DNA of 64,000 bases from NCBI GenBank assembly GCA_041659065.1, contig JBAZYY010000003.1, forward strand, positions 20,696 through 84,695, written 5' to 3'. This DNA comes from Parcubacteria group bacterium. Lineage in GTDB: Bacteria > Patescibacteriota > Minisyncoccia > Moranbacterales > UBA11712. The position numbers were made by a program, and so were the translations under genes. A model generated the notes under the pieces. It ran no database searches. It saw only the letters and a list, made by a program, of their open reading frames with translations, and was not told where the DNA came from. Positions within the stretch are counted from its first letter, which is position 1, and each line of letters begins with the position of its first letter. This document shows positions 1-64,000 of the stretch, piece after piece.

Positions 1-240
1 CTTCAATTTCAAAAACAATATTGAAATTGCAGCTAGTTTGGCATATTAGTCTTTTCAACGCTTAATGTCAATTTAAAAGAAAATACAAAAAGGGCAAAAT
101 GCTTGAAATAAGTATTAAATGTTGGGGTGCTTTACACATCCGGCGCGGCCGTGATATAGACGTCAATGTTTTGTTTATACTGCCACCGCTAGGGCAAAAA
201 ACAAGCCCGGATATAGTAGATAAAAAACTGTCTCGAGAGG

Positions 241-783
241 TTAATTGTATTGTCTGCTTAGCACTTCATTCCACGAAGCCTTGAAGACAGATCCCATTAT
301 CTTTGGGTTGAAAACCAAAGCGTGGTTCAACCAGAAATCGAGCGCTTTTTTAAAATCATCACTGGTTTTATCTTTGATATGAGAAGGTTCATCCGGACAA
401 GGATAGCCGATATAGGCGGTCGAAAGATAATATTCTTTTTTCAAATCATCAAATTTAATCTCCACGGTCACGCAGTCGCAAGGGATACCTTTTGCGCCCA
501 TTGCTACCCGGGACGGGAATTTTCTTTCAAGCCTCAAAGCAAATGTTGTTTTTTGTTCAGGCGCGATTTTTTCTACTTCAATGAGTTTTGCTTCACCTAT
601 AGTTCTCCCCAAATTTATGGCTTCTTCGAAATACGTCGCGTTGTCAGGAATGACGATTTTTGAAATAGCCTCATTCATAAAGTCTAAAACATCCGGATGA
701 GCCAAAAAATGCTTTTTCCTTTCTTCTCTTAAATAAATATCTTTCCCGCAAGCTGTTTTGAATTTATCTTTTATATTCATCAT
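241..783 (-). CDS. hypothetical protein (180 aa)
   Basis: Long ORF on the minus strand, co-directional and overlapping by 4 bp with the downstream SpoU gene; no recognisable motif. Confidence 0.45.
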   Translation of the reverse strand: MMNIKDKFKTACGKDIYLREERKKHFLAHPDVLDFMNEAISKIVIPDNATYFEEAINLGRTIGEAKLIEVEKIAPEQKTTFALRLERKFPSRVAMGAKGIPCDCVTVEIKFDDLKKEYYLSTAYIGYPCPDEPSHIKDKTSDDFKKALDFWLNHALVFNPKIMGSVFKASWNEVLSRQYN

Positions 784-1601
784 TTTTTTCTCTGCCTGCT
801 TATTTCATAAAGAATAATGGAAGTTGCGCAGGCGACGTTGAGCGAGCTTGCAAAACCCTGAACCGGAATTTTAATGACCGCATCGGCCATTTCTTTGTAG
901 GCTGTGCTTAATCCGGTCTTTTCATTCCCAATGAGAAGAATTGTCGGTTTTTTGAAATCATGATTATCAGCGATTTTGTCGCCGGTTTCATCTGTGGCGA
1001 CAATTTGCAAATCAGGCAGTTGTTTTTTGAGAGATGCGAGCCAAGCATCCAGCTCCTGATGCGAAGGAAGGCGGATTGAAGGAAAAGAGAAAAAGGAGCC
1101 GGTTGTGGCTCGGATGGTTTCCGGGTCATAAAGATCGACTGCGTGTCCGGTGAGGATAAGTCCGCTGGCGCCGAAGGCATCGCAAGAGCGTATTAAAGTT
1201 CCCAAGTTTCCGGGGCTCGATGGCCGGTCAAAAACCAGCGTCAGGAAATTTTCTTTTACGGGAATAGCGCTGGGATCATCGTTTCGCATATGAGCGACAG
1301 TGATGAGTTCGGAAATGTCTTCCTTAGCGCTTAGCTTTCGCATTAGTTTCAACGGGAGCTCGTAGTGAAAATTAGCTTGGGAGCTTCGGAGAACTCCGCT
1401 TGCCCAGCGAGACAGCTCTTTTTCCGGCGAATAAAGGAAAGCCTCAATTTTCCATTTTGACTGAAGGGCGTTCTTTATATTTCGGACACCCTCAAATATG
1501 AATTTTCTCTCTTTTTGCCTTTTCTGTCGATTTTCCTTGAGAGCCGAGAGGATTTGAAAAATATCATTCTCAGAATGAATTTTGATGGTTTTTGGACTCA
1601 T
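780..1601 (-). CDS. TrmH/SpoU-family RNA 2'-O-methyltransferase
   Basis: The translation carries SpoU-methylase hallmarks (FDRPSSPGNLGTLIRSCDAFG ... IGNEKTGL ... LNVACATSIILYE), the class IV SPOUT fold motifs. Confidence 0.8.
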   Translation of the reverse strand: MSPKTIKIHSENDIFQILSALKENRQKRQKERKFIFEGVRNIKNALQSKWKIEAFLYSPEKELSRWASGVLRSSQANFHYELPLKLMRKLSAKEDISELITVAHMRNDDPSAIPVKENFLTLVFDRPSSPGNLGTLIRSCDAFGASGLILTGHAVDLYDPETIRATTGSFFSFPSIRLPSHQELDAWLASLKKQLPDLQIVATDETGDKIADNHDFKKPTILLIGNEKTGLSTAYKEMADAVIKIPVQGFASSLNVACATSIILYEISRQRKK

Positions 1602-1853
1602 AGTGTTAAAAAATATTTATTACTCATATAATCATAAAGATCGATAACATGCAACTTTAACTTTATATAATTTCGTTTCAAATATAAATCCCGAACTGTA
1701 AAAAAAATAATTACATAATTTTTGTCCGCCTATCGCAAAAAAGCGCCAGGGAAAAAAGCATAGAACGACGAAAATGAAAAAGGAAAAGCCGGGTTCCAAA
1801 TATTAACTTGGTTCCCGGCTAATCACGATTCTTGAAATATTTTTTCCCTTGGC

Positions 1854-2240
1854 TTACAGACCCTCGACTTTGGACTTATCGAGCTTTCTCCCTCCCGGAG
1901 GGAAAAAAATGATAATATCTTCCGAGATCCGCGAGCTGAGCTTCAGCCGATCGCCGGCACTGCCCAGGCTTGGGCCGATGTTACTCAAATCATACGCAGC
2001 GGGGTTCACTACGTACTCGAGTAAGTCGGCTTTTACCCATTTTATCGGCAGTGGAGGCCATCCTTCACCTTTGGCTAGCCATGCAAACCGGATGGTGAGC
2101 CTATCTTCCTCCAAGATGATGGATTCTATCTCACCGCGATATAAGCCCTCTTCTCTGCTTTGGATTTCTGCCTGACCGCTCTTGAATCCTGCGAACAACC
2201 GTAGCATCATACTCATCGTCTTTACACCCTCCTTAAACAA
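1854..2240 (-). CDS. hypothetical protein (128 aa)
   Basis: ORF only; no motif recognised. Confidence 0.35.
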   Translation of the reverse strand: MFKEGVKTMSMMLRLFAGFKSGQAEIQSREEGLYRGEIESIILEEDRLTIRFAWLAKGEGWPPLPIKWVKADLLEYVVNPAAYDLSNIGPSLGSAGDRLKLSSRISEDIIIFFPPGGRKLDKSKVEGL

Positions 2241-2455
2241 CTAGATTGATTACCATGAATCTTCATGGCGAGATTTATTAATTTATTGAGGTCAATCCCA
2301 TAAATTGATGACGTTTGAAATTAGCATATCTGAATTTAATAGTCAACAATCCTGCAAAATAAATCTTAGCAACAAAAAAACCGCCAGGGCAGAAAACAAG
2401 CTCGTAAAGATAAAGCAAAAACCGCCTAAGGTTAGGCGATTTTCGGGTTTTAAAA

Positions 2456-2482
2456 AAAAGAGAGGCGCATGCCCCTCTCTTT
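2456..2482 (-). terminator. rho-independent terminator (AGAGAGG-loop-CCTCTCT + T-run)
   Basis: A 7-bp inverted repeat agagagg/cctctct with an 8-nt loop, followed by a T8 run on the minus strand immediately after the 2489..2899 stop. A second hairpin (cgcctaaggttaggcg + T-run) lies at ~2418-2450. Confidence 0.6.
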
Positions 2483-2488
2483 TCACTA

Positions 2489-2899
2489 TTAGCTCCGGTT
2501 GTCGCAGACGCCATCTCCGTCTTTATCAACAAAATTTGTTCTGTTGCTCCTGTTCATTCCCTGGCCGTTTCCTTGGCCCAATCCGAGCTCTGCTCGGATC
2601 TTATTGGCTTCGTCATATTTTTTTTCGAGCATTAGCTTACGCATTTCAGCGAAGCGCGAGAAATTTTGTTCATTGACGACCTCCGTCACTCTCCCTCGCC
2701 CGTTCATCTGTTCCTTCCAGGCGCTATAATCGTTGCTTTCAAAAGCTTTTTGCATCTCCGTGCGCCTCTCCGGGCTGTAGTTGGGACCGGTTTGGTCCGG
2801 ATTTCCCCGATAAGCAAGCGCTGTTTGGGATATGGCGAAAGCCCCTGCAATTCCCGCAACTGCGATTGCACTCATTGCGATATATTTATTCTTCATCAT
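2489..2899 (-). CDS. small secreted protein with N-terminal signal peptide
   Basis: N-terminus MMKNKYIAMSAIAVAGIAGAFA is a typical signal peptide, followed by a Gly/Asn-rich low-complexity tail. Tandem rho-independent terminators follow its stop at ~2380-2482 on the minus strand. Confidence 0.55.
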   Translation of the reverse strand: MMKNKYIAMSAIAVAGIAGAFAISQTALAYRGNPDQTGPNYSPERRTEMQKAFESNDYSAWKEQMNGRGRVTEVVNEQNFSRFAEMRKLMLEKKYDEANKIRAELGLGQGNGQGMNRSNRTNFVDKDGDGVCDNRS

Positions 2900-2964
2900 T
2901 TTTTCTTAATTATTATTGGCCGGCTCTGGTATATAAAACGAAAGCTTTCCAGATTGTTTTCAAA

Positions 2965-3771
2965 TCATTTCTGCCGTCCGTTCATCATTCCTTTTGGCCC
3001 GTCTGGATTATTTCCGTCTTCGCTCTTCGCGCCCATATTTCCATTCATAGGCCCTTTGCCTTGCCAGGGACGAATTTCATCGGCTTTGAAGGTTTGGTTG
3101 TTTTGGGCTTGGCCGATTGTCTTTATCATTTTGCCGGATTCAAGGCGCACTGATGGCCGCACGACGGTTTTCTCATCAATCAAAATTTGCCAGTCCTTTC
3201 CCGAAAGATCCTGAAGTTCAACCGAGTTTTCCGAAACAGAGTTGATCGTCCCGGCCAACAATCCAATTTCGGGCTGGGACCATTGGGATTCTTTTGTCGT
3301 GATCAATCTGTCATAACCCGGAAAGTCATGCATCATCGCTCCGTTTATTTTTCCTCCGAAACCGGCTAAAGTCGTCAGGGTTCCAAAGGCCAATATTATT
3401 CCTAAGGCCGCCGCAATAATTTTCAAAAAATTATACCTGTATCCCTGCTCGGTTTTGCGCAGGGCAAAGAACGCCAAGAAGACTATGACTATAAATGGGA
3501 CTATCCAAAGGTAGGGGATAAGGGACAGATAGTAGGAGAGCGGGAAGCTAGGCATGGCGGCAGAAAGATCCCAATCCAGCTGCGACAAGAGAAAATACAC
3601 AACAGAAGAAACGGCGGCGCCAAAAAGCGCGACAGCGAAAAATGACAGCCAAGCTGAATATTTTTTTGCCAAGTACTTCCAGCGTGGCTCGGGCCGGATG
3701 CGTTCGTCTTTAATCTTTTTAATTGTATCCGCGATTATATTTCGCATAGGCTTATTTATCAAAACAATCAA
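2965..3771 (-). CDS. membrane protein, putative anti-sigma factor
   Basis: Overlaps the upstream ECF sigma gene by 20 bp. It has an N-terminal cytoplasmic segment, two or three TM helices, and a C-terminal Gly/Asn/Met-rich extracytoplasmic tail. The assignment rests on position only. Confidence 0.5.
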   Translation of the reverse strand: MIVLINKPMRNIIADTIKKIKDERIRPEPRWKYLAKKYSAWLSFFAVALFGAAVSSVVYFLLSQLDWDLSAAMPSFPLSYYLSLIPYLWIVPFIVIVFLAFFALRKTEQGYRYNFLKIIAAALGIILAFGTLTTLAGFGGKINGAMMHDFPGYDRLITTKESQWSQPEIGLLAGTINSVSENSVELQDLSGKDWQILIDEKTVVRPSVRLESGKMIKTIGQAQNNQTFKADEIRPWQGKGPMNGNMGAKSEDGNNPDGPKGMMNGRQK

Positions 3772-4351
3772 TGCCTTCCTTTTTCATATTAGCCAAGAGC
3801 ATTTCCCGGCCGCGGGCTATCAGGGTCGCGACCGAGCCCTTGGGTTTTCTCAATATATCCATAATCTCTTCATAGCTTTTTTCTTCAAGGAAGCGAAGCA
3901 CTAAAATATCTTTGTATTTGAGCGGCAATTTTTCCAGGCAAACTTTCATTTTCTCCAGGCAGTCTTTGGATCCAAGCTCCTTCGCCATGTCCGTTTTTGA
4001 TTTCAGCAGCTTTGCCAGTTCATATTCTTCGAGTGAATTGGTTTTGGGTCTGGCGCTGGTTTTGCGGAAAAAATCTATTATGTGATTATGCGTAATTCGG
4101 TAGGCCCAGCTGGAAAATTTCAAAAGTTCGTTGTACTCGTTTAATTTTTGGTAAATCTTAATGAAAACTTCCTGCAGCAGATCCTCGGCATCTTCTTTGG
4201 GAAGTTGCGTAAGGCGGCGGATATAATGAAACAGCGGAATCTGATACCGCTTCATAAGAAGGCCGAAAGACTCAGGATCGATTTTTGCCAATTCGATCAA
4301 TTCGGCATCAGATTTTTCATTTTCTGTGGCGGTCAAATGCTGATTATCCAT
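3752..4351 (-). CDS. RNA polymerase ECF-type sigma-70 factor
   Basis: Sigma-70 region 2 (YIRRLTQLPKEDAEDLLQEVFIKIY ... AYRITHNHIIDFFRK) and region 4 (YKDILVLRFLEEKSYEEIMDIL ... GSVATLIARGREML) are recognisable. Confidence 0.85.
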   Translation of the reverse strand: MDNQHLTATENEKSDAELIELAKIDPESFGLLMKRYQIPLFHYIRRLTQLPKEDAEDLLQEVFIKIYQKLNEYNELLKFSSWAYRITHNHIIDFFRKTSARPKTNSLEEYELAKLLKSKTDMAKELGSKDCLEKMKVCLEKLPLKYKDILVLRFLEEKSYEEIMDILRKPKGSVATLIARGREMLLANMKKEGIDCFDK

Positions 4352-4505
4352 GGATTAGCGCTGCAACAAGATAATACGATTTTTATGCTATTTGTTTTCG
4401 AAATGTATTCAGAATAAAAACCGCCATAACGAAACGGCTTTTTGAGGTACAAAAAAAGACCGTTCTCGGTCAGCGAGCTGCGCAGAGCAAAAAAAGGCCT
4501 AGATC

Positions 4506-4745
4506 CTAACTGCGCTTTACCTTGTTGGGACAATAAACACTCATTCTGCCTTTGGGATAGGTCTTGCGGCACTTCGGACATGGCTTCTTAAGCATGTTTG
4601 GGCCCCAAATCCTCCTGCCTGTCCAGCCGCACGGGCACACATGATCCGAACCCTTTTCCATCCGTAGCCTTCTTTTTTGAGCTCTTCCTGCATGGTCATA
4701 GTCGATACCTCTTTCGCCAGCGGCGTTTCTCGTGCTCAATGTCAA
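4506..4745 (-). CDS. small Cys-rich (zinc-ribbon-like) ORF; frame uncertain
   Basis: CPCG...CPKC...C motifs are present in a locally GC-rich segment. An alternative 52-aa frame starting at 4700 also exists, so the true product is unclear. Confidence 0.25.
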   Translation of the reverse strand: MTLSTRNAAGERGIDYDHAGRAQKRRLRMEKGSDHVCPCGWTGRRIWGPNMLKKPCPKCRKTYPKGRMSVYCPNKVKRS

Positions 4746-4778
4746 GTTTGCCTTCTCGGTTAGCGGTGTAAGCTGATA

Positions 4779-5249
4779 CTACAGCTTACTGAGATAGGCA
4801 GCGATTTTGATTAAGGCAAGGCCGAAAATCATCCGGAAAAAGTAGGAGACACATCTTCTGCTTAATTTCCAGTGGAACCCGATTTTACAGGGAATGTTTC
4901 TGGCCTTTGCCCATGGCTTGATGTTTAACAGAGTAAGAATATGGAAGAGATTGAAATAATCGACATATTTTTCAAGCTGCCATAGCTTGTCCTCTCCCCC
5001 GGTGAAGTCCAACTCGATGGTGATCATGCCATCCAAGCAGATGATGCTGTGAACTTCAAGAGTGTAGGTCAGATCTCTCTCGGCAGTTATCCAGTTTTTA
5101 ACCGGGAGAAAAACTTTTTCTTTTTTCCAGTTATTGAGACAATATAAACCCTCCGCGCCGGATCCGGATTGGTCGGTCATAGTTTCCTCCAAGGAAAAGT
5201 TGAATGAACTGTAGCTAGAAATAATAATATGACCAATTTTCTTTGTCAA
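4779..5249 (-). CDS. hypothetical protein (156 aa)
   Basis: ORF only. Confidence 0.4.
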   Translation of the reverse strand: MTKKIGHIIISSYSSFNFSLEETMTDQSGSGAEGLYCLNNWKKEKVFLPVKNWITAERDLTYTLEVHSIICLDGMITIELDFTGGEDKLWQLEKYVDYFNLFHILTLLNIKPWAKARNIPCKIGFHWKLSRRCVSYFFRMIFGLALIKIAAYLSKL

Positions 5250-5307
5250 ACAAAAAACCGCCTTTTAGGGCGTTTTCATTCATTTAAATTACTATAAAAA
5301 GACCAAA

Positions 5308-5670
5308 TCACTCCTTCTCAAGCCAGCCCGCGAGAAAGAATCCGCCGATAATGAAGGCTACTCCGGAAATTTGGAGCGACCAAACGAGTGCCATTCTCCA
5401 GTCATCCGCGCCGCGAATAGCGAGGAAAATATAGAGAAGGCCAGCTAGGATGAAAACGACGGCTCCCACAAGCTCGCGCTTCCAAGCAACGGCCAGAACC
5501 GCAATCAAAACAAAAACTGGAATGTTGTGGATAAGGAAACCTGCCAACGTTTCCCAAAAACCGGCTCCCGTACCGAAAACATCCAAAGAGAACAGCGCCA
5601 AAAAAGCGATGAAAATTATGGAGAGGATTCTTGGAGTCCAAAATACGAATTTACTGATTTTATTTTTCAT
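5308..5670 (-). CDS. small integral membrane protein (4 TM)
   Basis: Four hydrophobic helices predicted from the translation. Confidence 0.5.
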   Translation of the reverse strand: MKNKISKFVFWTPRILSIIFIAFLALFSLDVFGTGAGFWETLAGFLIHNIPVFVLIAVLAVAWKRELVGAVVFILAGLLYIFLAIRGADDWRMALVWSLQISGVAFIIGGFFLAGWLEKE

Positions 5671-5726
5671 ACTTACGCCTCAATTATATCGCGAGCCCGC
5701 AATCTGCAGCGAATACTTTTTGGACA

Positions 5727-6029
5727 TCAATTCCAGATTAAAAGGAATTCGCATCCCGCAGGGCCGGCTTTGAGAAAATGTTTCGAGCCTTTTTTGTTTA
5801 TAATCAGATCTCCTTTGCCATACTTATGATTTTCATCAGACATGCTTCCTTTTAAGATATAGTTATATCTCGTATCCGTGTGCACATGCCGCGTAATATA
5901 TTTCCCGGGCTTAATTTTCAGGATAGAAATCTTCAATCCGCCTTTGCCCGCGAGGCACTCTCTTTCAAAAACATCCCTCTGTATTTCCTTCCATTTGATA
6001 GCAGTTGTTTTGATGTACTTATCTTTCAT
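5727..6029 (-). CDS. cupin-fold protein
   Basis: Small beta-rich ORF with the HVHTDTRYNYILKG ... GDLIIN pattern typical of cupin_2 proteins. Confidence 0.45.
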   Translation of the reverse strand: MKDKYIKTTAIKWKEIQRDVFERECLAGKGGLKISILKIKPGKYITRHVHTDTRYNYILKGSMSDENHKYGKGDLIINKKGSKHFLKAGPAGCEFLLIWN

Positions 6030-6098
6030 TTTTTTGATATGGTTAATTTTTTAGTTGGCTTGATGTTTTGTTGTGCCATTTTTATAATCTCCGATTTT

Positions 6099-6128
6099 TC
6101 TAGAGGCCTCTATAGAAGCTTCTATCTC
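6099..6128 (+). repeat. twin-palindrome intergenic repeat, copy 1
   Basis: tcTAGAGGCCTCTATAGAAGCTTCTAtctc. Confidence 0.7.
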
Positions 6129-6915
6129 AGTGGATAAATTTCTTCGGGTAATTTCCTCTTATTTCGACTGATATTTTTTTGTCTTCGATATCAACTATGG
6201 AATACGCCTGGCTTGGCACCCCTTTATCATCTTCATTTTCCACCAAAGATTGAACGGTGAAATACGGAATGGAATCATGCAGGTGCATCCTGTTCCAATG
6301 CAAATGACTATTGAATACGGCGATTACTTTTTTTGATTTTGAAAGTATGCTTCTGATTTCTTTTCTGTTCATTATGAGACATTTTTCGGGTTTCCCTTCG
6401 AAAAATGGATTTCCCGTGAGATTTTGTTCAGCCAAACCGTAATGGACGAAGACTAAGCATTGTTTTTCTGTTTCTTCTAAATCTTTCTGGAGCCATTTTT
6501 TCTGTTCATCGGAAATATAAAAACGGATTTTGTCAGCGAATCTTTTTGAAAACAATACTATAAAATGAAAGCGCCCTAAATCAAAGGAATAATACAATTT
6601 TTTTTGATTGAATGATTTGGCTAAATCATCCTCCGCTATATTTTTCAAATCATGATTTCCCGCCACATAATAGACGGGACAGTCCAATCCGTTCAATGAT
6701 TCGATAATATAATCGAGATTATCCTTATCTTTTATCGGATTTTCATCCTGAATTAAATCTCCCAGAGCGATGACCAGCTTCGGTTTGACGTTTTCCTTCA
6801 TTTCTTTGATAAAGTTGCCGAGCAACGTTTTCGCCTCTTTATTCACTTTGCGGAGAATGCCCTTGTGGTATTCTTCGGGACCCATGTGGATGTCGGTAAT
6901 AATCGCAAATTTCAT
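6127..6915 (-). CDS. metallophosphoesterase (calcineurin-like)
   Basis: GDLIQD and GNHD metal-binding motifs are present. The start was chosen at MKFAIITDIHMG (DxH motif); the ORF track extends it to 6939. Confidence 0.75.
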   Translation of the reverse strand: MKFAIITDIHMGPEEYHKGILRKVNKEAKTLLGNFIKEMKENVKPKLVIALGDLIQDENPIKDKDNLDYIIESLNGLDCPVYYVAGNHDLKNIAEDDLAKSFNQKKLYYSFDLGRFHFIVLFSKRFADKIRFYISDEQKKWLQKDLEETEKQCLVFVHYGLAEQNLTGNPFFEGKPEKCLIMNRKEIRSILSKSKKVIAVFNSHLHWNRMHLHDSIPYFTVQSLVENEDDKGVPSQAYSIVDIEDKKISVEIRGNYPKKFIH

Positions 6916-6919
6916 ATAT

Positions 6920-7369
6920 TTATTTCTGTCCCCAATCAATAAGTTCCGTGAATCTTAGATAAAAACCGAACGGATCAACCATCCGAAAATCTTTCCAGGT
7001 GTGCCCGTGATCCTCGAGTTCCCTCAAATCGCGTACTATATATTCCTGAAGATACTGCGACACCATTTTATATATTCCATCTATATCATCGGTAGTTATG
7101 GTTATTTCCGTCGCATATCCTCTTCTTGTTTCTTTGGGAAATTGTTTGAAAAATGACTGATTATAAACCCGCTCATCGCCGCCATAAAAATTGAGCATGG
7201 TGTTTCCCAATTTATCTTGGCGAGTCATCGTCAAATAACCCAACTCTTTTTCATTGAGTTTATCCTCCATGCTGACCGTGAAGCCGAGCTTCGAATAAAA
7301 ATCTTTCACAACGCGAAGATCGGGAACATGCAACTCTATGACTAAATTGTTTCTGATGGGATTTTTCAT
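6920..7369 (-). CDS. VOC/glyoxalase-bleomycin-resistance family protein
   Basis: Paired beta-alpha-beta-beta-beta modules (LVIELHVPDLRVVKDFYSKLGF ... FRMVDPFGFYLRFTE). The start was set at the internal Met MKNPIRNN; the upstream part of the ORF is a non-ATG extension that lies inside the repeat. Confidence 0.7.
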   Translation of the reverse strand: MKNPIRNNLVIELHVPDLRVVKDFYSKLGFTVSMEDKLNEKELGYLTMTRQDKLGNTMLNFYGGDERVYNQSFFKQFPKETRRGYATEITITTDDIDGIYKMVSQYLQEYIVRDLRELEDHGHTWKDFRMVDPFGFYLRFTELIDWGQK

Positions 7370-7383
7370 ATTTTCTATTGAAT

Positions 7384-7445
7384 TATTTCTTCCGCCAATC
7401 ACTGATCTCGACTTTGCCGTTCCCTTTGTCTTTCACAACCAGCTA
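7384..7445 (-). pseudogene. 3'-terminal remnant of an AbrB/SpoVT-family gene (encodes ...LVVKDKGNGKVEISDWRKK*)
   Basis: A 62-nt copy, ~85% identical to the 3' end of the intact small gene at 11440..11610. In-frame TAG/TAA stops lie immediately upstream and there is no start codon. Confidence 0.5.
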
Positions 7446-7473
7446 TTTTTATTTTTAGACGTTGTTTTAATTT

Positions 7474-8121
7474 TCATTTCTGAGTCATTTTTTCTAATAC
7501 GGACAATATGTTTCTACTGATTAATTTGTGTCCCTTCTGATTGGCGTGCAAGCCATCGCGGTAAAGATATTTTTTCTTCCATTCTTCCTCAACCGTGTCA
7601 ACACCGACGAAAGTTATTTCTCTCTCTTCGCAAAGTTGCTTTGCACGAGATTCAAATTTTTGCTTTCTTTCGTTTGTGAAATAGGATTTTCCGCCATCAA
7701 ATGGGCTGATCTTTGGGCATGTTTTTGCTTCGTCGTAAAATCCTCCGCCTACAAAAATCACTTCACTACTAAGCTTCCTTAGAAGATCAAGCAGGTCTGA
7801 CATCTCATCGGTGTATTGTTCTATAGTAGAAAGAAAATTATTCGGCTGGCCTACAGCTCTCGCGTTATTGCCCCCTATTGAAACGATGGTAATTATTTTC
7901 CCGCCCCGTCCGTAATCATTCAGCTGCTGGGGAAAAGTACTCGCGACGAAATCAATCGTAGCTCCGGATTTTCCAAAATTATAAATCTCGTATTTCTCGC
8001 CGACTCCATCCTTCGAATACATCTTTTTGTGAAGACCTTGTTTCACCAAATCGGCCCAACCTCCATTTTCCGCACCGACGCCATAAACGCTACTAGAGCC
8101 GAGTATAAATATCGGGATCAT
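7474..8121 (-). CDS. SGNH/GDSL-family hydrolase
   Basis: GSSSVYG (catalytic Ser block I), block III GGNN, and a C-terminal DGLHxN(Q)xG block. Confidence 0.75.
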   Translation of the reverse strand: MIPIFILGSSSVYGVGAENGGWADLVKQGLHKKMYSKDGVGEKYEIYNFGKSGATIDFVASTFPQQLNDYGRGGKIITIVSIGGNNARAVGQPNNFLSTIEQYTDEMSDLLDLLRKLSSEVIFVGGGFYDEAKTCPKISPFDGGKSYFTNERKQKFESRAKQLCEEREITFVGVDTVEEEWKKKYLYRDGLHANQKGHKLISRNILSVLEKMTQK

Positions 8122-8135
8122 TTAAGTGTTTTGAT

Positions 8136-8783
8136 TTAAAAATTAAAATTATCAAAATTTTCTGTGATACTCCTTATGGATTCATTGGATATCTCGGCGA
8201 GAGGAATACTCACTTTTTCTTGGATTTGTTTCTCAATGATTCGAACCGCTTCAACAAGTTCGGGATAGTCCGGACGACTACTGTAATGAGATGATCTTTT
8301 TCTGAGTTCTTCAAGCCGGTCTTCCAAAGCTTCCACTCCATTCGGAGCAACTCTTAAGTCGGCATATAGCAAAATTTTGGGATACCAATTATTTCCCGCA
8401 GCCGTTTCTTTTGATCTGCCGAAAGATTTGTTGAGAATTGTCTGAATTACTAGATCATTAACTTTGAGCTCGGTGAGCATCTTTCCGGTGGCTGCGTGAT
8501 CATCTCGGCCATATTTTCCGATCATCTCTTTCTGGATATTTTTCCAATACTCTACATTTTCACCCTCATTCGTCAAAATTTCCGGAAATTTTTCCAGGTC
8601 AAATTTTACAACGTTTCCCAAGTCATGGAGTAGGGCGGATTTTATTAGAATGTCCCAATCTATTTCCGCCGAATAATCATGCCAGCGGTTTTGAATAAAC
8701 GAAACAACTTTCGCAACGGTCAGCATATGCCTCGCAAGATTCGGGGGAATATTGAATTTTTTATAGATATCAACTATTTCCAT
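8136..8783 (-). CDS. HD-domain phosphohydrolase
   Basis: H...HD motif (ARHMLTVAKV ... ALLHDLGN). Confidence 0.7.
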   Translation of the reverse strand: MEIVDIYKKFNIPPNLARHMLTVAKVVSFIQNRWHDYSAEIDWDILIKSALLHDLGNVVKFDLEKFPEILTNEGENVEYWKNIQKEMIGKYGRDDHAATGKMLTELKVNDLVIQTILNKSFGRSKETAAGNNWYPKILLYADLRVAPNGVEALEDRLEELRKRSSHYSSRPDYPELVEAVRIIEKQIQEKVSIPLAEISNESIRSITENFDNFNF

Positions 8784-8833
8784 TTCTTTTTAGATGAATT
8801 CTCCTCTCCTACTTTTTCCGCCAATCGCCGACA

Positions 8834-9541
8834 CTATTTTGCCATAGCTTTCTTCCTCAAGTCCTCGGGCATTTTTTCAATCGCATAGCGGAGTGCCGTG
8901 CGGGGCATTTTCGCCTTGTTTTTCATGACATAACGAAAAACCTCCTTTTGATGCGCTTGGCTCGCGGCTTTGAGCATCCAACCGTATCCCTTCTGCACCA
9001 GATCCTCCTTGTCGAGAAGAAGAATATTGGCAATCTCAAAGATGTCTTTCAAAAAATTTCCCTGCCGCGCCGGAATGATGAGCGAAACCGCCGAAGCGCG
9101 GCGCATCCAAAGATTTCTTGACCGAGCCCACTTTTTCAAATTTGCCAAATATTCCGGATACATGCTAATAAAATCACCAACCGTATGGTTGCAGAGCGTA
9201 TCACAAGCTGCCCAGTTGCGCACATATTCTTTCACCCATTTTTCAAAAACTTTGAAATCCTTTGGCTCGAAATCTTTGCGAAGAAGATAGGACCAGTGGC
9301 AGGCGACAAAAGATTCTTCCATATAGCCGGACTGCCACAAATCTTCGCACAAAGCGAAAATGTCCGATTTTCTTCGGCTTTCAATGTCCTTGAAAAAATC
9401 CTTCGCTATCCGGGCGGTAACGGCGGATTTCACTCCGTATAATTTCACTGCTTCCTTGAAAAAACGCTCGCCGCTTTTTTTCGTTTTCAAATCAGAATTC
9501 TTTTTGAGTTCCAAGCGAATTTTTTTGAGGACATTATTCAT
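8834..9541 (-). CDS. DNA alkylation repair enzyme (AlkD-like HEAT-repeat glycosylase family)
   Basis: Matches the DNA_alkylation family signature over its full length (FFKDIESRRKSDIFALCEDLW ... WAACDTLC ... RRASAVSLI ... KGYGWMLKA). Confidence 0.7.
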   Translation of the reverse strand: MNNVLKKIRLELKKNSDLKTKKSGERFFKEAVKLYGVKSAVTARIAKDFFKDIESRRKSDIFALCEDLWQSGYMEESFVACHWSYLLRKDFEPKDFKVFEKWVKEYVRNWAACDTLCNHTVGDFISMYPEYLANLKKWARSRNLWMRRASAVSLIIPARQGNFLKDIFEIANILLLDKEDLVQKGYGWMLKAASQAHQKEVFRYVMKNKAKMPRTALRYAIEKMPEDLRKKAMAK

Positions 9542-9590
9542 ATATTCAAAGAATAATTTTATTCTATTATTTCTTTATAGCAGCAGAGAT

Positions 9591-10553
9591 TTAGCCTTGT
9601 TTTAGGCCAAGCTTTCCTTGCCGGAAAAAATATTCATTTTCTTTTGAATTATTTTTTTCCACTATTTTTTGATAGTTCGCCAACAAAATATGCATCGCAT
9701 GTGCCAGTTTAATATAGACAGGAAGAGCTTCTAATTCTCTGGCGGTTAATTTTATTTTCTTTTGGTATTCTTTCAGCGCAAGTTTAAGGTTTTCTTCACT
9801 CTTTGATTTACTATCCTCATCAAAAAACAGATTGCAAGTCAAGACGGCAAGCTCTTGAACGCGAGGATAATAGCCTGATACTGAAAAATCAATAATCCAA
9901 ATCTTTCCATGCTTATCTTTCATTACATTTGGTTTGATGATATCTCCGTGAATAAAGCAGTGAGGCAGTTTTTCAATTTGCAACTTTTTAAATTCCTTCA
10001 TGAGCGGCGCCACTATTTTCAAATCTCCTGGTTTCAAGTATTTTCCCTTTTTCCTGAATTCTTTGGCGAAATTTATAATTGCCCAGGAATCATAAATAGA
10101 CTTTGGCTTTATTTTTAGGGAATTTATCAATGCGGCTTGCCGAGTTATAAACTTGATCTCATTCGGATTGACTTTCTGTTTCGAACGCAAAAAATCTTCT
10201 CCATCCACATATTCCATAACGCAAAGCCTTAATTTTGTATTATTTATTTTTACTTCATATAAATAACCTTGCTTGGATTTTAATAGCTTTGGAACGGCAA
10301 CGCCCTGATCAATAACTTTTGACATGATATCTATGATCCCGCTGCAATCCTTTTCAGTCCTAAAATTGGCAAATATTTTCACAAAATAGCTCGACCTGGT
10401 TGTTTTCAAAACGTAATTAAAATCTTCATAACCGACGGTTACCAACTTATTGGATACAAAATCACCAAGTTTAAAATTCTGGCAGATATCAAAAGACACA
10501 TCTTCCAATTTTCCTTTGTATCCAATTCTTTGAAAAAATTTCTCCGTATTCAT
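9591..10553 (-). CDS. aminoglycoside/choline-kinase-like phosphotransferase (APH family)
   Basis: Brenner motif HGDIIKPNVM and the IIDFS (DFG-equivalent) motif of the phosphotransferase enzyme family. Confidence 0.7.
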   Translation of the reverse strand: MNTEKFFQRIGYKGKLEDVSFDICQNFKLGDFVSNKLVTVGYEDFNYVLKTTRSSYFVKIFANFRTEKDCSGIIDIMSKVIDQGVAVPKLLKSKQGYLYEVKINNTKLRLCVMEYVDGEDFLRSKQKVNPNEIKFITRQAALINSLKIKPKSIYDSWAIINFAKEFRKKGKYLKPGDLKIVAPLMKEFKKLQIEKLPHCFIHGDIIKPNVMKDKHGKIWIIDFSVSGYYPRVQELAVLTCNLFFDEDSKSKSEENLKLALKEYQKKIKLTARELEALPVYIKLAHAMHILLANYQKIVEKNNSKENEYFFRQGKLGLKQG

Positions 10554-10591
10554 AATTTATTTCCTCTTCCAATCGCGGATTTTAAATCTAG

Positions 10592-11413
10592 CTATTCTTT
10601 TTTCTTGCACGTTATTATCGTATATGGAATTTTCCAAGCATAAGGATTGTCCTTCCTAGTCAGAACTTCGCCTAATCTTTCGACATGCTCGCTTATATAT
10701 TTTTTAGCCTCCGCAATGTCTGCTGGAGAAGCGTTCACGCGAGTTACAAAAAATTCATCAAATTTTTCATAAAGTTTCGGTCCAACGGAAATTCGTGAGA
10801 TTTCGTCAAAAATTTGCTCGTGCAAAGCGATGCCTTCTTCTTTTCCAGAAAAAGAAACTTTTCTATGGGCAAAACCAAAAATCCCGTTGAAAGCCTCGGC
10901 TTGCTCCTTGTCTTTGAATGATCCAAATTGGCTGACCAAAATTCCTCCTGGCTTGAGAACGCGATAGATTTGTCTGAGAATTGCAGCTTGATCTTTTCCT
11001 TCAACATATTGTAACACGCTTCGCAAAAGGACGATGTCGGCCGATTCATCAGGCAGCGGATTTTTCACCAAATCGCCTACGACCTTATCTGCCTGAACCG
11101 GACTTTTCTCCATCGCCACCTTGTTCATATCAACCATCACCAGTTTTGCCTTTTTGCTGCTTGCAATAAATTTTTCTCGAATGTAATTTCCCAATATTCC
11201 CTGACTTGATCCGGCATCAATAATAGTTGGGTTTTCTAATTCAAAAATTTCAGGCGGAATATTTTCCGCAAAAATTTCGCAGTTTTCCCTGCTGCTGAAG
11301 TAGCCATTATAGATCTTCTCCAGTGATTCGCCCTGACCACCCGCAGCCCGCTTGGCAGCTTCAATATCCTGCTCGACGGCTGAAAAATTATTTTCACCTG
11401 ATGATTCACTCAT
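10592..11413 (-). CDS. class I SAM-dependent methyltransferase
   Basis: Motif I IIDAGSSQGILG and a post-I acidic residue. The start was set at MSESSGENNF; the ORF's longer N-terminal extension is an out-of-frame read of the AbrB-like gene's 3' end. Confidence 0.7.
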   Translation of the reverse strand: MSESSGENNFSAVEQDIEAAKRAAGGQGESLEKIYNGYFSSRENCEIFAENIPPEIFELENPTIIDAGSSQGILGNYIREKFIASSKKAKLVMVDMNKVAMEKSPVQADKVVGDLVKNPLPDESADIVLLRSVLQYVEGKDQAAILRQIYRVLKPGGILVSQFGSFKDKEQAEAFNGIFGFAHRKVSFSGKEEGIALHEQIFDEISRISVGPKLYEKFDEFFVTRVNASPADIAEAKKYISEHVERLGEVLTRKDNPYAWKIPYTIITCKKKE

Positions 11414-11439
11414 ATTTTGTTCATTCTGACTTTCTTCTT

Positions 11440-11610
11440 TCACTTCTTCCGCCAATCGCTGATCTCTATTTTCCCGTTTCCTTTGTCCTTCACAACCAGC
11501 TTTTGTTTTTCCTTCCATTTGTATTTTTCCACGATTTCTTTTGGGATGGTCACCGAAAAACTATACGCGCTGGATTTTTTCAATTTGTGGACGCTTTTTC
11601 GCTCGGCCAT
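11440..11610 (-). CDS. AbrB/MazE/SpoVT-family small DNA-binding protein (56 aa; not in the ORF track)
   Basis: Manual translation gives MAERKSVHKLKKSSAYSFSVTIPKEIVEKYKWKEKQKLVVKDKGNGKIEISDWRKK*, which carries the swapped-hairpin SVTIPKEIV...KLVV signature. It sits 26 nt upstream of the methyltransferase start. Confidence 0.6.
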   Translation of the reverse strand: MAERKSVHKLKKSSAYSFSVTIPKEIVEKYKWKEKQKLVVKDKGNGKIEISDWRKK

Positions 11611-11621
11611 TGTAATATATT

Positions 11622-12410
11622 TTAATTTTTACGGGCAAATATGGCACCGGACACATGGGTTTCTTTGAATTTGTCTTCAGGATTTATTTTTAGTAGTTCT
11701 TGAATCAATTCTTTTTCAAAATTTGCTGCTTTATTTCCGAACAATTTTTTTGCGGCATAAGAAGTGGTATATTGCTGTTTGATGATATCCTGGCTGGAAA
11801 TTATTTGAACGGCTGAGGGATATTTCAGATATTCTATATTCTTGAATCCAGCCTTTTTCAGAATATCCTCGTGTTTTCCGGGAGGTTCAGTATATAATCC
11901 ATTGCCCGCTCTACGCTCCTCGCCCAGATATTTTTTGATAATTTCCAGGACCTTATTTTTCCAGATATTTCGTTGCTTTTTCCAAATACTGTACCCGGTC
12001 CACGCGACAACAATGCCGCCATCGTCCAATAAAATTATATTGGCAAGATTTGCAAATTTTTCCCGGTTTATCCAATGAAAAGAAGCGCCAAAAGTTATGA
12101 GCTTGAATGAGCCGATTGTATCATCCAAATCATCCGCGGATTTGTTTATCCATTTGATATTTTGTATGCCCGCTTCTTTCGCCATCCTCTTTCCCTTTTT
12201 GATCATTCCTGAATCAATATCTACAGCAATAACTTCTTCGAAATATTTGCTCAAAGGAACAGTGAGGACTCCCGGACCGCAGCCGATATCCAACAATCTT
12301 CCTCTGCCGTCCAGATGAAATTTATCAACAATATCCGAGAACATTTTATCAGGATAGGACGGGCGATATTGGGCATAATATTCAGATGTCCCTTCAAAAA
12401 GAGTTTTCAT
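11622..12410 (-). CDS. class I SAM-dependent methyltransferase
   Basis: Motif I LLDIGCGPGVLT, then EVIAVDID, then ITFGASFHW. Confidence 0.75.
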   Translation of the reverse strand: MKTLFEGTSEYYAQYRPSYPDKMFSDIVDKFHLDGRGRLLDIGCGPGVLTVPLSKYFEEVIAVDIDSGMIKKGKRMAKEAGIQNIKWINKSADDLDDTIGSFKLITFGASFHWINREKFANLANIILLDDGGIVVAWTGYSIWKKQRNIWKNKVLEIIKKYLGEERRAGNGLYTEPPGKHEDILKKAGFKNIEYLKYPSAVQIISSQDIIKQQYTTSYAAKKLFGNKAANFEKELIQELLKINPEDKFKETHVSGAIFARKN

Positions 12411-12454
12411 ATCAAAAGTTTATATTATTTTCGAGATCAATATTACTGGATTTT

Positions 12455-12490
12455 TAGAGGCCTCTATAAAAGCTTCTATTTTTATTTTAA
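12455..12490 (+). repeat. twin-palindrome intergenic repeat, copy 2
   Basis: TAGAGGCCTCTATAAAAGCTTCTAttttt. Confidence 0.7.
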
Positions 12491-12521
12491 CAGACCCGCA
12501 AAAAAAGAAAAACAGACATGT

Positions 12522-13025
12522 TTAATTGAAAGATCTAAAACTTTTATGATGTCCCTCAAAGTCAATTTTGGTAGGAGCATTTACCTGTCTAGTTGAAAAA
12601 TAAATAGAATACAATAAGGCAGCTAATGTGATTACAAGAGTGAAATATGCAACCCATAGAGTTTTATTTGCAATTATGATAGCTTTCCGAGACAAGTTTT
12701 GTGCCAAAATTGTATCCTCTTTAGCTTGCCGGAGCTCTTCATATTCAAAATACTGAATATAGGCTTGATAGCTTAATGTATATTTACTCTCATCAGCATT
12801 CTGATTTCCCAATTGTTCAAGTAAAGTATACGGGGTTTCACGATTTAATCCTCTTGTGAAATTATCAAAAGCATCATTAAGAAATTTTTTCACTATTTCC
12901 CATTCCCTTTCCCGTCTACTGTAATGCGTTTCTATGTCTTTATATATGAAACCATTTGGACGCTCATACCCGTATCGAACTGCCCTTACATGAATCCCAT
13001 CCCCATCTTTGTTTTCACTACTCAT
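12522..13025 (-). CDS. hypothetical protein with C-terminal TM helix
   Basis: ORF with one strong C-terminal hydrophobic helix; its start is preceded by the TTAGCG-N3-CGCTAA palindrome. Confidence 0.4.
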   Translation of the reverse strand: MSSENKDGDGIHVRAVRYGYERPNGFIYKDIETHYSRREREWEIVKKFLNDAFDNFTRGLNRETPYTLLEQLGNQNADESKYTLSYQAYIQYFEYEELRQAKEDTILAQNLSRKAIIIANKTLWVAYFTLVITLAALLYSIYFSTRQVNAPTKIDFEGHHKSFRSFN

Positions 13026-13086
13026 GATTTTAAACTATAAGTGCTTAGCGCTTCGCTAATTTCTATTACAGTTAATTCAAAAATTA

Positions 13087-14046
13087 CTACTGACTATTCG
13101 ATCCTAATACTACGGTCGTAGATCTCAAAGGCTTTGGAATAGGGAAAATATTTAACTTAAATAAATGGTTCAGCAATAAATACCTTGCGACATCTTCCAT
13201 CTGAATTACCAGAGAAAGTAACGCAACAGGATCATGCTTATAATTTTTTTTGGTCTTGTCCAAATCATAAATGATCGTTTCTCCGGGAACAGTTTCTATG
13301 TGATTTTTTGCAGTTGGTATAAGGCTTTCGTGTACTGTTTTATGTCGAATGCGTTTGTTGACTGTTTCGATAATTTCTCCGTATGCATTTTGAGCATCTG
13401 GGTTGCCTGGTATTAGTTCGGTAAGCCTATGGTTTCTCCAATCGGATGGAGACACTGAATGATGCTGTAAACCAGCTCTTTTGCATCCATCACAATAAAA
13501 TAATTTATCGCAAAATGGCTGTGTCCCTATTAACTTATCTATTATTGAATAATAAATCATTAGCTGCCAATACGATGTGTCGGTTATTAATTTATTCGGA
13601 TAAGTAGTACCTTTATTTAGACGGGTCAAATAATTTATTACCAATTCAATTTCATCCGTTTTTAATTCTAGAAAAGTGGCATAGAGTTTTTGATAACTTT
13701 TTACTGTTTTTTCAGCACTATTTTTTTGAAAAAAATACACGTAAGGCAATACATCATCATAATCAATAGCGCATATGAGTTTCTCCTTAATAAATTCTAA
13801 ATTTCCAGTTCCATTTTTTTCAAACTCACTTAGAGTATAATGGGAATTTAAAACAAATGTATGAAAAATAATCCAATTTTTTAATATCTCGTTATTTTTA
13901 TAGTTTTTTGCGGTGATTGTATCAGTATAATATTTTCCTCCAACACCAATTCTTACACAGGCTCTTTTATGTGGTTCGATAATTAATCCATCTGCCAGAA
14001 GTATTTTATTTTTAGGTGAAAAATTAGTTGGAAAAATCATAACCAT
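13087..14046 (-). CDS. hypothetical protein (319 aa), possibly Abi-like
   Basis: No confident motif. Contains a C-x2-C-x...H pattern (CDGCKRAGLQHHS). Confidence 0.4.
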   Translation of the reverse strand: MVMIFPTNFSPKNKILLADGLIIEPHKRACVRIGVGGKYYTDTITAKNYKNNEILKNWIIFHTFVLNSHYTLSEFEKNGTGNLEFIKEKLICAIDYDDVLPYVYFFQKNSAEKTVKSYQKLYATFLELKTDEIELVINYLTRLNKGTTYPNKLITDTSYWQLMIYYSIIDKLIGTQPFCDKLFYCDGCKRAGLQHHSVSPSDWRNHRLTELIPGNPDAQNAYGEIIETVNKRIRHKTVHESLIPTAKNHIETVPGETIIYDLDKTKKNYKHDPVALLSLVIQMEDVARYLLLNHLFKLNIFPIPKPLRSTTVVLGSNSQ

Positions 14047-14076
14047 TATTGATTATATAAAGTTTTGAAATAGTAG

Positions 14077-14125
14077 TCTCTATAGAGGCTTCCATCTCTT
14101 CTCTAATCCTATCACTTCTATACCT
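14077..14125 (+). repeat. twin-palindrome intergenic repeat, copy 3 (degenerate)
   Basis: tctctatagaggcttccatctcttctctAATCCTATCACttct. Confidence 0.55.
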
Positions 14126-15056
14126 ACTGGCAATCCGCATCACAGGCGATGCCGTCGTGATCGGCGTCTCTTCTTGTGCATCCGCAAGTGTTGAGCTGGT
14201 ATTGCGCTTCGGCGCAGCCCATTTGCGGACAAGTCTTGCCGCAGTTGCAGGTATAAGTTCCGGTTGTGTTTGGAGTCGTCAGTTGAACGGGCAAAGCGAT
14301 TGGCGCCGGGGTCGGAGCAACGGAAACCGGGGGAGCGGGGGAAGGGGACTGGGTTTCGGTTTGGCAGGCGCCTTCGGCCCACAAGCCCCGCTTGTTATTT
14401 TTCGCTTCTTCTTCGGCAAGTTTCAATTGATCTTGAAATTTCGTGTCCGGGGGATAATTCGCGGATTTCGCAAAACCATTTCGCACGAGATAGTCATTCA
14501 CGAAAGTATCGCCGTTATAGGCATAGCGGAGGAGGCGGCCGTATTTGTCCGTTTCGGAAACATCTTTCACAAGCCGCACTTCTTTGCCTTCGACAAGCTG
14601 CCTGTTCTTTGTGCTGGCTTCTTTTTCAAAACAGGGCGCCGGATTGGCGGAGCCGGCCGCTTCGGGTGCGTCTATTCCGATATATCTCACCACTTGACCG
14701 CTTTCGAGTTTGATCGTGTCGCCGTCGACGACGCGAGCCACTTTGAATGTTTCTTCTTGGGGTGGCTGTTGCTCCGTTTGCTCCGGCTCTTTGTTTTTAT
14801 GTCTTTCGGCTTCCAGTTGGTTCTTGAGCTCTTCCACTTGGGAATTGAGAGCGGCCGTTTCACTTGGCTTTTTGTCGGCGTGTCCTCCGGAGGAAAGAAG
14901 AAAAACAAAAACAACCACGACAGCGGCGGTTGCGATCCATTTATTCCTCTTTTTCCAGTCAGTTCTTTGCCAGACGACCCAAATCAACGTGATCGGCAGA
15001 AAAATGACCATGATGATTGCTTTCAAGATGGCGAGAAGATCGATTTTTTGAGCCAT
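14124..15056 (-). CDS. membrane-anchored thermonuclease (SNase-like) with C-terminal Excalibur Ca-binding/Cys-rich domain
   Basis: An N-terminal TM helix, then an SNase fold (VVDGDTIKL ... VRYIGIDAPE ... YGRLLRYAY), then a Pro-rich linker, then DADHDGIACDADC (Excalibur-like DxDxDGxxCE). The segment is strongly GC-enriched. Confidence 0.7.
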   Translation of the reverse strand: MAQKIDLLAILKAIIMVIFLPITLIWVVWQRTDWKKRNKWIATAAVVVVFVFLLSSGGHADKKPSETAALNSQVEELKNQLEAERHKNKEPEQTEQQPPQEETFKVARVVDGDTIKLESGQVVRYIGIDAPEAAGSANPAPCFEKEASTKNRQLVEGKEVRLVKDVSETDKYGRLLRYAYNGDTFVNDYLVRNGFAKSANYPPDTKFQDQLKLAEEEAKNNKRGLWAEGACQTETQSPSPAPPVSVAPTPAPIALPVQLTTPNTTGTYTCNCGKTCPQMGCAEAQYQLNTCGCTRRDADHDGIACDADCQ

Positions 15057-15153
15057 AGGCTTGTTTTAATTCTATGTCGAGGATAATCCTTTTTGGCTTA
15101 AAAATCAAGTATTGTTTCAAAGATTAAGAGCCAGCATGTTTCGGCAAGAAAAA

Positions 15154-15207
15154 TAGAGGCCTCTATAGAAGCTTCTATTTTTTAATCCTATCGCTCCTGT
15201 TTTTTTA
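15154..15207 (+). repeat. twin-palindrome intergenic repeat, copy 4
   Basis: TAGAGGCCTCTATAGAAGCTTCTAttttttAATCCTATCGCTCCTGttttttt. Confidence 0.75.
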
Positions 15208-15352
15208 AGCTACGGAAAAAAATAAAAAAGGCGGCCTCCATAGGGGAGCGCGTCGCTCTTTCTGTTCGAGCCAGCGACCCGGAGATGCCCGAACCGACGG
15301 GAGCAAACGCCTTAGTTTCTCGCACCTTGCGGACTATTTTTTCTGATGGTCG

Positions 15353-16438
15353 CTAAGATTCAAGAAATATGTCTTGATTTCGAGGATTTATTCCTTCTAC
15401 TCTCTCTACCATAAACTTTACCGCTTCATTCATATTCGCAGTCTGTAATTTTATTTTCGGATATTTATTGTGAAAAACACGAAATATTTCATCAGCAAAC
15501 GCCTGACCAACGACAGGAACCTTATCAAAATCGAAAACAATAAACCGAAATTTTTCCAATCCAACCAAAACTCTTCTGGCCTGTGAGCGAGAAATATGCA
15601 CACCTCCTAAGGCATAAAGCTTGATCTTGATTTCCGTTTTATCAAAACCATAGTTGCTTTTTTCGTCAATATTAGCATAGCGCTTGAAAACGTCATTAAG
15701 ATGGCCCTTTGATTCTACTGAAATATTGAATATGACTTTAGTGCCATTTTTTCGTTTTCCCTTGCCTTTTATCTCTTGTAAAAAAACATCTTTCACTTTG
15801 TTGTTTACTATCAGTCTGTAGCCATAGCTATCCAAAATGAATTCGTCGCCGACTTTTGATGTAAAAAATATACCTTCACCTGAATGAGATTTGGGTAAAG
15901 TGGTTGTTTTTCCTTTCAGGAGATCCTGGATAGCCTCCAACTCTGATTTGAGACCTTTTTTCTGCATGATATTTCGAAATACGCCCACACCGAAATCATT
16001 CACAATGAACGAAAGATGCTTTTCTTTGACGGACACCTCTACGGAAATCTTCGATGATCCGGAATGCTCAATGGCGTTATTCAGCATTTCAGAAAAAGCA
16101 TAGATGAAAATACTCCTCACATTTTCACCCAGTTTCAATACCACTGGAAATCTGGCTTCTATCTCATCCAGGACTTTGTGCTCTTCCAAATTATCGTTAG
16201 GAAATGTTTTAACAAACTTTGCAGGAAAAATCTCCAAATGTTGGGAAGCGTATTCGGGAAGAGTATACTGCGCGTTTCTGGTTGAACCTATTTTAGTAAG
16301 TTTTCCGTCCGAAACAAGCTCCGAAATTATGCTGCTTGCATATTGCCGTGAAACGCCAAGAAGCTTGGCGATATCAACCGTCTTTATGGACCTGCCTCGT
16401 TTTTTCGCCAGTTCAAGAATTTTTTTTCTCGTATCCAT
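15353..16438 (-). CDS. HTH + HATPase_c-like + STAS-like (DUF4325-type) regulatory protein
   Basis: N-terminal winged HTH (TVDIAKLLGVSRQYASSIISEL), a central GHKL-type ATPase N-box (NAIEHSG), and a C-terminal STAS-like segment. Confidence 0.55.
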   Translation of the reverse strand: MDTRKKILELAKKRGRSIKTVDIAKLLGVSRQYASSIISELVSDGKLTKIGSTRNAQYTLPEYASQHLEIFPAKFVKTFPNDNLEEHKVLDEIEARFPVVLKLGENVRSIFIYAFSEMLNNAIEHSGSSKISVEVSVKEKHLSFIVNDFGVGVFRNIMQKKGLKSELEAIQDLLKGKTTTLPKSHSGEGIFFTSKVGDEFILDSYGYRLIVNNKVKDVFLQEIKGKGKRKNGTKVIFNISVESKGHLNDVFKRYANIDEKSNYGFDKTEIKIKLYALGGVHISRSQARRVLVGLEKFRFIVFDFDKVPVVGQAFADEIFRVFHNKYPKIKLQTANMNEAVKFMVERVEGINPRNQDIFLES

Positions 16439-16605
16439 ATTTGTAAACTAATTGTAATCTATACAAAATTAATTGTCAAGCAATTGTCAAGTCAATACAA
16501 CAAAATTAGGTTTATACAAGCCTTAAAATAAACTTACTCACGAGACAGAAAATCAAACGTTGCTTCGCAAAGGTCGAGTTCGGTGAGGATTCTGCCTTTC
16601 TTTTT

Positions 16606-16672
16606 GAGGCCTTTATAGAAGCTTCTATTTTTTATCCTATCATTCCTGCTTTTGGGCAAGGCTGAGATGGGA
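16606..16672 (+). repeat. twin-palindrome intergenic repeat, copy 5
   Basis: GAGGCCTtTATAGAAGCTTCTAttttttATCCTATCATTCCTGcttttgggCAAGGCTGAGATGGGA. Confidence 0.7.
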
Positions 16673-16708
16673 TTTTGCAATCGAAAAACGGAGATATGAG
16701 ATGAAACT

Positions 16709-18004
16709 TCAAATCATCTTTTTATCTTCGCTCAAGGCTATTTCTGCGTCGAGAGTGACTACTTCGACTGCGGCGAGCGAGCGTTTCTGATTGCGCATGA
16801 CCATGATTCCCAATGCCGCAGCAACGATCGCAGCCAATCCTCCGACACCCAAACTCCAACGCGGACCAGCATGTTCACCAACCCAGCCGATTAACGGACC
16901 GCCGATTGCCGTGGATCCGAGATAAGACATTGACCAGAGAACCATAACCCGTCCGCGCAGCTGTGGGTCGCTGTTTAGTTGCAAGGTTGAATTGGCGAGA
17001 GTTGCAAACCAAATGGAACATGCCCCGACCAGCACCATGACACCTACCGCAAGAAACAAAGTTGGCATCAGAGATATCAGAATGACAGAGCAGCCAAACA
17101 CGAACGCGGCTATGGCTAGCGTATCCGATCCCTTAATTTTTCGACTGGCATGAAAAAGTCCTCCCAAAACAGAGCCGAGCCCTAGGGCTCCTGTCAGTGC
17201 AGCGTAGCTGCTGGGGCTGCCGTGAAATGAGGTCTTGGCAAGCAGCGCCAAGCTAACCGGAAATTCATACGTGAGCGTGCCAATTATCGCGATCATAACG
17301 ATTGTGCCGGCGAGGATAGGTTTTGATAAAACGTGGCGAAAGCCCTCCCAAATCATTCCTTTTGATTTTGGAAGCGGTGAACCTTTGTGAAGTTCATCCT
17401 TGTTTATGAGAGAGAGGGCAATGATTATCACGATATAGGAAGCACCATTGAGAATAAAACAGGGAGCGAACCCAGTTGTTGCGATTAAAATGCCTGCCAC
17501 TGCCGGCCCCGCAACTCTGGACAAATTTAGCATACTTGCGTTGAGCGTAATAGCATTCTTTATTTTATGCCCCTCGACCATTTCTGGAATAAAAGCATAA
17601 TAAGCTGGGCTGTCAATAAGGCTTATGATTCCTGTGGCGAGACTCAAAAGAAAAATCATCCAAACTTGGATGATCCCAGTCAAGACCAGGATGCCAAGCG
17701 AAAAAGCCAGGATACCAAAGGCTGATTTGGTCATGATCAGGAGGGCACGCTTGGAAAATCGATCTGCAACCATGCCGCCCCAAGGTCCCAACAGTAATAT
17801 GGGCAAATATTGCAAGGATACGGCGACTCCCAAAGCGGTGCCTGAGTTGGTCATTTTCAAGACCAGCCAAGCAAGAGCAATTCCCTGCATGAAGGTACCT
17901 GCCATTGAAATGCTCTGGCCGATAAAATACAAACGAAAATTACGGGTTGCAAGCGAAGAAAAAGTATCTTGGCTGAATTTTTTTATTTTTGCTTTCATAA
18001 CCAT
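16709..18004 (-). CDS. MFS transporter
   Basis: Twelve TM helices with the MFS motif A (GPWGGMVADRFSKR). Confidence 0.8.
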   Translation of the reverse strand: MVMKAKIKKFSQDTFSSLATRNFRLYFIGQSISMAGTFMQGIALAWLVLKMTNSGTALGVAVSLQYLPILLLGPWGGMVADRFSKRALLIMTKSAFGILAFSLGILVLTGIIQVWMIFLLSLATGIISLIDSPAYYAFIPEMVEGHKIKNAITLNASMLNLSRVAGPAVAGILIATTGFAPCFILNGASYIVIIIALSLINKDELHKGSPLPKSKGMIWEGFRHVLSKPILAGTIVMIAIIGTLTYEFPVSLALLAKTSFHGSPSSYAALTGALGLGSVLGGLFHASRKIKGSDTLAIAAFVFGCSVILISLMPTLFLAVGVMVLVGACSIWFATLANSTLQLNSDPQLRGRVMVLWSMSYLGSTAIGGPLIGWVGEHAGPRWSLGVGGLAAIVAAALGIMVMRNQKRSLAAVEVVTLDAEIALSEDKKMI

Positions 18005-18060
18005 CCAAGGTATTATTTCTAGCGCTTCGCTAAGGTTCGACCTTAGCGATAATCAGTATG

Positions 18061-18100
18061 CTCTATAGAAGCCTCTATTTCTTTTTTTATCTCGTCACCC
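18061..18100 (+). repeat. twin-palindrome intergenic repeat, copy 6 (degenerate)
   Basis: ctcTATAGAAGCCTCTAtttctttttttatctcgtcaccc. Confidence 0.5.
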
Positions 18101-18124
18101 TTGCTCTAGGAGAAAAGCAAAGAC

Positions 18125-19228
18125 TCAAAAATCTTTATGCCTTATTTCGCTGAGCCCTTTTTTGGCTTTCTTGATGAATTTCCCAAATTGACGATCCTTT
18201 TCCTTTTTTTTAAGTCCGGTCATTTCAAAATATTCAGCTTCTTTTTTCAGACCAATATAGTTTGAATATTTATCTTCATCTAATTTGCCTGATCTTAACG
18301 CGGCCAGCACCGCGCAGCCTGGTTCGTGGACGTGCGCGCAATCGACATATTTGCAATCTCTCCCGATGGCTGTTATTTCATCAAATGTGTCGTTTATGCC
18401 GGCGTTCGCATCTGTCATTCCCACTTCCCGCACCCCGGGATTGTCGATTACGATGCCGCCCTGAGCCAAAAAATACATTTCTCTGGCAGTAGTTATATGT
18501 TTTCCTCTGCCGGAACGCGAACCAATGTCGCCGGTTTTTATTTCGCTTCCTCCAGTCAGCTTGTTTATTAAGGAAGATTTTCCAACCCCGGATGATCCCA
18601 AAAAGCAATAAGTTTCCCCTTTGGCTATATATTTTTTCAATTCATCCAATCCTTTGTCTGTCAAAGTGCTGGTCGGAATGACATCAATATTTTTGAACCT
18701 GTCTTTCATCTGGACCAGCTTTGAATCCAATTCTTCCCTTGAGATTAAATCTATTTTATTAAGTATCAGAGAGGGCTTTATCCCGCCATCACTTGCTAGG
18801 GCGAAATATCTTTCCACGCGGTTCAGGTTATAGTCCCTGTCGACAGATTCGATGATGAACGCCACGTCAATATTTGTTGCGATGATTTGGGCTTCATCTT
18901 TTTCGCCAGCTTTATTTTTATCGCCGCGTCTTCTTTTGATTATCGTCTTTCTGGGTAAGATGCTGCGAATTACCGCCTGCTGTCCATCAGCCTCTAAAAT
19001 TGTCACCCAATCGCCGACAGCCGGATAATCTTCCCGCGATGTCGCGCTGAACATTTGCTTTCCGGTTATTTTTGCCAGATACTCGCCAGCGGCATTTTTT
19101 ACTTTGTAAGCACCTCTCATCTCGGCAATCACCCGGGCAATTTGAAAAGTATCCAGTCCGAGTTTTGCTCGACTGGTTTCAAAAAAGGCATTCCAGCCTA
19201 GATCTTCAATTGATAATCCTTTTTCCAT
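18125..19228 (-). CDS. rsgA: ribosome small-subunit-dependent GTPase A (RsgA/YjeQ/EngC)
   Basis: Circularly permuted GTPase order (NKIDL ... then GSSGVGKSSLIN) plus a C-terminal zinc motif CKYVDCAHVHEPGCAV. Confidence 0.85.
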   Translation of the reverse strand: MEKGLSIEDLGWNAFFETSRAKLGLDTFQIARVIAEMRGAYKVKNAAGEYLAKITGKQMFSATSREDYPAVGDWVTILEADGQQAVIRSILPRKTIIKRRRGDKNKAGEKDEAQIIATNIDVAFIIESVDRDYNLNRVERYFALASDGGIKPSLILNKIDLISREELDSKLVQMKDRFKNIDVIPTSTLTDKGLDELKKYIAKGETYCFLGSSGVGKSSLINKLTGGSEIKTGDIGSRSGRGKHITTAREMYFLAQGGIVIDNPGVREVGMTDANAGINDTFDEITAIGRDCKYVDCAHVHEPGCAVLAALRSGKLDEDKYSNYIGLKKEAEYFEMTGLKKKEKDRQFGKFIKKAKKGLSEIRHKDF

Positions 19229-19245
19229 TTTTTTAAATTTTTGAC

Positions 19246-19320
19246 AGAAGCCTCTGTAGAAGCTTCTATCTCTCCCTTAATCCTATCACTCCTGTTTTTT
19301 CAGGCAAGGCCGAGATGAGA
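19246..19320 (+). repeat. twin-palindrome intergenic repeat, copy 7
   Basis: cAGAAGCCTCTGTAGAAGCTTCTAtctctcccttAATCCTATCACTCCTGttttttCAGGCAAGGCCGAGATGAGA. Confidence 0.7.
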
Positions 19321-19328
19321 AACAGAAA

Positions 19329-19358
19329 ACCCGCCAAAGCATATTTTCTGCTGGCGGG
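19329..19358 (-). terminator. rho-independent terminator
   Basis: cccgcca-loop-tggcggg hairpin followed by a T-run on the minus strand, directly after the stop of 19361..19903. Confidence 0.6.
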
Positions 19359-19360
19359 TT

Positions 19361-19903
19361 TCAGAACTCGATTGTCAGCCGGCTTCTATCAACCGGCTCA
19401 TTTTTTTCAAGGTCCACTAAGGCTTCAAATAGGTCTTTGCCAACGAGCCGGCCGCTGCGATCGTGCCAACGCAGCTTGTCTCTCTGATAAAAGTATCCTT
19501 TCTTTTTGAGGAGAGTTTTGAGCGTAGCTTTGTTCAGCTCTCGAAAAGGAATTTCATTTCCCGTCCCGACCCAAACGGCCAGGCGCATTCTTCTTTTGAG
19601 CAAATTCGAAAGCTCGAGAGATTTCCTTTTCTTGCCTCTCTCGGGTAGGTATTTTTCATACCCCGGTCGAAGCTTGGCCAGCAGGCGCAAGGATTTTTCA
19701 TAAGTTGCGTCCTCTTCATCATCCACTATTTTCTTTCTCCTCTCAAGAGGGCTGATCTCCTTTTCTTCCTCACCCAGGCCCTCAGCGCTGTTCATTAGCT
19801 TGTAAACTGCCTTGTGCAAAGCTTTTATGAAAGCAATTGTGAACCTATCTTTGATTTTTCCGTCATGAACCATGAGGCTCAATAAGCTCTTTATTTTTTC
19901 CAT
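19361..19903 (-). CDS. hypothetical protein (180 aa)
   Basis: ORF only; charged helical composition. Confidence 0.45.
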   Translation of the reverse strand: MEKIKSLLSLMVHDGKIKDRFTIAFIKALHKAVYKLMNSAEGLGEEEKEISPLERRKKIVDDEEDATYEKSLRLLAKLRPGYEKYLPERGKKRKSLELSNLLKRRMRLAVWVGTGNEIPFRELNKATLKTLLKKKGYFYQRDKLRWHDRSGRLVGKDLFEALVDLEKNEPVDRSRLTIEF

Positions 19904-19968
19904 CGCCCCCTCCTTGAATTAATTGCGATACCAAAAAATAGCATTCTTATTGCTATTTGTAAAGATGT

Positions 19969-19980
19969 TCCCGGGACAGG
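19969..19980 (+). repeat. left direct repeat (attL-like): copy of tRNA 3' end TCCCGGGACAGG
   Basis: An exact 12-mer, 17/20 over the extended alignment, identical to the 3' acceptor/T-stem segment of the tRNA gene at 41622..41634. The tandem motif atcctacgc x2 follows. Confidence 0.55.
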
Positions 19981-19998
19981 TATCCTACGCTTAGCATC

Positions 19999-20313
19999 CT
20001 ACGCCAGGGGCTTCGGAGCGCCATGCTTCGGACTACTCTTGCGTCCGAGTAAAAAATCCTTAGCCAAGGCTACTGATAATAAACGCTTATATGCAAATGC
20101 TTTTCCTGAACCAGATTTCAAATATTGCTCAAAATCTCTAGCTTGTTTTTCAGTCTCAAAAGCGGAGTACCAAACCAATCTCCAAGGCAAATGAGGTTTT
20201 GTCGATTTCACATTGCCGGAATTGTGTAATTTTATTCTCTCTTTAAGATTATTTGTTGAACCAAAATAAAATATATGAGATTTTGAGCTAAGTAAAATAT
20301 ATGTATAGTGCAT
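19999..20313 (-). CDS. GIY-YIG nuclease superfamily protein (YhbQ-like)
   Basis: YTYILLSSKSHIFYFGSTNNLKERIKLHN is a GIY-YIG core. The start was set at MHYTYILL; the ORF track extends it to 20358. Confidence 0.7.
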   Translation of the reverse strand: MHYTYILLSSKSHIFYFGSTNNLKERIKLHNSGNVKSTKPHLPWRLVWYSAFETEKQARDFEQYLKSGSGKAFAYKRLLSVALAKDFLLGRKSSPKHGAPKPLA

Positions 20314-20527
20314 AACAAAAACCAAGGCTAATAATAGAATAGTATACCATAGTGGCATGCCATTCCGTAGCCTTGGCGAAGGATGGCTCCCTGAGCCGGT
20401 CTAGAACCGGGGATTATTGACGTTTTCAAGGAGCTTTCGGGGGTTTACGATTTTTGGAAATTTGAAGAGGATCGGTCGCAATTCGAAAAGCAAAATGAGA
20501 CAAATGAGACACGAGACAGCACTTGTC

Positions 20528-21634
20528 TCATTTTGAAGAATGGGACATCTCCCTGTCTCTTTTTTTGAGATCACTTTCAATAAGCTTTCTTAAATTTTCT
20601 TCGCCTTCTACTCCCCTGAGGCGTCCCGTAAGAAATCCCAGGCGATATCTGGCTCCATCGCTCATCAGACGCCAATTCGTGCCTTCTAGAGCTTTCTTGA
20701 AGATTTTTTGAAGCTCGTGGACACTGTCCCATTCGGATCGGCCGGATTTGGAATCTTGCAGGCCAAAGCCCAAAATAACATCTTTTTGAAGTTCAGGTTT
20801 TTCAAATTCTAGTTTAGCGTAACCTGCTTTCTTAAGAATCGGATCAAGGAGTTTTTGAAGCTCTGAAATGGTAAGATTTTTTATATTATCAACGGCTTCA
20901 TAGAGTTCTTTGTTTTCTTCTTTTTCTTTCCAGTCATCCATAAGTTTCCCCATGCTTTCAATCTGACTCATAATCTCGTATCCTTCCTGCTCCGGAAGGC
21001 AGTATTTCTTTCGATTGGCTTCAAAGTCGGGATCAATCTGTTCTTCTTTCTCTTCGGCCAAATCTAGTGTGTCAATTTCTATGTGGCCGCATTGTGGGCA
21101 GGAATATTTTGTAGTAATGATATTATCTTTTCTTCTGCTTTCTGATTGCGCTTCCGCTTTGCATTTTATGCAAATCGGCTTATGCTCCCATTCTTTTCCG
21201 TTTTCCCAATATGCTCGACGCTTACCGCATTTCTTGCACTCAAACATAAAAAGGACTTCCTCTTTTCCTTGATGATTGTTCATAAGATCGCGGGACGTGC
21301 AATTTTTCAAAAGTGAGCTGCAATTGAGGCATCGAACACCTTGAGGTTCCCGGGCATTGGCAATTTTTTCGTCCTTGGCTTGATCTCGCTTCATCCATTC
21401 CTGGATCACTTCCGATTTTTTTGAAGCGTAATCGGCCTTCATAATGTTGAGGACAAGCGGAACAGCCGCTTTTTTGAAGTATTCTTTTTTTATCTTTGCC
21501 AGCTTTTTTTCTTTGCCCTTAAGCTTGGAAATGTCTTTTGGATATTTCGTGTTATCCCAACGTTGGCATTTTTCAATAGTGAGTTTGTCGTAGAGCTCGC
21601 TGTAATAAGTGTGATCTTTGAGATATTGATACAT
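20528..21634 (-). CDS. multi-zinc-ribbon protein of unknown function (368 aa)
   Basis: Several CxxC pairs (CLNCSS...C, FECKKCGKR, CIKCKAE, CPQCGH). It lies 3 bp downstream of the 1220-aa gene, and a hairpin/T-run terminator overlaps its stop. Confidence 0.5.
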   Translation of the reverse strand: MYQYLKDHTYYSELYDKLTIEKCQRWDNTKYPKDISKLKGKEKKLAKIKKEYFKKAAVPLVLNIMKADYASKKSEVIQEWMKRDQAKDEKIANAREPQGVRCLNCSSLLKNCTSRDLMNNHQGKEEVLFMFECKKCGKRRAYWENGKEWEHKPICIKCKAEAQSESRRKDNIITTKYSCPQCGHIEIDTLDLAEEKEEQIDPDFEANRKKYCLPEQEGYEIMSQIESMGKLMDDWKEKEENKELYEAVDNIKNLTISELQKLLDPILKKAGYAKLEFEKPELQKDVILGFGLQDSKSGRSEWDSVHELQKIFKKALEGTNWRLMSDGARYRLGFLTGRLRGVEGEENLRKLIESDLKKRDREMSHSSK

Positions 21635-21637
21635 CTT

Positions 21638-24600
21638 TTATTTCTTATTCAATTCCCAGTATTTGCTAGGATTTCTATCAAAAAGGTTTTTTATAATTTT
21701 CTTGGCATCTTTGTCTGATTTAGATAATTCCTTTACTGCGGATACTATTGCATCTGATTCGTGTAAATCTATTTCGTTGGGAAAAGAAAAAAATATATTT
21801 GCAACTTCCATAAATTTATCTTTTCCCATTTTTTCATTAATAAGCTCCAATATCCTTGAATGATATAATGTGGGATACCATCTCACTTCTGAAAGATTTC
21901 CAGATTTTTTTGTTTCTTCATAGAAAGCGGCTTCATTTTTCAAACATTTAAGAAGCAAGTCGTACCAAGCATCCAGATGTTTATTGGCTTTTTCTTGAAG
22001 TTTTTTTTCTATAGTTTGGTAAACAAGATTATATATATTGTGGGCATACTTATCAGTCATAAAATTGAAATATTCGAGAGCGAGACTTTCATATTCATCA
22101 ATCTTGTTCTCTTTGACTGCAATCTCTCGCATTAGGTGTTCGACAGAGGCAGCAAACTTGAAGCAACTATCGGGATCTTGTTTTTGCATATCCTTTATTA
22201 TTTCTTTTGTTGCTTTTTTGAATTTCTTGTCATTAAATTTATCTGGCCCAAGATCATCATAAAGTACTGGCGAACTAAATCTCCATTTTTTGTAGGCATC
22301 TTTTCTAAATTCAGCAAGATATATAAATAAGGATGCCGCTTCATCAATCGCTTCTATCGGAAGTCTTCTTAAATTGGTAACTAATTTCCATGAATCAGCC
22401 TCATTTAGCGATCTTATTGGGTCAAAAGCATGTAATATACTTTTTGTCATTGCTTTTTGAACATTAACTGGCCATGAAGCAAGCCTGTCCAATAGATCAA
22501 ATGCTATTCTTTCCACTTTCTTTGACATTTTTAATGCTTTCTTTTTATCATCATTAAAGAAAAGGGTATTTCTATCCGAGGGCAAGACAGTCAGCCTGTT
22601 TCTTGCGAGCTGTCCTAGAGCAAAACAAGCCATGTGCGTAACATAGTAATTTTCATCTACAGTAAGTTTTTTCGTCAGATTTATTATTTCGTTAAGTTGC
22701 TTCCGTCCTTCGAGAATTGGGCATTTCATTAATGTCCATCCGCACCATCCTCTAACTGAGGTTATTGTGCTCGGCTCTTCTCCTTGCTCGATTTTTTTAT
22801 GCTCATTATATTTATCTTCTTTATCATTGGGATCTTTACCTGAAAGATATGGATCGGGATCATCAATAAAAACTTTAATAATTCTTATTGCCTTATCTAT
22901 TTGTTTGTGGGCAGCCAGCCTCACTGCAAATTGGACAAATGCATAACGACAACTATCATCAGAAAATCTCTGGTAAATTTTTTTGATATCATCTCCAGTG
23001 GATTTCAGATATGGATCTATAATATCCTTATAAATTTTATTCAAAAATGTTGGGTCGGTAGCTTGATCATTTCCTCTATTATTAAATAGGCTATAAGCAA
23101 AGATTATTTGCTGACTTTTATTTAGTTTTTTCTCTCCTTCTAAATCCCTAAGTATTTTTAGTCCCTTAGTGTAATCTTTATTTAAAATGTCGTGAAGCAG
23201 CCCCGCTACATCATAAGCGCCAAATGTATCTCCTTTTTCTGATTGGACATATTCACTTTTCAAAAAGGATTTAAATAATTCAACAGAAAAATCAATATCG
23301 ACATCCAAAAAAGCTTTGATACTTGAGACGGAGTCAATTTCAAGTAAGCGATGCTTGTAATAGTCCGGGCTAGCAAACCATTTTTTTAGCTCAGCTTTTG
23401 CTTTTGTATGACTATTTTTTGCAAGATTAGTTACGATCTGTTCCACAAAGGGATTTACAGGCACTCCATATTTTTTTGTTGTTAACTCAGCTAGTCTCCA
23501 TTTTTTGTCATCAATTAAATCGCTACCGATAACTGCTTGATAAATCAAATCAGATTTGTGCGGAATACCTCTTCTGGAAAGAATGAGTTCTCTTAAAATT
23601 TCAAACGCTTCTCCAGACGTTTTCTTATCAGCACTGGCATATCTTTTTAATACAATATGATAAACAGAGCGATTAAGAAAATCTGGCCTTCGTTTCGAAA
23701 CTGGTTTTGTAATTACTTTATTTTTTGTTTTTTTATCGGTCTTGCTTAAACATCTTTCTTTGATAAAATTCCAACAGTCCTTTTCATTTTTTGCATAATA
23801 TTTATCAATGGCACAAGTAAATACATTGACAAAGTGACGATCATATACATGATGCGAACCACTGAAAGATATTCCTCCGCCAGAATGTTCCCAGCCATCA
23901 AAGCTTATATTTTTGCTATATGTTTTATAGAACTTATCATACTGATTAACAACTTCCTTAACTAACCTTTCAAAACGATCAAGAAAATATTTCGTCTTGG
24001 CTCCTTTATTAATCCAATCAATAAGAATGTCAAAAACCTCCTTAGGAGAGTAATGGCTGAATTGGCTGTCGTCTTCAACAATATTAAAAACATTTATAAT
24101 CAAACGAATAGTTTTTTCTTCTATATTGGAGCCCCCAATATTATAAATTCTGTGTAATGACTTGCAGATCTCTTCTTTTTCCCATTTTCCATGATCATAG
24201 TCATTGTCTTTGATATAGAAAAATTGCTGACCATCAAACGTCAATAAATCCTTTACAATAATAAATGCATCATCAAGATACCTTTTCCCATTTTTACTAT
24301 CAATAATTTTTGTAAGTATTTTAATAACATCAACATCAAAGAAATCTGAGCGATAAAAACCTCGAATTGTTTTAGTATATTTTTTTATGTACCCAAGTAC
24401 ATATTTTATATTTTTTTCCGTTTGCAGATTATTTTCAAAAACGTCAAAAATACCAAATGTAAAATGATATACCTTATTCAACTGCCATAACTTATCCCAC
24501 TTTTTTAGATCAAGGTCGGTTCGTGTTTTGAGTCTGTCGATGGCAAACGACATTAAATCCCAACGAATAGAGAAAGCGGATATCGAACGGCTACCTAATG

Positions 24601-25300
24601 TAATTTTTCCGTTTCCATTAATAATTTTTTCTAATGCCACAAATTGCTTCTCTCTCTTTATTTTCAGATTAAAATAATCACTACTTGTTTGGATTTCTTT
24701 TTTAAATTTTTCTATTTCTTCAACAATATTCGTTCTATTATATGTCGCTCCACTTGCTGATCCTTTATAAATTTTTTGAATTAAAATATTGTCAACAAAT
24801 CTTTCAATATCCTCCGGTGGAAGCCAAAAATTGATTAGTTCTGCAAATAGAGAATAAATTACATCCTCGTTAAAAGATGCTGGAACTACCCAAAACTGAA
24901 CTTTTGGCAGGAGAGATAATAATTGAGATGAGTAACCCTTTTTAGCAAATTTATTTTGAAGTTGTTCAAAATACTTAACATTGTGAACATTGGAAATTAA
25001 GTCAGTATTCGCTTTACTACATATAATAAGTATTTCATCTTTATCACCTAATGATCCCTTTTTCACAATATTTTCCAACACCTCTTTAAGATGTGGGTAG
25101 CTGAATTTTTCTTTTCTGTCTTTTGATTCGCAAATAATCTTTTTGCCATCGTCAAAAACAAGATTAAAGTCCTCAAAGTTTGTTGCTTCAAGCTGAATAG
25201 ATAAAAATTTTGGATCACGCAGATGCTGAAAAAACAAAGACATTGCAGCCCATGCCTGTGCATTTATTCCTTTATAATTGTATTGTCCTGCTTTACTCAT
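21638..25300 (-). CDS. 1220-aa protein with N-terminal PD-(D/E)xK-like nuclease motif and large alpha-helical body
   Basis: Uninterrupted 3.66-kb ORF. The N-terminus has FEDFNLVFDDG...ICESKDRK (D...ExK arrangement). No Walker A motif is found. It overlaps the upstream AlbA_2 gene by 4 bp. Confidence 0.55.
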   Translation of the reverse strand: MSKAGQYNYKGINAQAWAAMSLFFQHLRDPKFLSIQLEATNFEDFNLVFDDGKKIICESKDRKEKFSYPHLKEVLENIVKKGSLGDKDEILIICSKANTDLISNVHNVKYFEQLQNKFAKKGYSSQLLSLLPKVQFWVVPASFNEDVIYSLFAELINFWLPPEDIERFVDNILIQKIYKGSASGATYNRTNIVEEIEKFKKEIQTSSDYFNLKIKREKQFVALEKIINGNGKITLGSRSISAFSIRWDLMSFAIDRLKTRTDLDLKKWDKLWQLNKVYHFTFGIFDVFENNLQTEKNIKYVLGYIKKYTKTIRGFYRSDFFDVDVIKILTKIIDSKNGKRYLDDAFIIVKDLLTFDGQQFFYIKDNDYDHGKWEKEEICKSLHRIYNIGGSNIEEKTIRLIINVFNIVEDDSQFSHYSPKEVFDILIDWINKGAKTKYFLDRFERLVKEVVNQYDKFYKTYSKNISFDGWEHSGGGISFSGSHHVYDRHFVNVFTCAIDKYYAKNEKDCWNFIKERCLSKTDKKTKNKVITKPVSKRRPDFLNRSVYHIVLKRYASADKKTSGEAFEILRELILSRRGIPHKSDLIYQAVIGSDLIDDKKWRLAELTTKKYGVPVNPFVEQIVTNLAKNSHTKAKAELKKWFASPDYYKHRLLEIDSVSSIKAFLDVDIDFSVELFKSFLKSEYVQSEKGDTFGAYDVAGLLHDILNKDYTKGLKILRDLEGEKKLNKSQQIIFAYSLFNNRGNDQATDPTFLNKIYKDIIDPYLKSTGDDIKKIYQRFSDDSCRYAFVQFAVRLAAHKQIDKAIRIIKVFIDDPDPYLSGKDPNDKEDKYNEHKKIEQGEEPSTITSVRGWCGWTLMKCPILEGRKQLNEIINLTKKLTVDENYYVTHMACFALGQLARNRLTVLPSDRNTLFFNDDKKKALKMSKKVERIAFDLLDRLASWPVNVQKAMTKSILHAFDPIRSLNEADSWKLVTNLRRLPIEAIDEAASLFIYLAEFRKDAYKKWRFSSPVLYDDLGPDKFNDKKFKKATKEIIKDMQKQDPDSCFKFAASVEHLMREIAVKENKIDEYESLALEYFNFMTDKYAHNIYNLVYQTIEKKLQEKANKHLDAWYDLLLKCLKNEAAFYEETKKSGNLSEVRWYPTLYHSRILELINEKMGKDKFMEVANIFFSFPNEIDLHESDAIVSAVKELSKSDKDAKKIIKNLFDRNPSKYWELNKK

Positions 25301-26118
25301 GTTTGATGGGCTTGTTCATATTTAGTCAGAAAGTCTGTTATTTTGCTTGCCAATTGGTTGCAATCCTCAAGAACACTTGAATTATCAAGCACACCTAGAT
25401 TATCTCCATTAGTAATGCCAACCGCTTGTTTCTTTTTTATACCTTCATAAAGATTTGCAATTTCAGTAAGTGAGCAGGAAAGGGCCATAAATTCTGGATT
25501 TCTACCCAAACTGCGATCTTCCAAATATCCTTTCAGGGATTTTAAATATAAGACATCTATATGGTCTGGATTAAACCTAGCATTATTTATTTTAGTGAGA
25601 TCTCGCTGAAGATCGCCAATGTTTTTGGGATCGAATTTATTTATTAAAAACTTTTCTCTAATTTCGTTTCCGTCATGAATTGGAATATTTTCTCCATTAC
25701 CTCTCTTGTATATTTTATGTTCTGTAATATGCGGCCTCACAAAATATGGTGAAGGAAATATATAGACACAATACACAAATAGCATTCTTTTCCTTGGAAT
25801 TTTAAAAGTTTTTATATCCCACCCATTGTCAGATATGGCTGGTAGAATATTAGCATTAATAATACGACTTATTTTTGTCCTTAAGTCAGTCACCTTACCA
25901 ACGCCAATAATATTTTTCGAATCGTCAACTCCAAAAATAATTATGCCTCCATTAGTATTGGCATAAGCGCAGAAAGTATTTCTTATTCTTTGATTTTCTA
26001 AGTTAATTATTTTTTTCCATTCATGCCACCAACATTCTTGACTATCTAGATCCCTTAACCAAGATTGAAAATCATCGAATTCCCAAGTTGTTATTTTTTT
26101 CCAATCCATTTTATTCAA
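25297..26118 (-). CDS. AlbA_2 (Schlafen-like / divergent AAA-4) domain protein
   Basis: FCAYANTNGGIIIFGVDDSKNIIGVGKV matches the AlbA_2 putative DNA-binding domain core. It starts 57 bp after the hsdR stop on the same strand. Confidence 0.6.
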   Translation of the reverse strand: MNKMDWKKITTWEFDDFQSWLRDLDSQECWWHEWKKIINLENQRIRNTFCAYANTNGGIIIFGVDDSKNIIGVGKVTDLRTKISRIINANILPAISDNGWDIKTFKIPRKRMLFVYCVYIFPSPYFVRPHITEHKIYKRGNGENIPIHDGNEIREKFLINKFDPKNIGDLQRDLTKINNARFNPDHIDVLYLKSLKGYLEDRSLGRNPEFMALSCSLTEIANLYEGIKKKQAVGITNGDNLGVLDNSSVLEDCNQLASKITDFLTKYEQAHQT

Positions 26119-26175
26119 CCTTTATATACGACCGAAATTATTATATAAAAGTGAAAAAAGATTTATTGTATATTT

Positions 26176-29100
26176 TTACTCTCCGCTCCAATCTTTACAC
26201 AAAACCTCGGCCTGCTCTAAAACGGTTTTGGTTGCAAGCTCTTGTTTGTCCGGCGGATATTTATATTTATTAAGCAGTTTCTTCACATACACTCGAAGCT
26301 TCGCCCGGACGCTTTCTTTGAGCGTCCAATCGATTGTGGTATTTTTGCGGAGCATGGCTACCAGTTCTTGAGCGATTTTCCGTAACGTCTCGTCGCCGAG
26401 TTCCCTAACTGCGCTTTCGTTGTCGCAAAGAGCATCATAGAAAGCCACTTCATCCTCGGTGAGATTCAATTCACCGCCCCGATCTTTTTCTTCTCTTATT
26501 TTTTTCGCCAGTTCCACCAGTTCGGCAATCACTTGAGCCGCTTCGATTGTTTGGTTCTGATATTTCCTGATCGTTTCCTCAAGCATTTTGGCGAACGAGC
26601 GGGATTTGACCAAAAACTTTCTCTGCATCGTCAAAATCTCGTCATTGAGAAGTTTTTTGAGAAGTTCGAGGGCGACATTCTTATGTTCCAGCTCTTTTAC
26701 TTCCTGCAAAAATTCATCCGACAAAACCGAAACATTCGGAGTTTTTAGTCCAGCGGCATCAAAAATATTCACGACCTCATCTGAAACTACCGCGTTGGAA
26801 ACAATTTGCTTTATTGCTTGATCATAATCATCCTGTGTTGGTCCGCCTTGTCCTCCGCTTTGATCAAGTTTAATAATAATCGCCCGCACGGCTTGAAAAA
26901 ACGCCACTTCATCCCGAATCTTCAAGGCTTCGTCGCTGGGAACCGACAGCGAGAAAGCATAGGATAATTCGGTCACAGACTGCAAATATCTTTTCTTGCC
27001 GTCTTCCAATCCCAAAATATAGTCCGTGGCGCCAGAGATAACTCTTGTTTTATCGGCGGCCTTGTCGCTGAAATATAGAGCGTAATCAAATTTGTGATAC
27101 ATGTCTTTGACTATCTCGTATTTCTCAAGCATCACGGCGATCGCTTCTTCTTGCGGAATGGTCGGCTGTTCTTTTCCTTCCTTGGTATAATTTGCCAAAG
27201 CTTCTTTGAGCGAGGGAGCAATACCGAGATAATCAACAATCAGCCCGCCCGGCTTGTCTTTGTAGACCCGGTTTACTCGGGCAATAGTTTGCATCAAGCC
27301 ATGCCCCTTCATCGGCTTATCAATATACATCGTGTGGAGCGACGGGGCGTCAAAACCCGTGAGCCACATATCCCGAACAATCACGAATTTCAATTCGTCT
27401 TTCGGATCTTTCATGCGGCTTGCCAGAAGCTCCCGTTCATCTTTCGTGTGAATATGCTTTTGAAAATTGGCCGGATCGCTGGCCGAACCCGTCATTACAA
27501 CCTTGATAAACCCTTTGTTGATATCATCGCTATGCCAGTTCGGACGAAGCTTCACAATTTCCTCATAAAGTTCCACGGCGATTCTGCGACTCATCGCCAC
27601 AAACATTCCCTTGCCCTCCATAGCGTCAAGTCTGGCCTCGAAATGATCAACGACATCTTTAGCGATAAGCTTGATACGTTTCTCCGATCCGACCATCGCT
27701 TCAAGGCGCGCCCACTTGCTTTTGAGTTGTTCTTTTCTGGAAACCTCCTCGCCCTCCGTGAGTTCTTCAAATTCAGTATCAATTTTCGGGGTCTCTGATT
27801 TGAGGAGCTGAATTTTCGCCAGTCGTGCTTCATAATATATCGGCACGGTGGCATGATCTTCGACGGCTCGCGAAATATCATACACATCAACATATTCGCC
27901 AAATACCGCCCGTGTGTTTTTGTCAGTGAGCTCAATCGGCGTTCCCGTGAATCCGATGAATGAGGCGTTTGGCAAAGCGTCGTGCATATGACGAGCAAAA
28001 CCGTCAATGAAATCATACTGACTTCGGTGGGCTTCATCGGCGATCACCACAATATTTCGTCTGTCAGATAAAAGCTGGTGTTGATCGTTCTTATTTTCCG
28101 GAAAAAACTTTTGAATCGTGGTAAACACAACACCCCCCGAAGCAACGCTGAGCAAATCTTTCAAATCCGAACGATCCTTTGCTTGAACAGGAGTTTGGCG
28201 GAGGATCTCATCGCATCCGGAAAAGACTCCGAAAAGCTGATCATCCAAATCGTTGCGATCAGTAAGAATCACAAGTGTCGGGTTATCCAAAACTTGAATT
28301 ATTTTCCCGGCGTAAAAAACCATTGTAAGAGATTTTCCCGATCCTTGCGTGTGCCAAACCACTCCGCATCGGCGATCTCCCGATTCCCGTGTGGCTTCAA
28401 GAGTTTTCACAACCGCTTTGTTGGTCGCGTGATATTGGTGATAAGCCGCCAGTTTTTTGATAGTATTTTTCCCGTCAGATTCGAAGACAACAAAATTGCG
28501 AATAATATCGAGGAAATGTTCTTTAGCAAATATGCCTCTGATCAGCACTTCCATTTCTGGAATGGAGGCTGGAGCCACAGTTTCGCCGTCAATCGTCCGC
28601 CATTTCATGAATCGTTCAAGATCAGCCGAAAGCGTTCCGACTCGCGCGTCTATACCGTCACTAATGACGCAAAACGAGTTATATGCAAAAAGTGAAGTAA
28701 TTTGCGCTTTGTAGGTTTGAATCTGATTGAAAGCGTTTTTGACCGTGGCGTTGGTGTCAGCCGGATTTTTGAGTTCAAAAACAGCCAGAGGCAGGCCGTT
28801 CACAAAAATGACGACATCCGGACGGCGATTGTGATTGTTTTCAATAACAGTATACTGATTGACCGCCAGCCAATCATTTTGATCTATATTTTTGGAATCG
28901 ATCAGATAAACTTTGTCACCCGCGATTGTTCCGTCGGTTCGACGATATTCCACATCCACACCTTCAACTAGCATTTTGTGAAAAGAATGATTGGTTTCCA
29001 AAAGGCTGGGGTTGGAATATGCGACATTGATTACTTTTTTAATGGCATCTTCTTGAGCTTCACTGGGAATTGTCGGATTTATTTTTGCCACAGCTGATCG

Positions 29101-29256
29101 CAAATGCTCAACCAAAACAATGTCCTTGTATGATTGCCGTTCCGGCGATTCACCATCAAAAGCGATATTGGGACCGAAAACAATCGAATAGCCAAGTTCC
29201 TCAAGCCATTCGAGGGCTGCGTTTTCCAAGTCTGATTCGGTGTATTTGTTTGTCAT
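26176..29256 (-). CDS. hsdR: type I restriction enzyme R subunit
   Basis: N-terminal HsdR_N nuclease region, SF2 helicase motifs ([11 protein letters not shown] = motif I; [10 protein letters not shown] = DEAH box), and a C-terminal HsdR-specific domain. Length is 1026 aa. Confidence 0.9.
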
Positions 29257-29258
29257 AG

Positions 29259-30164
29259 TTATATTTTTATAATTTTATCTTCCGTTGCCCTGTATTGTTC
29301 AAAGAATGGAAATGTTTTTTCTGAAAGCGGACTCGATGCAAGTGGATTATGCATCAAAACGCACTCACCGCCCATTTTTTCTCGACAACTCAAAACGGCA
29401 TCTTTGGAATAGATTACCGCACTTATTCCAGCATGTTTTGGATCTTGAAAAAAATCCATCGGCACAGGGCTCCCATTTTTTTTCGGAACTTCTTTTCGTA
29501 TTGACCAAAATGGCTTATCAAATTTACTATCTCCTTTTTTCTCTCCAGCTTTTAAAATACGGAATGTCTGGTATCCGATGCTAAACAGAACCTTGAGAAT
29601 AAGTGGTATTCCAGTATCAACATGATCCAGTGATGCTCTGTTGACGGCAATTATGAATATATCGTCTTTTTTGACTATTCCATCGGAAACATATTTTTGG
29701 TAAACCCTAAGCTTTTCATTTAATGAGTTCCTTAGACGAAATAACATTTGTTTTTCTGGGACATCTTGCAAAACACCGTATTGCACATCTGGCACATAAT
29801 TTTCACTGTCCTTGCTGCCTTTTTGCGGTGCTACGCATTCAATCCAAATCGTTTTGCCGCTTGTAACTAATTTGATGTCCGGACCGCTATCGCTCGATGA
29901 TATTTCAAAACCTTTCCCGAGAAGAACGCAAGCAAGATACATCTCCCAAGTCCTTTGATGAAAATTGCTTTTCACATCTATCAAAAAATTGCTATCTTTA
30001 TGCGGTTCAAATTGTTTATACATTTCATCAAAAAACTTCTTCCTGTCTGGAATAGATCCACTAGCAATATACCAACCATCGTAATTCGAATATTGCTTTT
30101 GCAAGCGCGCTAATTCCTCATTATTTTTTGTAACTGGAAAATTGTCGGTAAATAAACTTGGCAT
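29259..30164 (-). CDS. hypothetical protein embedded in the type I R-M operon (301 aa)
   Basis: The ORF stop abuts the hsdR start (2-bp gap). A possible nuclease-like D...E..K pattern is weak. Confidence 0.45.
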
Positions 30165-30184
30165 GTTATCTTACTCTTATTTTT

Positions 30185-30649
30185 CTACTTATAAACATTA
30201 GCGATAGACACATCAATAGTTTTCATTATTTTTGCATTAGCAGGAATAATATAGTTCATAGATAATTCATTTATAAGTTCGATTTGCTTTTTTGATTTTT
30301 CAATATTTCTTTTTTTAACATTTTTTATGCAAATATCTGGATTATTTTCAAAACAATGCCATTGAATTTCAACAGAATTTGAAAAATAAATTTTTACAAA
30401 ATCTTTTAAATCTTCCTGTTTATTTTTTTGGGAAAACCTAACATCTGCAATAACACAATTTTCTCTATTACCCAGCCTTTTGATAAGTTCGTCTTTAAAT
30501 TTACTATGCTTCATATCGCCTATATTATCTACGGCTTCCGCAAAAATATCATCAAAGGCATAAAAACCAAGCGGCTCCAACTTATTTTTCATGTAATAAG
30601 ATTTTCCTGAACCCGGCGAACCAATCACAACTATTAATATTGTTTTCAT
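30185..30649 (-). CDS. small P-loop NTPase/kinase-like protein
   Basis: Walker A VIGSPGSGKSYY at the N-terminus, 154 aa. It overlaps the hsdS end by 4 bp. Confidence 0.6.
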   Translation of the reverse strand: MKTILIVVIGSPGSGKSYYMKNKLEPLGFYAFDDIFAEAVDNIGDMKHSKFKDELIKRLGNRENCVIADVRFSQKNKQEDLKDFVKIYFSNSVEIQWHCFENNPDICIKNVKKRNIEKSKKQIELINELSMNYIIPANAKIMKTIDVSIANVYK

Positions 30650-31899
30650 AATTTTATTTTTACTCTTATTTTTCCACTCATCAGTCGAGGCAACAGAGAA
30701 TCTCGAATTAAAATCAATTCTTCATTTTCTTGACCATTTTTCTTAATCTTTTCAAAGAGTGGGCTGACGGTTGTTTCGTATTTTTTGATTAAATCTAAAT
30801 CTGGAAACGGAAATGATACTTGTGCAAAAGTTGAAATAGTTATAGTTGAAAACACTGAACCATGCGCCTTTTGTTTCAATTCCTCGGCAGTCATTTTTGT
30901 TAGTTCATAGACAAAATATGGATCGGTATCGTCTTTTCCCCTTAGTGCATAGCATGATTGATTCATTGCCATCGGCACTCCAGCCATCGCAACTTTTCCT
31001 ACTGTGCCACGAGCAGTAATAAATGTTGTATCTATTGGATAGAGCGGACTATTACAACTTTTCAATCCATCCTGTGTAATGTATTTTTCAGTTCCCAATA
31101 CATACACAGAGTCGTCAGCGTCTTTCGGTGTGAAAAAAGGAATATTACCGTTCCAATATTGATATGCGTTTGTTTTTGGAGTGCCGCCACTCATCACTTC
31201 GACAACATCAGTAAATTTAGCAACTTTCCATTCTTCCAGCAGCCTATCGCCAATATCAACAAACCACTTTTTGAAAAGAATGGATGCTATTTTTTCTAGG
31301 TTGGCATTGATTTTACGATTAAGTTCTATTTTATCGTCGAGTGAGGAAATAATTTCGGCGATTTGTTTTTGTTCCTCAATTGTCGGCCGAATTATTTTAA
31401 GATTCTTTAAATCCCTGATTGGTAGTTGCGGTTGTGCTGATCCAGTGGTTAATTCGACAATTTGTTTTTTTGTAATCCAACTTTTCAATAATTGAAATAA
31501 GTATTTTGAATCAAAATCCTTATTGTTTCTCAAAATAACCATTCCGGAATTAATCCTCATATTTTCAAAGGGTATAGTCTCATCATAAAAGGCAACATTT
31601 CCCACAGTTCCTCTCGTTGTTAACACAAAATCACCTTTCTGCATTTTGCCTTTTCGTAGCTCCGCATCTTTTGACTGTGAAATAAATTGACTATTCGAGA
31701 AATTGAAACTATCGCCACAAACATTTTTTGCATTAAGAAATAAGCAGTAATCTTTATCAGAAAAATCTGACCCATGAGGATAGTTTGACCCCCGATCCCC
31801 ATCAATTATATTTAGAGCCTCATTAATATTAACAATATCCCATTCTTCTGGAATGATCCCAATTTCTGTTTCTTTAAATTTTGTTTCAACTATTTTCAT
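30646..31899 (-). CDS. hsdS: type I restriction-modification specificity subunit
   Basis: Two target-recognition domains separated by and ending with the conserved coiled-coil repeats (LPIRDLKNLKIIRPTIEEQKQIAEII / LLPRLMSGKIRV). Confidence 0.85.
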   Translation of the reverse strand: MKIVETKFKETEIGIIPEEWDIVNINEALNIIDGDRGSNYPHGSDFSDKDYCLFLNAKNVCGDSFNFSNSQFISQSKDAELRKGKMQKGDFVLTTRGTVGNVAFYDETIPFENMRINSGMVILRNNKDFDSKYLFQLLKSWITKKQIVELTTGSAQPQLPIRDLKNLKIIRPTIEEQKQIAEIISSLDDKIELNRKINANLEKIASILFKKWFVDIGDRLLEEWKVAKFTDVVEVMSGGTPKTNAYQYWNGNIPFFTPKDADDSVYVLGTEKYITQDGLKSCNSPLYPIDTTFITARGTVGKVAMAGVPMAMNQSCYALRGKDDTDPYFVYELTKMTAEELKQKAHGSVFSTITISTFAQVSFPFPDLDLIKKYETTVSPLFEKIKKNGQENEELILIRDSLLPRLMSGKIRVKIKL

Positions 31900-31900
31900 G

Positions 31901-32653
31901 CTATTTTCTGTTGATCAAGTCGTAAGCCAAGCTGGCCAGCGCGATATAATGAACTGCTAAATTTTTATCCAGATCTTGAGCTGGGGTATGAGCCTTCTCG
32001 TTTCTCAAAAATTGAATTGCCATATGTAAAAACTTGATGCCCTCAAAAAAATCTTTCTCGGCATCATTCAAGGGTTGATGACCAAAAATTTTTTCATAAT
32101 TTGAATTACTGAAAGCATCAGTGGCTTTTTCCTTACCCGACACATCTTTCAATTTTTTTCTGACAACCTTATACGCTTCTTCGACAGCATTGAAGCAGTG
32201 ACCGTCATTTAATAATTTTTGCACATGATCAAAAATATCTTTTTGCAGAAGAATGTTAATGTTGCCGTTCTGAAAAGTGGCTTGGGATTTATTTTCCTTT
32301 TCTTCTATTTTTACACCTAATAACCTCTTGCTAACTTTTTCGCCCGCGTCAATTATTTCTTTTGGAAAATCTTCTCTTTTCAGATTGTCGATAAGTATCT
32401 GATTCTCGATATATTCGATAAGCTTGGCGATGCTTTTGCCAATAAGTTTGTCGTCAGCGGTTAGCCACAGACCACGCAAACGATTAGCCTTTGATCCGCT
32501 ACCATACATATATTTTTTGTTGTAGATGTCGATGCCAACGTCGTCCCTGAAAAACTCGCCCATAGTTCGGTCGGAAAAATTCAAAACATAACCACCACCC
32601 ATCTGGAACAGTTTCTCAAGGAGTTGTTTTTCATTTGTGGTTAAGTTTGCCAT
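31901..32653 (-). CDS. TIGR02391-family protein (HEPN-like, R-M-locus associated)
   Basis: The C-terminal region has GHCFNAVEEAYKVVRKK ... FLRNEKAHT (Rx4-6H HEPN motif), characteristic of the ymh family found between hsdM and hsdS. Confidence 0.65.
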   Translation of the reverse strand: MANLTTNEKQLLEKLFQMGGGYVLNFSDRTMGEFFRDDVGIDIYNKKYMYGSGSKANRLRGLWLTADDKLIGKSIAKLIEYIENQILIDNLKREDFPKEIIDAGEKVSKRLLGVKIEEKENKSQATFQNGNINILLQKDIFDHVQKLLNDGHCFNAVEEAYKVVRKKLKDVSGKEKATDAFSNSNYEKIFGHQPLNDAEKDFFEGIKFLHMAIQFLRNEKAHTPAQDLDKNLAVHYIALASLAYDLINRK

Positions 32654-32655
32654 AG

Positions 32656-34206
32656 TTATTCCAAATTAAACCCGATACTTTTCAGATTTCTTCTTATTCT
32701 TTCCTCTAATTCTCCCGACTGTTTGAATTGCTTGGAAAGCTCGCTAGTCAGTCTTTTCATTTTTTCCTCAAAAACTTCGTCATCCTCTTCCACAAAATCC
32801 GTTCCGACATATCGGCCGGGAGTCAAAACAAAACCGTTCTTTTCAACTTCTTCAATTTTTGCCGCTTTGCAAAAACCTTTTACATCTTCATATTTCCCAT
32901 CTCTATTTCTCCAGCTATGATAAACACTGGAAATTTTTTGAACATCTTCACTCGTGAGCTCTCGGTTCTTTCTGGTGACCATCGTTCCCATTTTTCGGGA
33001 ATCAATGAACAAAATCTCATCTTGCCGATCTCTGAATTTATGATTATGTCGATCTCGGGAAACAAACCAAAGGCACGCTGGAATCTGTGTTGTATAAAAA
33101 AGCTGCGGTGGCATCGCCACAATGCAATCCACCAATCCGTTTTGAATGAGGTTTTTTCTAATTTCCCCCTCGCCTGAAGTATTCGATGAAAGCGAACCAT
33201 TCGCCAAAACAAATCCAGCAATTCCGGCCGGAGTCAAGTGATGGATCATATGCTGAATCCATGCGTAGTTCGCATTGCCAGCTGGAGGCACGCCATATTT
33301 CCAGCGGATGTCATCTTTGAGCCTCTCGCCACCCCAGTCGCTGATGTTAAACGGCGGATTTGCCAAAATAAAATCCGCTTTCAAATCTTTGTGTAGATCA
33401 TTATGAAAAGTATCGGCGTTATGCGTTCCGATGTTACCCTCAATCCCACGGATGGCGAGATTCATTTTGCAAAGCCGCCAAGTGGTCGGGTTCGATTCTT
33501 GTCCATAAACAGCAATATCATTTTTATTTCCTCCGTGAGCTTCAACAAATTTTTCACTTTGAACAAACATGCCACCACTTCCGCAGCAGGGATCATATAT
33601 GCGTCCCTTGTACGGTTCGAGCATTTCAACTAAGAGTTTGACCACCGATTGAGGAGTGAAAAATTCGCCCCCGCCTTTTCCTTCGGCAGATGCGAATCGT
33701 CCAAGAAAATATTCATAGACCCGTCCGAGAATATCTTTACTTCGGCTTTCTTTGTCTCCAAGGCCAATTGTGCTTACCATATCAATGAGTTCACCGAGAC
33801 GAACTTTGTCTAGATCGGGACGGGCATAGTTTTTGGAAAGCACGCCTTTGAGGCTCGGGTTGTCTTTTTCGATGGCCACCATGGCGTCGTCAAGCATCTT
33901 TCCAATCTCCGGTTTTTTGGCGTTTGCTTTCAAAAATTCCCAACGAGCCTCCTGTGGAACCCAAAATACGCCTTCGCCAACATAAGCATCGCGATCTTCT
34001 TCCTGACCTTCATAATGATCGGGATCATTTTTGATTTGAGTGTGCACTTCCTCAAACGAATCGGAAATGTATTTGAGAAATATCAAACCAAGCACCACGT
34101 GCTTATATTCAGCTGGATCCATATTGTTTCGCATCTTGTCCGCGGCTGCCCAAAGTGTTTCCTCGAAGCCAACATTTGTGCCATTAGATTTTTTATTTTT
34201 TGCCAT
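32656..34206 (-). CDS. hsdM: type I restriction-modification DNA methyltransferase M subunit
   Basis: N6-adenine MTase motif [11 protein letters not shown]; motif [10 protein letters not shown]; N-terminal HsdM_N. Confidence 0.9.
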
Positions 34207-34402
34207 GATTTTGGTTGATTATTTTTAAGACATCTTCTTTTTTGTATCTGCGATCGCCACGTTTTCCAAATCGGATGGCTTTCAGCGTGCCTTCATTATC
34301 CCAATTGCGAAGCGTGTTGGGATGGCAATTTAGCAGCTCGCAAGCGTCCTGAAGCGTCAGTATTTCCGGATATTCTTCAATTTTTCGTGATTGCTTTTTC
34401 AT
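34193..34402 (-). CDS. small HTH DNA-binding protein (excisionase/AlpA/MerR-like)
   Basis: [44 protein letters not shown] is an HTH_17-type helix-turn-helix. It overlaps the hsdM start by 14 bp. Confidence 0.6.
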
Positions 34403-34428
34403 AAAATATGACTTAACATTAGTTTACA

Positions 34429-35274
34429 ATGAAAAAACCCATAAGTAAAGGCAAAAAGAACAATTACCGCAGAGGCCGTTTTTCGAAAAAAAGCGAGCCT
34501 CAATTTTCATATTCATCACACAAAAAGAACATAGACAATGTGAAGTTGCTGTTTTCCTATAGCTTGTTTCGGAAGGAGATAAAAACAATTAGAGATTACC
34601 TAAAAATACCAAAGGATGGATTAAAAGATGAAGATTCAAAGAAATGGCATTTAGATAGAGACAAGGAATCAAATGAAATTATGGAATCTGAACGATTTTT
34701 GCTTCAAGGGGAAAGAATTTGTCAAAAAATTATACTAGGAGAAATTAGTCTTGCGATGGGCAATAAGCAAGCTCGTCTTCTGCTCAATAAGATGCCTTGG
34801 AATTATTTATCAAATTCAGTTAATTTCTTGATTGAAAAGTTTCATGTTCCGCTTAATTATGAGCAGACCATAAGGCGCTACATCCTTTTTAACAAGATTG
34901 TGTTCGTTCCAGCTCAAAATTTCGTTGTCGGCGGATTTGACGGTAGCTTTCGGATTAAGGACGCCAGATTTTTACCAATAAGAATTTATGCCAAGCTGAC
35001 AGATGAGGATATCGAAGAAATAAAAGATACGATTGAAAGATTCGGTAAAAATCTTCCTAATTTTCAACCGCTTAAGGATATTGATAAGCGATTGACCATT
35101 GAAGAATGGGTTAGGAGTAGAGGAAAAATTGATCCGCTGACTGGGAATGAATATCAAATGACAGTAGAGGAAATCGCGGAAAATATTTACGGCAATAAGA
35201 AACAAAAAAATAAGGTCAGAGATAATCAACGTAAATTGGATGAGATAAGAAAAAAGAGGTTCGGAAAATTGTAG
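34429..35274 (+). CDS. hypothetical protein (281 aa)
   Basis: ORF only; basic N-terminus. Confidence 0.45.
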   Translation: MKKPISKGKKNNYRRGRFSKKSEPQFSYSSHKKNIDNVKLLFSYSLFRKEIKTIRDYLKIPKDGLKDEDSKKWHLDRDKESNEIMESERFLLQGERICQKIILGEISLAMGNKQARLLLNKMPWNYLSNSVNFLIEKFHVPLNYEQTIRRYILFNKIVFVPAQNFVVGGFDGSFRIKDARFLPIRIYAKLTDEDIEEIKDTIERFGKNLPNFQPLKDIDKRLTIEEWVRSRGKIDPLTGNEYQMTVEEIAENIYGNKKQKNKVRDNQRKLDEIRKKRFGKL

Positions 35275-35383
35275 GTTATAATTTTCCGAGGGCTAGTAGC
35301 ATTGCATGATTTAATAGACACAGTTAGCTGTGTCTATTTTTTTATCGAAAAAAGACACGGTAATAATTATTAAGTAAAAATCT

Positions 35384-36733
35384 ATGACACCACAAAATGT
35401 CGCAGAGAAAATCTCGAGGGAAAAACTTCGAGTCGAGTACGTGGACGCTTCGATGCTCAAAGCGTCCGAATACAATCCTAGGAGAATAAGCAAAGAAGGG
35501 ATGGAGCACCTAAAAGAAAGTATTCGTCGATACTCTCTTGTGGATCCCCTTATCGTGAACTCAGCTCCCAACCGCAAAGGAATTTTGATTGGGGGTCACA
35601 TGAGATTACGAGCAGCCGTAGAGCTAGGAATCAAAAAAGTGCCGATAGTCGAGCTAAATATTCCGGATATCGAAAAGGAAAAAGAACTCAATATACGACT
35701 CAACAAAAACACGGGGGAATTCGATTGGAACTTGCTAGCTGATTTCGGCGAAACATTTCTCGCTGATGCGGGCTTCACCAGCGAAGAGTTGGATAATATT
35801 TTTGCAGTCGAAGACTCGCCCGAATTGTTTGATCTTCAGAAAGAATTGACTAAGCTCGATATAAAAAAAATCGAAATCCAAAAAGGCGATGTTTGGCAAT
35901 TCGGCGAATCGAGATTGATGTGCGGCGACTCAACCGTCGAAGCCGATATGTTAAAACTTATGAACGGCGAAAAAGCTGACATGTGCTTCACTGATCCCCC
36001 GTACATTTTAGACTATCTTAAGGGTAAGAAAAAGAACGGAAAACCGATTGAAGGATTTGGCTATAAACGCGATCGCAAATACCTTGAAACTGACATTCTA
36101 CCAGACGACTTCACGGAAAAATGGATGTCGAATATCCACGAAGTAGCCAATGAAAATTTCTCCATTATTGTTTATGAGAATTGGAAAAACATCAGGACTA
36201 TTTGGGGAGAAATGGAAAAGTATTTCAAGATGAAGAACATGATTGTGTGGCACCTTCCCAATCGAGTCCAGGGATTCGCCGCAAAATACAAATTCTTTAA
36301 TAAACACGATATCGCCATGGTCGGTGGCAGTGGAAATGTGACAATCAACATGGAATCGGAAGATGAACTACTTCAAAACGAATACGAAACCGCCCTATTT
36401 GGAATTCAAGGCAAGCCTCACTGGGAAAGTTATGAAAAAGGCAAAAAAATCTGTCCTACTGACTTTTTGGAATTTAAGGCAGCTGATGAAAAAAGTTCCG
36501 GGCAAGGAATAATTTTCGGAACTAAGCCGACGGAAATATTGATTCCATACATCAAAGTCCTTACAAAACGAGGCAGCCTAATTGTCGAGCCCTTTGGCGG
36601 AAGCGGATCGACTTTGATTGCGGCCGAGAAAATGAAACGCAGGTGCTACCTTATGGAAAAATCCCCAGTATACGCTGAAGTTATCCGCAACCGTTGGGAA
36701 AAACTAACTGGCAAAAAAGCCACAAAAATATGA
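35384..36733 (+). CDS. ParB-like nuclease domain fused to N6/N4 DNA methyltransferase (phage-type)
   Basis: An N-terminal ParB/Srx fold (LIVNSAPN..GILIGGHMRLRAAVELG), then methylase motif IV CFTDPPY and a C-terminal motif I-like EPFGGSGST (permuted beta-class order). Confidence 0.8.
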   Translation: MTPQNVAEKISREKLRVEYVDASMLKASEYNPRRISKEGMEHLKESIRRYSLVDPLIVNSAPNRKGILIGGHMRLRAAVELGIKKVPIVELNIPDIEKEKELNIRLNKNTGEFDWNLLADFGETFLADAGFTSEELDNIFAVEDSPELFDLQKELTKLDIKKIEIQKGDVWQFGESRLMCGDSTVEADMLKLMNGEKADMCFTDPPYILDYLKGKKKNGKPIEGFGYKRDRKYLETDILPDDFTEKWMSNIHEVANENFSIIVYENWKNIRTIWGEMEKYFKMKNMIVWHLPNRVQGFAAKYKFFNKHDIAMVGGSGNVTINMESEDELLQNEYETALFGIQGKPHWESYEKGKKICPTDFLEFKAADEKSSGQGIIFGTKPTEILIPYIKVLTKRGSLIVEPFGGSGSTLIAAEKMKRRCYLMEKSPVYAEVIRNRWEKLTGKKATKI

Positions 36734-36871
36734 AAAAGCAACATCACAAAAAAAGCCTTTCTGGAGCACCTTCGTAAAATTCCAATTATACAAGTAAGTT
36801 GCGAAAAAACCGGCATCGCAAGATGCACGATCTATCGTTGGAAAAAAGAAAGCAAGAAATTCGCCAAAGAA

Positions 36872-37120
36872 ATGGAGAATGCATTGGCTGAGGGAGAAGC
36901 CCTGATAAACGACATGAGCGAATCCCAGCTAATATCGCTCATTAAGGACAAGAATTTCAGCGCCATAAGATTCTGGCTCAAAAATCGTCACGAAAAATTC
37001 CGTGAGCGATTTGAAGTAACGACTAATTTACAAGGACAAGAAGAATTGACCAAAGAACAAAAAAACGTTGTCCGGGAAGCTCTCCGCCTAGCATCACTCG
37101 GCAATAAAAAGAAGAAATAA
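36872..37120 (+). CDS. terminase small subunit-like HTH protein (annotated from first ATG; ORF likely begins upstream at a non-ATG codon)
   Basis: The open frame extends back to 36734 (ITKKAFLEHLRKIPIIQVSCEKTGIARCTIYRWKK...) with an HTH, then AIRFWLKNRHEKFRERF resembling terminase small-subunit C-terminal motifs. It lies directly upstream of TerL. Confidence 0.4.
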   Translation: MENALAEGEALINDMSESQLISLIKDKNFSAIRFWLKNRHEKFRERFEVTTNLQGQEELTKEQKNVVREALRLASLGNKKKK

Positions 37121-37138
37121 CTATTAAAATTTAATTCC

Positions 37139-38587
37139 ATGTCAACCGACAAAACGCTAAACAAAAAAATAATCAATCGGATGCTCAAAGATAAGCAAGT
37201 CCGCATTGCAATCACCAAAGAAAGCCACTATATATTCTTTCACCTATATTTTTCGCACTATGTTGTATACCCAACAGCTGAATTTCAAAAAGAGATTTTT
37301 GAGATGACGGAAGATAAAAAGAAGAAAAGCCTATTTATAGTCGCCTTTAGATCTTCCGCTAAATCGACAATTGCCACAATGTCACTTCCGATCTGGTCAA
37401 TTCTCGGAAAGCACCAGAAAAAGTTTGTGCTCATTCTGTGCCAGACCCGCCACCAAGCGAAACAGCATATGATAAATCTTAAACAAGAATTGGAAAGCAA
37501 CGAACTGCTCAAAAACGATCTGGGGCCATTCCAAGAAGAAGGAGATTCCGAATGGGGCACGACATCGCTGGTGTTTTCGCGCCTCAACGCTCGGATCAGC
37601 GTAGCTTCCTCCGAGCAAAGTATCCGCGGACTGCGTCACAACCAATACCGACCCGATTTAATCATTGGTGACGATGTTGAAGATATGAACTCAACAAGAA
37701 CTCGAGAAGGTCGGGATAAAACCTACCAGTGGCTGACCAGTGAAGTTATTCCCTGCGGAGACCGAAACACTCGGTTGGTTATTGTCGGAAATCTTCTCCA
37801 TGAAGATTCGCTCCTCATGCGATTGAAACAAGATTTGGAGGAAAAAAAGATTGACGGACATTTTTTGTCCTACCCGCTGGTTGATGAAAACGGTATCATC
37901 CTTTGGCCGGGGAAATATCCAACACCGGAAGATATCGCCCTTGAGCGAAAGAAGATTGGTAGTGAATCTGCTTGGCAACGTGAATTCCTGTTACGTATCG
38001 TTCCCAGCGAAGGACAACTTATCGATCCGAGATGGATCCGCTACTATGACGAATTGCCGACCAAAGCTGAAGCGCGATTCAGATATACCGCCACCGGAGT
38101 CGACTTGGCTATTTCAAAAAACGAAACGGCCGATTATACCGCCATGGTGTCGGGTAATATTTATAACTGGGACGGTGATGTTACCATTTATATCTTGCCG
38201 GATCCCATCAACAAGCGATGGAGTTTTCCAGAAACAGTTGACCAGATAAAAATTCTCGCCAATGCCGGCAAGAATTACCCCTACTTCTATATCGAGGAAA
38301 TCGGATATCAGGCTGCTTTAATTGGACAGCTTCAGCACGAAGGTATCCGCAATGTCAGCGGAGCCAAGGTGCATGGGCAAGATAAGCGTTCAAGGTTGGC
38401 GCTTACTACACATCTCATCAAATCAGGAAAAGTGCTTTTTCCGAGAAAGGGCGCGGAATTTCTGATTCAGCAACTGACCGGATTTGGCATTGAGAAACAT
38501 GATGATTTGGCCGATGCTTTTGCGATTCTCGTGCTCAAAACCATGCAAGGCGATCACTGGCTTCCGAGGGTTGATTGGGTATCATAA
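37139..38587 (+). CDS. phage terminase large subunit
   Basis: ATPase region (VAFRSSAKSTIAT Walker A-like; LIIGDDVED Walker B) and a C-terminal RNaseH-like nuclease region (YTAMVSGNIY ... YIEEIGYQA ... HDDLADAFAI). Confidence 0.8.
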   Translation: MSTDKTLNKKIINRMLKDKQVRIAITKESHYIFFHLYFSHYVVYPTAEFQKEIFEMTEDKKKKSLFIVAFRSSAKSTIATMSLPIWSILGKHQKKFVLILCQTRHQAKQHMINLKQELESNELLKNDLGPFQEEGDSEWGTTSLVFSRLNARISVASSEQSIRGLRHNQYRPDLIIGDDVEDMNSTRTREGRDKTYQWLTSEVIPCGDRNTRLVIVGNLLHEDSLLMRLKQDLEEKKIDGHFLSYPLVDENGIILWPGKYPTPEDIALERKKIGSESAWQREFLLRIVPSEGQLIDPRWIRYYDELPTKAEARFRYTATGVDLAISKNETADYTAMVSGNIYNWDGDVTIYILPDPINKRWSFPETVDQIKILANAGKNYPYFYIEEIGYQAALIGQLQHEGIRNVSGAKVHGQDKRSRLALTTHLIKSGKVLFPRKGAEFLIQQLTGFGIEKHDDLADAFAILVLKTMQGDHWLPRVDWVS

Positions 38588-38626
38588 TAGGCGTTTTTCA
38601 AGGCTTTTCGGGGTCTGGACAAAGGT

Positions 38627-40012
38627 TTGGGTTTGCGTCATTCATTGTGGTATATGAATACTCAAATGAATCAGACTATTACAAGCCAGATAGGTGCCAA
38701 ACCGCCGGAGGAACCGATGAAAACACGCTATTGCCTTTACGCGAGAAAATCCACCGAATCGGAAGAGCAGCAGGTGCTTTCCATAGAATCCCAAGTGAAG
38801 GAAATGCTCCAGATCGCCGAACGCGATGGACTCGAGATTGCGGAGATCCGGCGCGAAAGCCATTCGGCGAAAGATTCGGGACAGCGGCCCGTGTTCAGCG
38901 AACTTGTTGAAGACATCCGAAAAGAAAAATTCAACGGCATCCTCACCTGGGCGCCGGATCGCTTGAGCCGCAATGCCGGAGATCTCGGATCGCTTGTCGA
39001 CCTCATGGATCAGAAACTCCTGTTCGAGATCCGCACATACGGGCAAACCTTTGCCAACTCGCCGAACGAAAAATTCCTACTGATGATTCTTTGCTCGCAG
39101 GCGAAGCTCGAAAACGATAACAAGAGCGTCAACGTGAAGCGGGGTCTTCGGGCGAGGTGCGAAATGGGACTCTGGCCGACGCTTGCTCCAGTCGGATACA
39201 CGAACGGACAGACCGAAGATCGGAAAGGCCGCGTCGTCCCGGATTCCGAAAGAGCTCCGGTCGTCAAAAAAATCTTCGAGAAGATGGCTCACGAGAAATG
39301 GAGCGGAAGGAAAATATTTCACTGGCTCAAGTTCGAGCTTAACTTCAAAACCAGAGGCGGAAAGTCTCTGTCGCTCTCGAGTATATACGTCATGATCCAG
39401 AATTCTTTTTACTACGGCCCCTTTGAATATCCAAGAGGAAGCGGAAACTGGTATCAGGGGAAGCACGATCCGATCATCACGAAGGAATTGTTCGATCTTG
39501 CGAACGAGCAGATCAAGCGCGATCGGATTGTGAAAGACAGCAAGGAGTTCGCTTTTACTAAATTGATGAAATGCGGATTGTGTGGGTCGGGAATCTCGGC
39601 CGAAGAAAAATACAAGAAGCTCAAGAACGGGAATGTCAACAAACACGTATATTACGGATGCACGAGATCGCGGGATCTCAAATGCAAATGTGGATACATG
39701 AAAGAAGATGACATAATTTCGCAGCTGGTGAAAATAGTGGATGATCTCGATATGAACGAGATCGGAATTAAGAAACAATTTCAGGAAGAGGTGGAGCGAT
39801 TCAACAAATTCCAACAGATGGTGCTCAAGATGAACGGCCGGGAAAACGAAATAGATAAAATGTTGGAATTCGATATCCGGATGTATGCCAAATATGTATT
39901 GAAAGAAGGAAGTGTTACTGAAAAAAGAGAAATGCTGGCGGGACTCACAAGCAAGCTGATCGTGGAGAACAAGCAGATCCGACTGGAAAAAGCGGAGAGT
40001 GAAAAAAGTTGA
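38627..40012 (+). CDS. large serine recombinase (phage-type integrase)
   Basis: N-terminal resolvase catalytic domain (YCLYARKSTESEEQQ with catalytic Ser; WAPDRLSRN), a recombinase domain, and a zinc-ribbon CGLCGS...YYGC...C. Confidence 0.85.
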   Translation: MGLRHSLWYMNTQMNQTITSQIGAKPPEEPMKTRYCLYARKSTESEEQQVLSIESQVKEMLQIAERDGLEIAEIRRESHSAKDSGQRPVFSELVEDIRKEKFNGILTWAPDRLSRNAGDLGSLVDLMDQKLLFEIRTYGQTFANSPNEKFLLMILCSQAKLENDNKSVNVKRGLRARCEMGLWPTLAPVGYTNGQTEDRKGRVVPDSERAPVVKKIFEKMAHEKWSGRKIFHWLKFELNFKTRGGKSLSLSSIYVMIQNSFYYGPFEYPRGSGNWYQGKHDPIITKELFDLANEQIKRDRIVKDSKEFAFTKLMKCGLCGSGISAEEKYKKLKNGNVNKHVYYGCTRSRDLKCKCGYMKEDDIISQLVKIVDDLDMNEIGIKKQFQEEVERFNKFQQMVLKMNGRENEIDKMLEFDIRMYAKYVLKEGSVTEKREMLAGLTSKLIVENKQIRLEKAESEKS

Positions 40013-40234
40013 TAAATCAGCAGAGAAGCAGTATAGTGATATTAACAATTTAGCCTAAACTCACGCCTTCTGGTGTGAGCATGGCGCATAAAACCTAGCT
40101 AATAGAGACGGCCTCATGGTCGACACTTATTAGCTAGGTCGGTGTTCCGAAAGGGCATCGGGCAATCCGAAAGGGTTGTCGTCGTACTGTGGGGCCTTTT
40201 GTGTACCCACAAAATAAATCCTAGCTAAAAAATC

Positions 40235-41164
40235 ATGGAAAAAAACTATTGGGTCGTCCGGATGGGCGAAGCAAACAAGTATGCCGATTATGCGCACGAA
40301 AACAATCTAGTCGCCATCGGCTGGAACGAACTGAAAAAAGACTTGAACGAGTATCGGGCGTTGAATAAAAAAGAATTCTTCAAAACAGTTATTCCTCTTC
40401 TCGAAGAAGCCTATGAAATTAACTCAAAGGCAAATTCAATGAATGCCGGCCAGTTATTCAGATTCAGCAACTTGGTGGAAATCGGAGATATTGTGCTGGT
40501 GCCAAAAATGCAGGAAGGAAAAGTATATGTCGGTTCGATCGAAGGCGATTATATATATCATCAGGAATCGCCTGACGAATTCGGCTATCATCACAGAAGA
40601 GCGGTGAAATGGATCAAAACAATCAGCACCCAAGATCTATCCCAGAATCTGCGCAATTCAATCGGAGCGATGATGACGATTTTCAGCGTCAACAAATATG
40701 CGGACGAAATTGAGACGCTATTAAGCAAAGACAAAGGCGCAAGCAATGATATAGAAAGTTTGGAAAGCTTCGGGCTGGAATCCCAACTCGAAGATTTTAT
40801 TGTGGAAAATTGGGATAAACTCACTTTGGGTAAAAGTTATGAAATCCTGCAAGAGAATGGTCAGATAATCGGCCAGCAATTCGCAACACCAGTCGGAAGA
40901 ATAGATATTCTTGCCAAAAATAAAGATGGCAAAGAGTGGCTGGTGATCGAACTCAAAAAAGGAAAAAGCAGCGACCATGTTATAGGACAAACATTGAGAT
41001 ACATCGCCTGGATCAAGGAAAACGAGGCTGGAGCGGATGAAAATGTCAAAGGCCTCATAATCACCAAAGATCAAGATGAAAAGTTGAAATATTCCTTGAA
41101 AGCCGCGCCCGATGTGGATTCGATGACCTATTCGGTAAATTTTCAACTGAATAAACCTGAATAA
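40235..41164 (+). CDS. DUF91/NucS-like PD-(D/E)xK nuclease with N-terminal PUA/EVE-like domain (possible modification-dependent restriction enzyme)
   Basis: The C-terminus has PVGRIDILAKNKDGKEWLVIELKKGKSSDHVIGQTLRYIAWI (DUF91 signature). The N-terminal ~150 aa (YWVVRMGE...W...GDIVLV) has an EVE-like pattern; this domain call is tentative. Confidence 0.5.
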   Translation: MEKNYWVVRMGEANKYADYAHENNLVAIGWNELKKDLNEYRALNKKEFFKTVIPLLEEAYEINSKANSMNAGQLFRFSNLVEIGDIVLVPKMQEGKVYVGSIEGDYIYHQESPDEFGYHHRRAVKWIKTISTQDLSQNLRNSIGAMMTIFSVNKYADEIETLLSKDKGASNDIESLESFGLESQLEDFIVENWDKLTLGKSYEILQENGQIIGQQFATPVGRIDILAKNKDGKEWLVIELKKGKSSDHVIGQTLRYIAWIKENEAGADENVKGLIITKDQDEKLKYSLKAAPDVDSMTYSVNFQLNKPE

Positions 41165-41446
41165 TCAATGAATGTTGAGTATTGAAAAAACGAAAGAATT
41201 GCTAGATGACAAAACCATATCGGACGATCAAGCCGAAAAAATCAGGGATGATGTGCAGACGCTTGCCGAAATCATCATCGAAAAATACATATCTGACAGA
41301 AAAAGCGGAAAGTGGAAAGACTGAAATTTCAGACCAACAAAAAGAAGCTATCGCGGAAAATATAGCCTCTTTTTTCTTCAAGTTTTGGAAGAATAGAAAT
41401 AATCTAAAATCGACGGAATAATTTTGAAGCCATCGAAATACAAAAA

Positions 41447-41471
41447 CCAAGGCCTTTCGAGCCTTGGTTTT
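41447..41471 (+). terminator. rho-independent terminator
   Basis: ccaaggc-ctttcga-gccttgg hairpin followed by TTTTAT. Confidence 0.6.
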
Positions 41472-41621
41472 ATATCTTGATGGCGATAGGACTGGAACCG
41501 AATTAATGGCTTGAATAAAGTAAATCGATTTTTTTATGGCGACCGGACGTTGTGAAGCTATGGCCTAAAATAGCTTGTATATAGTAAAAAGGATCGGTCT
41601 CTCGATAAAAAAATGTAGCTG

Positions 41622-41930
41622 CTCCCGGGACAGGATTCGAACCTGTAACCAATTGATTACACTTATCCTAATGTTTCCAAAAGGGGTGGACTATATCATT
41701 CCCGCATAGCGGGATGAGGCGCTTCCCCCGACGTGACGTCGGAGTACTCTCTTTCGAGATAGTCTCTGAACCTTCCCTGACATTAAGTCGGGGCTTGGCT
41801 TCTGATTACCTTTTTTCGGCTGAAGAAAATTAAGGCTTCCAGAAATTCACCTCATTTTCACTTCCAAATTTCTCTGAAAGGCTGCGTTTAATGTTCACAG
41901 TCAACTGCTCTACCATTGAGCTACCCGGGA
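41622..41930 (-). tRNA. tRNA gene interrupted by a group I intron in the anticodon loop (anticodon most consistent with GUU/Asn; alternatives not excluded)
   Basis: 5' exon UCCCGGG-UA-GCUCAAUGGUAGAGC-A-GUUGA-CUGU. The 3' exon is UAAUCAAU-UGGUU-ACAGGUUCGAAUCCUGU-CCCGGGA-G. The acceptor halves are perfectly complementary across ~300 nt. The intervening ~236 nt carries the group I core elements R (GGTTCAGAGACTA) and S (ATGATATAGTCC), a P1 (CUGU/GCAG with a U.G pair at the splice site), a P10, and a terminal G. Confidence 0.7.
41660..41895 (-). ncRNA. group I self-splicing intron (tRNA anticodon-loop insertion)
   Basis: Conserved R and S elements forming P7 (GACUA/UAGUC), P- and Q-like elements (AATTTCTGGAAGCC / AATCAGAAGCC), and an omega-G at the 3' end. 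There is no internal ORF. Confidence 0.65.
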
Positions 41931-41933
41931 ATA

Positions 41934-42170
41934 TTATATTCTATTTTTTAGGAACCTTCTTCCAAAACCAGTCTTAAAATATTTCTCTCTTTGAATTGCT
42001 TTATTGCGATCCAGGCAAGCTTCATAATATACCAGGACAAGGGGAGCTCTTTCTTTTGTGGCGTCAACCAATTTCGAGTTATGTTCTTTTAATCTTTTTC
42101 TAAGATCTGCTGTAAAACCAACATACAATTTATTATCGTTTTCACTTTTAATAACGTAGGTATAATACAT
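41934..42170 (-). CDS. GIY-YIG nuclease superfamily protein (YhbQ-like)
   Basis: MYYTYVIKSENDNKLYVGFTADLRKRLKEHN is a GIY-YIG core. It ends 4 nt from the tRNA 5' end. Confidence 0.7.
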   Translation of the reverse strand: MYYTYVIKSENDNKLYVGFTADLRKRLKEHNSKLVDATKERAPLVLVYYEACLDRNKAIQREKYFKTGFGRRFLKNRI

Positions 42171-42182
42171 AAACTATTATTG

Positions 42183-42228
42183 AGCCCCGCCCGCAACGCC
42201 TTGCAAGCAAGCCTTGCATGGCGGGCGG
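42183..42228. other. GC-rich nested hairpin (CCCGCCCGC ... GCGGGCGGG)
   Basis: A 9-bp perfect GC stem enclosing an inner palindrome CTTGCAAGCAAG, lying between the GIY-YIG gene and a 14-bp repeat of the tRNA 5' end. Confidence 0.5.
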
Positions 42229-42498
42229 GTACCCGGGAATATTCGTATTCAAAGAACACGATGGGATTATAATAGAATAATGCCAGTTTGGCAAGTCCGG
42301 TAGTAGAAATTTGACAAAGAAAAATTCTCCTTTTTTTTTGCGAAAAACATAAGTATAGCGACATATATTTCGTATTTCCCAAGCTACGAATTCTGGCTAA
42401 TAGCTGGTCAAATTTTCACTACTGGGCAAGATTAGGCTAAAAGCCTGAAATGTGATAAAATAGTACGCGCTTGAGCAAAATAACCCGAAAAATAAAAG

Positions 42499-43815
42499 GT
42501 GATTAAGAAAAAGCTTATAAAACGGATATTTGCAACCCTTCTTTTGGCGCTTCTAGCCACGCCAAGCGGGGTTTTTTATTTTGCCGAAAATGTCGCTGAG
42601 GCGAAAACAAAGCCGACGAAATGGCAGACAATGCTCGAAGAAAATAAGGTTGACCAGAGTCTTTGGGCAAAATATCTTCCGACAATCAGCCGCACTGAAT
42701 ACAATAAAGTTAAGATGAAATTGGACGGCAAAACAGAAGTCAAAGCCCAGAAGAAATCAAAAAAAACCAAGTGGCAGAAAATGCTCGAGAAGAACAATGT
42801 TGATCAGTCGCTCTGGCGAAAGTATTTGCCAAAGGTTTCTCGCAAAGAATATCTTAAGGTGAAAAAAGCCTTGCGCAGTATGGGCTTGGGCGGCGGGTCA
42901 CTGGGGCCGACAATCAGGATAGGACTTTTTAGCCTGAATCCAAACGCTGACAGCAGCGACCGCAGGGTGAAAGTGAAAACTGTGGCGGGAAGCTACACGG
43001 TGAAAAATTTAAACGGCACGGTACTGGCGTCTGTTTCCGCGGACACCGTGACGGATATCAAGCTCGAAAAGAATAAAAACTTCAGCTTTAACGATGTCGA
43101 GGTCGGGAATAAAATCAGAATTGAGGCGGCCGACACCAGCGGAGTCATTAAAATTGATAATTGCAAAAACGACAAATACGATACGGACGCGGATGGAAAC
43201 CGATTCGCGATTGGCTGCTATGGGGACTATGATGAATTTCGCGGAACCTTGGAATTGAGCCAGGACGATGAAGGCACGCCCTGGGTGATTGACGAATTGC
43301 CACTTGAACAATACACCTGGGGGACAGGCGAAATCGGAGATTGCGTGCATGAGTACTACAAACTGTTTTCCATTGTTTTTCGCACTTATGGCTATCGTAA
43401 TTTGGAAAGCAAAAAATCAACGCATGCCAAACATAACTTCGATTTATCCGACACTTCGTCTGACCAGATCTATAAAGGCTATAAGATTGAAGAAAATTAT
43501 CCGGATATGAAGCGGGCGGCGGCGGAAACGCGCGGGCAGATAGTCACTTATAAGGGGAAGACGGCTCTTACGCCGTATTGCTCATGGTCGGACGGCCGTA
43601 CCCGGAATTTCCCGGGCGATTACCCGTATCTTAAAGGGGGTAAAGACAAATACGGGAAACATCCGACGAAAAGCACGAAAGAGCTGAAGGACGAAGGAAA
43701 TCATATGTACGGCCTCGTCGCAAATGGTGCCAGAAAAATGGTAGAAAAAGGGAAAACGTATAAACAAGCCATTGCCTATTATTTAAAAGGGGTTGATATT
43801 ACGGGAGCGTACTAA
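42499..43815 (+). CDS. secreted SpoIID/LytB-domain protein with internal tandem duplication
   Basis: A signal peptide, then a ~38-aa segment (KWQTMLEENKVDQSLWAKYLPTISRTEY) repeated twice. The C-terminus has HAKHNFDLSDTSSDQIYKGY resembling the SpoIID catalytic region. Confidence 0.5.
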   Translation: MIKKKLIKRIFATLLLALLATPSGVFYFAENVAEAKTKPTKWQTMLEENKVDQSLWAKYLPTISRTEYNKVKMKLDGKTEVKAQKKSKKTKWQKMLEKNNVDQSLWRKYLPKVSRKEYLKVKKALRSMGLGGGSLGPTIRIGLFSLNPNADSSDRRVKVKTVAGSYTVKNLNGTVLASVSADTVTDIKLEKNKNFSFNDVEVGNKIRIEAADTSGVIKIDNCKNDKYDTDADGNRFAIGCYGDYDEFRGTLELSQDDEGTPWVIDELPLEQYTWGTGEIGDCVHEYYKLFSIVFRTYGYRNLESKKSTHAKHNFDLSDTSSDQIYKGYKIEENYPDMKRAAAETRGQIVTYKGKTALTPYCSWSDGRTRNFPGDYPYLKGGKDKYGKHPTKSTKELKDEGNHMYGLVANGARKMVEKGKTYKQAIAYYLKGVDITGAY

Positions 43816-43909
43816 AGGAAGTTAAAATTTTCATGCCAGGGGCAGGTCAGCCTATGGCTGAAAAAATGAAAAGTGAAAGGTTATGGTGTCCCGCCTTGGC
43901 GGGATGCTT

Positions 43910-45244
43910 TTAATATGTGGCGGCGAGATCCAAGGCCTTCTTGAAGTTGACTTTTCCTCCGGATTTTATTTTTCCCGCAAGACTGGCATTGGAGTCAACT
44001 GAATTTTCGATAATTTGAATTATTTGAACATTCGAAAGGGTCGGCTTTTTTGAAAGCAGGAGCCCGGCTTCAGCGGTGACAAACGCAGCGGACAAGGAGC
44101 TGCCCTCGGCCGAAACATACCCGCTTTTTTTATTGGAAAGCCCGACAATATCGTCGTCATCAGTCCCTCCGGGGGCAACCACATCTACGGAAGTCGCGCC
44201 GTAATCGGAATAATAAGCAAGATTTCCGTCGCGGTCCGATGCTCCAACGCAGATGATGTTTGGCAGGTCAAAATCACAGGGGTACATTTTTTGATTCGGA
44301 TCGGCGCCGTCGTGATTATAGCCGTTTCCTTCGTCATCCCCGTTGCCCGCAGCCGTGACGAAAACGCCCGGGTAATTGGCAATGGTATCTTTCAAAACCA
44401 GATCTAAGCCCTCATCACCATAGCTGCCCCAGCTCGCGTTAATAATCGGAACACCTTTCGATTTGGCATAGTTGATGGCTGTGATAGCCTGATCGGTCGT
44501 AAAATCGAACTTCAAGGGCATGACGCGCAGATGATTATAATAGCTCGCGCCGGCGATACCGGTCTTATTTTTTGTCACAGCGGCGATTATTCCGGCCAAA
44601 AAAGTTCCGTGTCCGTCCGAGTCAGTGGGTTTGTTTTTGGGCCGGTTGATGTTTCGGCCCTTAGCCTTGCCTTTGGACAGGTTTTTTTTCAGGTCTTTGT
44701 GGTTGTAATTAACTCCAGTGTCGATTACTCCGATGACAAGATTTGTTTGCTTCTTCGCTTCCGTCCCCCAGGCGGATTCGGCGTCTACTCCTCCCGCTAT
44801 CCTATATGTTGGAGAAAGCGACCATTGCTGGGCATAATATTTGTCGTCCGTGACTGAAGCTAAGGGCTTATATTTGAAATTGGGCTGGGCGGATTTTACG
44901 GCCGGATTTTTTTTGACGTCTTTCAGGATTTTCTCTACCGGCTTTTGCTCCGGACTCTTCATTACATAAAGATTCTGGTCATCGCCCGCGGGCAAGATAG
45001 GGGAAACGATCAAATTTTCTTTTTGGGCTATCTGGAAGGCCGCCTGAGGTGAATCTATTTTCACGATTGCTTCGCTTTCCGCGTAATTTGGCGCGGTATT
45101 GCTTTCGTCCGGAATGCTATTTTCCGACGCTTGCGCCTGCGAAGGGCTATTTTCAGTCCACAAAAAAAATCCCATGACTAGGAACGATACCAAAACGAAA
45201 TAGCATTTTTTCATCAGATTCTTTTTAGGTTGGCTTATAAACAT
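43910..45244 (-). CDS. subtilisin-like serine protease (peptidase S8)
   Basis: Catalytic triad blocks GVIDTGVNYNHKDL (Asp), HGTFLAGIIAA (His) and GSSLSAAFVTAEAGLL (Ser), with an N-terminal signal/TM segment. Confidence 0.8.
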   Translation of the reverse strand: MFISQPKKNLMKKCYFVLVSFLVMGFFLWTENSPSQAQASENSIPDESNTAPNYAESEAIVKIDSPQAAFQIAQKENLIVSPILPAGDDQNLYVMKSPEQKPVEKILKDVKKNPAVKSAQPNFKYKPLASVTDDKYYAQQWSLSPTYRIAGGVDAESAWGTEAKKQTNLVIGVIDTGVNYNHKDLKKNLSKGKAKGRNINRPKNKPTDSDGHGTFLAGIIAAVTKNKTGIAGASYYNHLRVMPLKFDFTTDQAITAINYAKSKGVPIINASWGSYGDEGLDLVLKDTIANYPGVFVTAAGNGDDEGNGYNHDGADPNQKMYPCDFDLPNIICVGASDRDGNLAYYSDYGATSVDVVAPGGTDDDDIVGLSNKKSGYVSAEGSSLSAAFVTAEAGLLLSKKPTLSNVQIIQIIENSVDSNASLAGKIKSGGKVNFKKALDLAATY

Positions 45245-45414
45245 AGTTTACAAGATTAATTTTAGATTCACAAATGAAAAAAGGCCGGCTCGGCGGAGCA
45301 GACCCTGTTGAGGTTACGATTATTCTTATTCTTTCTCGCTATTTAACCAAGTTTCCAGGGCACAAAAAAAGACAATCAGTGATTTGGAAACCTGGTTTCC
45401 AAAAAAAATAATTT

Positions 45415-46137
45415 ATGAAAAATATTCTCAAAAAATTCGGACTGAGCGAAAAAGAGGCGGAGGTATATCTTGCGGCTTTGGAGCTGGGCGAAGCAACCGG
45501 ATTTCGGATCTATAAAAAAACCGAACTCAAAAAGCCGACGGTGTATTATATTCTCGATGAGTTGCAAAAACGCGGGCTGGTGAGCCAAACGAAGAAAGGG
45601 AAGAAGCGATATTTTGTCGCGGAAGATCCGGGGAAAATCAGAAAAAAAATTGAAGATAACCCGAAATCCTTTGACGAAATTCTGCCCGAGCTAAGATCGA
45701 TTTTTAATCGAAAAGCGACAAAACCGATAATTCGATTTTATGAAGGCCGACAAGGCTTGGAAGAAGTCTACGCCGATACTTTGAAATATAAGGGCGAAAT
45801 TCTTGCTTTCGCGTCGGAACAAATATTCCATTCTTTGGGACAGGAATTCAGCGAAAGCTATGTTGAAAAAAGAATAAAGGCCGGTATCCCGGTGCGGGCG
45901 GTTATGCCAAGCACCGAGAATCTTCAAAAAAACTACATCGAAAAAGATTTGGCGCAGCTGCGGGCGACAAAACTGATCAACCCCAGAAAATACAATTTTC
46001 CAATCGAAATAAACATATATGCCAATAAAGTGGCCTTAATTTCTTTTCGGGATGAGCTTGGTTTGATCATCGAGTCCGACGAAATCAACCGGATGACGAA
46101 GATGATGTTTGAATTTTTTTGGGTTGCGTTGATGTAG
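45415..46137 (+). CDS. TrmB-family transcriptional regulator
   Basis: N-terminal wHTH (LSEKEAEVYLAALELGEATGFRIYKKTELKKPTVYYILDELQKRGLV) typical of TrmB, followed by a TrmB_C-like domain. Confidence 0.7.
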   Translation: MKNILKKFGLSEKEAEVYLAALELGEATGFRIYKKTELKKPTVYYILDELQKRGLVSQTKKGKKRYFVAEDPGKIRKKIEDNPKSFDEILPELRSIFNRKATKPIIRFYEGRQGLEEVYADTLKYKGEILAFASEQIFHSLGQEFSESYVEKRIKAGIPVRAVMPSTENLQKNYIEKDLAQLRATKLINPRKYNFPIEINIYANKVALISFRDELGLIIESDEINRMTKMMFEFFWVALM

Positions 46138-46312
46138 AAATATTTAATTGCCGAAGCCCCGGCACCAATTAGAAAAATTATATTATACGCAGCTACATAG
46201 CAAGCTGGCGGACAAAAATTATTTCTTTCAATATGCTCTATAATTCGTGCGGGGCAAGCTTGTCAGACAGCCTTTATATATGTATAGTTAAGCCAGAGCT
46301 TAAACTAAAAAT

Positions 46313-47461
46313 ATGAGAATTGGAATCGATGCCAGAGCCATCCTGAACCCGGAGAAATCCGCCCCTAGCGGGGTGGCGCATTATGTTTGGCATCTCATCA
46401 AAAATCTGCTTGAGATTGATAAGGAAAACCAGTACGTCTTGTTTTTTGATTTCAAGGTGCGGGACTCGGATGTGAAGCGTTTCGCTCAGCCCAATGTCAA
46501 GATAAAATTCTTCCCATTTTCGGATTACAAAAAATATATGCCCGGGGCCTACAGTGAAATTTTGGGTTTGGCTACCTATAGCCGTGAAAAATTGGATATT
46601 TTGCACGCAACTTCGCCTTTGTACCGCGTGCCGGCGTCGTACCGCGGGAAAATTGTGACAACTTTCTACGATTTTGCCATGTACCGGGAGCCGGAACTTT
46701 TTCCGAAAATCGGCACGGCGAAAACCAAAGCTCTCTACAGCTTCATGGCGAAGATGTCGAACCGGATTATCGCGGTATCAAATTCGACCAAAGAAGACGT
46801 GAAAAAATATTTAGGGTGTCTCGATGAAAAAGTCAGCGTGGTCCATAATGGAATTGACAGAAGATTTTTTGAGGAGTGCGAATACGACCGCGAAAAGCTG
46901 AAGGAAAAATTCGGTCTGAAGGATAAATACATTTTATTTTTGGGAACGCTCGAACCGAGAAAAAATTTAGGCCGGGTACTTGAGTCATTCGCAAAACTTC
47001 GAAAAGATCCGCAGAAAAATTTCAACTATCAGCTGCTGGTGGTCGGAAAACGGGGATGGCTGGCGGAGGAATATCGGCAAATTGCCGAAGACTTGGAAAT
47101 ACAAGATGATGTGATATTTTCAGGTTATGTCGGCGGGGATGAGCTTAAGCCGCTCTATGCATTCGCGGAATTTTTCGTGATGCCGTCGCTTTATGAAGGC
47201 TTCGGTCAAACAATCGTGGAGGCGATGGCTTGCGGCGCGCCGTGTCTTGTTTCCCGAGTTTCTTCGATTCCGGAGGTGGCTGGGGACGCGGTTTATTACG
47301 TTGATCCGCATGACACAGATGGCATCGTAAAAGGCATGGAGGAGTTGGCAAAAAGCAAGGAGCTTCGCAGCGAATTGAGCGCGAAAGGGAAAGAGCAAGC
47401 CAAAAAATTCAGTTGGGATAAATGCGCGCTGGAAACATTAGAGGTTTATAAAAGTATTTAA
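46313..47461 (+). CDS. glycosyltransferase family 4 (GT-B, group 1)
   Basis: The C-terminal domain has EGFGQTIVEAMACGAPCLVS (EX7E motif region). Confidence 0.85.
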   Translation: MRIGIDARAILNPEKSAPSGVAHYVWHLIKNLLEIDKENQYVLFFDFKVRDSDVKRFAQPNVKIKFFPFSDYKKYMPGAYSEILGLATYSREKLDILHATSPLYRVPASYRGKIVTTFYDFAMYREPELFPKIGTAKTKALYSFMAKMSNRIIAVSNSTKEDVKKYLGCLDEKVSVVHNGIDRRFFEECEYDREKLKEKFGLKDKYILFLGTLEPRKNLGRVLESFAKLRKDPQKNFNYQLLVVGKRGWLAEEYRQIAEDLEIQDDVIFSGYVGGDELKPLYAFAEFFVMPSLYEGFGQTIVEAMACGAPCLVSRVSSIPEVAGDAVYYVDPHDTDGIVKGMEELAKSKELRSELSAKGKEQAKKFSWDKCALETLEVYKSI

Positions 47462-47484
47462 ATACGGAGAAGAATAAATAAATG

Positions 47485-47510
47485 ATAGCCTTGTTTTTCC
47501 AGGCTATTTT
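47485..47510 (+). terminator. rho-independent terminator
   Basis: atagcct-tgtttttcc-aggctat hairpin followed by TTTT. Confidence 0.55.
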
Positions 47511-47711
47511 TGTTGTTTGTAAGCCCTACAGTATTACAGTATATTGTAGGACATTTTAAAGCGGGGGTTGAGAAAATTAGGGAGAGATTAATGAAGGGGA
47601 AGTTATGAATAAAGTGAAAGGAAAAAGGGAAGTAGTAAATAAATTGACTTTAGCGAGGTTTTTTAGTAATTTTACTAGGTAATTTGATGCATAAAGCAGA
47701 AAAAATAAATT

Positions 47712-50700
47712 ATGTTTAAGCCAGTCGATCCCAAGCAATCGCTTCCCAAAATGGAGGAAGAGATTTTGAAGTTTTGGGAGGAAAATAAGATATTTGAGAA
47801 GTCGGTGGAAAAAAATTCAGCCGATAAATCTTTTGTGTTCTATGAAGGTCCGCCGACCGCCAATGGCCAGCCCGGGTTGCACCATGTCTTGGCGCGCTCT
47901 TTTAAGGATATTATTCCCCGCTACAAAACGATGAAGGGCTTTCGCGTGGAGCGCAAAGCCGGTTGGGATACGCATGGTTTGCCGGTTGAAATTCAGGTCG
48001 AAAAAGAGCTTGGTATTCACACAAAACCTGAGATTGAAAATATTATTCCGGGCAATGCGCGCGCGAGCATTATCGAATTCAACAAGAAATGCAAAGAATC
48101 AGTTTGGAAATATAAGGACCTTTGGGAAAAACTCACGGAAAGGATGGCTTATTGGGTGGACATGAAGCATCCCTACATTACTTACGAGAATAAGTATATT
48201 GAATCGGTCTGGTGGACATTCGCGCAAATTTTCAAGACGAAAGGAAAGAATGGCAAGGGTCTGGTTTATCGAGGCAGCAAGGTGATTCCATATTGCTATC
48301 GTTGCGGGACCGGGCTTTCCTCGCACGAAGTTGCGCAGGGCTACCAAAAAGTCAGAGACAATTCGGTGTATGTGAAATTCAAAGTGAAGTCCGGCCAAAA
48401 AATCGGCGAGTTTGAAACTGATGATCAAACATACTTTTTAGTCTGGACGACAACGCCCTGGACTTTGCCGGGAAATGTTGCGCTCGCGGTCGGAGAAAAT
48501 ATCGATTATTTAATCGCTGAAGTTGAGGAAAATGATTACAAGGAGGTGGGTTTGCATAAAGGCGATAAAATAATCTTAATCAACGATGTCGAATTGCAGA
48601 GAAATATTTTTCGAGGAGATCATATTCGTTGGGGGTCAGTCCATAATCACGAAGATGACCATGCCTGGGGGGCGGTGAAATATGGCAACCAACAGGAAAA
48701 TAATATTTTATTTACGAATAAAAAGCTAAAATTTCCGAAAGGAAAAGAATTGATCAATTTAGAGTACGAACCACTTTACGAAACCAATAACACCGATAAA
48801 AAATCTTATTTCGTATTAACCGATGATTTTGTCTCAACGGGTGAGGGAACCGGAATGGTGCACATCGCGCCGGCATTTGGTGAGGATGACGCGCGGGTCG
48901 GTGCGGAAAATAATTTGCCAACTTTGATTACGGTAAATGAGGAAGGAAAAATCACGGCCGATGTCCCTGGAAAAGGAATTCCAGTCAAGAAAAAAAATGA
49001 TAAGAATCAATATGAAGCCGATGCTCTTATAATGGAGGATCTGAAAAAACGCGGTTTGCTGTTTAAAGAAGAAATAATTGAGCATGATTATCCGCATTGC
49101 TGGCGATGTGACATGCCGCTTATATACTATGCCAAACCCTCTTGGTTTATCCGGATGAGCGAATTTTCGGAGGAGCTAAAAAAGAATAATGAAGGCATCA
49201 ACTGGATCCCGAAGCATATCAAGGAAGGGCGCTTTGGCGAATGGCTCGAAAACGTGAAGGATTGGGCGATCTCGCGGGAAAGATATTGGGGCACGCCGCT
49301 GCCGATTTGGATTTGCGAAAAATGCGGGGCGCAAAAAGTTATAGAATCCATTGCCGAGCTTGAGAATTTATCCGGGCAGAAAATGGAGGATTTGCACAAG
49401 CCCTTTATCGACGAAGTTTCATTTAAATGCGCGGAATGCGGCGGAGCCATGAAAAAAACTCCGGAGGTTATGGACGTTTGGTTTGATTCCGGGGCGATGC
49501 CGCTTGCCGAGTTCAGCTATCCTGGCGGTGCGACAGAGGAGGAAAAAGAGAAAATCGAAAGTGGAAAATATTTTCCCGCGGATTATATTTCGGAAGCGAT
49601 AGACCAAACACGCGGATGGTTCTATACCTTGCATGCCATTGCGACCGTTCTGAATCTCTCAAAAAAAGTTCCAACCGGGAATGCTTATAAGAATGTCATC
49701 TGCCTGGGGCACATCTTGGATGGGAAAGGGAAAAAGATGAGCAAGTCCAAAGGCAATGTAATTGAGCCGATGGCGGTAATGGCCGAGAATGGCGCGGATG
49801 CTTTGCGCTGGATGCTTTTTTCAATCAATCAGCCGGGTCTGCCCAAAAAATTTGATCTCAAGGGCATGAAAGATGTCATGAACAGGGTTTTCAGGATGTT
49901 GTGGAATACTTATTATTTTTTTGTTCTCTATGCTAATGTGGATAAATTCAGCGCCGAGGGGGACAAGGACAAAAAAATCGTTAATCTCCTCGACCGCTGG
50001 ATTATTTCTGAAACGCAAGCCCTCATAAAAGAGGTGGATGGCAAATTGGACGCTTATGACGTGTATGGAGCAACAAAAATAATTGAGAAGTTTATTGATA
50101 ATCTTTCCAATTGGTATATCCGCCGTAGCCGGAGAAGGTTTTGGAAATCGGAAAGCGACGAGGATAAAAACCAGGCCTATGAAACTTTGCATTACGTTTT
50201 GCTCGAGCTCTCGAAACTCATGGCGCCGTTCACGCCTTTTATCGCCGAAGAAATATTCAAAAACCTAAGCTGGAAAGAGTCAGTGCACTTGGAAGATTTT
50301 CCAGAGGCTAAAGAAAATTGGATTAACAAGGAGCTCAACGAAAAAATGCAGGTCGTGCGCCGTTTCGTTAATATGGGTCTCGCGGTGCGCGCGAAAGCCG
50401 GCGTGAAAGTACGACAACCTCTCGCGGAGTTGCGCATCAATGAGGAGCTCGACCAAGAACTCTTGGAACTGATCCGGGATGAGGTAAATGTCAAAGCAGT
50501 CAATTTCTATAGCTTCATTGAACACGAGGAAGGATTTATGACCGCGGAAGAAGCAAAATGGATGATGGGCCTGGATACCCGCGTTACTGACGAATTGAGG
50601 CTTGAAGGTCAAGCCCGCGAGCTGATTCGGCAAATTCAAGAGCTGCGGAAAAAGGCCGGGTTTGAGGTTGACAATCGGGTAATGCTAAGTTATGCTGGCG

Positions 50701-50855
50701 GGTCGGATATATTCAGCCGATTCGAAAATTTAATAGCGCGGGAAGTGCTTGCAACGGGTGTCATGGAGGCCGAAATACCTGACGCGGAAATTGTGGAGGA
50801 AGTTGAAATAGACGGGAACAAGATTAAGATTTGGATAAAGAGAGTTTTTGCATAG
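47712..50855 (+). CDS. ileS: isoleucine--tRNA ligase (type 2, 1047 aa)
   Basis: HIGH-region PPTANGQPGLHHV, a KMSKS motif (GKKMSKSKGNV), and editing and Zn-binding C-terminal regions (CEKCG...C..CG). Confidence 0.95.
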   Translation: MFKPVDPKQSLPKMEEEILKFWEENKIFEKSVEKNSADKSFVFYEGPPTANGQPGLHHVLARSFKDIIPRYKTMKGFRVERKAGWDTHGLPVEIQVEKELGIHTKPEIENIIPGNARASIIEFNKKCKESVWKYKDLWEKLTERMAYWVDMKHPYITYENKYIESVWWTFAQIFKTKGKNGKGLVYRGSKVIPYCYRCGTGLSSHEVAQGYQKVRDNSVYVKFKVKSGQKIGEFETDDQTYFLVWTTTPWTLPGNVALAVGENIDYLIAEVEENDYKEVGLHKGDKIILINDVELQRNIFRGDHIRWGSVHNHEDDHAWGAVKYGNQQENNILFTNKKLKFPKGKELINLEYEPLYETNNTDKKSYFVLTDDFVSTGEGTGMVHIAPAFGEDDARVGAENNLPTLITVNEEGKITADVPGKGIPVKKKNDKNQYEADALIMEDLKKRGLLFKEEIIEHDYPHCWRCDMPLIYYAKPSWFIRMSEFSEELKKNNEGINWIPKHIKEGRFGEWLENVKDWAISRERYWGTPLPIWICEKCGAQKVIESIAELENLSGQKMEDLHKPFIDEVSFKCAECGGAMKKTPEVMDVWFDSGAMPLAEFSYPGGATEEEKEKIESGKYFPADYISEAIDQTRGWFYTLHAIATVLNLSKKVPTGNAYKNVICLGHILDGKGKKMSKSKGNVIEPMAVMAENGADALRWMLFSINQPGLPKKFDLKGMKDVMNRVFRMLWNTYYFFVLYANVDKFSAEGDKDKKIVNLLDRWIISETQALIKEVDGKLDAYDVYGATKIIEKFIDNLSNWYIRRSRRRFWKSESDEDKNQAYETLHYVLLELSKLMAPFTPFIAEEIFKNLSWKESVHLEDFPEAKENWINKELNEKMQVVRRFVNMGLAVRAKAGVKVRQPLAELRINEELDQELLELIRDEVNVKAVNFYSFIEHEEGFMTAEEAKWMMGLDTRVTDELRLEGQARELIRQIQELRKKAGFEVDNRVMLSYAGGSDIFSRFENLIAREVLATGVMEAEIPDAEIVEEVEIDGNKIKIWIKRVFA

Positions 50856-50908
50856 GATTCTCAGGGGGAACTGTTCGTTTAAAACTTAAAAAAAGAAGGT
50901 ATATCTTT

Positions 50909-51064
50909 ATGGATAGCAATCTTGCATCCAAACTGATGATTGCCGCTCTGGGTGTGATTGGAATTGGAGTTTCGCTTTTTGTATCCCTCACGATCGAATA
51001 CCTTGGTGGATGGCGGATATTAGCTGAAACAATTTTGAAGAAGATTAAGAAAAAACAATCATAA
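50909..51064 (+). CDS. tiny membrane protein (51 aa)
   Basis: A single TM helix (MIAALGVIGIGVSLFVSLTI) with an RBS-like aagaagg upstream. First of a run of six tiny ORFs. Confidence 0.4.
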   Translation: MDSNLASKLMIAALGVIGIGVSLFVSLTIEYLGGWRILAETILKKIKKKQS

Positions 51065-51094
51065 TTTTTTCGGCCCAAGGGGCGGGAGGGGATT

Positions 51095-51325
51095 ATGCAG
51101 CCGATAGCGGAAGGTATTATTATGGCGACCCGATATTTTTGGGAGCTCTTTGACCTTTTGATTTCTCCTCGCTGCCCAAAGTGCAAGAGCTACGATGTCG
51201 AGGCGACGGGTAAATCGAAAATTTTCGCTTCTCCCATGGAGGGACAAGACAGCTCAAGCTCCATATTATTTATGCAAGAGTATAAATGCCGTAAATCTGG
51301 TCATAAGTTTCTGTGGTGGTTTTAA
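51095..51325 (+). CDS. small zinc-ribbon protein (76 aa)
   Basis: CPKCKS ... CRKSGH; preceded by the GGGAGGGG RBS. Confidence 0.45.
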   Translation: MQPIAEGIIMATRYFWELFDLLISPRCPKCKSYDVEATGKSKIFASPMEGQDSSSSILFMQEYKCRKSGHKFLWWF

Positions 51326-51335
51326 AGGAGGCGGT

Positions 51336-51500
51336 ATGAGAAAATTTTTGATCTGGCTATGGAAAGGCGTCGTCTCATTTTTTGCGGCTCCTAAAAAACC
51401 GGATAACAAGCATTCGCTTCTCTCGTCCCACTCTAGAGTCTATGGCCAGGAATCTCTATATCTTTGCGTGGGTCAGCTAGGCTCCAAAGAGGAAAAATAG
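51336..51500 (+). CDS. tiny membrane protein (54 aa)
   Basis: RBS aaggaggcgg followed by ATG; hydrophobic N-terminus. Confidence 0.4.
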   Translation: MRKFLIWLWKGVVSFFAAPKKPDNKHSLLSSHSRVYGQESLYLCVGQLGSKEEK

Positions 51501-51501
51501 A

Positions 51502-51660
51502 ATGACTGCGACCCTTTTTCTGGCGATTTTAACCGTCGGCTTAGCGGCGTACGTTTCCGATGCGGATTCAGCCTGGAAAATCCTGGTTGCCAGCGCTTTC
51601 TTGCTAACGACTTTCAGACTCCTCTTTTGGAGCCGTAAGAAAAAATTCACAGGCCAGTAA
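51502..51660 (+). CDS. tiny membrane protein (52 aa)
   Basis: The start sits 2 nt after the previous stop, with RBS agaggaaaaa; one TM helix. Confidence 0.4.
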   Translation: MTATLFLAILTVGLAAYVSDADSAWKILVASAFLLTTFRLLFWSRKKKFTGQ

Positions 51661-51687
51661 TTTCCTCTGGCCAAAGGAAGGGGAAAA

Positions 51688-51873
51688 ATGGTCTATACTC
51701 CGTTCCCTCTGACGATTCTTGTGCCCGGGATGATAATGGGCGGAATTTTGCTTCTGGTAATTTTTTCTCTCCTCAATATGGCACAAAGAGGGGACAGCCA
51801 ACAGGATCAACTGGAATTTGAATTGGCCCACAAAAGCTCCGAGGACTCTAACGATGAGGAATGTGTATCATGA
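51688..51873 (+). CDS. tiny membrane protein (61 aa)
   Basis: RBS aaggaagggg; a TM helix then an acidic tail. Confidence 0.4.
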   Translation: MVYTPFPLTILVPGMIMGGILLLVIFSLLNMAQRGDSQQDQLEFELAHKSSEDSNDEECVS

Positions 51874-51968
51874 CTGACTTACCGCCTTGCGGCTTCGGGT
51901 GGATTTTTTTCATCGGTCCGGTATCCATGTTTATTTATACCATGCTCATGGGAGGCCGCGGGAAATGA
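51870..51968 (+). CDS. tiny membrane protein (32 aa)
   Basis: ATGA start/stop overlap with the previous ORF (translational coupling); hydrophobic. Confidence 0.3.
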   Translation: MTDLPPCGFGWIFFIGPVSMFIYTMLMGGRGK

Positions 51969-52108
51969 TTATTGCGCGGATCTCAAAGACTTCAACCACC
52001 GCTGTGGGGGCACCTCTACAGCGGTTTTTTTATAAAATACTCTATACTATAATAGAAGTGGGATAATTGCGCAGCTTTATTTTCTAGATCCCAAACATAT
52101 AAAAACTT

Positions 52109-52822
52109 ATGCAAAAATATACTGCTATAATTCTTTCCTCCCGCGATACGAATGAATTTGACCGCATATATATAATGTACACGCTGGAATTCGGCTTGGT
52201 GCGGGCGGTAGCCAAGGGCGCGCGAAAGCCAACCGCGAAACTGGCCGGGCATCTTGAGCCCGGAACGCTCTCCGAGGTCTATATCGCGCGAGCGAAGGGC
52301 CTAGGGCAAATCACTGGCGCGGTCGAAATCAAAAATCATGAGCACATAAAAAACAGCTACGAAAAGCTGCAACAGGTTTTTCCCGTGCTTAATTTCATTG
52401 CGCGAAAATTCAGCGAAGAAGAAAAAGACGAAAAGATCTTCGAACTGCTGTCAGATTTTCTAGACTTGCTGAACGGGCGTGATAATCCTGAGGGAAGCGA
52501 TAAGATTATCACGGCTTCTTTTTGGTGGAAACTGTTTGATTTTTTAGGGCATCGTCCTGAAGTGATGCGCTGCGCTAACTGCGAAAGTATTCTTACGGAA
52601 TCCGGAAAGAAATTTTTCAGCGTCTCGAAAGGGGGGATAATCTGCGCGGGATGCTCCACAAGCGGAGAAAATCTTCTGAATATATCCTCGAATAATATCA
52701 AGCTTATCCGCGTGTTTCTGGGAAATCCGATCAAAAAAATTTCCAAAATCAAAGCGGAAAAAAATGATATCCAAAACCTCGAAAGGATTACCGAACTTTT
52801 TCAAAAATATAACTTTACTTAA
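52109..52822 (+). CDS. recO: DNA repair protein RecO
   Basis: N-terminal OB-fold region and a C-terminal zinc motif CANCES...CAGCS. Confidence 0.8.
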   Translation: MQKYTAIILSSRDTNEFDRIYIMYTLEFGLVRAVAKGARKPTAKLAGHLEPGTLSEVYIARAKGLGQITGAVEIKNHEHIKNSYEKLQQVFPVLNFIARKFSEEEKDEKIFELLSDFLDLLNGRDNPEGSDKIITASFWWKLFDFLGHRPEVMRCANCESILTESGKKFFSVSKGGIICAGCSTSGENLLNISSNNIKLIRVFLGNPIKKISKIKAEKNDIQNLERITELFQKYNFT

Positions 52823-52928
52823 GGTATTTGTGCCGGTGCGGCTATTATTGTAAAATGAAGCCAATGCTTTGGGGAATCGCTGAAAAATTCATTGCCGCAG
52901 GCCGCTCTAATAAGCGCATAAACAAAAA

Positions 52929-54872
52929 ATGTCGTTAAAAAACATAGAAGAGAGTTTATACAGGAGAGAGGAAAATCCGGAAGAGAAAAAATCTTTTACA
53001 CTTGAGAGTTTGAACCCCGCCCAGACGGATGAAAGTCCCTTCGCTCCGGCTAGCTTTAGCGCGCCAAAAAACGAGTCAAAAGATGTTTGGATAAAAGAGG
53101 GAGGCGAGGAAAAGAAGGCAAAGAGGAAAAGAATCACGAAAATCGTGTTGATAACGGCGGGCGTTATCGCGCTGATCGTAGGAATTATTTACGCGGCTGT
53201 CGTCTATAGGAGCACGGCTTTTTCCGAAGATAAAGTGGCGGTGACGGTCTCCGGACCGGATAAAGTAAAGAGCGGGGAGCTCGCGACCTACGAGATAACT
53301 TACAATAATGATAATCGGGCCGCGCTCAAGGACGCCGTTGTCAGAATCGGCTACTCGGACAATTTCAAACCGATCGGGAATCTCGATCTCGTAGCGGACG
53401 GACCCAATGCCAGCAAATACAATATTGGGGCGATCGACAAAAAAGCCAGCGGCAAGCTCATCCTAAAAGGAAAGTTTTTTGGGCCTAAGGACTTGATGGT
53501 TTACTTGAATGTCAAACTGGATTACAGCTCTTCGAATTTCAATTCCACGTTTTCGACCGAAAGCAAGCAAAGCGTCTTTATCTCCTCCAGCCCTTTGACG
53601 CTTGAGCTTTCCGGCCCGCAAAACGCATCAGCGGGAAATTCAGTCACCTACACGGTAAAATATGAAAACACCGGGCAAGATGCCTTCAAGGATTTAAAGA
53701 TAAAGGCGGAATATCCAAAAGATTTCACTTATATTTCTGCCGAGCCGCTGGCTACCCGGGACAATAGCTTGTGGTATGTCGGCGATCTCGAAGCCGGACA
53801 GAAGGGTGAAATAAAATTCACGGGATCAATAAGCGGCGGGGCGGATGAAGTAAAAAGGTTTAGCGCTTCAATCGGGGAATTTGGCGATAATGAAGAGTTT
53901 GTTGCCTACCAAAAATCGGATGCCAGCGTGAGAATAGTCGGATCAGCTCTTCTAGTCGCCCAGACTATTAACAAGGAAAAGGATAATATTTCCGTGAACG
54001 CGGGCGAAACATTGAATTTTAATATCAAATATAAAAATACGGGCCGAATTGGACTTAAGGATATAATTCTTACCGAGGAAATGGTCAGCCCGATCATAGA
54101 TTATTCCACGCTGAGATTCAATAGTTCAAATGGTTCGCTTGATTCCGGCAGCAGCGTTATTACCTGGAAAGGGTCCGATACGGATAAATTAAAACTCCTG
54201 GAACCCGGAGAAGCGGGGGAAATATCTTTTTCAGTAAAAATCAAAGATCAAATTCCCATAGCCAGCACTAAGGATAAAAACTTTTCTTTTGCGGCCAATG
54301 CCAAGATGGATAGTCCGGATATTCCCACTCCGGAAGGAGTGAATAAGATAATCGCGAGCAATACCGTGGGAGTAAAGCTTAAGTCGAAACTTCTGATTGA
54401 AGAAACGGGCTGGTATAATGACGATACCGGGCTTGAAAATTCCGGATCGCTGCCTCTCAAGGTCGGGGAGGAAACTACGTTTAGCATCCATCTGAAACTG
54501 ACCAATGTTTCAAATGACATCACAAACGTGAAGGTCGCCGTGACGCTGGCTCCGGGCATTAAGTGGAAAAACAATTTTCTTCCTAAGGACGCGAGTGTTA
54601 GTTTTAATGATCGGACCAATGAACTGACTTGGAATATCGGGACCATGCCGGCCGGAGTTGGTATTTTGACCGATCCCAAACAACTGGCTTTTCAAATCGG
54701 AGCGACTCCCTCTGAAAACCAAAAAGGGCAATATATCCCGCTCATAAGCAAGGCCGTCTTTTCGGCGGATGACACGTTTACGAAAGAAAAGCTTGAGACA
54801 GGGCTGGGTGAAAAAAATTCCAATCTTCAGGAAGACATCAGTGTTGGAGATAGCGGGAAGGTGGCACTGTAG
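52929..54872 (+). CDS. membrane-anchored DUF11 (CARDB-like) repeat protein
   Basis: An N-terminal TM helix followed by at least four beta-rich repeat modules of the form VSGPDKVKSGELATYEITYNN... / LSGPQNASAGNSVTYTVKYEN... Confidence 0.6.
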   Translation: MSLKNIEESLYRREENPEEKKSFTLESLNPAQTDESPFAPASFSAPKNESKDVWIKEGGEEKKAKRKRITKIVLITAGVIALIVGIIYAAVVYRSTAFSEDKVAVTVSGPDKVKSGELATYEITYNNDNRAALKDAVVRIGYSDNFKPIGNLDLVADGPNASKYNIGAIDKKASGKLILKGKFFGPKDLMVYLNVKLDYSSSNFNSTFSTESKQSVFISSSPLTLELSGPQNASAGNSVTYTVKYENTGQDAFKDLKIKAEYPKDFTYISAEPLATRDNSLWYVGDLEAGQKGEIKFTGSISGGADEVKRFSASIGEFGDNEEFVAYQKSDASVRIVGSALLVAQTINKEKDNISVNAGETLNFNIKYKNTGRIGLKDIILTEEMVSPIIDYSTLRFNSSNGSLDSGSSVITWKGSDTDKLKLLEPGEAGEISFSVKIKDQIPIASTKDKNFSFAANAKMDSPDIPTPEGVNKIIASNTVGVKLKSKLLIEETGWYNDDTGLENSGSLPLKVGEETTFSIHLKLTNVSNDITNVKVAVTLAPGIKWKNNFLPKDASVSFNDRTNELTWNIGTMPAGVGILTDPKQLAFQIGATPSENQKGQYIPLISKAVFSADDTFTKEKLETGLGEKNSNLQEDISVGDSGKVAL

Positions 54873-54931
54873 CCTCATAACACACGACGCATGGCGCGCA
54901 ACTTAATTACTAACGCGAATTTGAGGTTTAG

Positions 54932-56143
<1,212 letters not shown>

Positions 56144-56188
56144 AAGGATTTTTATGGGCGTTTGCCGAGTAAGCATTAATTCGTTTAT

Positions 56189-57001
56189 ATGGCGATAAAT
56201 CAGAAGAAAAAAGTCGGCGTGGTCGGCTATGGCTACGTTGGCAAGGCAGTGTATAAGTTTTTCGAGGATAATTTTGAAGTTGCTTTTTACGATCCGGAGG
56301 TCGATGGTTCGGCAACAAAAGAAGAGATTAACGCGTGTGATTTGGCGGTTGTTTGCGTCCCCACTCCGATGAGCGAGAGCGGAGCCTGCGACTTGTCGAT
56401 TATCGAAGAGGCTATTAATTGGCTTGAAACTCCGCTAATCCTGATAAAGAGTACGATTCCGCCAGGAACAACAGCCAAGCTTATTGAAAAAACGGGCAAA
56501 AAAATTTGTTTTTCCCCGGAGTACATCGGCGAGGGAGGATATTTTGTGCCGCATTGGAAATATCCCCACCCAAAGAAAATGAAATACCATAATTTCCATA
56601 TTGTTGGCGGGAAAAAGGAAACAGCTTCTCAAATTATGGACTATTTTGTGCGGATAATGGGGCCGGACGCGAAATTTTTCGCGACGGATTCGACCACGGC
56701 CGAACTGGTTAAATATATGGAAAACTCTTTTATTGCTGCTAAAGTGACATTCTGCAATGAATTCTACGGCATAGCCAAATCTTTTGGAGTTGATTACAAA
56801 GAACTCCGGGAACTGTGGCTTCTGGACGAACGGGTGGGCAGGATGTTTACCGCAGTCTTTCCGGACAAACGTGGTTTTGAGGGAAAATGCATACCTAAAG
56901 ATGTTAACGCGATTGCAAAGGCCGCTGAAGATTCCGGTTATGATCCTAGATTTATAAAATCAATCCTGGAGAATAACGAGCGGATAAGGAAAGAATCCTA
57001 A
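56189..57001 (+). CDS. UDP-glucose/GDP-mannose dehydrogenase-family protein (short, 270 aa)
   Basis: An N-terminal Rossmann GVVGYGYVGKAV and a central-domain region. It lacks the usual C-terminal UDP-binding domain. Confidence 0.55.
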   Translation: MAINQKKKVGVVGYGYVGKAVYKFFEDNFEVAFYDPEVDGSATKEEINACDLAVVCVPTPMSESGACDLSIIEEAINWLETPLILIKSTIPPGTTAKLIEKTGKKICFSPEYIGEGGYFVPHWKYPHPKKMKYHNFHIVGGKKETASQIMDYFVRIMGPDAKFFATDSTTAELVKYMENSFIAAKVTFCNEFYGIAKSFGVDYKELRELWLLDERVGRMFTAVFPDKRGFEGKCIPKDVNAIAKAAEDSGYDPRFIKSILENNERIRKES

Positions 57002-57095
57002 AAAGCGGAGAAAGAATTATAAATTTTCGGAACCTGAACGCGAGAGTCCCTAAAAATTTGTAATTCTTTCTTTTATTATATAAATATATCAAACC

Positions 57096-58358
57096 ATGGA
57101 ACTTATTGCTCCCGGCGGGAGTCTCGAAAAAATTGAATATGCTTATCATTACGGAGCAGACGCGGTCTATGTTGGCCTACCAGCCTTTTCCCTGCGCTCA
57201 AGAATTAATGAATTCAACGAAGCTAAGCTAAAAAAGGCGGTGGAATTGGCGAGATCCGCCAAGAAGAAGATTTATTTTACGCTCAACATATACGCGCACG
57301 AGCGCCACTTGAAATTACTCGAAAAGCATGTGGCATTCATAAAAAGCATAAAGCCCGACGCACTGATCGTCAGCGATCCCGGGGTTGTAAGATTGCTCAG
57401 AAAGAAAATCCCAAAAATCAGAATTCATCTCTCAACTCAGGCCAATACGACCAACTCCGAATCCGTAAAATTCTGGAGCGAACAGGGTATTTCAAGGATT
57501 ATCTTGGCGCGCGAAGTGACGCTCTCGGAAATAAAGGCAATCAGGAAAAAATGTCCTAAGATCGAACTCGAATATTTCGTCCATGGAGCGATGTGTATGA
57601 GTTATAGCGGCCGATGCCTCCTTTCGCGTTGGCTGGCGAATCGGAGCGCGAACCTCGGAGACTGCATCCAGCCTTGCAGATGGAAGACTAAGTTAAAAGT
57701 TAAAAGTGAAAAATTAAAAGTTTCGGAAGACTGTTTATTATCAATAGACAACAAGCAGAGTGCAGTTGTCAGTGAGGATAAAAATGGGACGTATATTTTC
57801 AATTCCAAAGATCTTTGTCTGATTGAATATCTGGACAAGCTTGCAGAAGCGGGAGTAAATGCTTTCAAGATCGAAGGGCGAACCAAGAGCGTCTACTATG
57901 TTTCCGTTGCTACGAAGTTTTATCGGGAAGTTTTGAATGCCGCGGCCTCTGAAAAAAATAAGGGGAAAATAAAGATAATTACCGCCGAAGCCAAGAACGA
58001 GCTTATGAAATTGACGAATCGCGGCTATACCACCGGATTTTTACTCGGGAAAGAAGGTTGGGAGAATAATTTCTCATGTTCGCACAAAAAAAACGATTAC
58101 CAATTTGTGGGACAAATAATAAAATCAGGCAAAGATTTTTTTCACAAAGCGAAAGTTCACAACGCACTCAGAGAAGGCGAAGAAGTCGAAGTTATTTCCA
58201 GTTCCGGTATATCACTGTCGCGAGTAGCCGAAATAAAAAGTCCGGATGGCAAGACCGTCGCAGAGGCCCATGGCGGGAGCAAAAGCATATACTATCTTAG
58301 GCTTGAAAAAGACTATCCGGAAAAAACTTTACTTAGAAAAAAAATGTTTTGTGGATAA
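57096..58358 (+). CDS. peptidase U32 family protein
   Basis: The U32 signature region E-x-F-x-H-G-A-M-C-x-S-Y-S-G-R-C (EYFVHGAMCMSYSGRCLLS). It contains an in-frame AAAGTT-type repeat insertion. Confidence 0.8.
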   Translation: MELIAPGGSLEKIEYAYHYGADAVYVGLPAFSLRSRINEFNEAKLKKAVELARSAKKKIYFTLNIYAHERHLKLLEKHVAFIKSIKPDALIVSDPGVVRLLRKKIPKIRIHLSTQANTTNSESVKFWSEQGISRIILAREVTLSEIKAIRKKCPKIELEYFVHGAMCMSYSGRCLLSRWLANRSANLGDCIQPCRWKTKLKVKSEKLKVSEDCLLSIDNKQSAVVSEDKNGTYIFNSKDLCLIEYLDKLAEAGVNAFKIEGRTKSVYYVSVATKFYREVLNAAASEKNKGKIKIITAEAKNELMKLTNRGYTTGFLLGKEGWENNFSCSHKKNDYQFVGQIIKSGKDFFHKAKVHNALREGEEVEVISSSGISLSRVAEIKSPDGKTVAEAHGGSKSIYYLRLEKDYPEKTLLRKKMFCG

Positions 58359-58431
58359 CTTTTTTGCTATGCGCAAAGATAAAAATATGTTATTATTTGG
58401 AAAAGAAATTATCTAACTAACGTATAAAACA

Positions 58432-59160
58432 ATGAAAGGGAGGATTCAAACAAAAAGCAAAAAAACGCCGAATAATAAAAGGAAAATTAAATCAGGCGTG
58501 AAAGTTGCGGCGGCAAAAAAGTTTTTTAGCAGCCAAAGCAAAAAGGCCGACACCAAAGAGCTGAAAATAAAATGGCACAAAGATAACCTGCGGTTCGGAG
58601 TTTCTCTGATCGTTCTGACAGCACTCCTTGAAGCGGCTTTGTTTATGTTTCTCTTGGTTTTGAATAATTCAACGGACATCGCAGCGAGCAAGGCAAATGC
58701 CTATCAGGCGCCGATTCAAACAGGCGCAGTTCAAAAAAAGATAGCCAGTTCCGCGGAAAAAACAGTAAAGGATGACGGTTTGGACTATGAGGTTACTATC
58801 CCGAAGGAAATTGGAGATTGGATGTATAAGACCGGATACGTGAAAAGCTTGGTCGATGATACTCTCTCGGATGAATATCTGCAAATTTATATGCCGCTAC
58901 CAGCTAAATCAGGAGGAAATAAATTTGAAGGTCGCTATCAAAATATCCTGACAATTATGCGTTTTACGGAGGAGGAATGGGATGACATTGACAAAGGCTG
59001 CGCGAAAAGCGACCTCTACTATTGCGATACGCAAGGAAAAGAACTGGACAGAAAAGATGGCTATGTCTATAGCTACACCGCGCCGGCGGATTGTCCGAAA
59101 GAGATAAGCTACGGATGTGGAAAAACCGATCAAATTGTTGGGAGCTTCAAGCTAAAGTGA
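58432..59160 (+). CDS. hypothetical membrane-anchored protein (242 aa)
   Basis: A basic N-terminus, one TM helix, and a C-terminal Cys-containing domain. Confidence 0.4.
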   Translation: MKGRIQTKSKKTPNNKRKIKSGVKVAAAKKFFSSQSKKADTKELKIKWHKDNLRFGVSLIVLTALLEAALFMFLLVLNNSTDIAASKANAYQAPIQTGAVQKKIASSAEKTVKDDGLDYEVTIPKEIGDWMYKTGYVKSLVDDTLSDEYLQIYMPLPAKSGGNKFEGRYQNILTIMRFTEEEWDDIDKGCAKSDLYYCDTQGKELDRKDGYVYSYTAPADCPKEISYGCGKTDQIVGSFKLK

Positions 59161-59165
59161 TTTGA

Positions 59166-59189
59166 AGGCCTCGGCAAGAGGCCTTTTTC
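59166..59189 (+). terminator. rho-independent terminator
   Basis: aggcctc-ggcaa-gaggcct hairpin followed by TTTTT, directly after the stop. Confidence 0.7.
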
Positions 59190-59254
59190 TTAAATTGCAT
59201 CTTACTCGTCGGTATCGGCGTAATATATATCCGGAAAGAATATCCGCAAAGTAA

Positions 59255-60043
59255 ATGGCAATAATCGATAAAATCAGGTTTCTCTTATCCAGGATGGAAA
59301 TCCTTCGCAACGTTTTTCTGATAGTATTTCTGATTTTGGTCGTCACAATTATCCTAACCCCCATTCTTGTCAGCCGGGGACTTTTTGGCTTTACGGAGGA
59401 AGCTTTTGAAGCAGTCCTTCTTTTTGTGCAGGTATCGGTAGCGTGGAACGTTTTTCGGCAATACGAAAAAACGGTCAAACGGCAGGAGGAAGAAACTCGA
59501 AAACTGGAAATAGAATACGAAATAAAAGAAAAAGAGCTCTTGGAAGCTTTCAAGCACCTGGGCAAAATTAACGTACAAATATCGCTGGTAAAATCTTTTC
59601 TGCAAAAACTTAAAGCTCCCACCTCAAAAAAGGAGATGAAACAATATATCGATGAGATCTTGCGAATTGCTCTTTCTCTGGCAAGAAAGCAATGGATCGC
59701 GCTAAAGATGATAAACCCGGAAAATCTCAACACGGTCTCCGAGCACTGGGCGCAAGTTTCACCCAACACGAAAGTCGATGATATTAAGATAGGCAACAAA
59801 GACATTATTGATCTAGCGGATAAAAATGATATCTGCAATAAGGATGGCTATTGCGTAATTACATCTGAAGGGGATGGCACCGCGCCTCTCCGGGCTTATC
59901 TGGTATTTCTTGAAAATAAGAAAATTGACCCCGAAATCAGGGATTTTCTCGAAGCGGCGGCGAATCAATGCGAGCTTCTATATGCCCTTTATTCCCTGAA
60001 ATATAAAAAAGACAACGGGAAATCGGTAATTTTCGGGCCTTAG
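59255..60043 (+). CDS. hypothetical membrane protein (262 aa)
   Basis: An N-terminal TM helix and a coiled-coil central region. Confidence 0.4.
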   Translation: MAIIDKIRFLLSRMEILRNVFLIVFLILVVTIILTPILVSRGLFGFTEEAFEAVLLFVQVSVAWNVFRQYEKTVKRQEEETRKLEIEYEIKEKELLEAFKHLGKINVQISLVKSFLQKLKAPTSKKEMKQYIDEILRIALSLARKQWIALKMINPENLNTVSEHWAQVSPNTKVDDIKIGNKDIIDLADKNDICNKDGYCVITSEGDGTAPLRAYLVFLENKKIDPEIRDFLEAAANQCELLYALYSLKYKKDNGKSVIFGP

Positions 60044-60063
60044 CGCCAAAAGCGCGAATAAGT

Positions 60064-60092
60064 CTTGACGCAGGGCGAATAACCTGTTAAAT
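60064..60092 (+). promoter_or_regulatory. sigma-70-like promoter (TTGACG-17-TAAATT) for the glyS leader
   Basis: A near-consensus -35 and -10 with 17-nt spacing, ~360 nt upstream of glyS. Confidence 0.4.
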
Positions 60093-60099
60093 TAATTCA

Positions 60100-60454
60100 T
60101 GGGGAATTGGCAACTCCTCCGATAAAATTCCATATTTAAAGTGTCTTTTGAGATTAGCCTGTCCTCCAGCCAGGAAATTTCAGAGGGAAGTCGGGTGGAA
60201 CCGCGGACCGATTAGTATCTGGTATTTAGTATCTAGTATCTAGTATTTTGGAATGATCCTGAAAATATTGATCAGCGAAATACTAAATACGAAATACTAT
60301 ATACAAAATACGATTTTGGCTCGTCCCGAATATCTGAAATTAATTTTTTGGATGTTTAGGACGAGCTTTTATAATAAGCTAAAAAGTAAAAATGAAAAGT
60401 GAAAAAGTCTGGTGTCGCTTCGCGATTATTATATTAAATTGTTAAATTAATATT
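60100..60454 (+). promoter_or_regulatory. T-box-like leader upstream of glycine--tRNA ligase
   Basis: Contains GGGTGGAACCGCGG, matching the T-box consensus AGGGUGGNACCGCG 13/13. A candidate GGCA specifier context lies upstream. A strong intrinsic terminator follows at 60318..60370 (GGCTCGTCC...GGACGAGC + TTTT). The spacing is atypical because an intervening repeat-rich hairpin is present. Confidence 0.45.
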
Positions 60455-61855
60455 ATGGCAGAAAAAAAAGAAAACATGATGGAAAAAATTGTGTCGCTGT
60501 GCAAGCGGCGGGGATTTGTTTTTCCTTCTTCGGAAATTTATGGAGGGATGCAGGCTATTTATGACTATGGCCACTACGGGACATTGCTGAAAAATAATAT
60601 TCGCGACGAATGGTGGAAGCATATGGTGCAATTTCGAGACGATGTGGTTGGTCTCGACAGTTCCATTTTCATGCATCCGACAACTTGGGTGGCTTCCGGA
60701 CACGTGGAGGGTTTTGACGATCCGCAAATCGATTGCCGCCAGTGCAAAGCCAGAATGAGAGCTGATCATGTTCTGGAAGAGCATGGCATCAGCGCCGACA
60801 AAGCGCCGATTGAATTCATCAATGAAAAACTCGACGAATTGCGGGCAGCCAAAAAATTGAAGTGCGTCGCCTGCGGATCGGATGATCTCACTCCGGCGAA
60901 AAGATTTTCTTTGATGGTGAAATCGAATCTGGGATCCCCAACGGATGCGTTGAGCGAGGAAAACGTAGTGTACTTGCGGCCGGAGACTTGCGGAGGAATT
61001 TATTTGGAATACAAAAATACCGTTGATTCTTTGCACGTGAAGCTGCCTTTCGGGATCGCTCAAATCGGGAAGGCCTTCCGCAACGAAATCGTTGCGCGGC
61101 AATTCATATTCCGCACTCGCGAATTCGAACAAATGGAAATGCAATATTTCTTGCACCCGAGCGTCATGAAAGAAAAATATGATATGTGGAAACAAATCCG
61201 CTGGGACTGGTATCTTGAATATGGCATAAAAGCGGATGAAATTCGCTGGTACAAGCACGAAAAGCTGGCGCACTACGCTTCCGAAGCCTACGACGTTGAG
61301 TATAATTTCAAATCCCTTGGAGGTTTCAAGGAAGTTGAAGGAATCCACGCGCGAGGAAATTGGGATTTGTCGCAGCATTCCAAATTTTCGGGAGTGGAAC
61401 TTGACTATTTCGACGAAAAGACCGGTGAAAAATTCATTCCTCATATCATGGAGACTTCAGCTGGTCTCAATCGGCATGTGCTGATGTTCATTGATCAGGC
61501 CTACACCGAAGAAAAAGTCGGCGATGAAACAAGGGTAGTTCTGAAATTTGACAAGAGGCTAGCGCCGATCAAAGCGGCCGTTTTGCCGCTTTCCAAAAAA
61601 GACGAGCTGACCAAACCTGCCAAGGAAATTTGGAATACATTGAAAATGCAATTTATGACGGACTATGATGAAACCCAATCAATTGGCAAGCGCTATCGCC
61701 GGCAGGATGAGATCGGAACACCCTATTGCGTGACGGTTGATTTTGAAACTTTGAATGACAAAGCCGTTACGGTGCGCGAACGGGATTCAATGCAGCAGGA
61801 AAGGGTGAAGATTGAAGAATTAGTGAAATATCTGAGAGAGAGAATAGGGGATTAA
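60455..61855 (+). CDS. glyS: glycine--tRNA ligase (alpha2 dimeric type)
   Basis: Class II motifs (FRNEI ... RTREFEQME; GLNRHVLMF), a zinc/insertion region, and a C-terminal anticodon-binding domain; 466 aa. Confidence 0.9.
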   Translation: MAEKKENMMEKIVSLCKRRGFVFPSSEIYGGMQAIYDYGHYGTLLKNNIRDEWWKHMVQFRDDVVGLDSSIFMHPTTWVASGHVEGFDDPQIDCRQCKARMRADHVLEEHGISADKAPIEFINEKLDELRAAKKLKCVACGSDDLTPAKRFSLMVKSNLGSPTDALSEENVVYLRPETCGGIYLEYKNTVDSLHVKLPFGIAQIGKAFRNEIVARQFIFRTREFEQMEMQYFLHPSVMKEKYDMWKQIRWDWYLEYGIKADEIRWYKHEKLAHYASEAYDVEYNFKSLGGFKEVEGIHARGNWDLSQHSKFSGVELDYFDEKTGEKFIPHIMETSAGLNRHVLMFIDQAYTEEKVGDETRVVLKFDKRLAPIKAAVLPLSKKDELTKPAKEIWNTLKMQFMTDYDETQSIGKRYRRQDEIGTPYCVTVDFETLNDKAVTVRERDSMQQERVKIEELVKYLRERIGD

Positions 61856-61937
61856 GTTGCAACTCATAAGAAGTTCTAATCGATAAAACATTATTACAGT
61901 ACTACGTAGTATTGAAGTATTGTAGAAAATAACATTT

Positions 61938-62903
61938 ATGAAAATAAAAGAAATCTACAAGCTGGCTATAAAAATGGGGATTGAATCCGATTTGCGCGGC
62001 AAAGATTTTGTTTTGAAACAATTAAAAAAAACAAAGGAGAAATATGAAAAGCTGTCCAAGGAAGAAAAAGCTGAATTTGACGAGGAAAAATTACACAATC
62101 CTTATTCAGACTCAAGGATTTTGACCGGTGATCCAAATAAGGAAATTAAAAGAATAATGGTCGGAATTGATATCGACCCGGCGGAATTAATGATGGCTCG
62201 TTATTTGAGTGACAAGGGCCAGGAGATTGATTTGGTCATGGGGCATCATCCGATTGGCAGCGCGCTTAACGATATCGCCGGAGTAATGCACTTGCAAGCG
62301 GATATTTTGGCGCAATACGGTGTGCCTATCAATATTGCCGAGGCCGTGATGCTGCCGAGAATTACGGAAATATCCCAAGGAATTTTTCAAGCCTATAACT
62401 ATGACCGACCGGTCCAAGCCGCCAAACTTTTGGGGTTTCCGCTGATGTGTATCCATACCCCGGCCGATAACTTGGTGGCTAATCATATAGAGAAAATAAT
62501 CAAGAAAGAGAAGCCTGATACGGTTGGAGAAGTGCTTAAGGTTCTGAATGATATTTCGGAGTATAAAGAAGCGATAAAATACAAAGCGGGCCCGCAAATT
62601 GTAGTCGGCCGGAAAGAAGCTCGATCCGGTAAGATTGCTGTAGATTTTACTGGGGGTACGAACGGCGCTAAAGAAATATTTAAGCATTCATCTCACGCTG
62701 GTATTGGAACCGTTATTAGTATGCACATGCGGGAGGAATGGCGCAAAGAAGCGGAAAAACATCATATCAATGTAATCATTTGCGGAGACACCCAATCCGA
62801 CTCAATCGGGATGAATCTTTTTCTTGATGAGCTTGAAAAGAAAGGGATTGATATCATTCCTTTTTCAGGTCTAATGCGAGTTAAGAGGTTCAAGAAAAAA
62901 TAA
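61938..62903 (+). CDS. Nif3-family dinuclear metal centre protein
   Basis: Conserved His clusters (DLVMGHHP ... CIHTPAD ... HSSHAG) and the NIF3 bipartite architecture. Confidence 0.7.
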   Translation: MKIKEIYKLAIKMGIESDLRGKDFVLKQLKKTKEKYEKLSKEEKAEFDEEKLHNPYSDSRILTGDPNKEIKRIMVGIDIDPAELMMARYLSDKGQEIDLVMGHHPIGSALNDIAGVMHLQADILAQYGVPINIAEAVMLPRITEISQGIFQAYNYDRPVQAAKLLGFPLMCIHTPADNLVANHIEKIIKKEKPDTVGEVLKVLNDISEYKEAIKYKAGPQIVVGRKEARSGKIAVDFTGGTNGAKEIFKHSSHAGIGTVISMHMREEWRKEAEKHHINVIICGDTQSDSIGMNLFLDELEKKGIDIIPFSGLMRVKRFKKK

Positions 62904-62944
62904 TTAACAAACAATGGCGGGAGTTGAGCTCCCGTCGTAAGATT

Positions 62945-64000
62945 ATGCATTATAAAAAAACTGTCTTAAAAAATGGTTTGCGGCTGGTTACCGCGCCGAT
63001 GAAAGATACAAACACAGTGACGGTGATAGTGTCGGCGGGGGTGGGGTCAAAATATGAGAACAAGGAAAATAATGGAATCTCACACTTCCTCGAACACATG
63101 TTTTTCAAAGGAACCAAAAAGCGCCCGAAGTCAAAAGATATTTCGGGAGCCTTGGACGCAGTGGGCGGAGAATACAACGCTTTTACCGGTAAGGAACAGA
63201 CGGCGTATTATGCTAAGGTTGACGCGAAGCACTTAGATCTCGCGCTTGACGTGGTGAGCGATATTTATCTCAACTCCAAGATTGACGGGAAAGAGATAGA
63301 GAAAGAGAGAGGAGTAATTTTGCAGGAGATAAATATGTACGAGGATACGCCGGCGATTCAAGCCAGTGATGTGTTTGAGGAGCTGCTCTACGGCGATCAG
63401 CCGGCGGGTTGGGAGATAATCGGAACGAAAGGAAACGTTTCCAAGATTAAGCGGGCGGATTTTTTGAAGCACCTCAAAAATTTCTACACGGCTCCAAATA
63501 CGGTTGTGTGCGTTGCCGGAAATATTGACGAGGACGAGGTTATAAGCAAAGCAAGAAAAATATTTGCCCGAATGCGGAAAGATGAGAGAAAGGGCAAGGC
63601 TGCCATCAGCGAAAGCCAGAAAGAGCCGCAGATTCGAATCAAGCGCAAAAAAACCGACCAAACCCATCTGGTCTTGGGAGTTCGGGCTTACAATATGTTC
63701 CATCCGGATCGTTACGCGCTTTCTCTGCTGGCCAACATTTTGGGCGGCAGCATGAGCAGCCGGCTATTTCTTTCTATCCGGGAGAAACTGGGCCTGGCGT
63801 ACTACATCGGCGCGAGTTATGAAAGCTACACGGATTCCGGTTATTTGTCAGTGAGGGCCGGCGTGGACACTGACCCGAAAAAAATCGAAAAGGCAGTCAA
63901 GACAATAATCGCCGAAATCAAGAGAATACGAGAGCGAAAAGTCGGGAAACAGGAGCTCCAAAAAGCCAAGGATAATTATCGTGGCAGAACGGCACTCGCC
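62945..64000 (+). CDS. M16-family zinc peptidase (insulinase-like), 3'-truncated by window end
   Basis: The inverted zinc motif HFLEHMFFKGT (HxxEH) near the N-terminus. The ORF runs in frame to the end of the window. Confidence 0.8.
   Translation, partial: MHYKKTVLKNGLRLVTAPMKDTNTVTVIVSAGVGSKYENKENNGISHFLEHMFFKGTKKRPKSKDISGALDAVGGEYNAFTGKEQTAYYAKVDAKHLDLALDVVSDIYLNSKIDGKEIEKERGVILQEINMYEDTPAIQASDVFEELLYGDQPAGWEIIGTKGNVSKIKRADFLKHLKNFYTAPNTVVCVAGNIDEDEVISKARKIFARMRKDERKGKAAISESQKEPQIRIKRKKTDQTHLVLGVRAYNMFHPDRYALSLLANILGGSMSSRLFLSIREKLGLAYYIGASYESYTDSGYLSVRAGVDTDPKKIEKAVKTIIAEIKRIRERKVGKQELQKAKDNYRGRTALA

Follow-up and report, generated by a model that had tools for sequence, protein, structure and literature searches.

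A tRNA-Asn(GUU) gene split by an IA2-type group I intron and adjoined by a small GIY-YIG nuclease ORF in a Parcubacteria bacterium

Results

A split tRNA-Asn gene

The window (here, the whole 64-kb stretch of DNA analysed) very probably carries a tRNA-Asn(GUU) gene that is functional in its Parcubacteria host and whose positions 35 and 36 are separated by a group I intron of the IA2 type, 237 nt long and ORF-less. The split gene (41930..41622, minus strand) was delineated from the sequence, ARAGORN in intron mode and the group I intron model RF00028. The 5' exon (41930..41897, minus strand) comprises tRNA positions 1-35, reads TCCCGGG-TA-GCTC-AATGGTA-GAGC-A-GTTGA-CTGT and ends in U35 (41897), the -1 U of the 5' splice site; its architecture is common to 109 homologous loci. 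The 3' exon (41659..41622, minus strand) comprises positions 36-73 (U36 A37 A38 ... A72 G73) and reads TAA-TCAAT-TGGTT-ACAGG-TTCGAAT-CCTGT-CCCGGGA-G, with no encoded CCA. Once ligated, the exons are folded by ARAGORN into a canonical cloverleaf. With default settings, ARAGORN reports no tRNA across the whole 64-kb window; the intron mode recovers the split gene under the label Thr(tgt) i(33,237), that is, with the intron after position 33.

The Rfam model RF00028 matches 41907..41667 on the minus strand over its full length (1-253), scoring 78.7 bits (gathering score 50; E 2.5e-18). This match, which is one of the checks that an earlier note on this DNA had proposed, together with the ARAGORN call confirms the claim of that note that a tRNA gene is split here by a group I intron in the anticodon loop. 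The intron had been placed at 41660..41895 (~236 nt); the location holds, and the exact extent is 41896..41660 (237 nt). The strand, which had not been given, is minus. A consensus scan located a putative terminator on the same strand, a hairpin with a 12-bp stem and a T run (41443..41471), which lies ~150 nt downstream of the 3' end of the tRNA.

Fold and subgroup of the intron

All helices from P1 to P9 were mapped in the window intron (41896..41660, minus strand), including the core helices P3-P8 and the P3/P7 pseudoknot. P1 (41900-41896/41886-41882) joins the exon end CUGU and the first intron base, G, to C-GCAG, with U35 in a U·G wobble. It is followed by P2 (41880-41873/41868-41861), P3 (41855-41848/41721-41714), P4 (41844-41839/41805-41800), P5 with P5a (41835-41809), P6 with P6a (41799-41770), P7 (41764-41760/41693-41689), P7.1 (41758-41749), P7.2 (41744-41726), P8 (41713-41701), and P9 (41684-41667), the last with two U·U mismatches. 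The R element (GGTTCAGAGACTA, 41772..41760) and the S element (ATGATATAGTCC, 41699..41688) are present and pair as GACUA/UAGUC in P7, as had been recognised before, and so is the terminal G of the intron (omega-G, 41660).

The fold is supported by covariation across an alignment of 37 homologues, where 88.8% of the cells are paired, compared with 37-44% when the partners are slid. The covariation score is 0.452 against 0.06-0.12, and none of 500 shuffles reached the observed values. Compensatory changes on both sides were detected in 48 of the 73 base pairs and in each of P2, P3, P4, P5, P6a, P7.1, P7.2, P8, and P9; P7 is invariant. The two sequences of the previously proposed P10, AUUA (41892..41889) and UAAU (41659..41656), are present and might form a pairing of just 3-4 bp, on which covariation is uninformative because the first three bases of the 3' exon (UAA) are invariant.

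Between P7 and the 3' strand of P3, 38 nt are inserted that form the two hairpins P7.1 and P7.2; compensatory changes affect 3 of 3 pairs in P7.1 and 8 of 8 in P7.2, and the two hairpins are joined by a nearly invariant (A)GUA, with GAGUA at least 90% conserved. IC3 introns are not known to have P7.1 or P7.2. The IC3 subgroup, the classic type of tRNA intron that the earlier note implied, was thus rejected because both hairpins are present and covary. Classic IC3 tRNA introns reside in tRNA-Leu(UAA) of cyanobacteria and plastids at 34/35, in tRNA-Ile of Azoarcus and tRNA-Arg of Agrobacterium at 36/37, and in cyanobacterial tRNA-fMet at 33/34. They are likewise self-splicing group I introns of bacterial anticodon loops, ~200-250 nt long and usually ORF-less, and their R and S core sequences (GGUUCAGAGACUA, GAUAUAGUC) are closely similar to those of the window intron, which differs in the tRNA, the site (35/36) and the extra P7.1 and P7.2 hairpins.

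A link of P7.1 and P7.2 by G-U-A is a mark of subgroup IA2 (PMC3428280). The window intron bears the marks of this subgroup by its architecture (P7.1-GUA-P7.2). The same link is found in phage IA2 introns, namely T4 td, Twort orf142 and the DNA polymerase intron of cyanophage Pf-WMP3 (PMC3428280), but those split protein-coding genes and often carry homing-endonuclease ORFs, whereas the window intron splits a tRNA gene. Within the 237 nt of the intron, there is no ORF of 50 aa or longer and thus no candidate for an in-intron homing endonuclease.

Splice register and proposed splicing

The earlier note provisionally reconstructed the spliced anticodon as GUU (Asn), with the insertion after position 35 and with a U, paired as U·G in P1, just before the 5' splice site. 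This register is borne out by P1 covariation, by the register of the homologues and by comparison with an uninterrupted tRNA-Asn. U35 (41897) pairs with G (41885), and every one of the 37 aligned homologues has CUGU/GCAG with U35·G. The next pair, between the first intron base and the base 5' of GCAG, covaries in the Asn register (GC 36, CG 24, AU 13, GU 6, UG 1, that is, 80 of the 98 loci in which GCAG was found). An uninterrupted tRNA-Asn(GTT) gene at a related locus (L125) is identical to the ligated window exons at 64 of 72 positions, and the differences are compensatory changes in stems. The omega-G and the Asn register are universal among the homologues, partly by construction, because the pattern with which these were collected required G immediately before TAA.

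That the gene encodes tRNA-Thr(UGU) with an intron between positions 33 and 34, as ARAGORN in intron mode reports for the window and tFind likewise for many of the homologues, is a reading to which we assign next to no probability. The Thr register, too, leaves a 5' exon ending in U and an intron ending in G, because the intron ends in GUG and the exon in CUGU. In that register, however, the splice-site U would pair with A instead of G in P1, the adjacent pair would lose its covariation, and the required omega-G, two bases upstream of the intron end, is A or U in 23 of the 109 homologues. The tRNA body also speaks against Thr: U1-A72 and G73 are found in 108 of the 109 split genes (the remaining one has U1-G72), in contrast to G1-C72 in uninterrupted Thr(UGU) genes of related loci, one of which belongs to a locus (L098) that also contains a split Asn gene, and the similarity to the uninterrupted tRNA-Asn points the same way. 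For a homologue, the spliced product has been sequenced, showing that the same ARAGORN/tFind call was wrong (Nakagawa 2026, PMC13011429). Taken together, these observations effectively refute the 33/34 placement. Also very improbable, if a little less so, is that the intron is a decayed, non-splicing relic and the locus a tRNA pseudogene, with tRNA-Asn supplied by another gene. In its favour, just 64 kb of the genome are visible, so that a second tRNA-Asn gene is possible, P9 contains the U·U mismatches, and the locus is crowded with selfish elements. Decay is difficult to reconcile with core helices that are all intact, with the retention of every position that is invariant in the 37 homologues, with an Rfam score well above the gathering score and with the canonical cloverleaf of the exons; moreover, the split genes for tRNA-Asn and for tRNA-Asp that were assayed for splicing are each the sole gene copy in published complete Patescibacteria genomes (Nakagawa 2026).

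For a functional tRNA-Asn gene, we infer splicing of the window copy from its sequence elements, the covariation-supported fold, the register and a self-splicing homologue. A precursor would be transcribed from the minus strand and the intron would fold into P1-P9, with the P3/P7 pseudoknot and the additional P7.1/P7.2 hairpins. The guide C-GCAG would pair with the exon end CUGU and the first intron base, placing U35 in the U·G wobble, and exogenous guanosine would cut after U35; the terminal G (41660) would then occupy the G-binding site in P7, and exon ligation would yield CU-GUU-AA. RNase P and CCA addition are expected to finish the tRNA.

Relatives of the intron in Patescibacteria

The finding of a group I intron in a tRNA gene of this lineage had been considered notable in the earlier note; however, tRNA-Asn(GUU) 35/36 is the commonest site of tRNA introns in Patescibacteria. 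The class was catalogued as Asn.4Ug (Williams 2020, bioRxiv 10.1101/2020.01.27.920355), and a homologue self-splices in vitro precisely at 35/36 (Nakagawa 2026, mSystems, PMC13011429). The intron is therefore ordinary for the phylum. It shares with the published representatives (PMC13011429; Asn.4Ug) the tRNA, the site, the phylum, an IA-type core with P7.1 and the ARAGORN miscall as Thr(UGU) 33/34, and most of these are, like the window intron, without an ORF; subgroup covariance models placed 25 of the 28 introns at 35/36 in IA (Nakagawa 2026, PMC13011429).

The window pre-tRNA is 67% identical to that of the self-splicing Saccharimonadia tRNA-Asn intron (GCA_016700035.1), with identical core blocks, and 68% identical to a published member from Paceibacteria; identity to three published members amounts to 64.5-68%, with the core blocks aligned. 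Many GTDB loci show 66-76% identity, and the best match is at 76%, so that the split gene of the window represents a different species-level sequence. Split tRNA-Asn genes were found in more than 100 species-level genomes, mostly of Patescibacteria, with some labelled Omnitrophota, Elusimicrobia, and Planctomycetota. The introns of ~30 homologues are 500-630 nt long, and introns in this size range at 35/36 encode HNH enzymes (Nakagawa 2026, PMC13011429). In two close relatives with shared flanks, near-identical genes contain different intron cores at the same site, which suggests intron exchange. In the window, the intron is accompanied by a GIY-YIG cassette and also by an island; that study mentions neither (PMC13011429).

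A GIY-YIG cassette abutting the tRNA gene

A 78-aa ORF that encodes a GIY-YIG nuclease domain and nothing else (41934..42170, minus strand; Pfam PF01541, E 7e-18) shares the orientation of the tRNA gene, and its stop codon precedes tRNA position +1 by 3 nt. Its product is 100% identical to an NCBI entry, 'GIY-YIG nuclease family protein [Parcubacteria group bacterium]'. The catalytic residues Y5, Y16, G18, R26, H30, and E62 are invariant in 37 relatives; the PF01541 match and the conserved Tyr, Tyr, Arg, His, and Glu place the protein in the GIY-YIG superfamily. Neither Pfam nor the alignment of the relatives revealed a second, DNA-binding domain, for which 78 aa leave no room.

Upstream of the ORF lies a disrupted copy of the tRNA 5' end (42179..42243, minus strand), recognised by a 14-nt exact repeat in a blastn search. 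It consists of tRNA positions -5 to +9 (42243..42230), a 44-nt GC-rich palindrome (CCCGCCCGC...GCGGGCGGG, 42229..42186) and tRNA positions 10-16 (42185..42179), a layout that recurs at many other tRNA genes. A consensus scan further detected a sigma-70-like promoter on the minus strand (TTGCCA-17-TATAAT, 11 of 12 matches, 42266..42294), 27 nt upstream of +1 (42238) of the disrupted copy; at cassette-free tRNA-Asn loci, comparable promoters are mostly located 10-35 nt upstream of the tRNA. This promoter is likely to be the original one of the tRNA gene, which now probably drives both the GIY-YIG ORF and the tRNA.

The cassette belongs to a large family in Patescibacteria whose members directly precede, on the 5' side, tRNA genes for at least 16 isoacceptors. 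These appear to be inserted between the tRNA promoter and the tRNA, with the functional tRNA following the stop codon at a median gap of 8.5 nt. The upstream copy corresponds to the 5' half of the same tRNA, to roughly the anticodon loop, with a conserved GC-rich palindrome of 32-56 nt inserted seamlessly in the D-arm; a 3'-end variant of the cassette would leave a tRNA 3' remnant instead.

With more doubt than confidence, we propose that the 78-aa ORF is one of a so far undescribed family of selfish elements in Patescibacteria, cassettes that may colonise tRNA genes of any isotype, ride on their promoters and move from one tRNA gene to another by means of the nuclease. A weaker extension of this proposal is that tRNA introns lacking an ORF might draw on the cassette in trans for nuclease activity. 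A free-standing homing endonuclease for the window intron ('collaborative homing') that would cut intron-less tRNA-Asn genes, such that the intron and the nuclease gene spread jointly, appears improbable. In its favour, the ORF abuts a split tRNA-Asn of the same orientation both in the window and at no fewer than 9 further split loci. The different intron cores in the two close relatives with shared flanks would fit as well, and the protein weakly matches PHROG homing endonucleases and, below the cut-off, TIGR01453 ('group I intron endonuclease', E 3e-5). Nevertheless, among 87 metagenome copies of the cassette, 64 precede an uninterrupted tRNA (16 isoacceptors, most commonly Lys-UUU) and only 4 a split tRNA-Asn; the same cassette is found at five uninterrupted tRNA-Asn genes, and the 78-aa protein has no DNA-binding domain. 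Intron-specific homing was rejected as the main reading of the GIY-YIG gene because of these 64 copies beside uninterrupted tRNAs.

Literature searches on GIY-YIG and tRNA genes in CPR/Patescibacteria, on UPF0213/YhbQ and on the LOOT motif yielded nothing relevant, which is weak evidence of absence given that most subscription journals were outside their scope. We know of no report that links the small GIY-YIG proteins of UPF0213 to tRNA genes. Two of these, BH0048 (PDB 1zg2; E 1e-7) and EF2693 (PDB 1ywl; E 2e-6), are the closest proteins of solved structure in a sequence-profile comparison, although the similarity is distant; they are similar in size and consist of the GIY-YIG domain only, and the depositors list them as hypothetical proteins. 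SegB of phage T4, a free-standing GIY-YIG homing endonuclease, is likewise encoded outside introns and in the company of tRNA genes, within a cluster of these (PMC2330249). The window protein differs from SegB in its size of 78 aa, with the catalytic domain only, and in the duplicated tRNA 5' half with a palindrome that brackets its cassette, which recurs at many isoacceptors; the abstract on SegB mentions no such bracketing (PMC2330249).

An island between two cassettes

A second small GIY-YIG ORF (19999..20313, minus strand), in which the similarity starts from a Met at 20313 of a listed ORF spanning 19999..20358, is 38% identical to the first one (BLASTP, E 5e-18) and syntenic with the second GIY-YIG ORF of a Moranbacteria locus (L034). 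It is directly followed by a remnant of the tRNA-Asn 3' end (..GGATACCTGTCCCGGGAA, 19969..19990, minus strand) that includes a 12-nt exact repeat of 41623..41634 at 19969..19980. By its E-value alone, this repeat is at chance level; we accept it because the same extended remnant follows the second GIY-YIG of L034, and because of the synteny. A search for att-type repeats of the tRNA 3' end, with a 29-mer and up to 3 mismatches, retrieved only the tRNA itself. A Moranbacteria MAG has a syntenic counterpart of the neighbouring SpoIID gene, at ~68% identity; along with the NCBI label of the protein identical to the first GIY-YIG product, this supports a Parcubacteria host.

Between the second GIY-YIG ORF with its 3' remnant and the tRNA 3' end lies a 21.2-kb variable block (20390..41613; Pfam, NCBIfam, PHROGs and comparison with L034), which encodes a type I R-M system, a ParB-methylase, a terminase-like gene, a large serine recombinase (38627-40012), a LOOT RNA (40052-40180) and a PD-(D/E)XK nuclease. 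In L034, the block is absent, and merely 1.55 kb separate the same flanks. The suggestion of the earlier note that the tRNA serves as an island integration site thus holds for the position of the block, between the tRNA 3' end and its remnant, and for its absence from L034, but not for att sites of the serine recombinase, none of which were identified. A prophage across 1-41 kb was rejected: phage-like genes (ParB-methylase, terminase-like, serine integrase) are confined to 35-41 kb, and the remainder consists of the type I R-M system and housekeeping genes.

Discussion

The split tRNA-Asn described here is a further case of an essential gene that is missed by default tRNA finders or labelled Thr(UGU), and such omissions and mislabelling distort genome-completeness estimates for Patescibacteria MAGs. 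The comparative set assembled here widens the published picture, which has hitherto been limited to complete genomes. It is the GIY-YIG cassette beside the tRNA, rather than the intron, that looks like the undescribed part of the locus. Should the cassette reading hold, the published inference that tRNA introns lacking an ORF can hardly move would need qualifying, and a compact nuclease element, unusual in duplicating half of a tRNA, would be using the tRNA genes of these reduced genomes as landing pads.

A group I intron in the tRNA-Asn gene

The tRNA gene at 41930..41622 (minus strand) is split into a canonical 5′ part (41930..41897), comprising the acceptor strand TCCCGGG, the D-arm GCTC-AATGGTA-GAGC, the anticodon stem strand GTTGA and then CTGT, and a 3′ part (41659..41622) consisting of TAA, TCAAT, the variable loop TGGTT, the T-arm ACAGG-TTCGAAT-CCTGT, the acceptor strand CCCGGGA and the discriminator G. 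The gene sequence lacks CCA and is followed, after about 150 nt, by a terminator-like hairpin. The intervening 237 nt (41896..41660, minus strand) match the whole of the Rfam group I intron model RF00028 (78.7 bits, E 2.5e-18; gathering score 50). Default ARAGORN called no tRNA in the entire 64-kb window. An earlier note, made from the sequence alone, had described a tRNA gene split by a group I intron; our analysis confirms this observation and supports its interpretation. The R (41772..41760) and S (41699..41688) elements, the P7 and P1 pairings and the terminal G are all present as claimed, and the coordinates were right, although the note made the intron one base too short.

The P1-P9 fold was mapped on the window sequence, and pairs were counted across 37 homologues aligned with MAFFT (A2). 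Paired cells amounted to 88.8%, versus 37–44% with the 3′ partners slid by 1–3 columns; both sides changed in 48 of the 73 pairs; the covariation score was 0.452, compared to 0.06–0.12 in the slid controls; and none of 500 shuffles attained the observed values. The fold is thus supported by covariation across the homologues. P3 (AUGAGGUG/CGCCUCAU) is well supported, with one pair represented by CG 25 times and by UA 10 times, and its placement entails two more hairpins between the P7 5′ strand and the P3 3′ strand: P7.1 (CUC-GAAA-GAG), with compensatory changes in 3/3 pairs, and P7.2 (8 bp), with such changes in 8/8, joined by a nearly invariant A-GUA linker. Since a G-U-A linkage of P7.1 to P7.2 places an intron in subgroup IA2 (PMC3428280), the window intron has the IA2 architecture, a label resting on these two helices and the GUA linker; it differs in this respect from the classic IC3 tRNA introns, despite the R/S-like core sequences common to both. 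The assignment agrees with the classification of 25 of 28 introns at position 35/36 as IA (Nakagawa 2026, PMC13011429).

Comparison with the syntenic Moranbacteria MAG locus L034 suggests that the intron core has been replaced between close relatives: the exons, P1 and P9 are near-identical (80–89% identity), whereas the P2-P8 cores (41704-41880 in the window, 4534-4690 in L034) are unrelated by blastn. The L034 core is without P7.1 and P7.2 and scores 49.4 bits against RF00028, just below the gathering score, versus 78.7 bits for the window intron with both hairpins. Of 67 short introns in the alignment, at least 16 have this second type of core.

Splice register

Because the 5′ exon ends in CUGU and the intron in GUG, two registers are formally possible: tRNA-Asn(GUU), interrupted between positions 35 and 36, and tRNA-Thr(UGU), interrupted between 33 and 34. 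ARAGORN in intron mode picks Thr for the split gene; this program and tFind often label tRNA-Asn 35/36 introns as Thr(UGU) 33/34 (PMC13011429). The evidence favours the Asn register, as the earlier note had proposed with an insertion after position 35. In P1, the guide C-GCAG is paired with the CUGU/G exon–intron junction, U35 forming a U·G wobble, whereas the Thr register would set A, not G, opposite the splice-site U. The pair beside the wobble (intron base 1 and the base 5′ of GCAG) covaries (GC 36, CG 24, AU 13, GU 6, UG 1; 80/98 loci with GCAG found). Among the 109 split genes from GTDB species representatives in the loci listed, the Thr register would have the terminal G replaced by A or U in 23; the search pattern demanded G/TAA at the intron end, so that the universality of the omega-G (the terminal guanosine, 41660) and of the Asn register in this set is partly built in. 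U1-A72 with G73 is present in 108 of these 109 genes, and U1-G72 in one; uninterrupted Thr(UGU) genes of related loci, one of them alongside a split Asn gene (L098), start with G1-C72. An uninterrupted tRNA-Asn(GTT) from metagenome locus L125 is identical to the window's ligated exons at 64 of 72 positions, the differences being compensatory stem changes, and bears the closest relative of the window's GIY-YIG gene.

Beyond the sequence elements, fold, Asn register and homology established here, we infer the steps of splicing from established group I chemistry and the assay of a homologue: a guanosine would attack after U35, the omega-G would then take its place in the P7 site, and ligation of the exons would restore CU-GUU-AA.

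Host and distribution of the intron

The GIY-YIG protein encoded beside the tRNA has a match of 100% identity at NCBI, labelled ‘GIY-YIG nuclease family protein [Parcubacteria group bacterium]’, and the SpoIID gene that flanks the tRNA on its opposite side shows synteny and about 68% identity with the SpoIID gene of L034. A genome scan, with lineages taken from labels, produced at least 120 loci; about 85 of the 120 listed bear CPR/Patescibacteria names, the other labels being ‘uncultured Gammaproteobacteria’ (co-assembly bins; 12), unspecified ‘bacterium’ (12), Omnitrophota (5), Elusimicrobia (2), Planctomycetota (2), Desulfocicer (1) and Bacteroidetes (1). Among the matches listed, the closest intron to that of the window has 76% identity.

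The classes of split bacterial tRNAs have been raised from 4 to 21 (Williams 2020, bioRxiv 10.1101/2020.01.27.920355); as cited by Nakagawa et al. (PMC13011429), these include Asn.4Ug, at times mislabelled Thr.2Ug. A survey of 95 complete genomes of Patescibacteria reported fifteen tRNA-Asn(GUU) 35/36 introns (Nakagawa et al. 2026, PMC13011429); this phylum accounts for 19 of the 28 introns known from that study at 35/36, and precise GTP-dependent self-splicing of a homologue was demonstrated in vitro, with an omega-G-to-C control (PMC13011429). The tested construct and a Paceibacteria example from that study are, respectively, 67% and 68% identical to the window pre-tRNA, with identical core blocks. 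The window locus is a further case of a known, experimentally validated kind of intron in its commonest phylum, and therefore the argument that such an intron is unusual for this lineage fails.

In the set of 109 split tRNA-Asn genes, about 30 contain introns of 500–630 nt in which the GCAG guide was not found in the first 150 nt (L006, L011, L029, L031-L033, L035, L036, L051-L054, L068, L071, L073-L075, L084, L086-L090, L093, L095, L102, L114, L115, L120, L121). Insertion of an ORF into the region of the P1 loop would agree with this; HNH endonucleases are encoded in such long introns (Nakagawa 2026, PMC13011429).

The window also contains a queuine tRNA-ribosyltransferase (TGT) gene (54938-56143, plus strand; E 1e-143). 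The substrates of TGT are G34 of GUN-anticodon tRNAs, among which the tRNA-Asn(GUU) from the split gene would count.

The GIY-YIG cassette and the 21.2-kb island

A 78-aa GIY-YIG-only ORF (41934-42170, minus strand) shares the strand of the tRNA and stops 3 nt short of it. Upstream of its ATG, also on the minus strand, are a copy of tRNA positions -5..+9 (42243..42230), a 44-nt GC-rich palindrome (42229..42186) and then tRNA positions 10-16. The best sigma-70-like promoter of the region (TTGCCA-17-TATAAT, 42294..42266, minus strand) precedes the copy's +1 (42238) by 27 nt, which is approximately the distance ahead of cassette-free tRNA-Asn genes. A weaker promoter-like site in the 3′ end of the ORF (TTGGAA-16-TAGAAT, 41938-41965, minus strand; 9/12 matches) ends 8 nt ahead of the tRNA +1, so the tRNA might also be transcribed separately.

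A second GIY-YIG ORF (19999-20313, minus strand; 38% identity to the first) is directly followed by a tRNA-Asn 3′-end remnant (19969-19990, minus strand), within a region spanning 19969-20358. This pair on one side and the genuine tRNA 3′ end on the other bracket a block of 21.2 kb in the window (20390-41613); in L034, the corresponding flanks are only 1.55 kb apart. The block lends partial support to the remark of the earlier note that this tRNA serves as an island integration site. The island is made up of R-M, phage-like and recombinase genes, namely a type I R-M system, a ParB-methylase, a terminase-like gene and a serine integrase, along with a PD-(D/E)XK nuclease and a LOOT RNA (RF03000; 40052-40180, plus strand; 69.7 bits) just past the large serine recombinase gene. 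Three of its ORFs, of 1220 aa (21638-25300, minus strand), 368 aa (20528-21634, minus strand) and 281 aa (34429-35274, plus strand), had no match in Pfam or PHROGs. Two further Patescibacteria loci, L010 (1-120) and L013 (7814-7918), likewise have LOOT no more than about 5 kb from their split tRNA-Asn; our literature search found nothing describing this motif.

The cassette family

Homologues of the ORF adjoin split tRNA-Asn in at least nine GTDB loci (named with the cassette: L010, L027, L034, L044, L045, L065, L066, L106). A protein search produced 1,679 relatives, and most of the matches listed have a length of exactly 78 aa; where an organism label is given (six hits), it names a Patescibacteria/CPR lineage or an unspecified ‘bacterium’. 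The GIY-YIG catalytic residues are invariant in 37 relatives, and the closest solved structures are the UPF0213 hypothetical proteins 1zg2 and 1ywl. In 80 metagenome loci fetched by protein (L123-L202; 87 ORF copies), an uninterrupted tRNA comes next on the same strand in 64 copies (median gap 8.5 nt; 16 isoacceptors, Lys-UUU being the commonest), and a split tRNA-Asn in only 4 of the 87: the cassette is not specific to the intron. Upstream of the ATG, 42 of these 64 contain an exact copy, at least 9 nt long, of the 5′ part of their own tRNA. In 17 clean cases, a GC-rich palindrome of 32–56 nt seamlessly interrupts the copy in its D-arm (positions 9 to 23); past the palindrome, the copy extends to approximately positions 14-36, followed by the ORF. 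Kindred palindromes recur at differing tRNAs, and nearest-neighbour proteins are mostly found at different tRNAs, the isoacceptor being shared by 19 of 67 (10 ± 3 by chance). Judging from these arrangements, the cassette would be a tRNA-gene-associated selfish element that exploits the tRNA promoter; we found no account of this cassette in the searchable literature.

Tandem layouts also occur (L149, L106, L161, L166, L175, L194, L197), with two consecutive GIY-YIG ORFs ahead of one tRNA or, in L149, repeats of GIY-YIG plus tRNA-Lys. In its intron mode, ARAGORN mistakes the GIY-YIG ORF for an intron and calls spurious split tRNAs (Leu, SeC, Pyl, Trp and others) (L128, L130, L133, L134, L141, L144-L147, L166, L167, L177, L178, L184), because the upstream half-tRNA copy is paired with the real 3′ half. 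The half-tRNA copies are, then, an annotation trap for CPR genomes.

Follow-up and report, generated by a model that had tools for sequence, protein, structure and literature searches.

A candidate tRNA-Gly-sensing T-box attenuator of reduced architecture in the glyS leader of Patescibacteria

Sequence comparison and structure modelling indicate that the leader of glyS in the Parcubacteria/Moranbacteria group of the Patescibacteria very probably is a tRNA-Gly-sensing T-box transcription attenuator of reduced architecture. The leader examined here lies in a 64,000-nucleotide (64-kb) stretch of DNA, hereafter the window. It lacks a long Stem I, an elbow-binding double T-loop and Stem II. Its sequence elements were observed directly, and both alternative structures were computed, together with how far they are conserved and covary.

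To our knowledge, regulation in Patescibacteria is almost unknown, and these ultrasmall bacteria depend on hosts for amino acids. The original prediction regarded T-box regulation as uncharacterised in candidate-phylum bacteria, which is consistent with our literature search, where we found no published mention of T-boxes in Patescibacteria. With the glyS leader, riboswitch-type control of an aminoacyl-tRNA synthetase would have its first concrete case in this group.

Elements of the glyS leader

The leader and its gene comprise the following features, with the evidence for each in brackets.

60065..60093, + strand: sigma-70-type promoter (promoter scan and direct reading)
60101..60117, + strand: truncated Stem I, or specifier hairpin, 17 nt (covariation and RNAalifold)
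60109..60112, + strand: putative specifier codon GGC (60109-60111) with A60112 (loop conservation)
60118..60143, + strand: A-rich linker with no conserved pairing (RNAalifold, alignment)
60144..60187, + strand: Stem III (RNAfold, covariation, RF00230 alignment of orthologues)
60191..60207, + strand: T-box sequence and antiterminator 5' half (exact motif, unconstrained fold, covariation)
60208..60319, + strand: 112-nt insert, 29% G+C, a long imperfect hairpin extending helix A2 (TRF, inverted repeat, fold of -31.2 kcal/mol)
60320..60329, + strand: antiterminator 3' half, A2 CUCGU at 60320-60324 and A1 CCCGA at 60325-60329 (fold, covariation)
60318..60370, + strand: intrinsic terminator, 60318-60339 paired with 60346-60367, loop UUAAUU, UUUU at 60367-60370 (RNAfold, -27.4 kcal/mol)
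60455..61855, + strand: glyS, alpha2 (dimeric) glycine--tRNA ligase, 466 aa (ORF list, family profiles)

The assignment of glyS to the alpha2 type, as originally predicted, is borne out by matches to the dimeric family profiles NF003211 (610.6 bits) and TIGR00389 glyS_dimeric (477 bits). The protein is 100% identical to that of a ‘Parcubacteria group bacterium’ MAG. The promoter comprises TTGACG (60065-60070), a 17-nt spacer and a TG-extended -10 element, TAAATT (60088-60093). The prediction had recognized this arrangement but placed its beginning at 60064 rather than 60065. Transcription probably starts at about 60099-60101.

The transcript would thus begin at or near a small hairpin in which GGGG (60101-60104) pairs with CUCC (60114-60117) to close a 9-nt terminal loop, AAUUGGCAA, a structure also predicted independently by RNAalifold. 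This hairpin is retained in 13 of 13 distinct Patescibacteria glyS leaders that we compared, with 95.8% of alignment cells paired and compensatory changes in three of its four pairs. The GGCA that had been proposed as an upstream specifier falls in the terminal loop, where its GGC might pair with the GCC anticodon of tRNA-Gly. The loop triplet UGG is invariant in all 13 leaders and each carries a glycine codon (GGC in 11, GGA in two). Counting against a T-box reading, the base that follows the codon is U and not a purine in 3/13. Two alternative GGA specifiers, at 60103-60105 in the hairpin stem and at 60173-60175 in Stem III, were rejected for want of conservation in relatives.

In E. coli, which is not of this lineage, tRNA-Gly(GCC) has the anticodon loop UUGCCAA, whose reverse complement is the loop heptamer UUGGCAA. 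ARAGORN detected tRNA genes neither in the window nor in 34 related loci, and because no tRNA-Gly from the lineage was retrieved, the anticodon and discriminator matches refer to general bacterial tRNA-Gly.

Downstream of the hairpin, the A-rich linker occupies the canonical place of Stem II and the IIA/B pseudoknot. It ranges from 24 to 31 nt among the leaders and is unconserved in sequence except for AAAG(A/U)G just before Stem III. Neither the RNAalifold consensus nor the leader alignment reveals a conserved Stem II or pseudoknot in the linker. Lacking a consensus helix, it offers no counterpart to the Stem II S-turn domain and IIA/B pseudoknot of class II T-boxes. Likewise, there is no long Stem I with K-turn, internal Specifier Loop with S-turn, AG bulge and distal loop (the IDTM elbow platform), and the distance from hairpin to T-box is only 66-94 nt.

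Stem III is formed by pairing of 60144-60155 with 60176-60187 and is capped in the RNAfold model by a further, inner helix in which 60158-60161 pairs with 60171-60174. It measures ∼47 nt, ∼20 nt more than in relatives, where it spans 23-27 nt. Compensatory changes occur at all nine modelled pairs, and 98.3% of cells are paired across the 13 leaders. Its loop AUCCAG could pair with UUGGAU in the terminator 3' strand, a complementarity present in the closest clade only and not in the relative L081.

The T-box 14-mer GGGTGGAACCGCGG at 60193-60206 is an exact match, as predicted, and the sole one in the 64 kb; none occurs in 100 shuffles. The same segment, GGGUGGAACCGCGG, has the 7-nt bulge between A1 and A2 that is expected of a T-box (UGGNACC, whose variable base N is meant to match the cognate tRNA's discriminator base): A1 is UCGGG (60191-60195), the bulge is UGGAACC (60196-60202) and A2 is GCGGA (60203-60207). 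The bulge sequence UGGA is present in 13/13 leaders and fits the U73-CCA end of E. coli tRNA-Gly; UGGA-UCCA pairing has been described for the T-box of glyS in S. aureus (PMC4574755). Compensatory changes affect four of the five A1 pairs among the 13 leaders. Neither a motif search nor the clade covariance model yields a second T-box in the window. The upstream ORF contains a site with one mismatch to the T-box sequence, at 59872, as can be expected by chance.

The predicted strong terminator at 60318..60370 is also found. Its hairpin consists of 9 bp, one C.A mismatch, 12 bp and a 6-nt loop, followed by UUUUAU; the internal mismatch hides it from a simple terminator scan. The U run in the window is short, which counts against the attenuator reading, and runs of four to seven U residues occur in all 13 leaders. 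The terminator reuses CUCGUCCCG, making it mutually exclusive with the antiterminator: the stretch 60320-60329 is common to the antiterminator 3' half and the terminator 5' strand, and covariation supports both pairings. There is no Shine-Dalgarno sequestrator in place of the terminator; the stable hairpin and U run lie 85 nt upstream of the start codon.

Relatives, Rfam scores and covariation

The original prediction proposed a scan with the Rfam T-box model RF00230 and an alignment of orthologous glyS leaders, and it presupposed that a specifier and antiterminator pairing model can be built. At the gathering threshold of 93 bits, RF00230 detects no T-box in the window or in 20 related loci. 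Even at E≤10, an Rfam scan of 59950-60520 gives no RF00230 match; all that it returns are spurious, microRNA-like hits on the long hairpin. Among orthologues, the top sub-threshold matches (30-43 bits, maximum 43.2) are to six leaders with short A2 loops (L019, L086, L085, L087, L084 and L083), while L002 scores 29.3 bits (E=4.9e-5). The model aligns convincingly only the Stem III/antiterminator half of the orthologous leaders: it skips 65-68 Stem I positions in L019 and L086, and in L002 it matches model positions 104-219 only. Because these scores are far below the gathering threshold, annotation at Rfam thresholds would not report the family.

Relatives were collected by a GlyRS protein search and 12 contig look-ups, ten of which gave DNA, and all 13 of the distinct Patescibacteria glyS leaders compared share a common architecture. 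In nine of the 11 tabulated leaders, a promoter scoring 9-11 out of 12 ends 4-8 nt upstream of the specifier hairpin. The exceptions, L002 (18 nt) and L015 (26 nt), both carry an extra outer helix. A twelfth leader, L088, has a promoter read by eye as TTGACA-17-TATTAT that also fits.

Both alternative structures are supported by covariation. In 11 leaders, the antiterminator form is 96.9% paired with 10 of 18 pairs showing compensatory changes, and the terminator form is 95.3% paired with such changes in 14 of 26. For both forms, 0/500 shuffles attain the pairing or the covariation score of the real alignment, and pairing falls to ≤66% when one partner is slid along. The terminator helix in the alignment has 18 pairs, nine of them compensatory, with 94.9% of cells paired. 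A covariance model built from the 11 leaders found two more, L088 (138 bits) and L093 (86.7 bits). With these included, the 13 leaders are 97.6% paired and 17 of the 23 modelled pairs have compensatory changes.

A pairing model can be built: unconstrained RNAfold of 60095-60335 yields the 5-bp A1, the 7-nt bulge and an A2 helix extended by the insert. The original prediction was to be abandoned if there were neither an RF00230 match nor conservation in orthologous leaders. The match is indeed lacking, but the T-box motif, Stem III, antiterminator and terminator are kept and covary, and the prediction survives.

The heptamer-repeat insert and a proposed switch

The ∼110-nt repeat segment noted originally is present, although it is not a separate spacer between T-box and terminator but sits between the two strands of helix A2. 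TRF reports TAGTATC ×4.9 at 60213-60246 and the inverse unit ×4.9 at 60278-60311, with a central stem-loop at ∼60249-60277. The stem formed with the inverse copy is longer than the ∼22 bp first estimated, with arms of 34 nt (60215-60248 and 60278-60311) that are 82% complementary. The antiterminator and terminator folds alike contain the insert hairpin, which persists when the terminator 3' strand is included in RNAfold and the terminator forms. As modelled, then, the repeat segment is an apical extension of helix A2, and neither a spacer nor a disruption.

The A2 insert varies from 5 to 112 nt across the 13 leaders, and L083, L086, L002 and L019 have loops of only 5-6 nt. One 15-mer, GTATCTGGTATTTAG, is identical between the window insert and that of L081, which is 54 nt long and holds a related one-armed array of four heptamers. 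In the window, L091 and L015 the same loop is filled by mutually unrelated sequences; among these near relatives, A2 inserts arose at least three times from unrelated sequences. A mobile-element origin of the window insert was considered and rejected: no other copy exists in the 64 kb at ≤3 mismatches, helix A2 is continued, and L081 carries a relative of the array.

We infer a mechanism in which tRNA binding, specifier identity, charging-dependent regulation and any role of the insert are all putative. Transcription would start at ∼60100, and the first ∼17 nt would fold into the small hairpin, whose terminal loop could show GGC to the tRNA-Gly anticodon. The unstructured linker and Stem III would follow, and then the T-box sequence would be made. 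If the tRNA is uncharged, its UCCA end might pair with UGGA in the 7-nt bulge, stabilizing the antiterminator (A1, 60191-60195 with 60325-60329; A2, 60203-60207 with 60320-60324) and allowing readthrough into glyS. With charged or absent tRNA, CUCGUCCCG would instead pair downstream to form the terminator hairpin (60318-60367), and transcription would stop at the U run. The computed energies are -42.5 kcal/mol for the antiterminator domain versus -27.4 for the terminator plus -31.2 for the insert hairpin, such that the terminator state would be favored by ∼16 kcal/mol. The 112-nt heptamer-repeat hairpin is presumably a lineage-specific outgrowth of the A2 apical loop that folds independently in both states. 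It would leave the switch intact and add the transcription time of ∼110 nt between synthesis of the bulge and the termination decision.

Comparison with known T-boxes and alternative explanations

The leader resembles the glyQS T-box of Bacillus subtilis/Geobacillus (RF00230) in its T-box 14-mer, 7-nt bulge with UGGA, helices A1 and A2, adjoining Stem III, mutually exclusive intrinsic terminator, GGC codon and glycyl-tRNA synthetase gene, and in having no Stem II or IIA/B pseudoknot. It differs in that Stem I is ∼17 nt as opposed to ∼85-100 nt and has no K-turn or double T-loop (IDTM) elbow platform, that a terminal loop takes the place of the internal Specifier Loop as the site of the codon, that the hairpin sits right at the transcript's 5' end, and that scores of 0-43 bits contrast with the 93-bit threshold for RF00230 members. 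Actinobacterial ileS translational T-boxes with an intermediate or ‘ultrashort’ Stem I (Sherwood et al. 2015, per PMC7583486) similarly have a naturally truncated Stem I without the IDTM, and frequent insertions in Stem III/A2. However, those RNAs depend on a Stem II S-turn domain and IIA/B pseudoknot and sequester the Shine-Dalgarno sequence (PMC7583486), whereas the present leaders have a 24-31-nt unstructured linker and a transcription terminator, respond putatively to Gly rather than Ile, and belong to another phylum.

Insertions in A2 have precedents in the literature, both in translational T-boxes and in staphylococcal stem Sa. Like the window insert, stem Sa is a lineage-specific A2 hairpin in the T-box of an alpha2-type glyS (PMC4574755, PMC9177973). 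Stem Sa, however, is 25-50 nt and conserved in all staphylococci, whereas the inserts here span 5-112 nt and have unrelated sequences, with that of the window built from tandem and inverted heptamer repeats.

It is plausible, though we hold this more tentatively than the T-box assignment itself, that these leaders constitute the smallest natural class of transcriptional T-box, confined to Patescibacteria and consisting of a 5'-terminal specifier hairpin and a discriminator domain without the elbow-binding double T-loop or Stem II. Capture of tRNA might then occur through extended loop-loop pairing, for which 5-7 nt of a UUGCCAA anticodon loop find complementary bases in the loop U-GGC-A(A), at most UUGGCAA, and the A2/Stem III expansions might delay the termination decision. 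In current structural and kinetic work (PMC7583486), capture of tRNA by a transcriptional T-box before polymerase reaches the terminator requires the elbow platform of Stem I, the double T-loop platform being stated as essential in such T-boxes, and a truncated Stem I works only with the Stem II domain. These statements count against the attenuator reading because the leader has no K-turn, internal Specifier Loop, double T-loop platform or Stem II; conversely, a conserved and covarying family of terminator-type T-boxes that has neither the platform nor Stem II would go against that view. If the reading of a smallest natural class is true, T-box regulation would extend to Patescibacteria, and mechanistic and synthetic work would gain a naturally minimal scaffold of ∼130 nt.

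The absence of an RF00230 match in the window might suggest a chance T-box-like motif beside an ordinary terminator of the upstream gene. This explanation is so improbable as to be effectively refuted by the covariation analyses of 11 and 13 leaders: the 14-mer is not expected randomly, a promoter separates the upstream stop codon (60043) from the element, and conservation and covariation extend across leaders whose GlyRS proteins are only 55-92% identical. A more serious concern is that insertion has disabled the window copy, so that a decaying riboswitch would be left to act only as a constitutive terminator or a leaky leader. In favor of this, the 112-nt insert is very large and AT-rich with tandem repeats typical of slippage, A60207 opposite C60320 creates an A2 mismatch found in the window only, and at least one near relative (L089/L090) has no T-box in the 1.2 kb upstream of glyS. 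We nevertheless judge decay improbable. All conserved elements are intact, the unconstrained fold is still a canonical antiterminator, the clade covariance model spans the insert with 104.9 bits, and CCGA/UUGG base pairs carry A2 on coaxially into the insert. Moreover, a homologous insert occurs in a relative with a 92%-identical GlyRS, and the insertion therefore persisted through speciation; glyS is also the sole GlyRS gene seen here, and its expression is needed. Of the two possibilities left by the original prediction, a variant or an element-disrupted riboswitch, the evidence favors the variant: the insert closes A2 cleanly, relatives bear unrelated inserts in the same loop, and the repeat has no other copy in the window.

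The five regularly spaced UAG-containing heptamers, together with the four-heptamer array of L081, raise the further prospect that the array (UAGUAUC)n is a sensor for a repeat-recognizing RNA-binding protein, as in TRAP/PyrR-like attenuation, and that the likeness to a T-box is secondary. We consider this very unlikely, given that 11 of the 13 family members keep the whole switch without an array, that the array in the window is mostly base-paired with its inverted copy, and that the 64 kb hold no further copy. Somewhat less remote, but still unlikely, is a T-box that is not self-sufficient, whose tiny Stem I needs a partner in the form of a protein or of an expanded A2/Stem III contacting the tRNA acceptor arm or elbow. 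Consistent with such a need, a truncated Stem I without Stem II hardly binds tRNA at all, and where T-boxes have no long Stem I, insertions are often seen in Stem III and above all in A2 (PMC7583486), both of which the window has; in S. aureus, stem Sa affects tRNA selectivity. Yet no candidate protein partner was identified, and the window insert is unrelated in sequence to those of L091 and L015, which are also unrelated to each other. Moreover, the relatives with a 5-6-nt A2 loop and short Stem III keep the same covarying switch, and the expansions are therefore no general requirement. For the T-box attenuator that we favor, the set of near relatives with A2 loops of 5-112 nt represents a natural experiment on the amount of extra RNA that an antiterminator tolerates.

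Architecture of the glyS leader

The 411 nt that separate the stop codon of one ORF (262 aa, 59255-60043) from the start codon of another (466 aa, 60455-61855) carry what their sequence identifies as a genuine T-box attenuator for glyS, with regulation by tRNA predicted. As originally predicted, the 466-aa product is the dimeric, alpha2-type glycine--tRNA ligase (NF003211, 610.6 bits; TIGR00389 "glyS_dimeric", 477 bits). This GlyRS is 100% identical to a protein from a "Parcubacteria group bacterium" MAG; its nearest relatives are 80-92% identical and carry the label Moranbacteria, Moraniibacteriota or Patescibacteria. The 14-mer, promoter, GGC-A, terminator and heptamer arrays of the original prediction were all found.

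Features of the glyS leader
60065-60093: TG-extended promoter, TTGACG-17-TAAATT
60101-60104 with 60114-60117: specifier hairpin, 4 bp, right at the 5′ end predicted for the transcript
60109-60112: GGC-A, glycine codon plus A
60144-60187: Stem III, 44 nt, upstream of the T-box and followed by a short purine-rich junction
60191-60195 with 60325-60329: helix A1 (unconstrained fold), UCGGG with CCCGA
60193-60206: T-box 14-mer, GGGTGGAACCGCGG, unique in 64 kb and found 0 times in 100 shuffles
60196-60202: antiterminator bulge (unconstrained fold), 7 nt, UGGAACC
60203-60206 with 60321-60324: helix A2 (unconstrained fold), GCGG with UCGU
60213-60246: heptamer array TAGTATC, 4.9 copies
60278-60311: heptamer array, inverse unit, 4.9 copies
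60318-60367: terminator hairpin, 50 nt, −27.4 kcal/mol, with UUUUAU next

Unconstrained folding of 60095-60335, with the terminator 3′ strand left out, yields a textbook T-box antiterminator with an A60207/C60320 mismatch in helix A2. The entire repeat-rich segment (60208-60319) forms a long imperfect hairpin (−31.2 kcal/mol), in which the two heptamer arrays pair as 34-nt arms with 82% complementarity, and which stacks on A2 via CCGA/UUGG pairs. Because of this stacking, the segment is located in the apical loop of A2, and is not a spacer between T-box and terminator, where it had first been placed. When the terminator 3′ strand is added, CUCGUCCCG changes partner to form the terminator and the insert hairpin is still folded. 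Calculated energies of −27.4 and −31.2 kcal/mol for the terminator and insert hairpin, versus −42.5 kcal/mol for the antiterminator domain, place the off state ahead by ∼16 kcal/mol, a modelled balance that matches the usual default-off arrangement.

No NCBIfam family matches the unannotated 262-aa ORF. In L081-L087 (glyS loci of close relatives) its place is taken by a gene of 243-246 aa for which no Pfam hit is recorded, and, judged from this shared position, the ORF may be a clade-specific conserved neighbor of glyS.

Orthologous leaders and a T-box without docking devices

The glyS loci of relatives were taken from genome contigs, with closer relatives reached by protein search and contig look-ups. 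The same leader lies upstream of glyS in each of the following loci.

Orthologous glyS leaders, with GlyRS identity to that of the window
L081 (identical to L082): 92%
L083: 90%
L084: 88%
L085: 89%
L086: 89%
L087: 87%
L091 (identical to L092): 82%, Moranbacteria RIFOXYA12_FULL_44_15
L002: 73%, Nealsonbacteria
L015: 57%, Moraniibacteriota
L019: 55%

The covariation-aware comparison that had been proposed supports both alternative structures. When 11 leaders are aligned with MAFFT and the long inserts cut down to 3+3 nt, the antiterminator form (Stem I, Stem III, A1 and A2) has 96.9% of cells paired and both-side changes in 10 of 18 pairs; the terminator form (Stem I, Stem III and terminator) has 95.3% paired and such changes in 14 of 26. 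For both forms, the observed pairing or covariation score was reached by none of 500 shuffles, and sliding one partner by a single column lowered pairing to 52-66%. An independent prediction by RNAalifold also has the Stem I hairpin, Stem III and the terminator, and places no helix in the Stem I-Stem III linker.

Trained on these 11 leaders, a covariance model scores 104.9 bits on the window, spanning the insert, and finds no second T-box copy there. Outside its training set it identifies L088 (71-245, 138 bits) and L093 (585-748, 86.7 bits). Because the T-box in these two loci lies upstream of a putative acyltransferase or NUDIX hydrolase gene, respectively, that precedes glyS, the minimal T-box can, on this gene order, control a two-gene unit. 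Aligning all 13 leaders to the model gives 97.6% paired cells and compensatory changes at 17 of 23 pairs (Stem III, 9 of 9; A1, 4 of 5), although this model-fitted alignment leans toward the structure, a bias from which the MAFFT-based counts are free. Among the more distant Patescibacteria loci (L001-L026), most have no T-box, and none occurs within 1.2 kb upstream of glyS in L089 or L090. In L019, a small ORF is interposed between the minimal T-box and glyS.

The 9-nt terminal loop of the specifier hairpin, AAUUGGCAA, has the glycine codon inside. UGG is invariant in this loop (13/13 leaders), which reads U-GGC-A in ten, U-GGC-U in L091 and U-GGA-U in L015 and L093; with GGC or GGA the only codons seen, the loop always carries a glycine codon. 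The bulge begins with UGGA in every leader, and in the glyS T-box of S. aureus UGGA pairs with the UCCA end of tRNA-Gly (PMC4574755). E. coli tRNA-Gly(GCC) has discriminator U73 and anticodon loop UUGCCAA (100% identity, 5426 genomes). Since the window loop heptamer UUGGCAA and that anticodon loop, albeit from a tRNA that is not this lineage's own, are exact reverse complements, the specifier hairpin could, by analogy, form a kissing interaction of more than three pairs with the anticodon loop.

The Rfam T-box model RF00230, whose use had been suggested as a check, finds no match in the window at either the gathering threshold or E≤10. It is nevertheless the top hit for orthologous leaders without the long insert, all far under the 93-bit threshold: L019, 43.2 bits; L086, 42.4; L085, 38.8; L087, 38.2; L084, 34.0; L083, 30.4; and L002, 29.3 (E=4.9e-5). 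The alignments displayed are good over Stem III and the antiterminator; the L002 match is limited to model positions 104-219, and L019 and L086 skip 65-68 Stem I positions. RF00230 is therefore taken to fail for want of a canonical Stem I and, in the window, because of the 112-nt insertion, and not because the T-box core is absent. All parts of the sensing and switching core are present, as expected of the glyS attenuator first proposed; what the leader lacks of the curated family is a canonical Stem I and a score at the Rfam threshold. By its sequence, the leader is thus a variant T-box with a complete core and no canonical Stem I.

In 9 of the 11 leaders tabulated, 4-8 nt separate the hairpin from the end of a promoter that agrees with the consensus at 9-11 of 12 positions. 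This promoter reads TTGACA-17-TA(C/G/T)(T/G)AT in 6 of 7 members of the window clade, TTGACG-17-TAAATT in the window and, by eye, TTGACA-17-TATTAT in L088, the same pattern. With the promoter this close and the hairpin just 66-94 nt from the T-box, neither a K-turn nor an internal Specifier Loop can fit, nor can the AG-bulge/distal-loop double T-loop (IDTM) platform. L002, L015 and L093 have an additional 5-bp outer helix and internal loop, still without the platform. The A-rich Stem I-Stem III linker (24-31 nt) shows no conserved pairing among the leaders compared, leaving neither a Stem II S-turn domain nor a IIA/B pseudoknot. According to PMC7583486, transcriptional T-boxes cannot do without this platform, a shortened Stem I scarcely holds tRNA unless Stem II is there, and T-boxes with no long Stem I frequently have insertions in Stem III and, above all, in helix A2. 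This Patescibacteria glyS family is of the terminator type but has neither of the two docking devices, and the window leader shows both expansions described there, in Stem III and helix A2. Unlike the actinobacterial short-Stem-I class, it has no Stem II and uses a terminator.

A search of 8 million full texts found no paper that pairs the T-box with any of the names Patescibacteria, candidate phyla radiation, Parcubacteria and Saccharibacteria. Of the papers found for riboswitches and Patescibacteria, one mentions just synthetic riboswitches, as a possible tool, and the others, by their titles and abstracts, are not about native ones. Because TBDB rests on RF00230 and on a class II model restricted to Actinobacteria, it probably does not include these leaders.

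A 13-nt sequence inside the upstream ORF (59872-59884, GGATGGCACCGCG) differs from the T-box core by one mismatch, without accompanying structure. As a second T-box it is at chance level, given that 19 of 100 shuffles give ≥3 matches at ≤2 mismatches. The Stem III loop AUCCAG of L083-L087 (CUCCAG in the window, 60165-60170) is complementary to UUGGAU in the terminator 3′ strand and resembles AUCUGA in the 5′ strand. This complementarity, confined to the closest clade and absent from L081, represents a possible extra competitor pairing.

Outgrowth of the A2 loop

The apical length of A2 is 5-6 nt in L083, L086, L002, L019 and L093, 14 nt with a UUC-GAAA-GAA mini-hairpin in L084, L085, L087 and L088, and 43, 54, 103 and 112 nt in L015, L081, L091 and the window, respectively. 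In every case, A1, the 7-nt bulge and A2 survive unconstrained folding of the domain, with the insert stacked on A2. The window and L081 inserts are considered homologous because they share an identical 15-mer, GTATCTGGTATTTAG, and L081 contains four GGTATNT heptamers in one arm only; on these repeats, the window insert is best read as having grown through unit gain and inverted duplication. The L091 insert derives from a different repeat (GTTTTTAAAGTTCATAAA twice, plus its inverse) and that of L015 is likewise unrelated in sequence, which makes three or more independent outgrowths from this one A2 loop.

The original prediction also allowed that an element had disrupted the riboswitch, which now seems unlikely. 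A mobile-element origin is disfavored by the lack of any other copy of the heptamer array in the 64-kb window and, because the hairpin is independently folded in both modelled states, we infer that the insert is tolerated. The nearest precedent, stem Sa in the glyS T-boxes of staphylococci, is likewise a hairpin appended in helix A2; it spans 25-50 nt and modulates readthrough and tRNA selectivity (PMC9177973, PMC4574755). With the insert, the polymerase would have ∼110 nt more to transcribe after the tRNA-binding bulge emerges and before termination is decided, a delay that could aid a T-box without a fast-capture platform. The insert is not required, since relatives with 5-nt loops exist.

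Between the terminator and the glyS start lies an A-rich heptamer microsatellite (60381-60408, AAAAAGT-like, 3.9 copies); the terminator-to-ATG spacer is ∼85 nt in the window versus roughly 25-50 nt in close relatives. This second 7-nt microsatellite hints at slippage-prone replication.

Other RNA elements in the window

The LOOT RNA motif (RF03000), a structured RNA of unknown function, has a full-length match at 40052-40180 on the plus strand (69.7 bits versus a threshold of 46.4), ∼1.5 kb from an intron-containing tRNA gene. In that gene (region 41560-42010), a group I intron (RF00028, 78.7 bits) at 41667-41907 on the minus strand interrupts the tRNA, with the minus-strand flanks UCCCGGGUAGCUCAAUGGUAGAG / intron / ...AAUCAAUUGGUUACAGGUUCGAAUCCUGUCCCGGGAGCA. 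ARAGORN reports no tRNA in the unspliced window, and the choice of splice offset decides whether in-silico splicing produces tRNA-Tyr(GUA) or tRNA-Leu(UAA).
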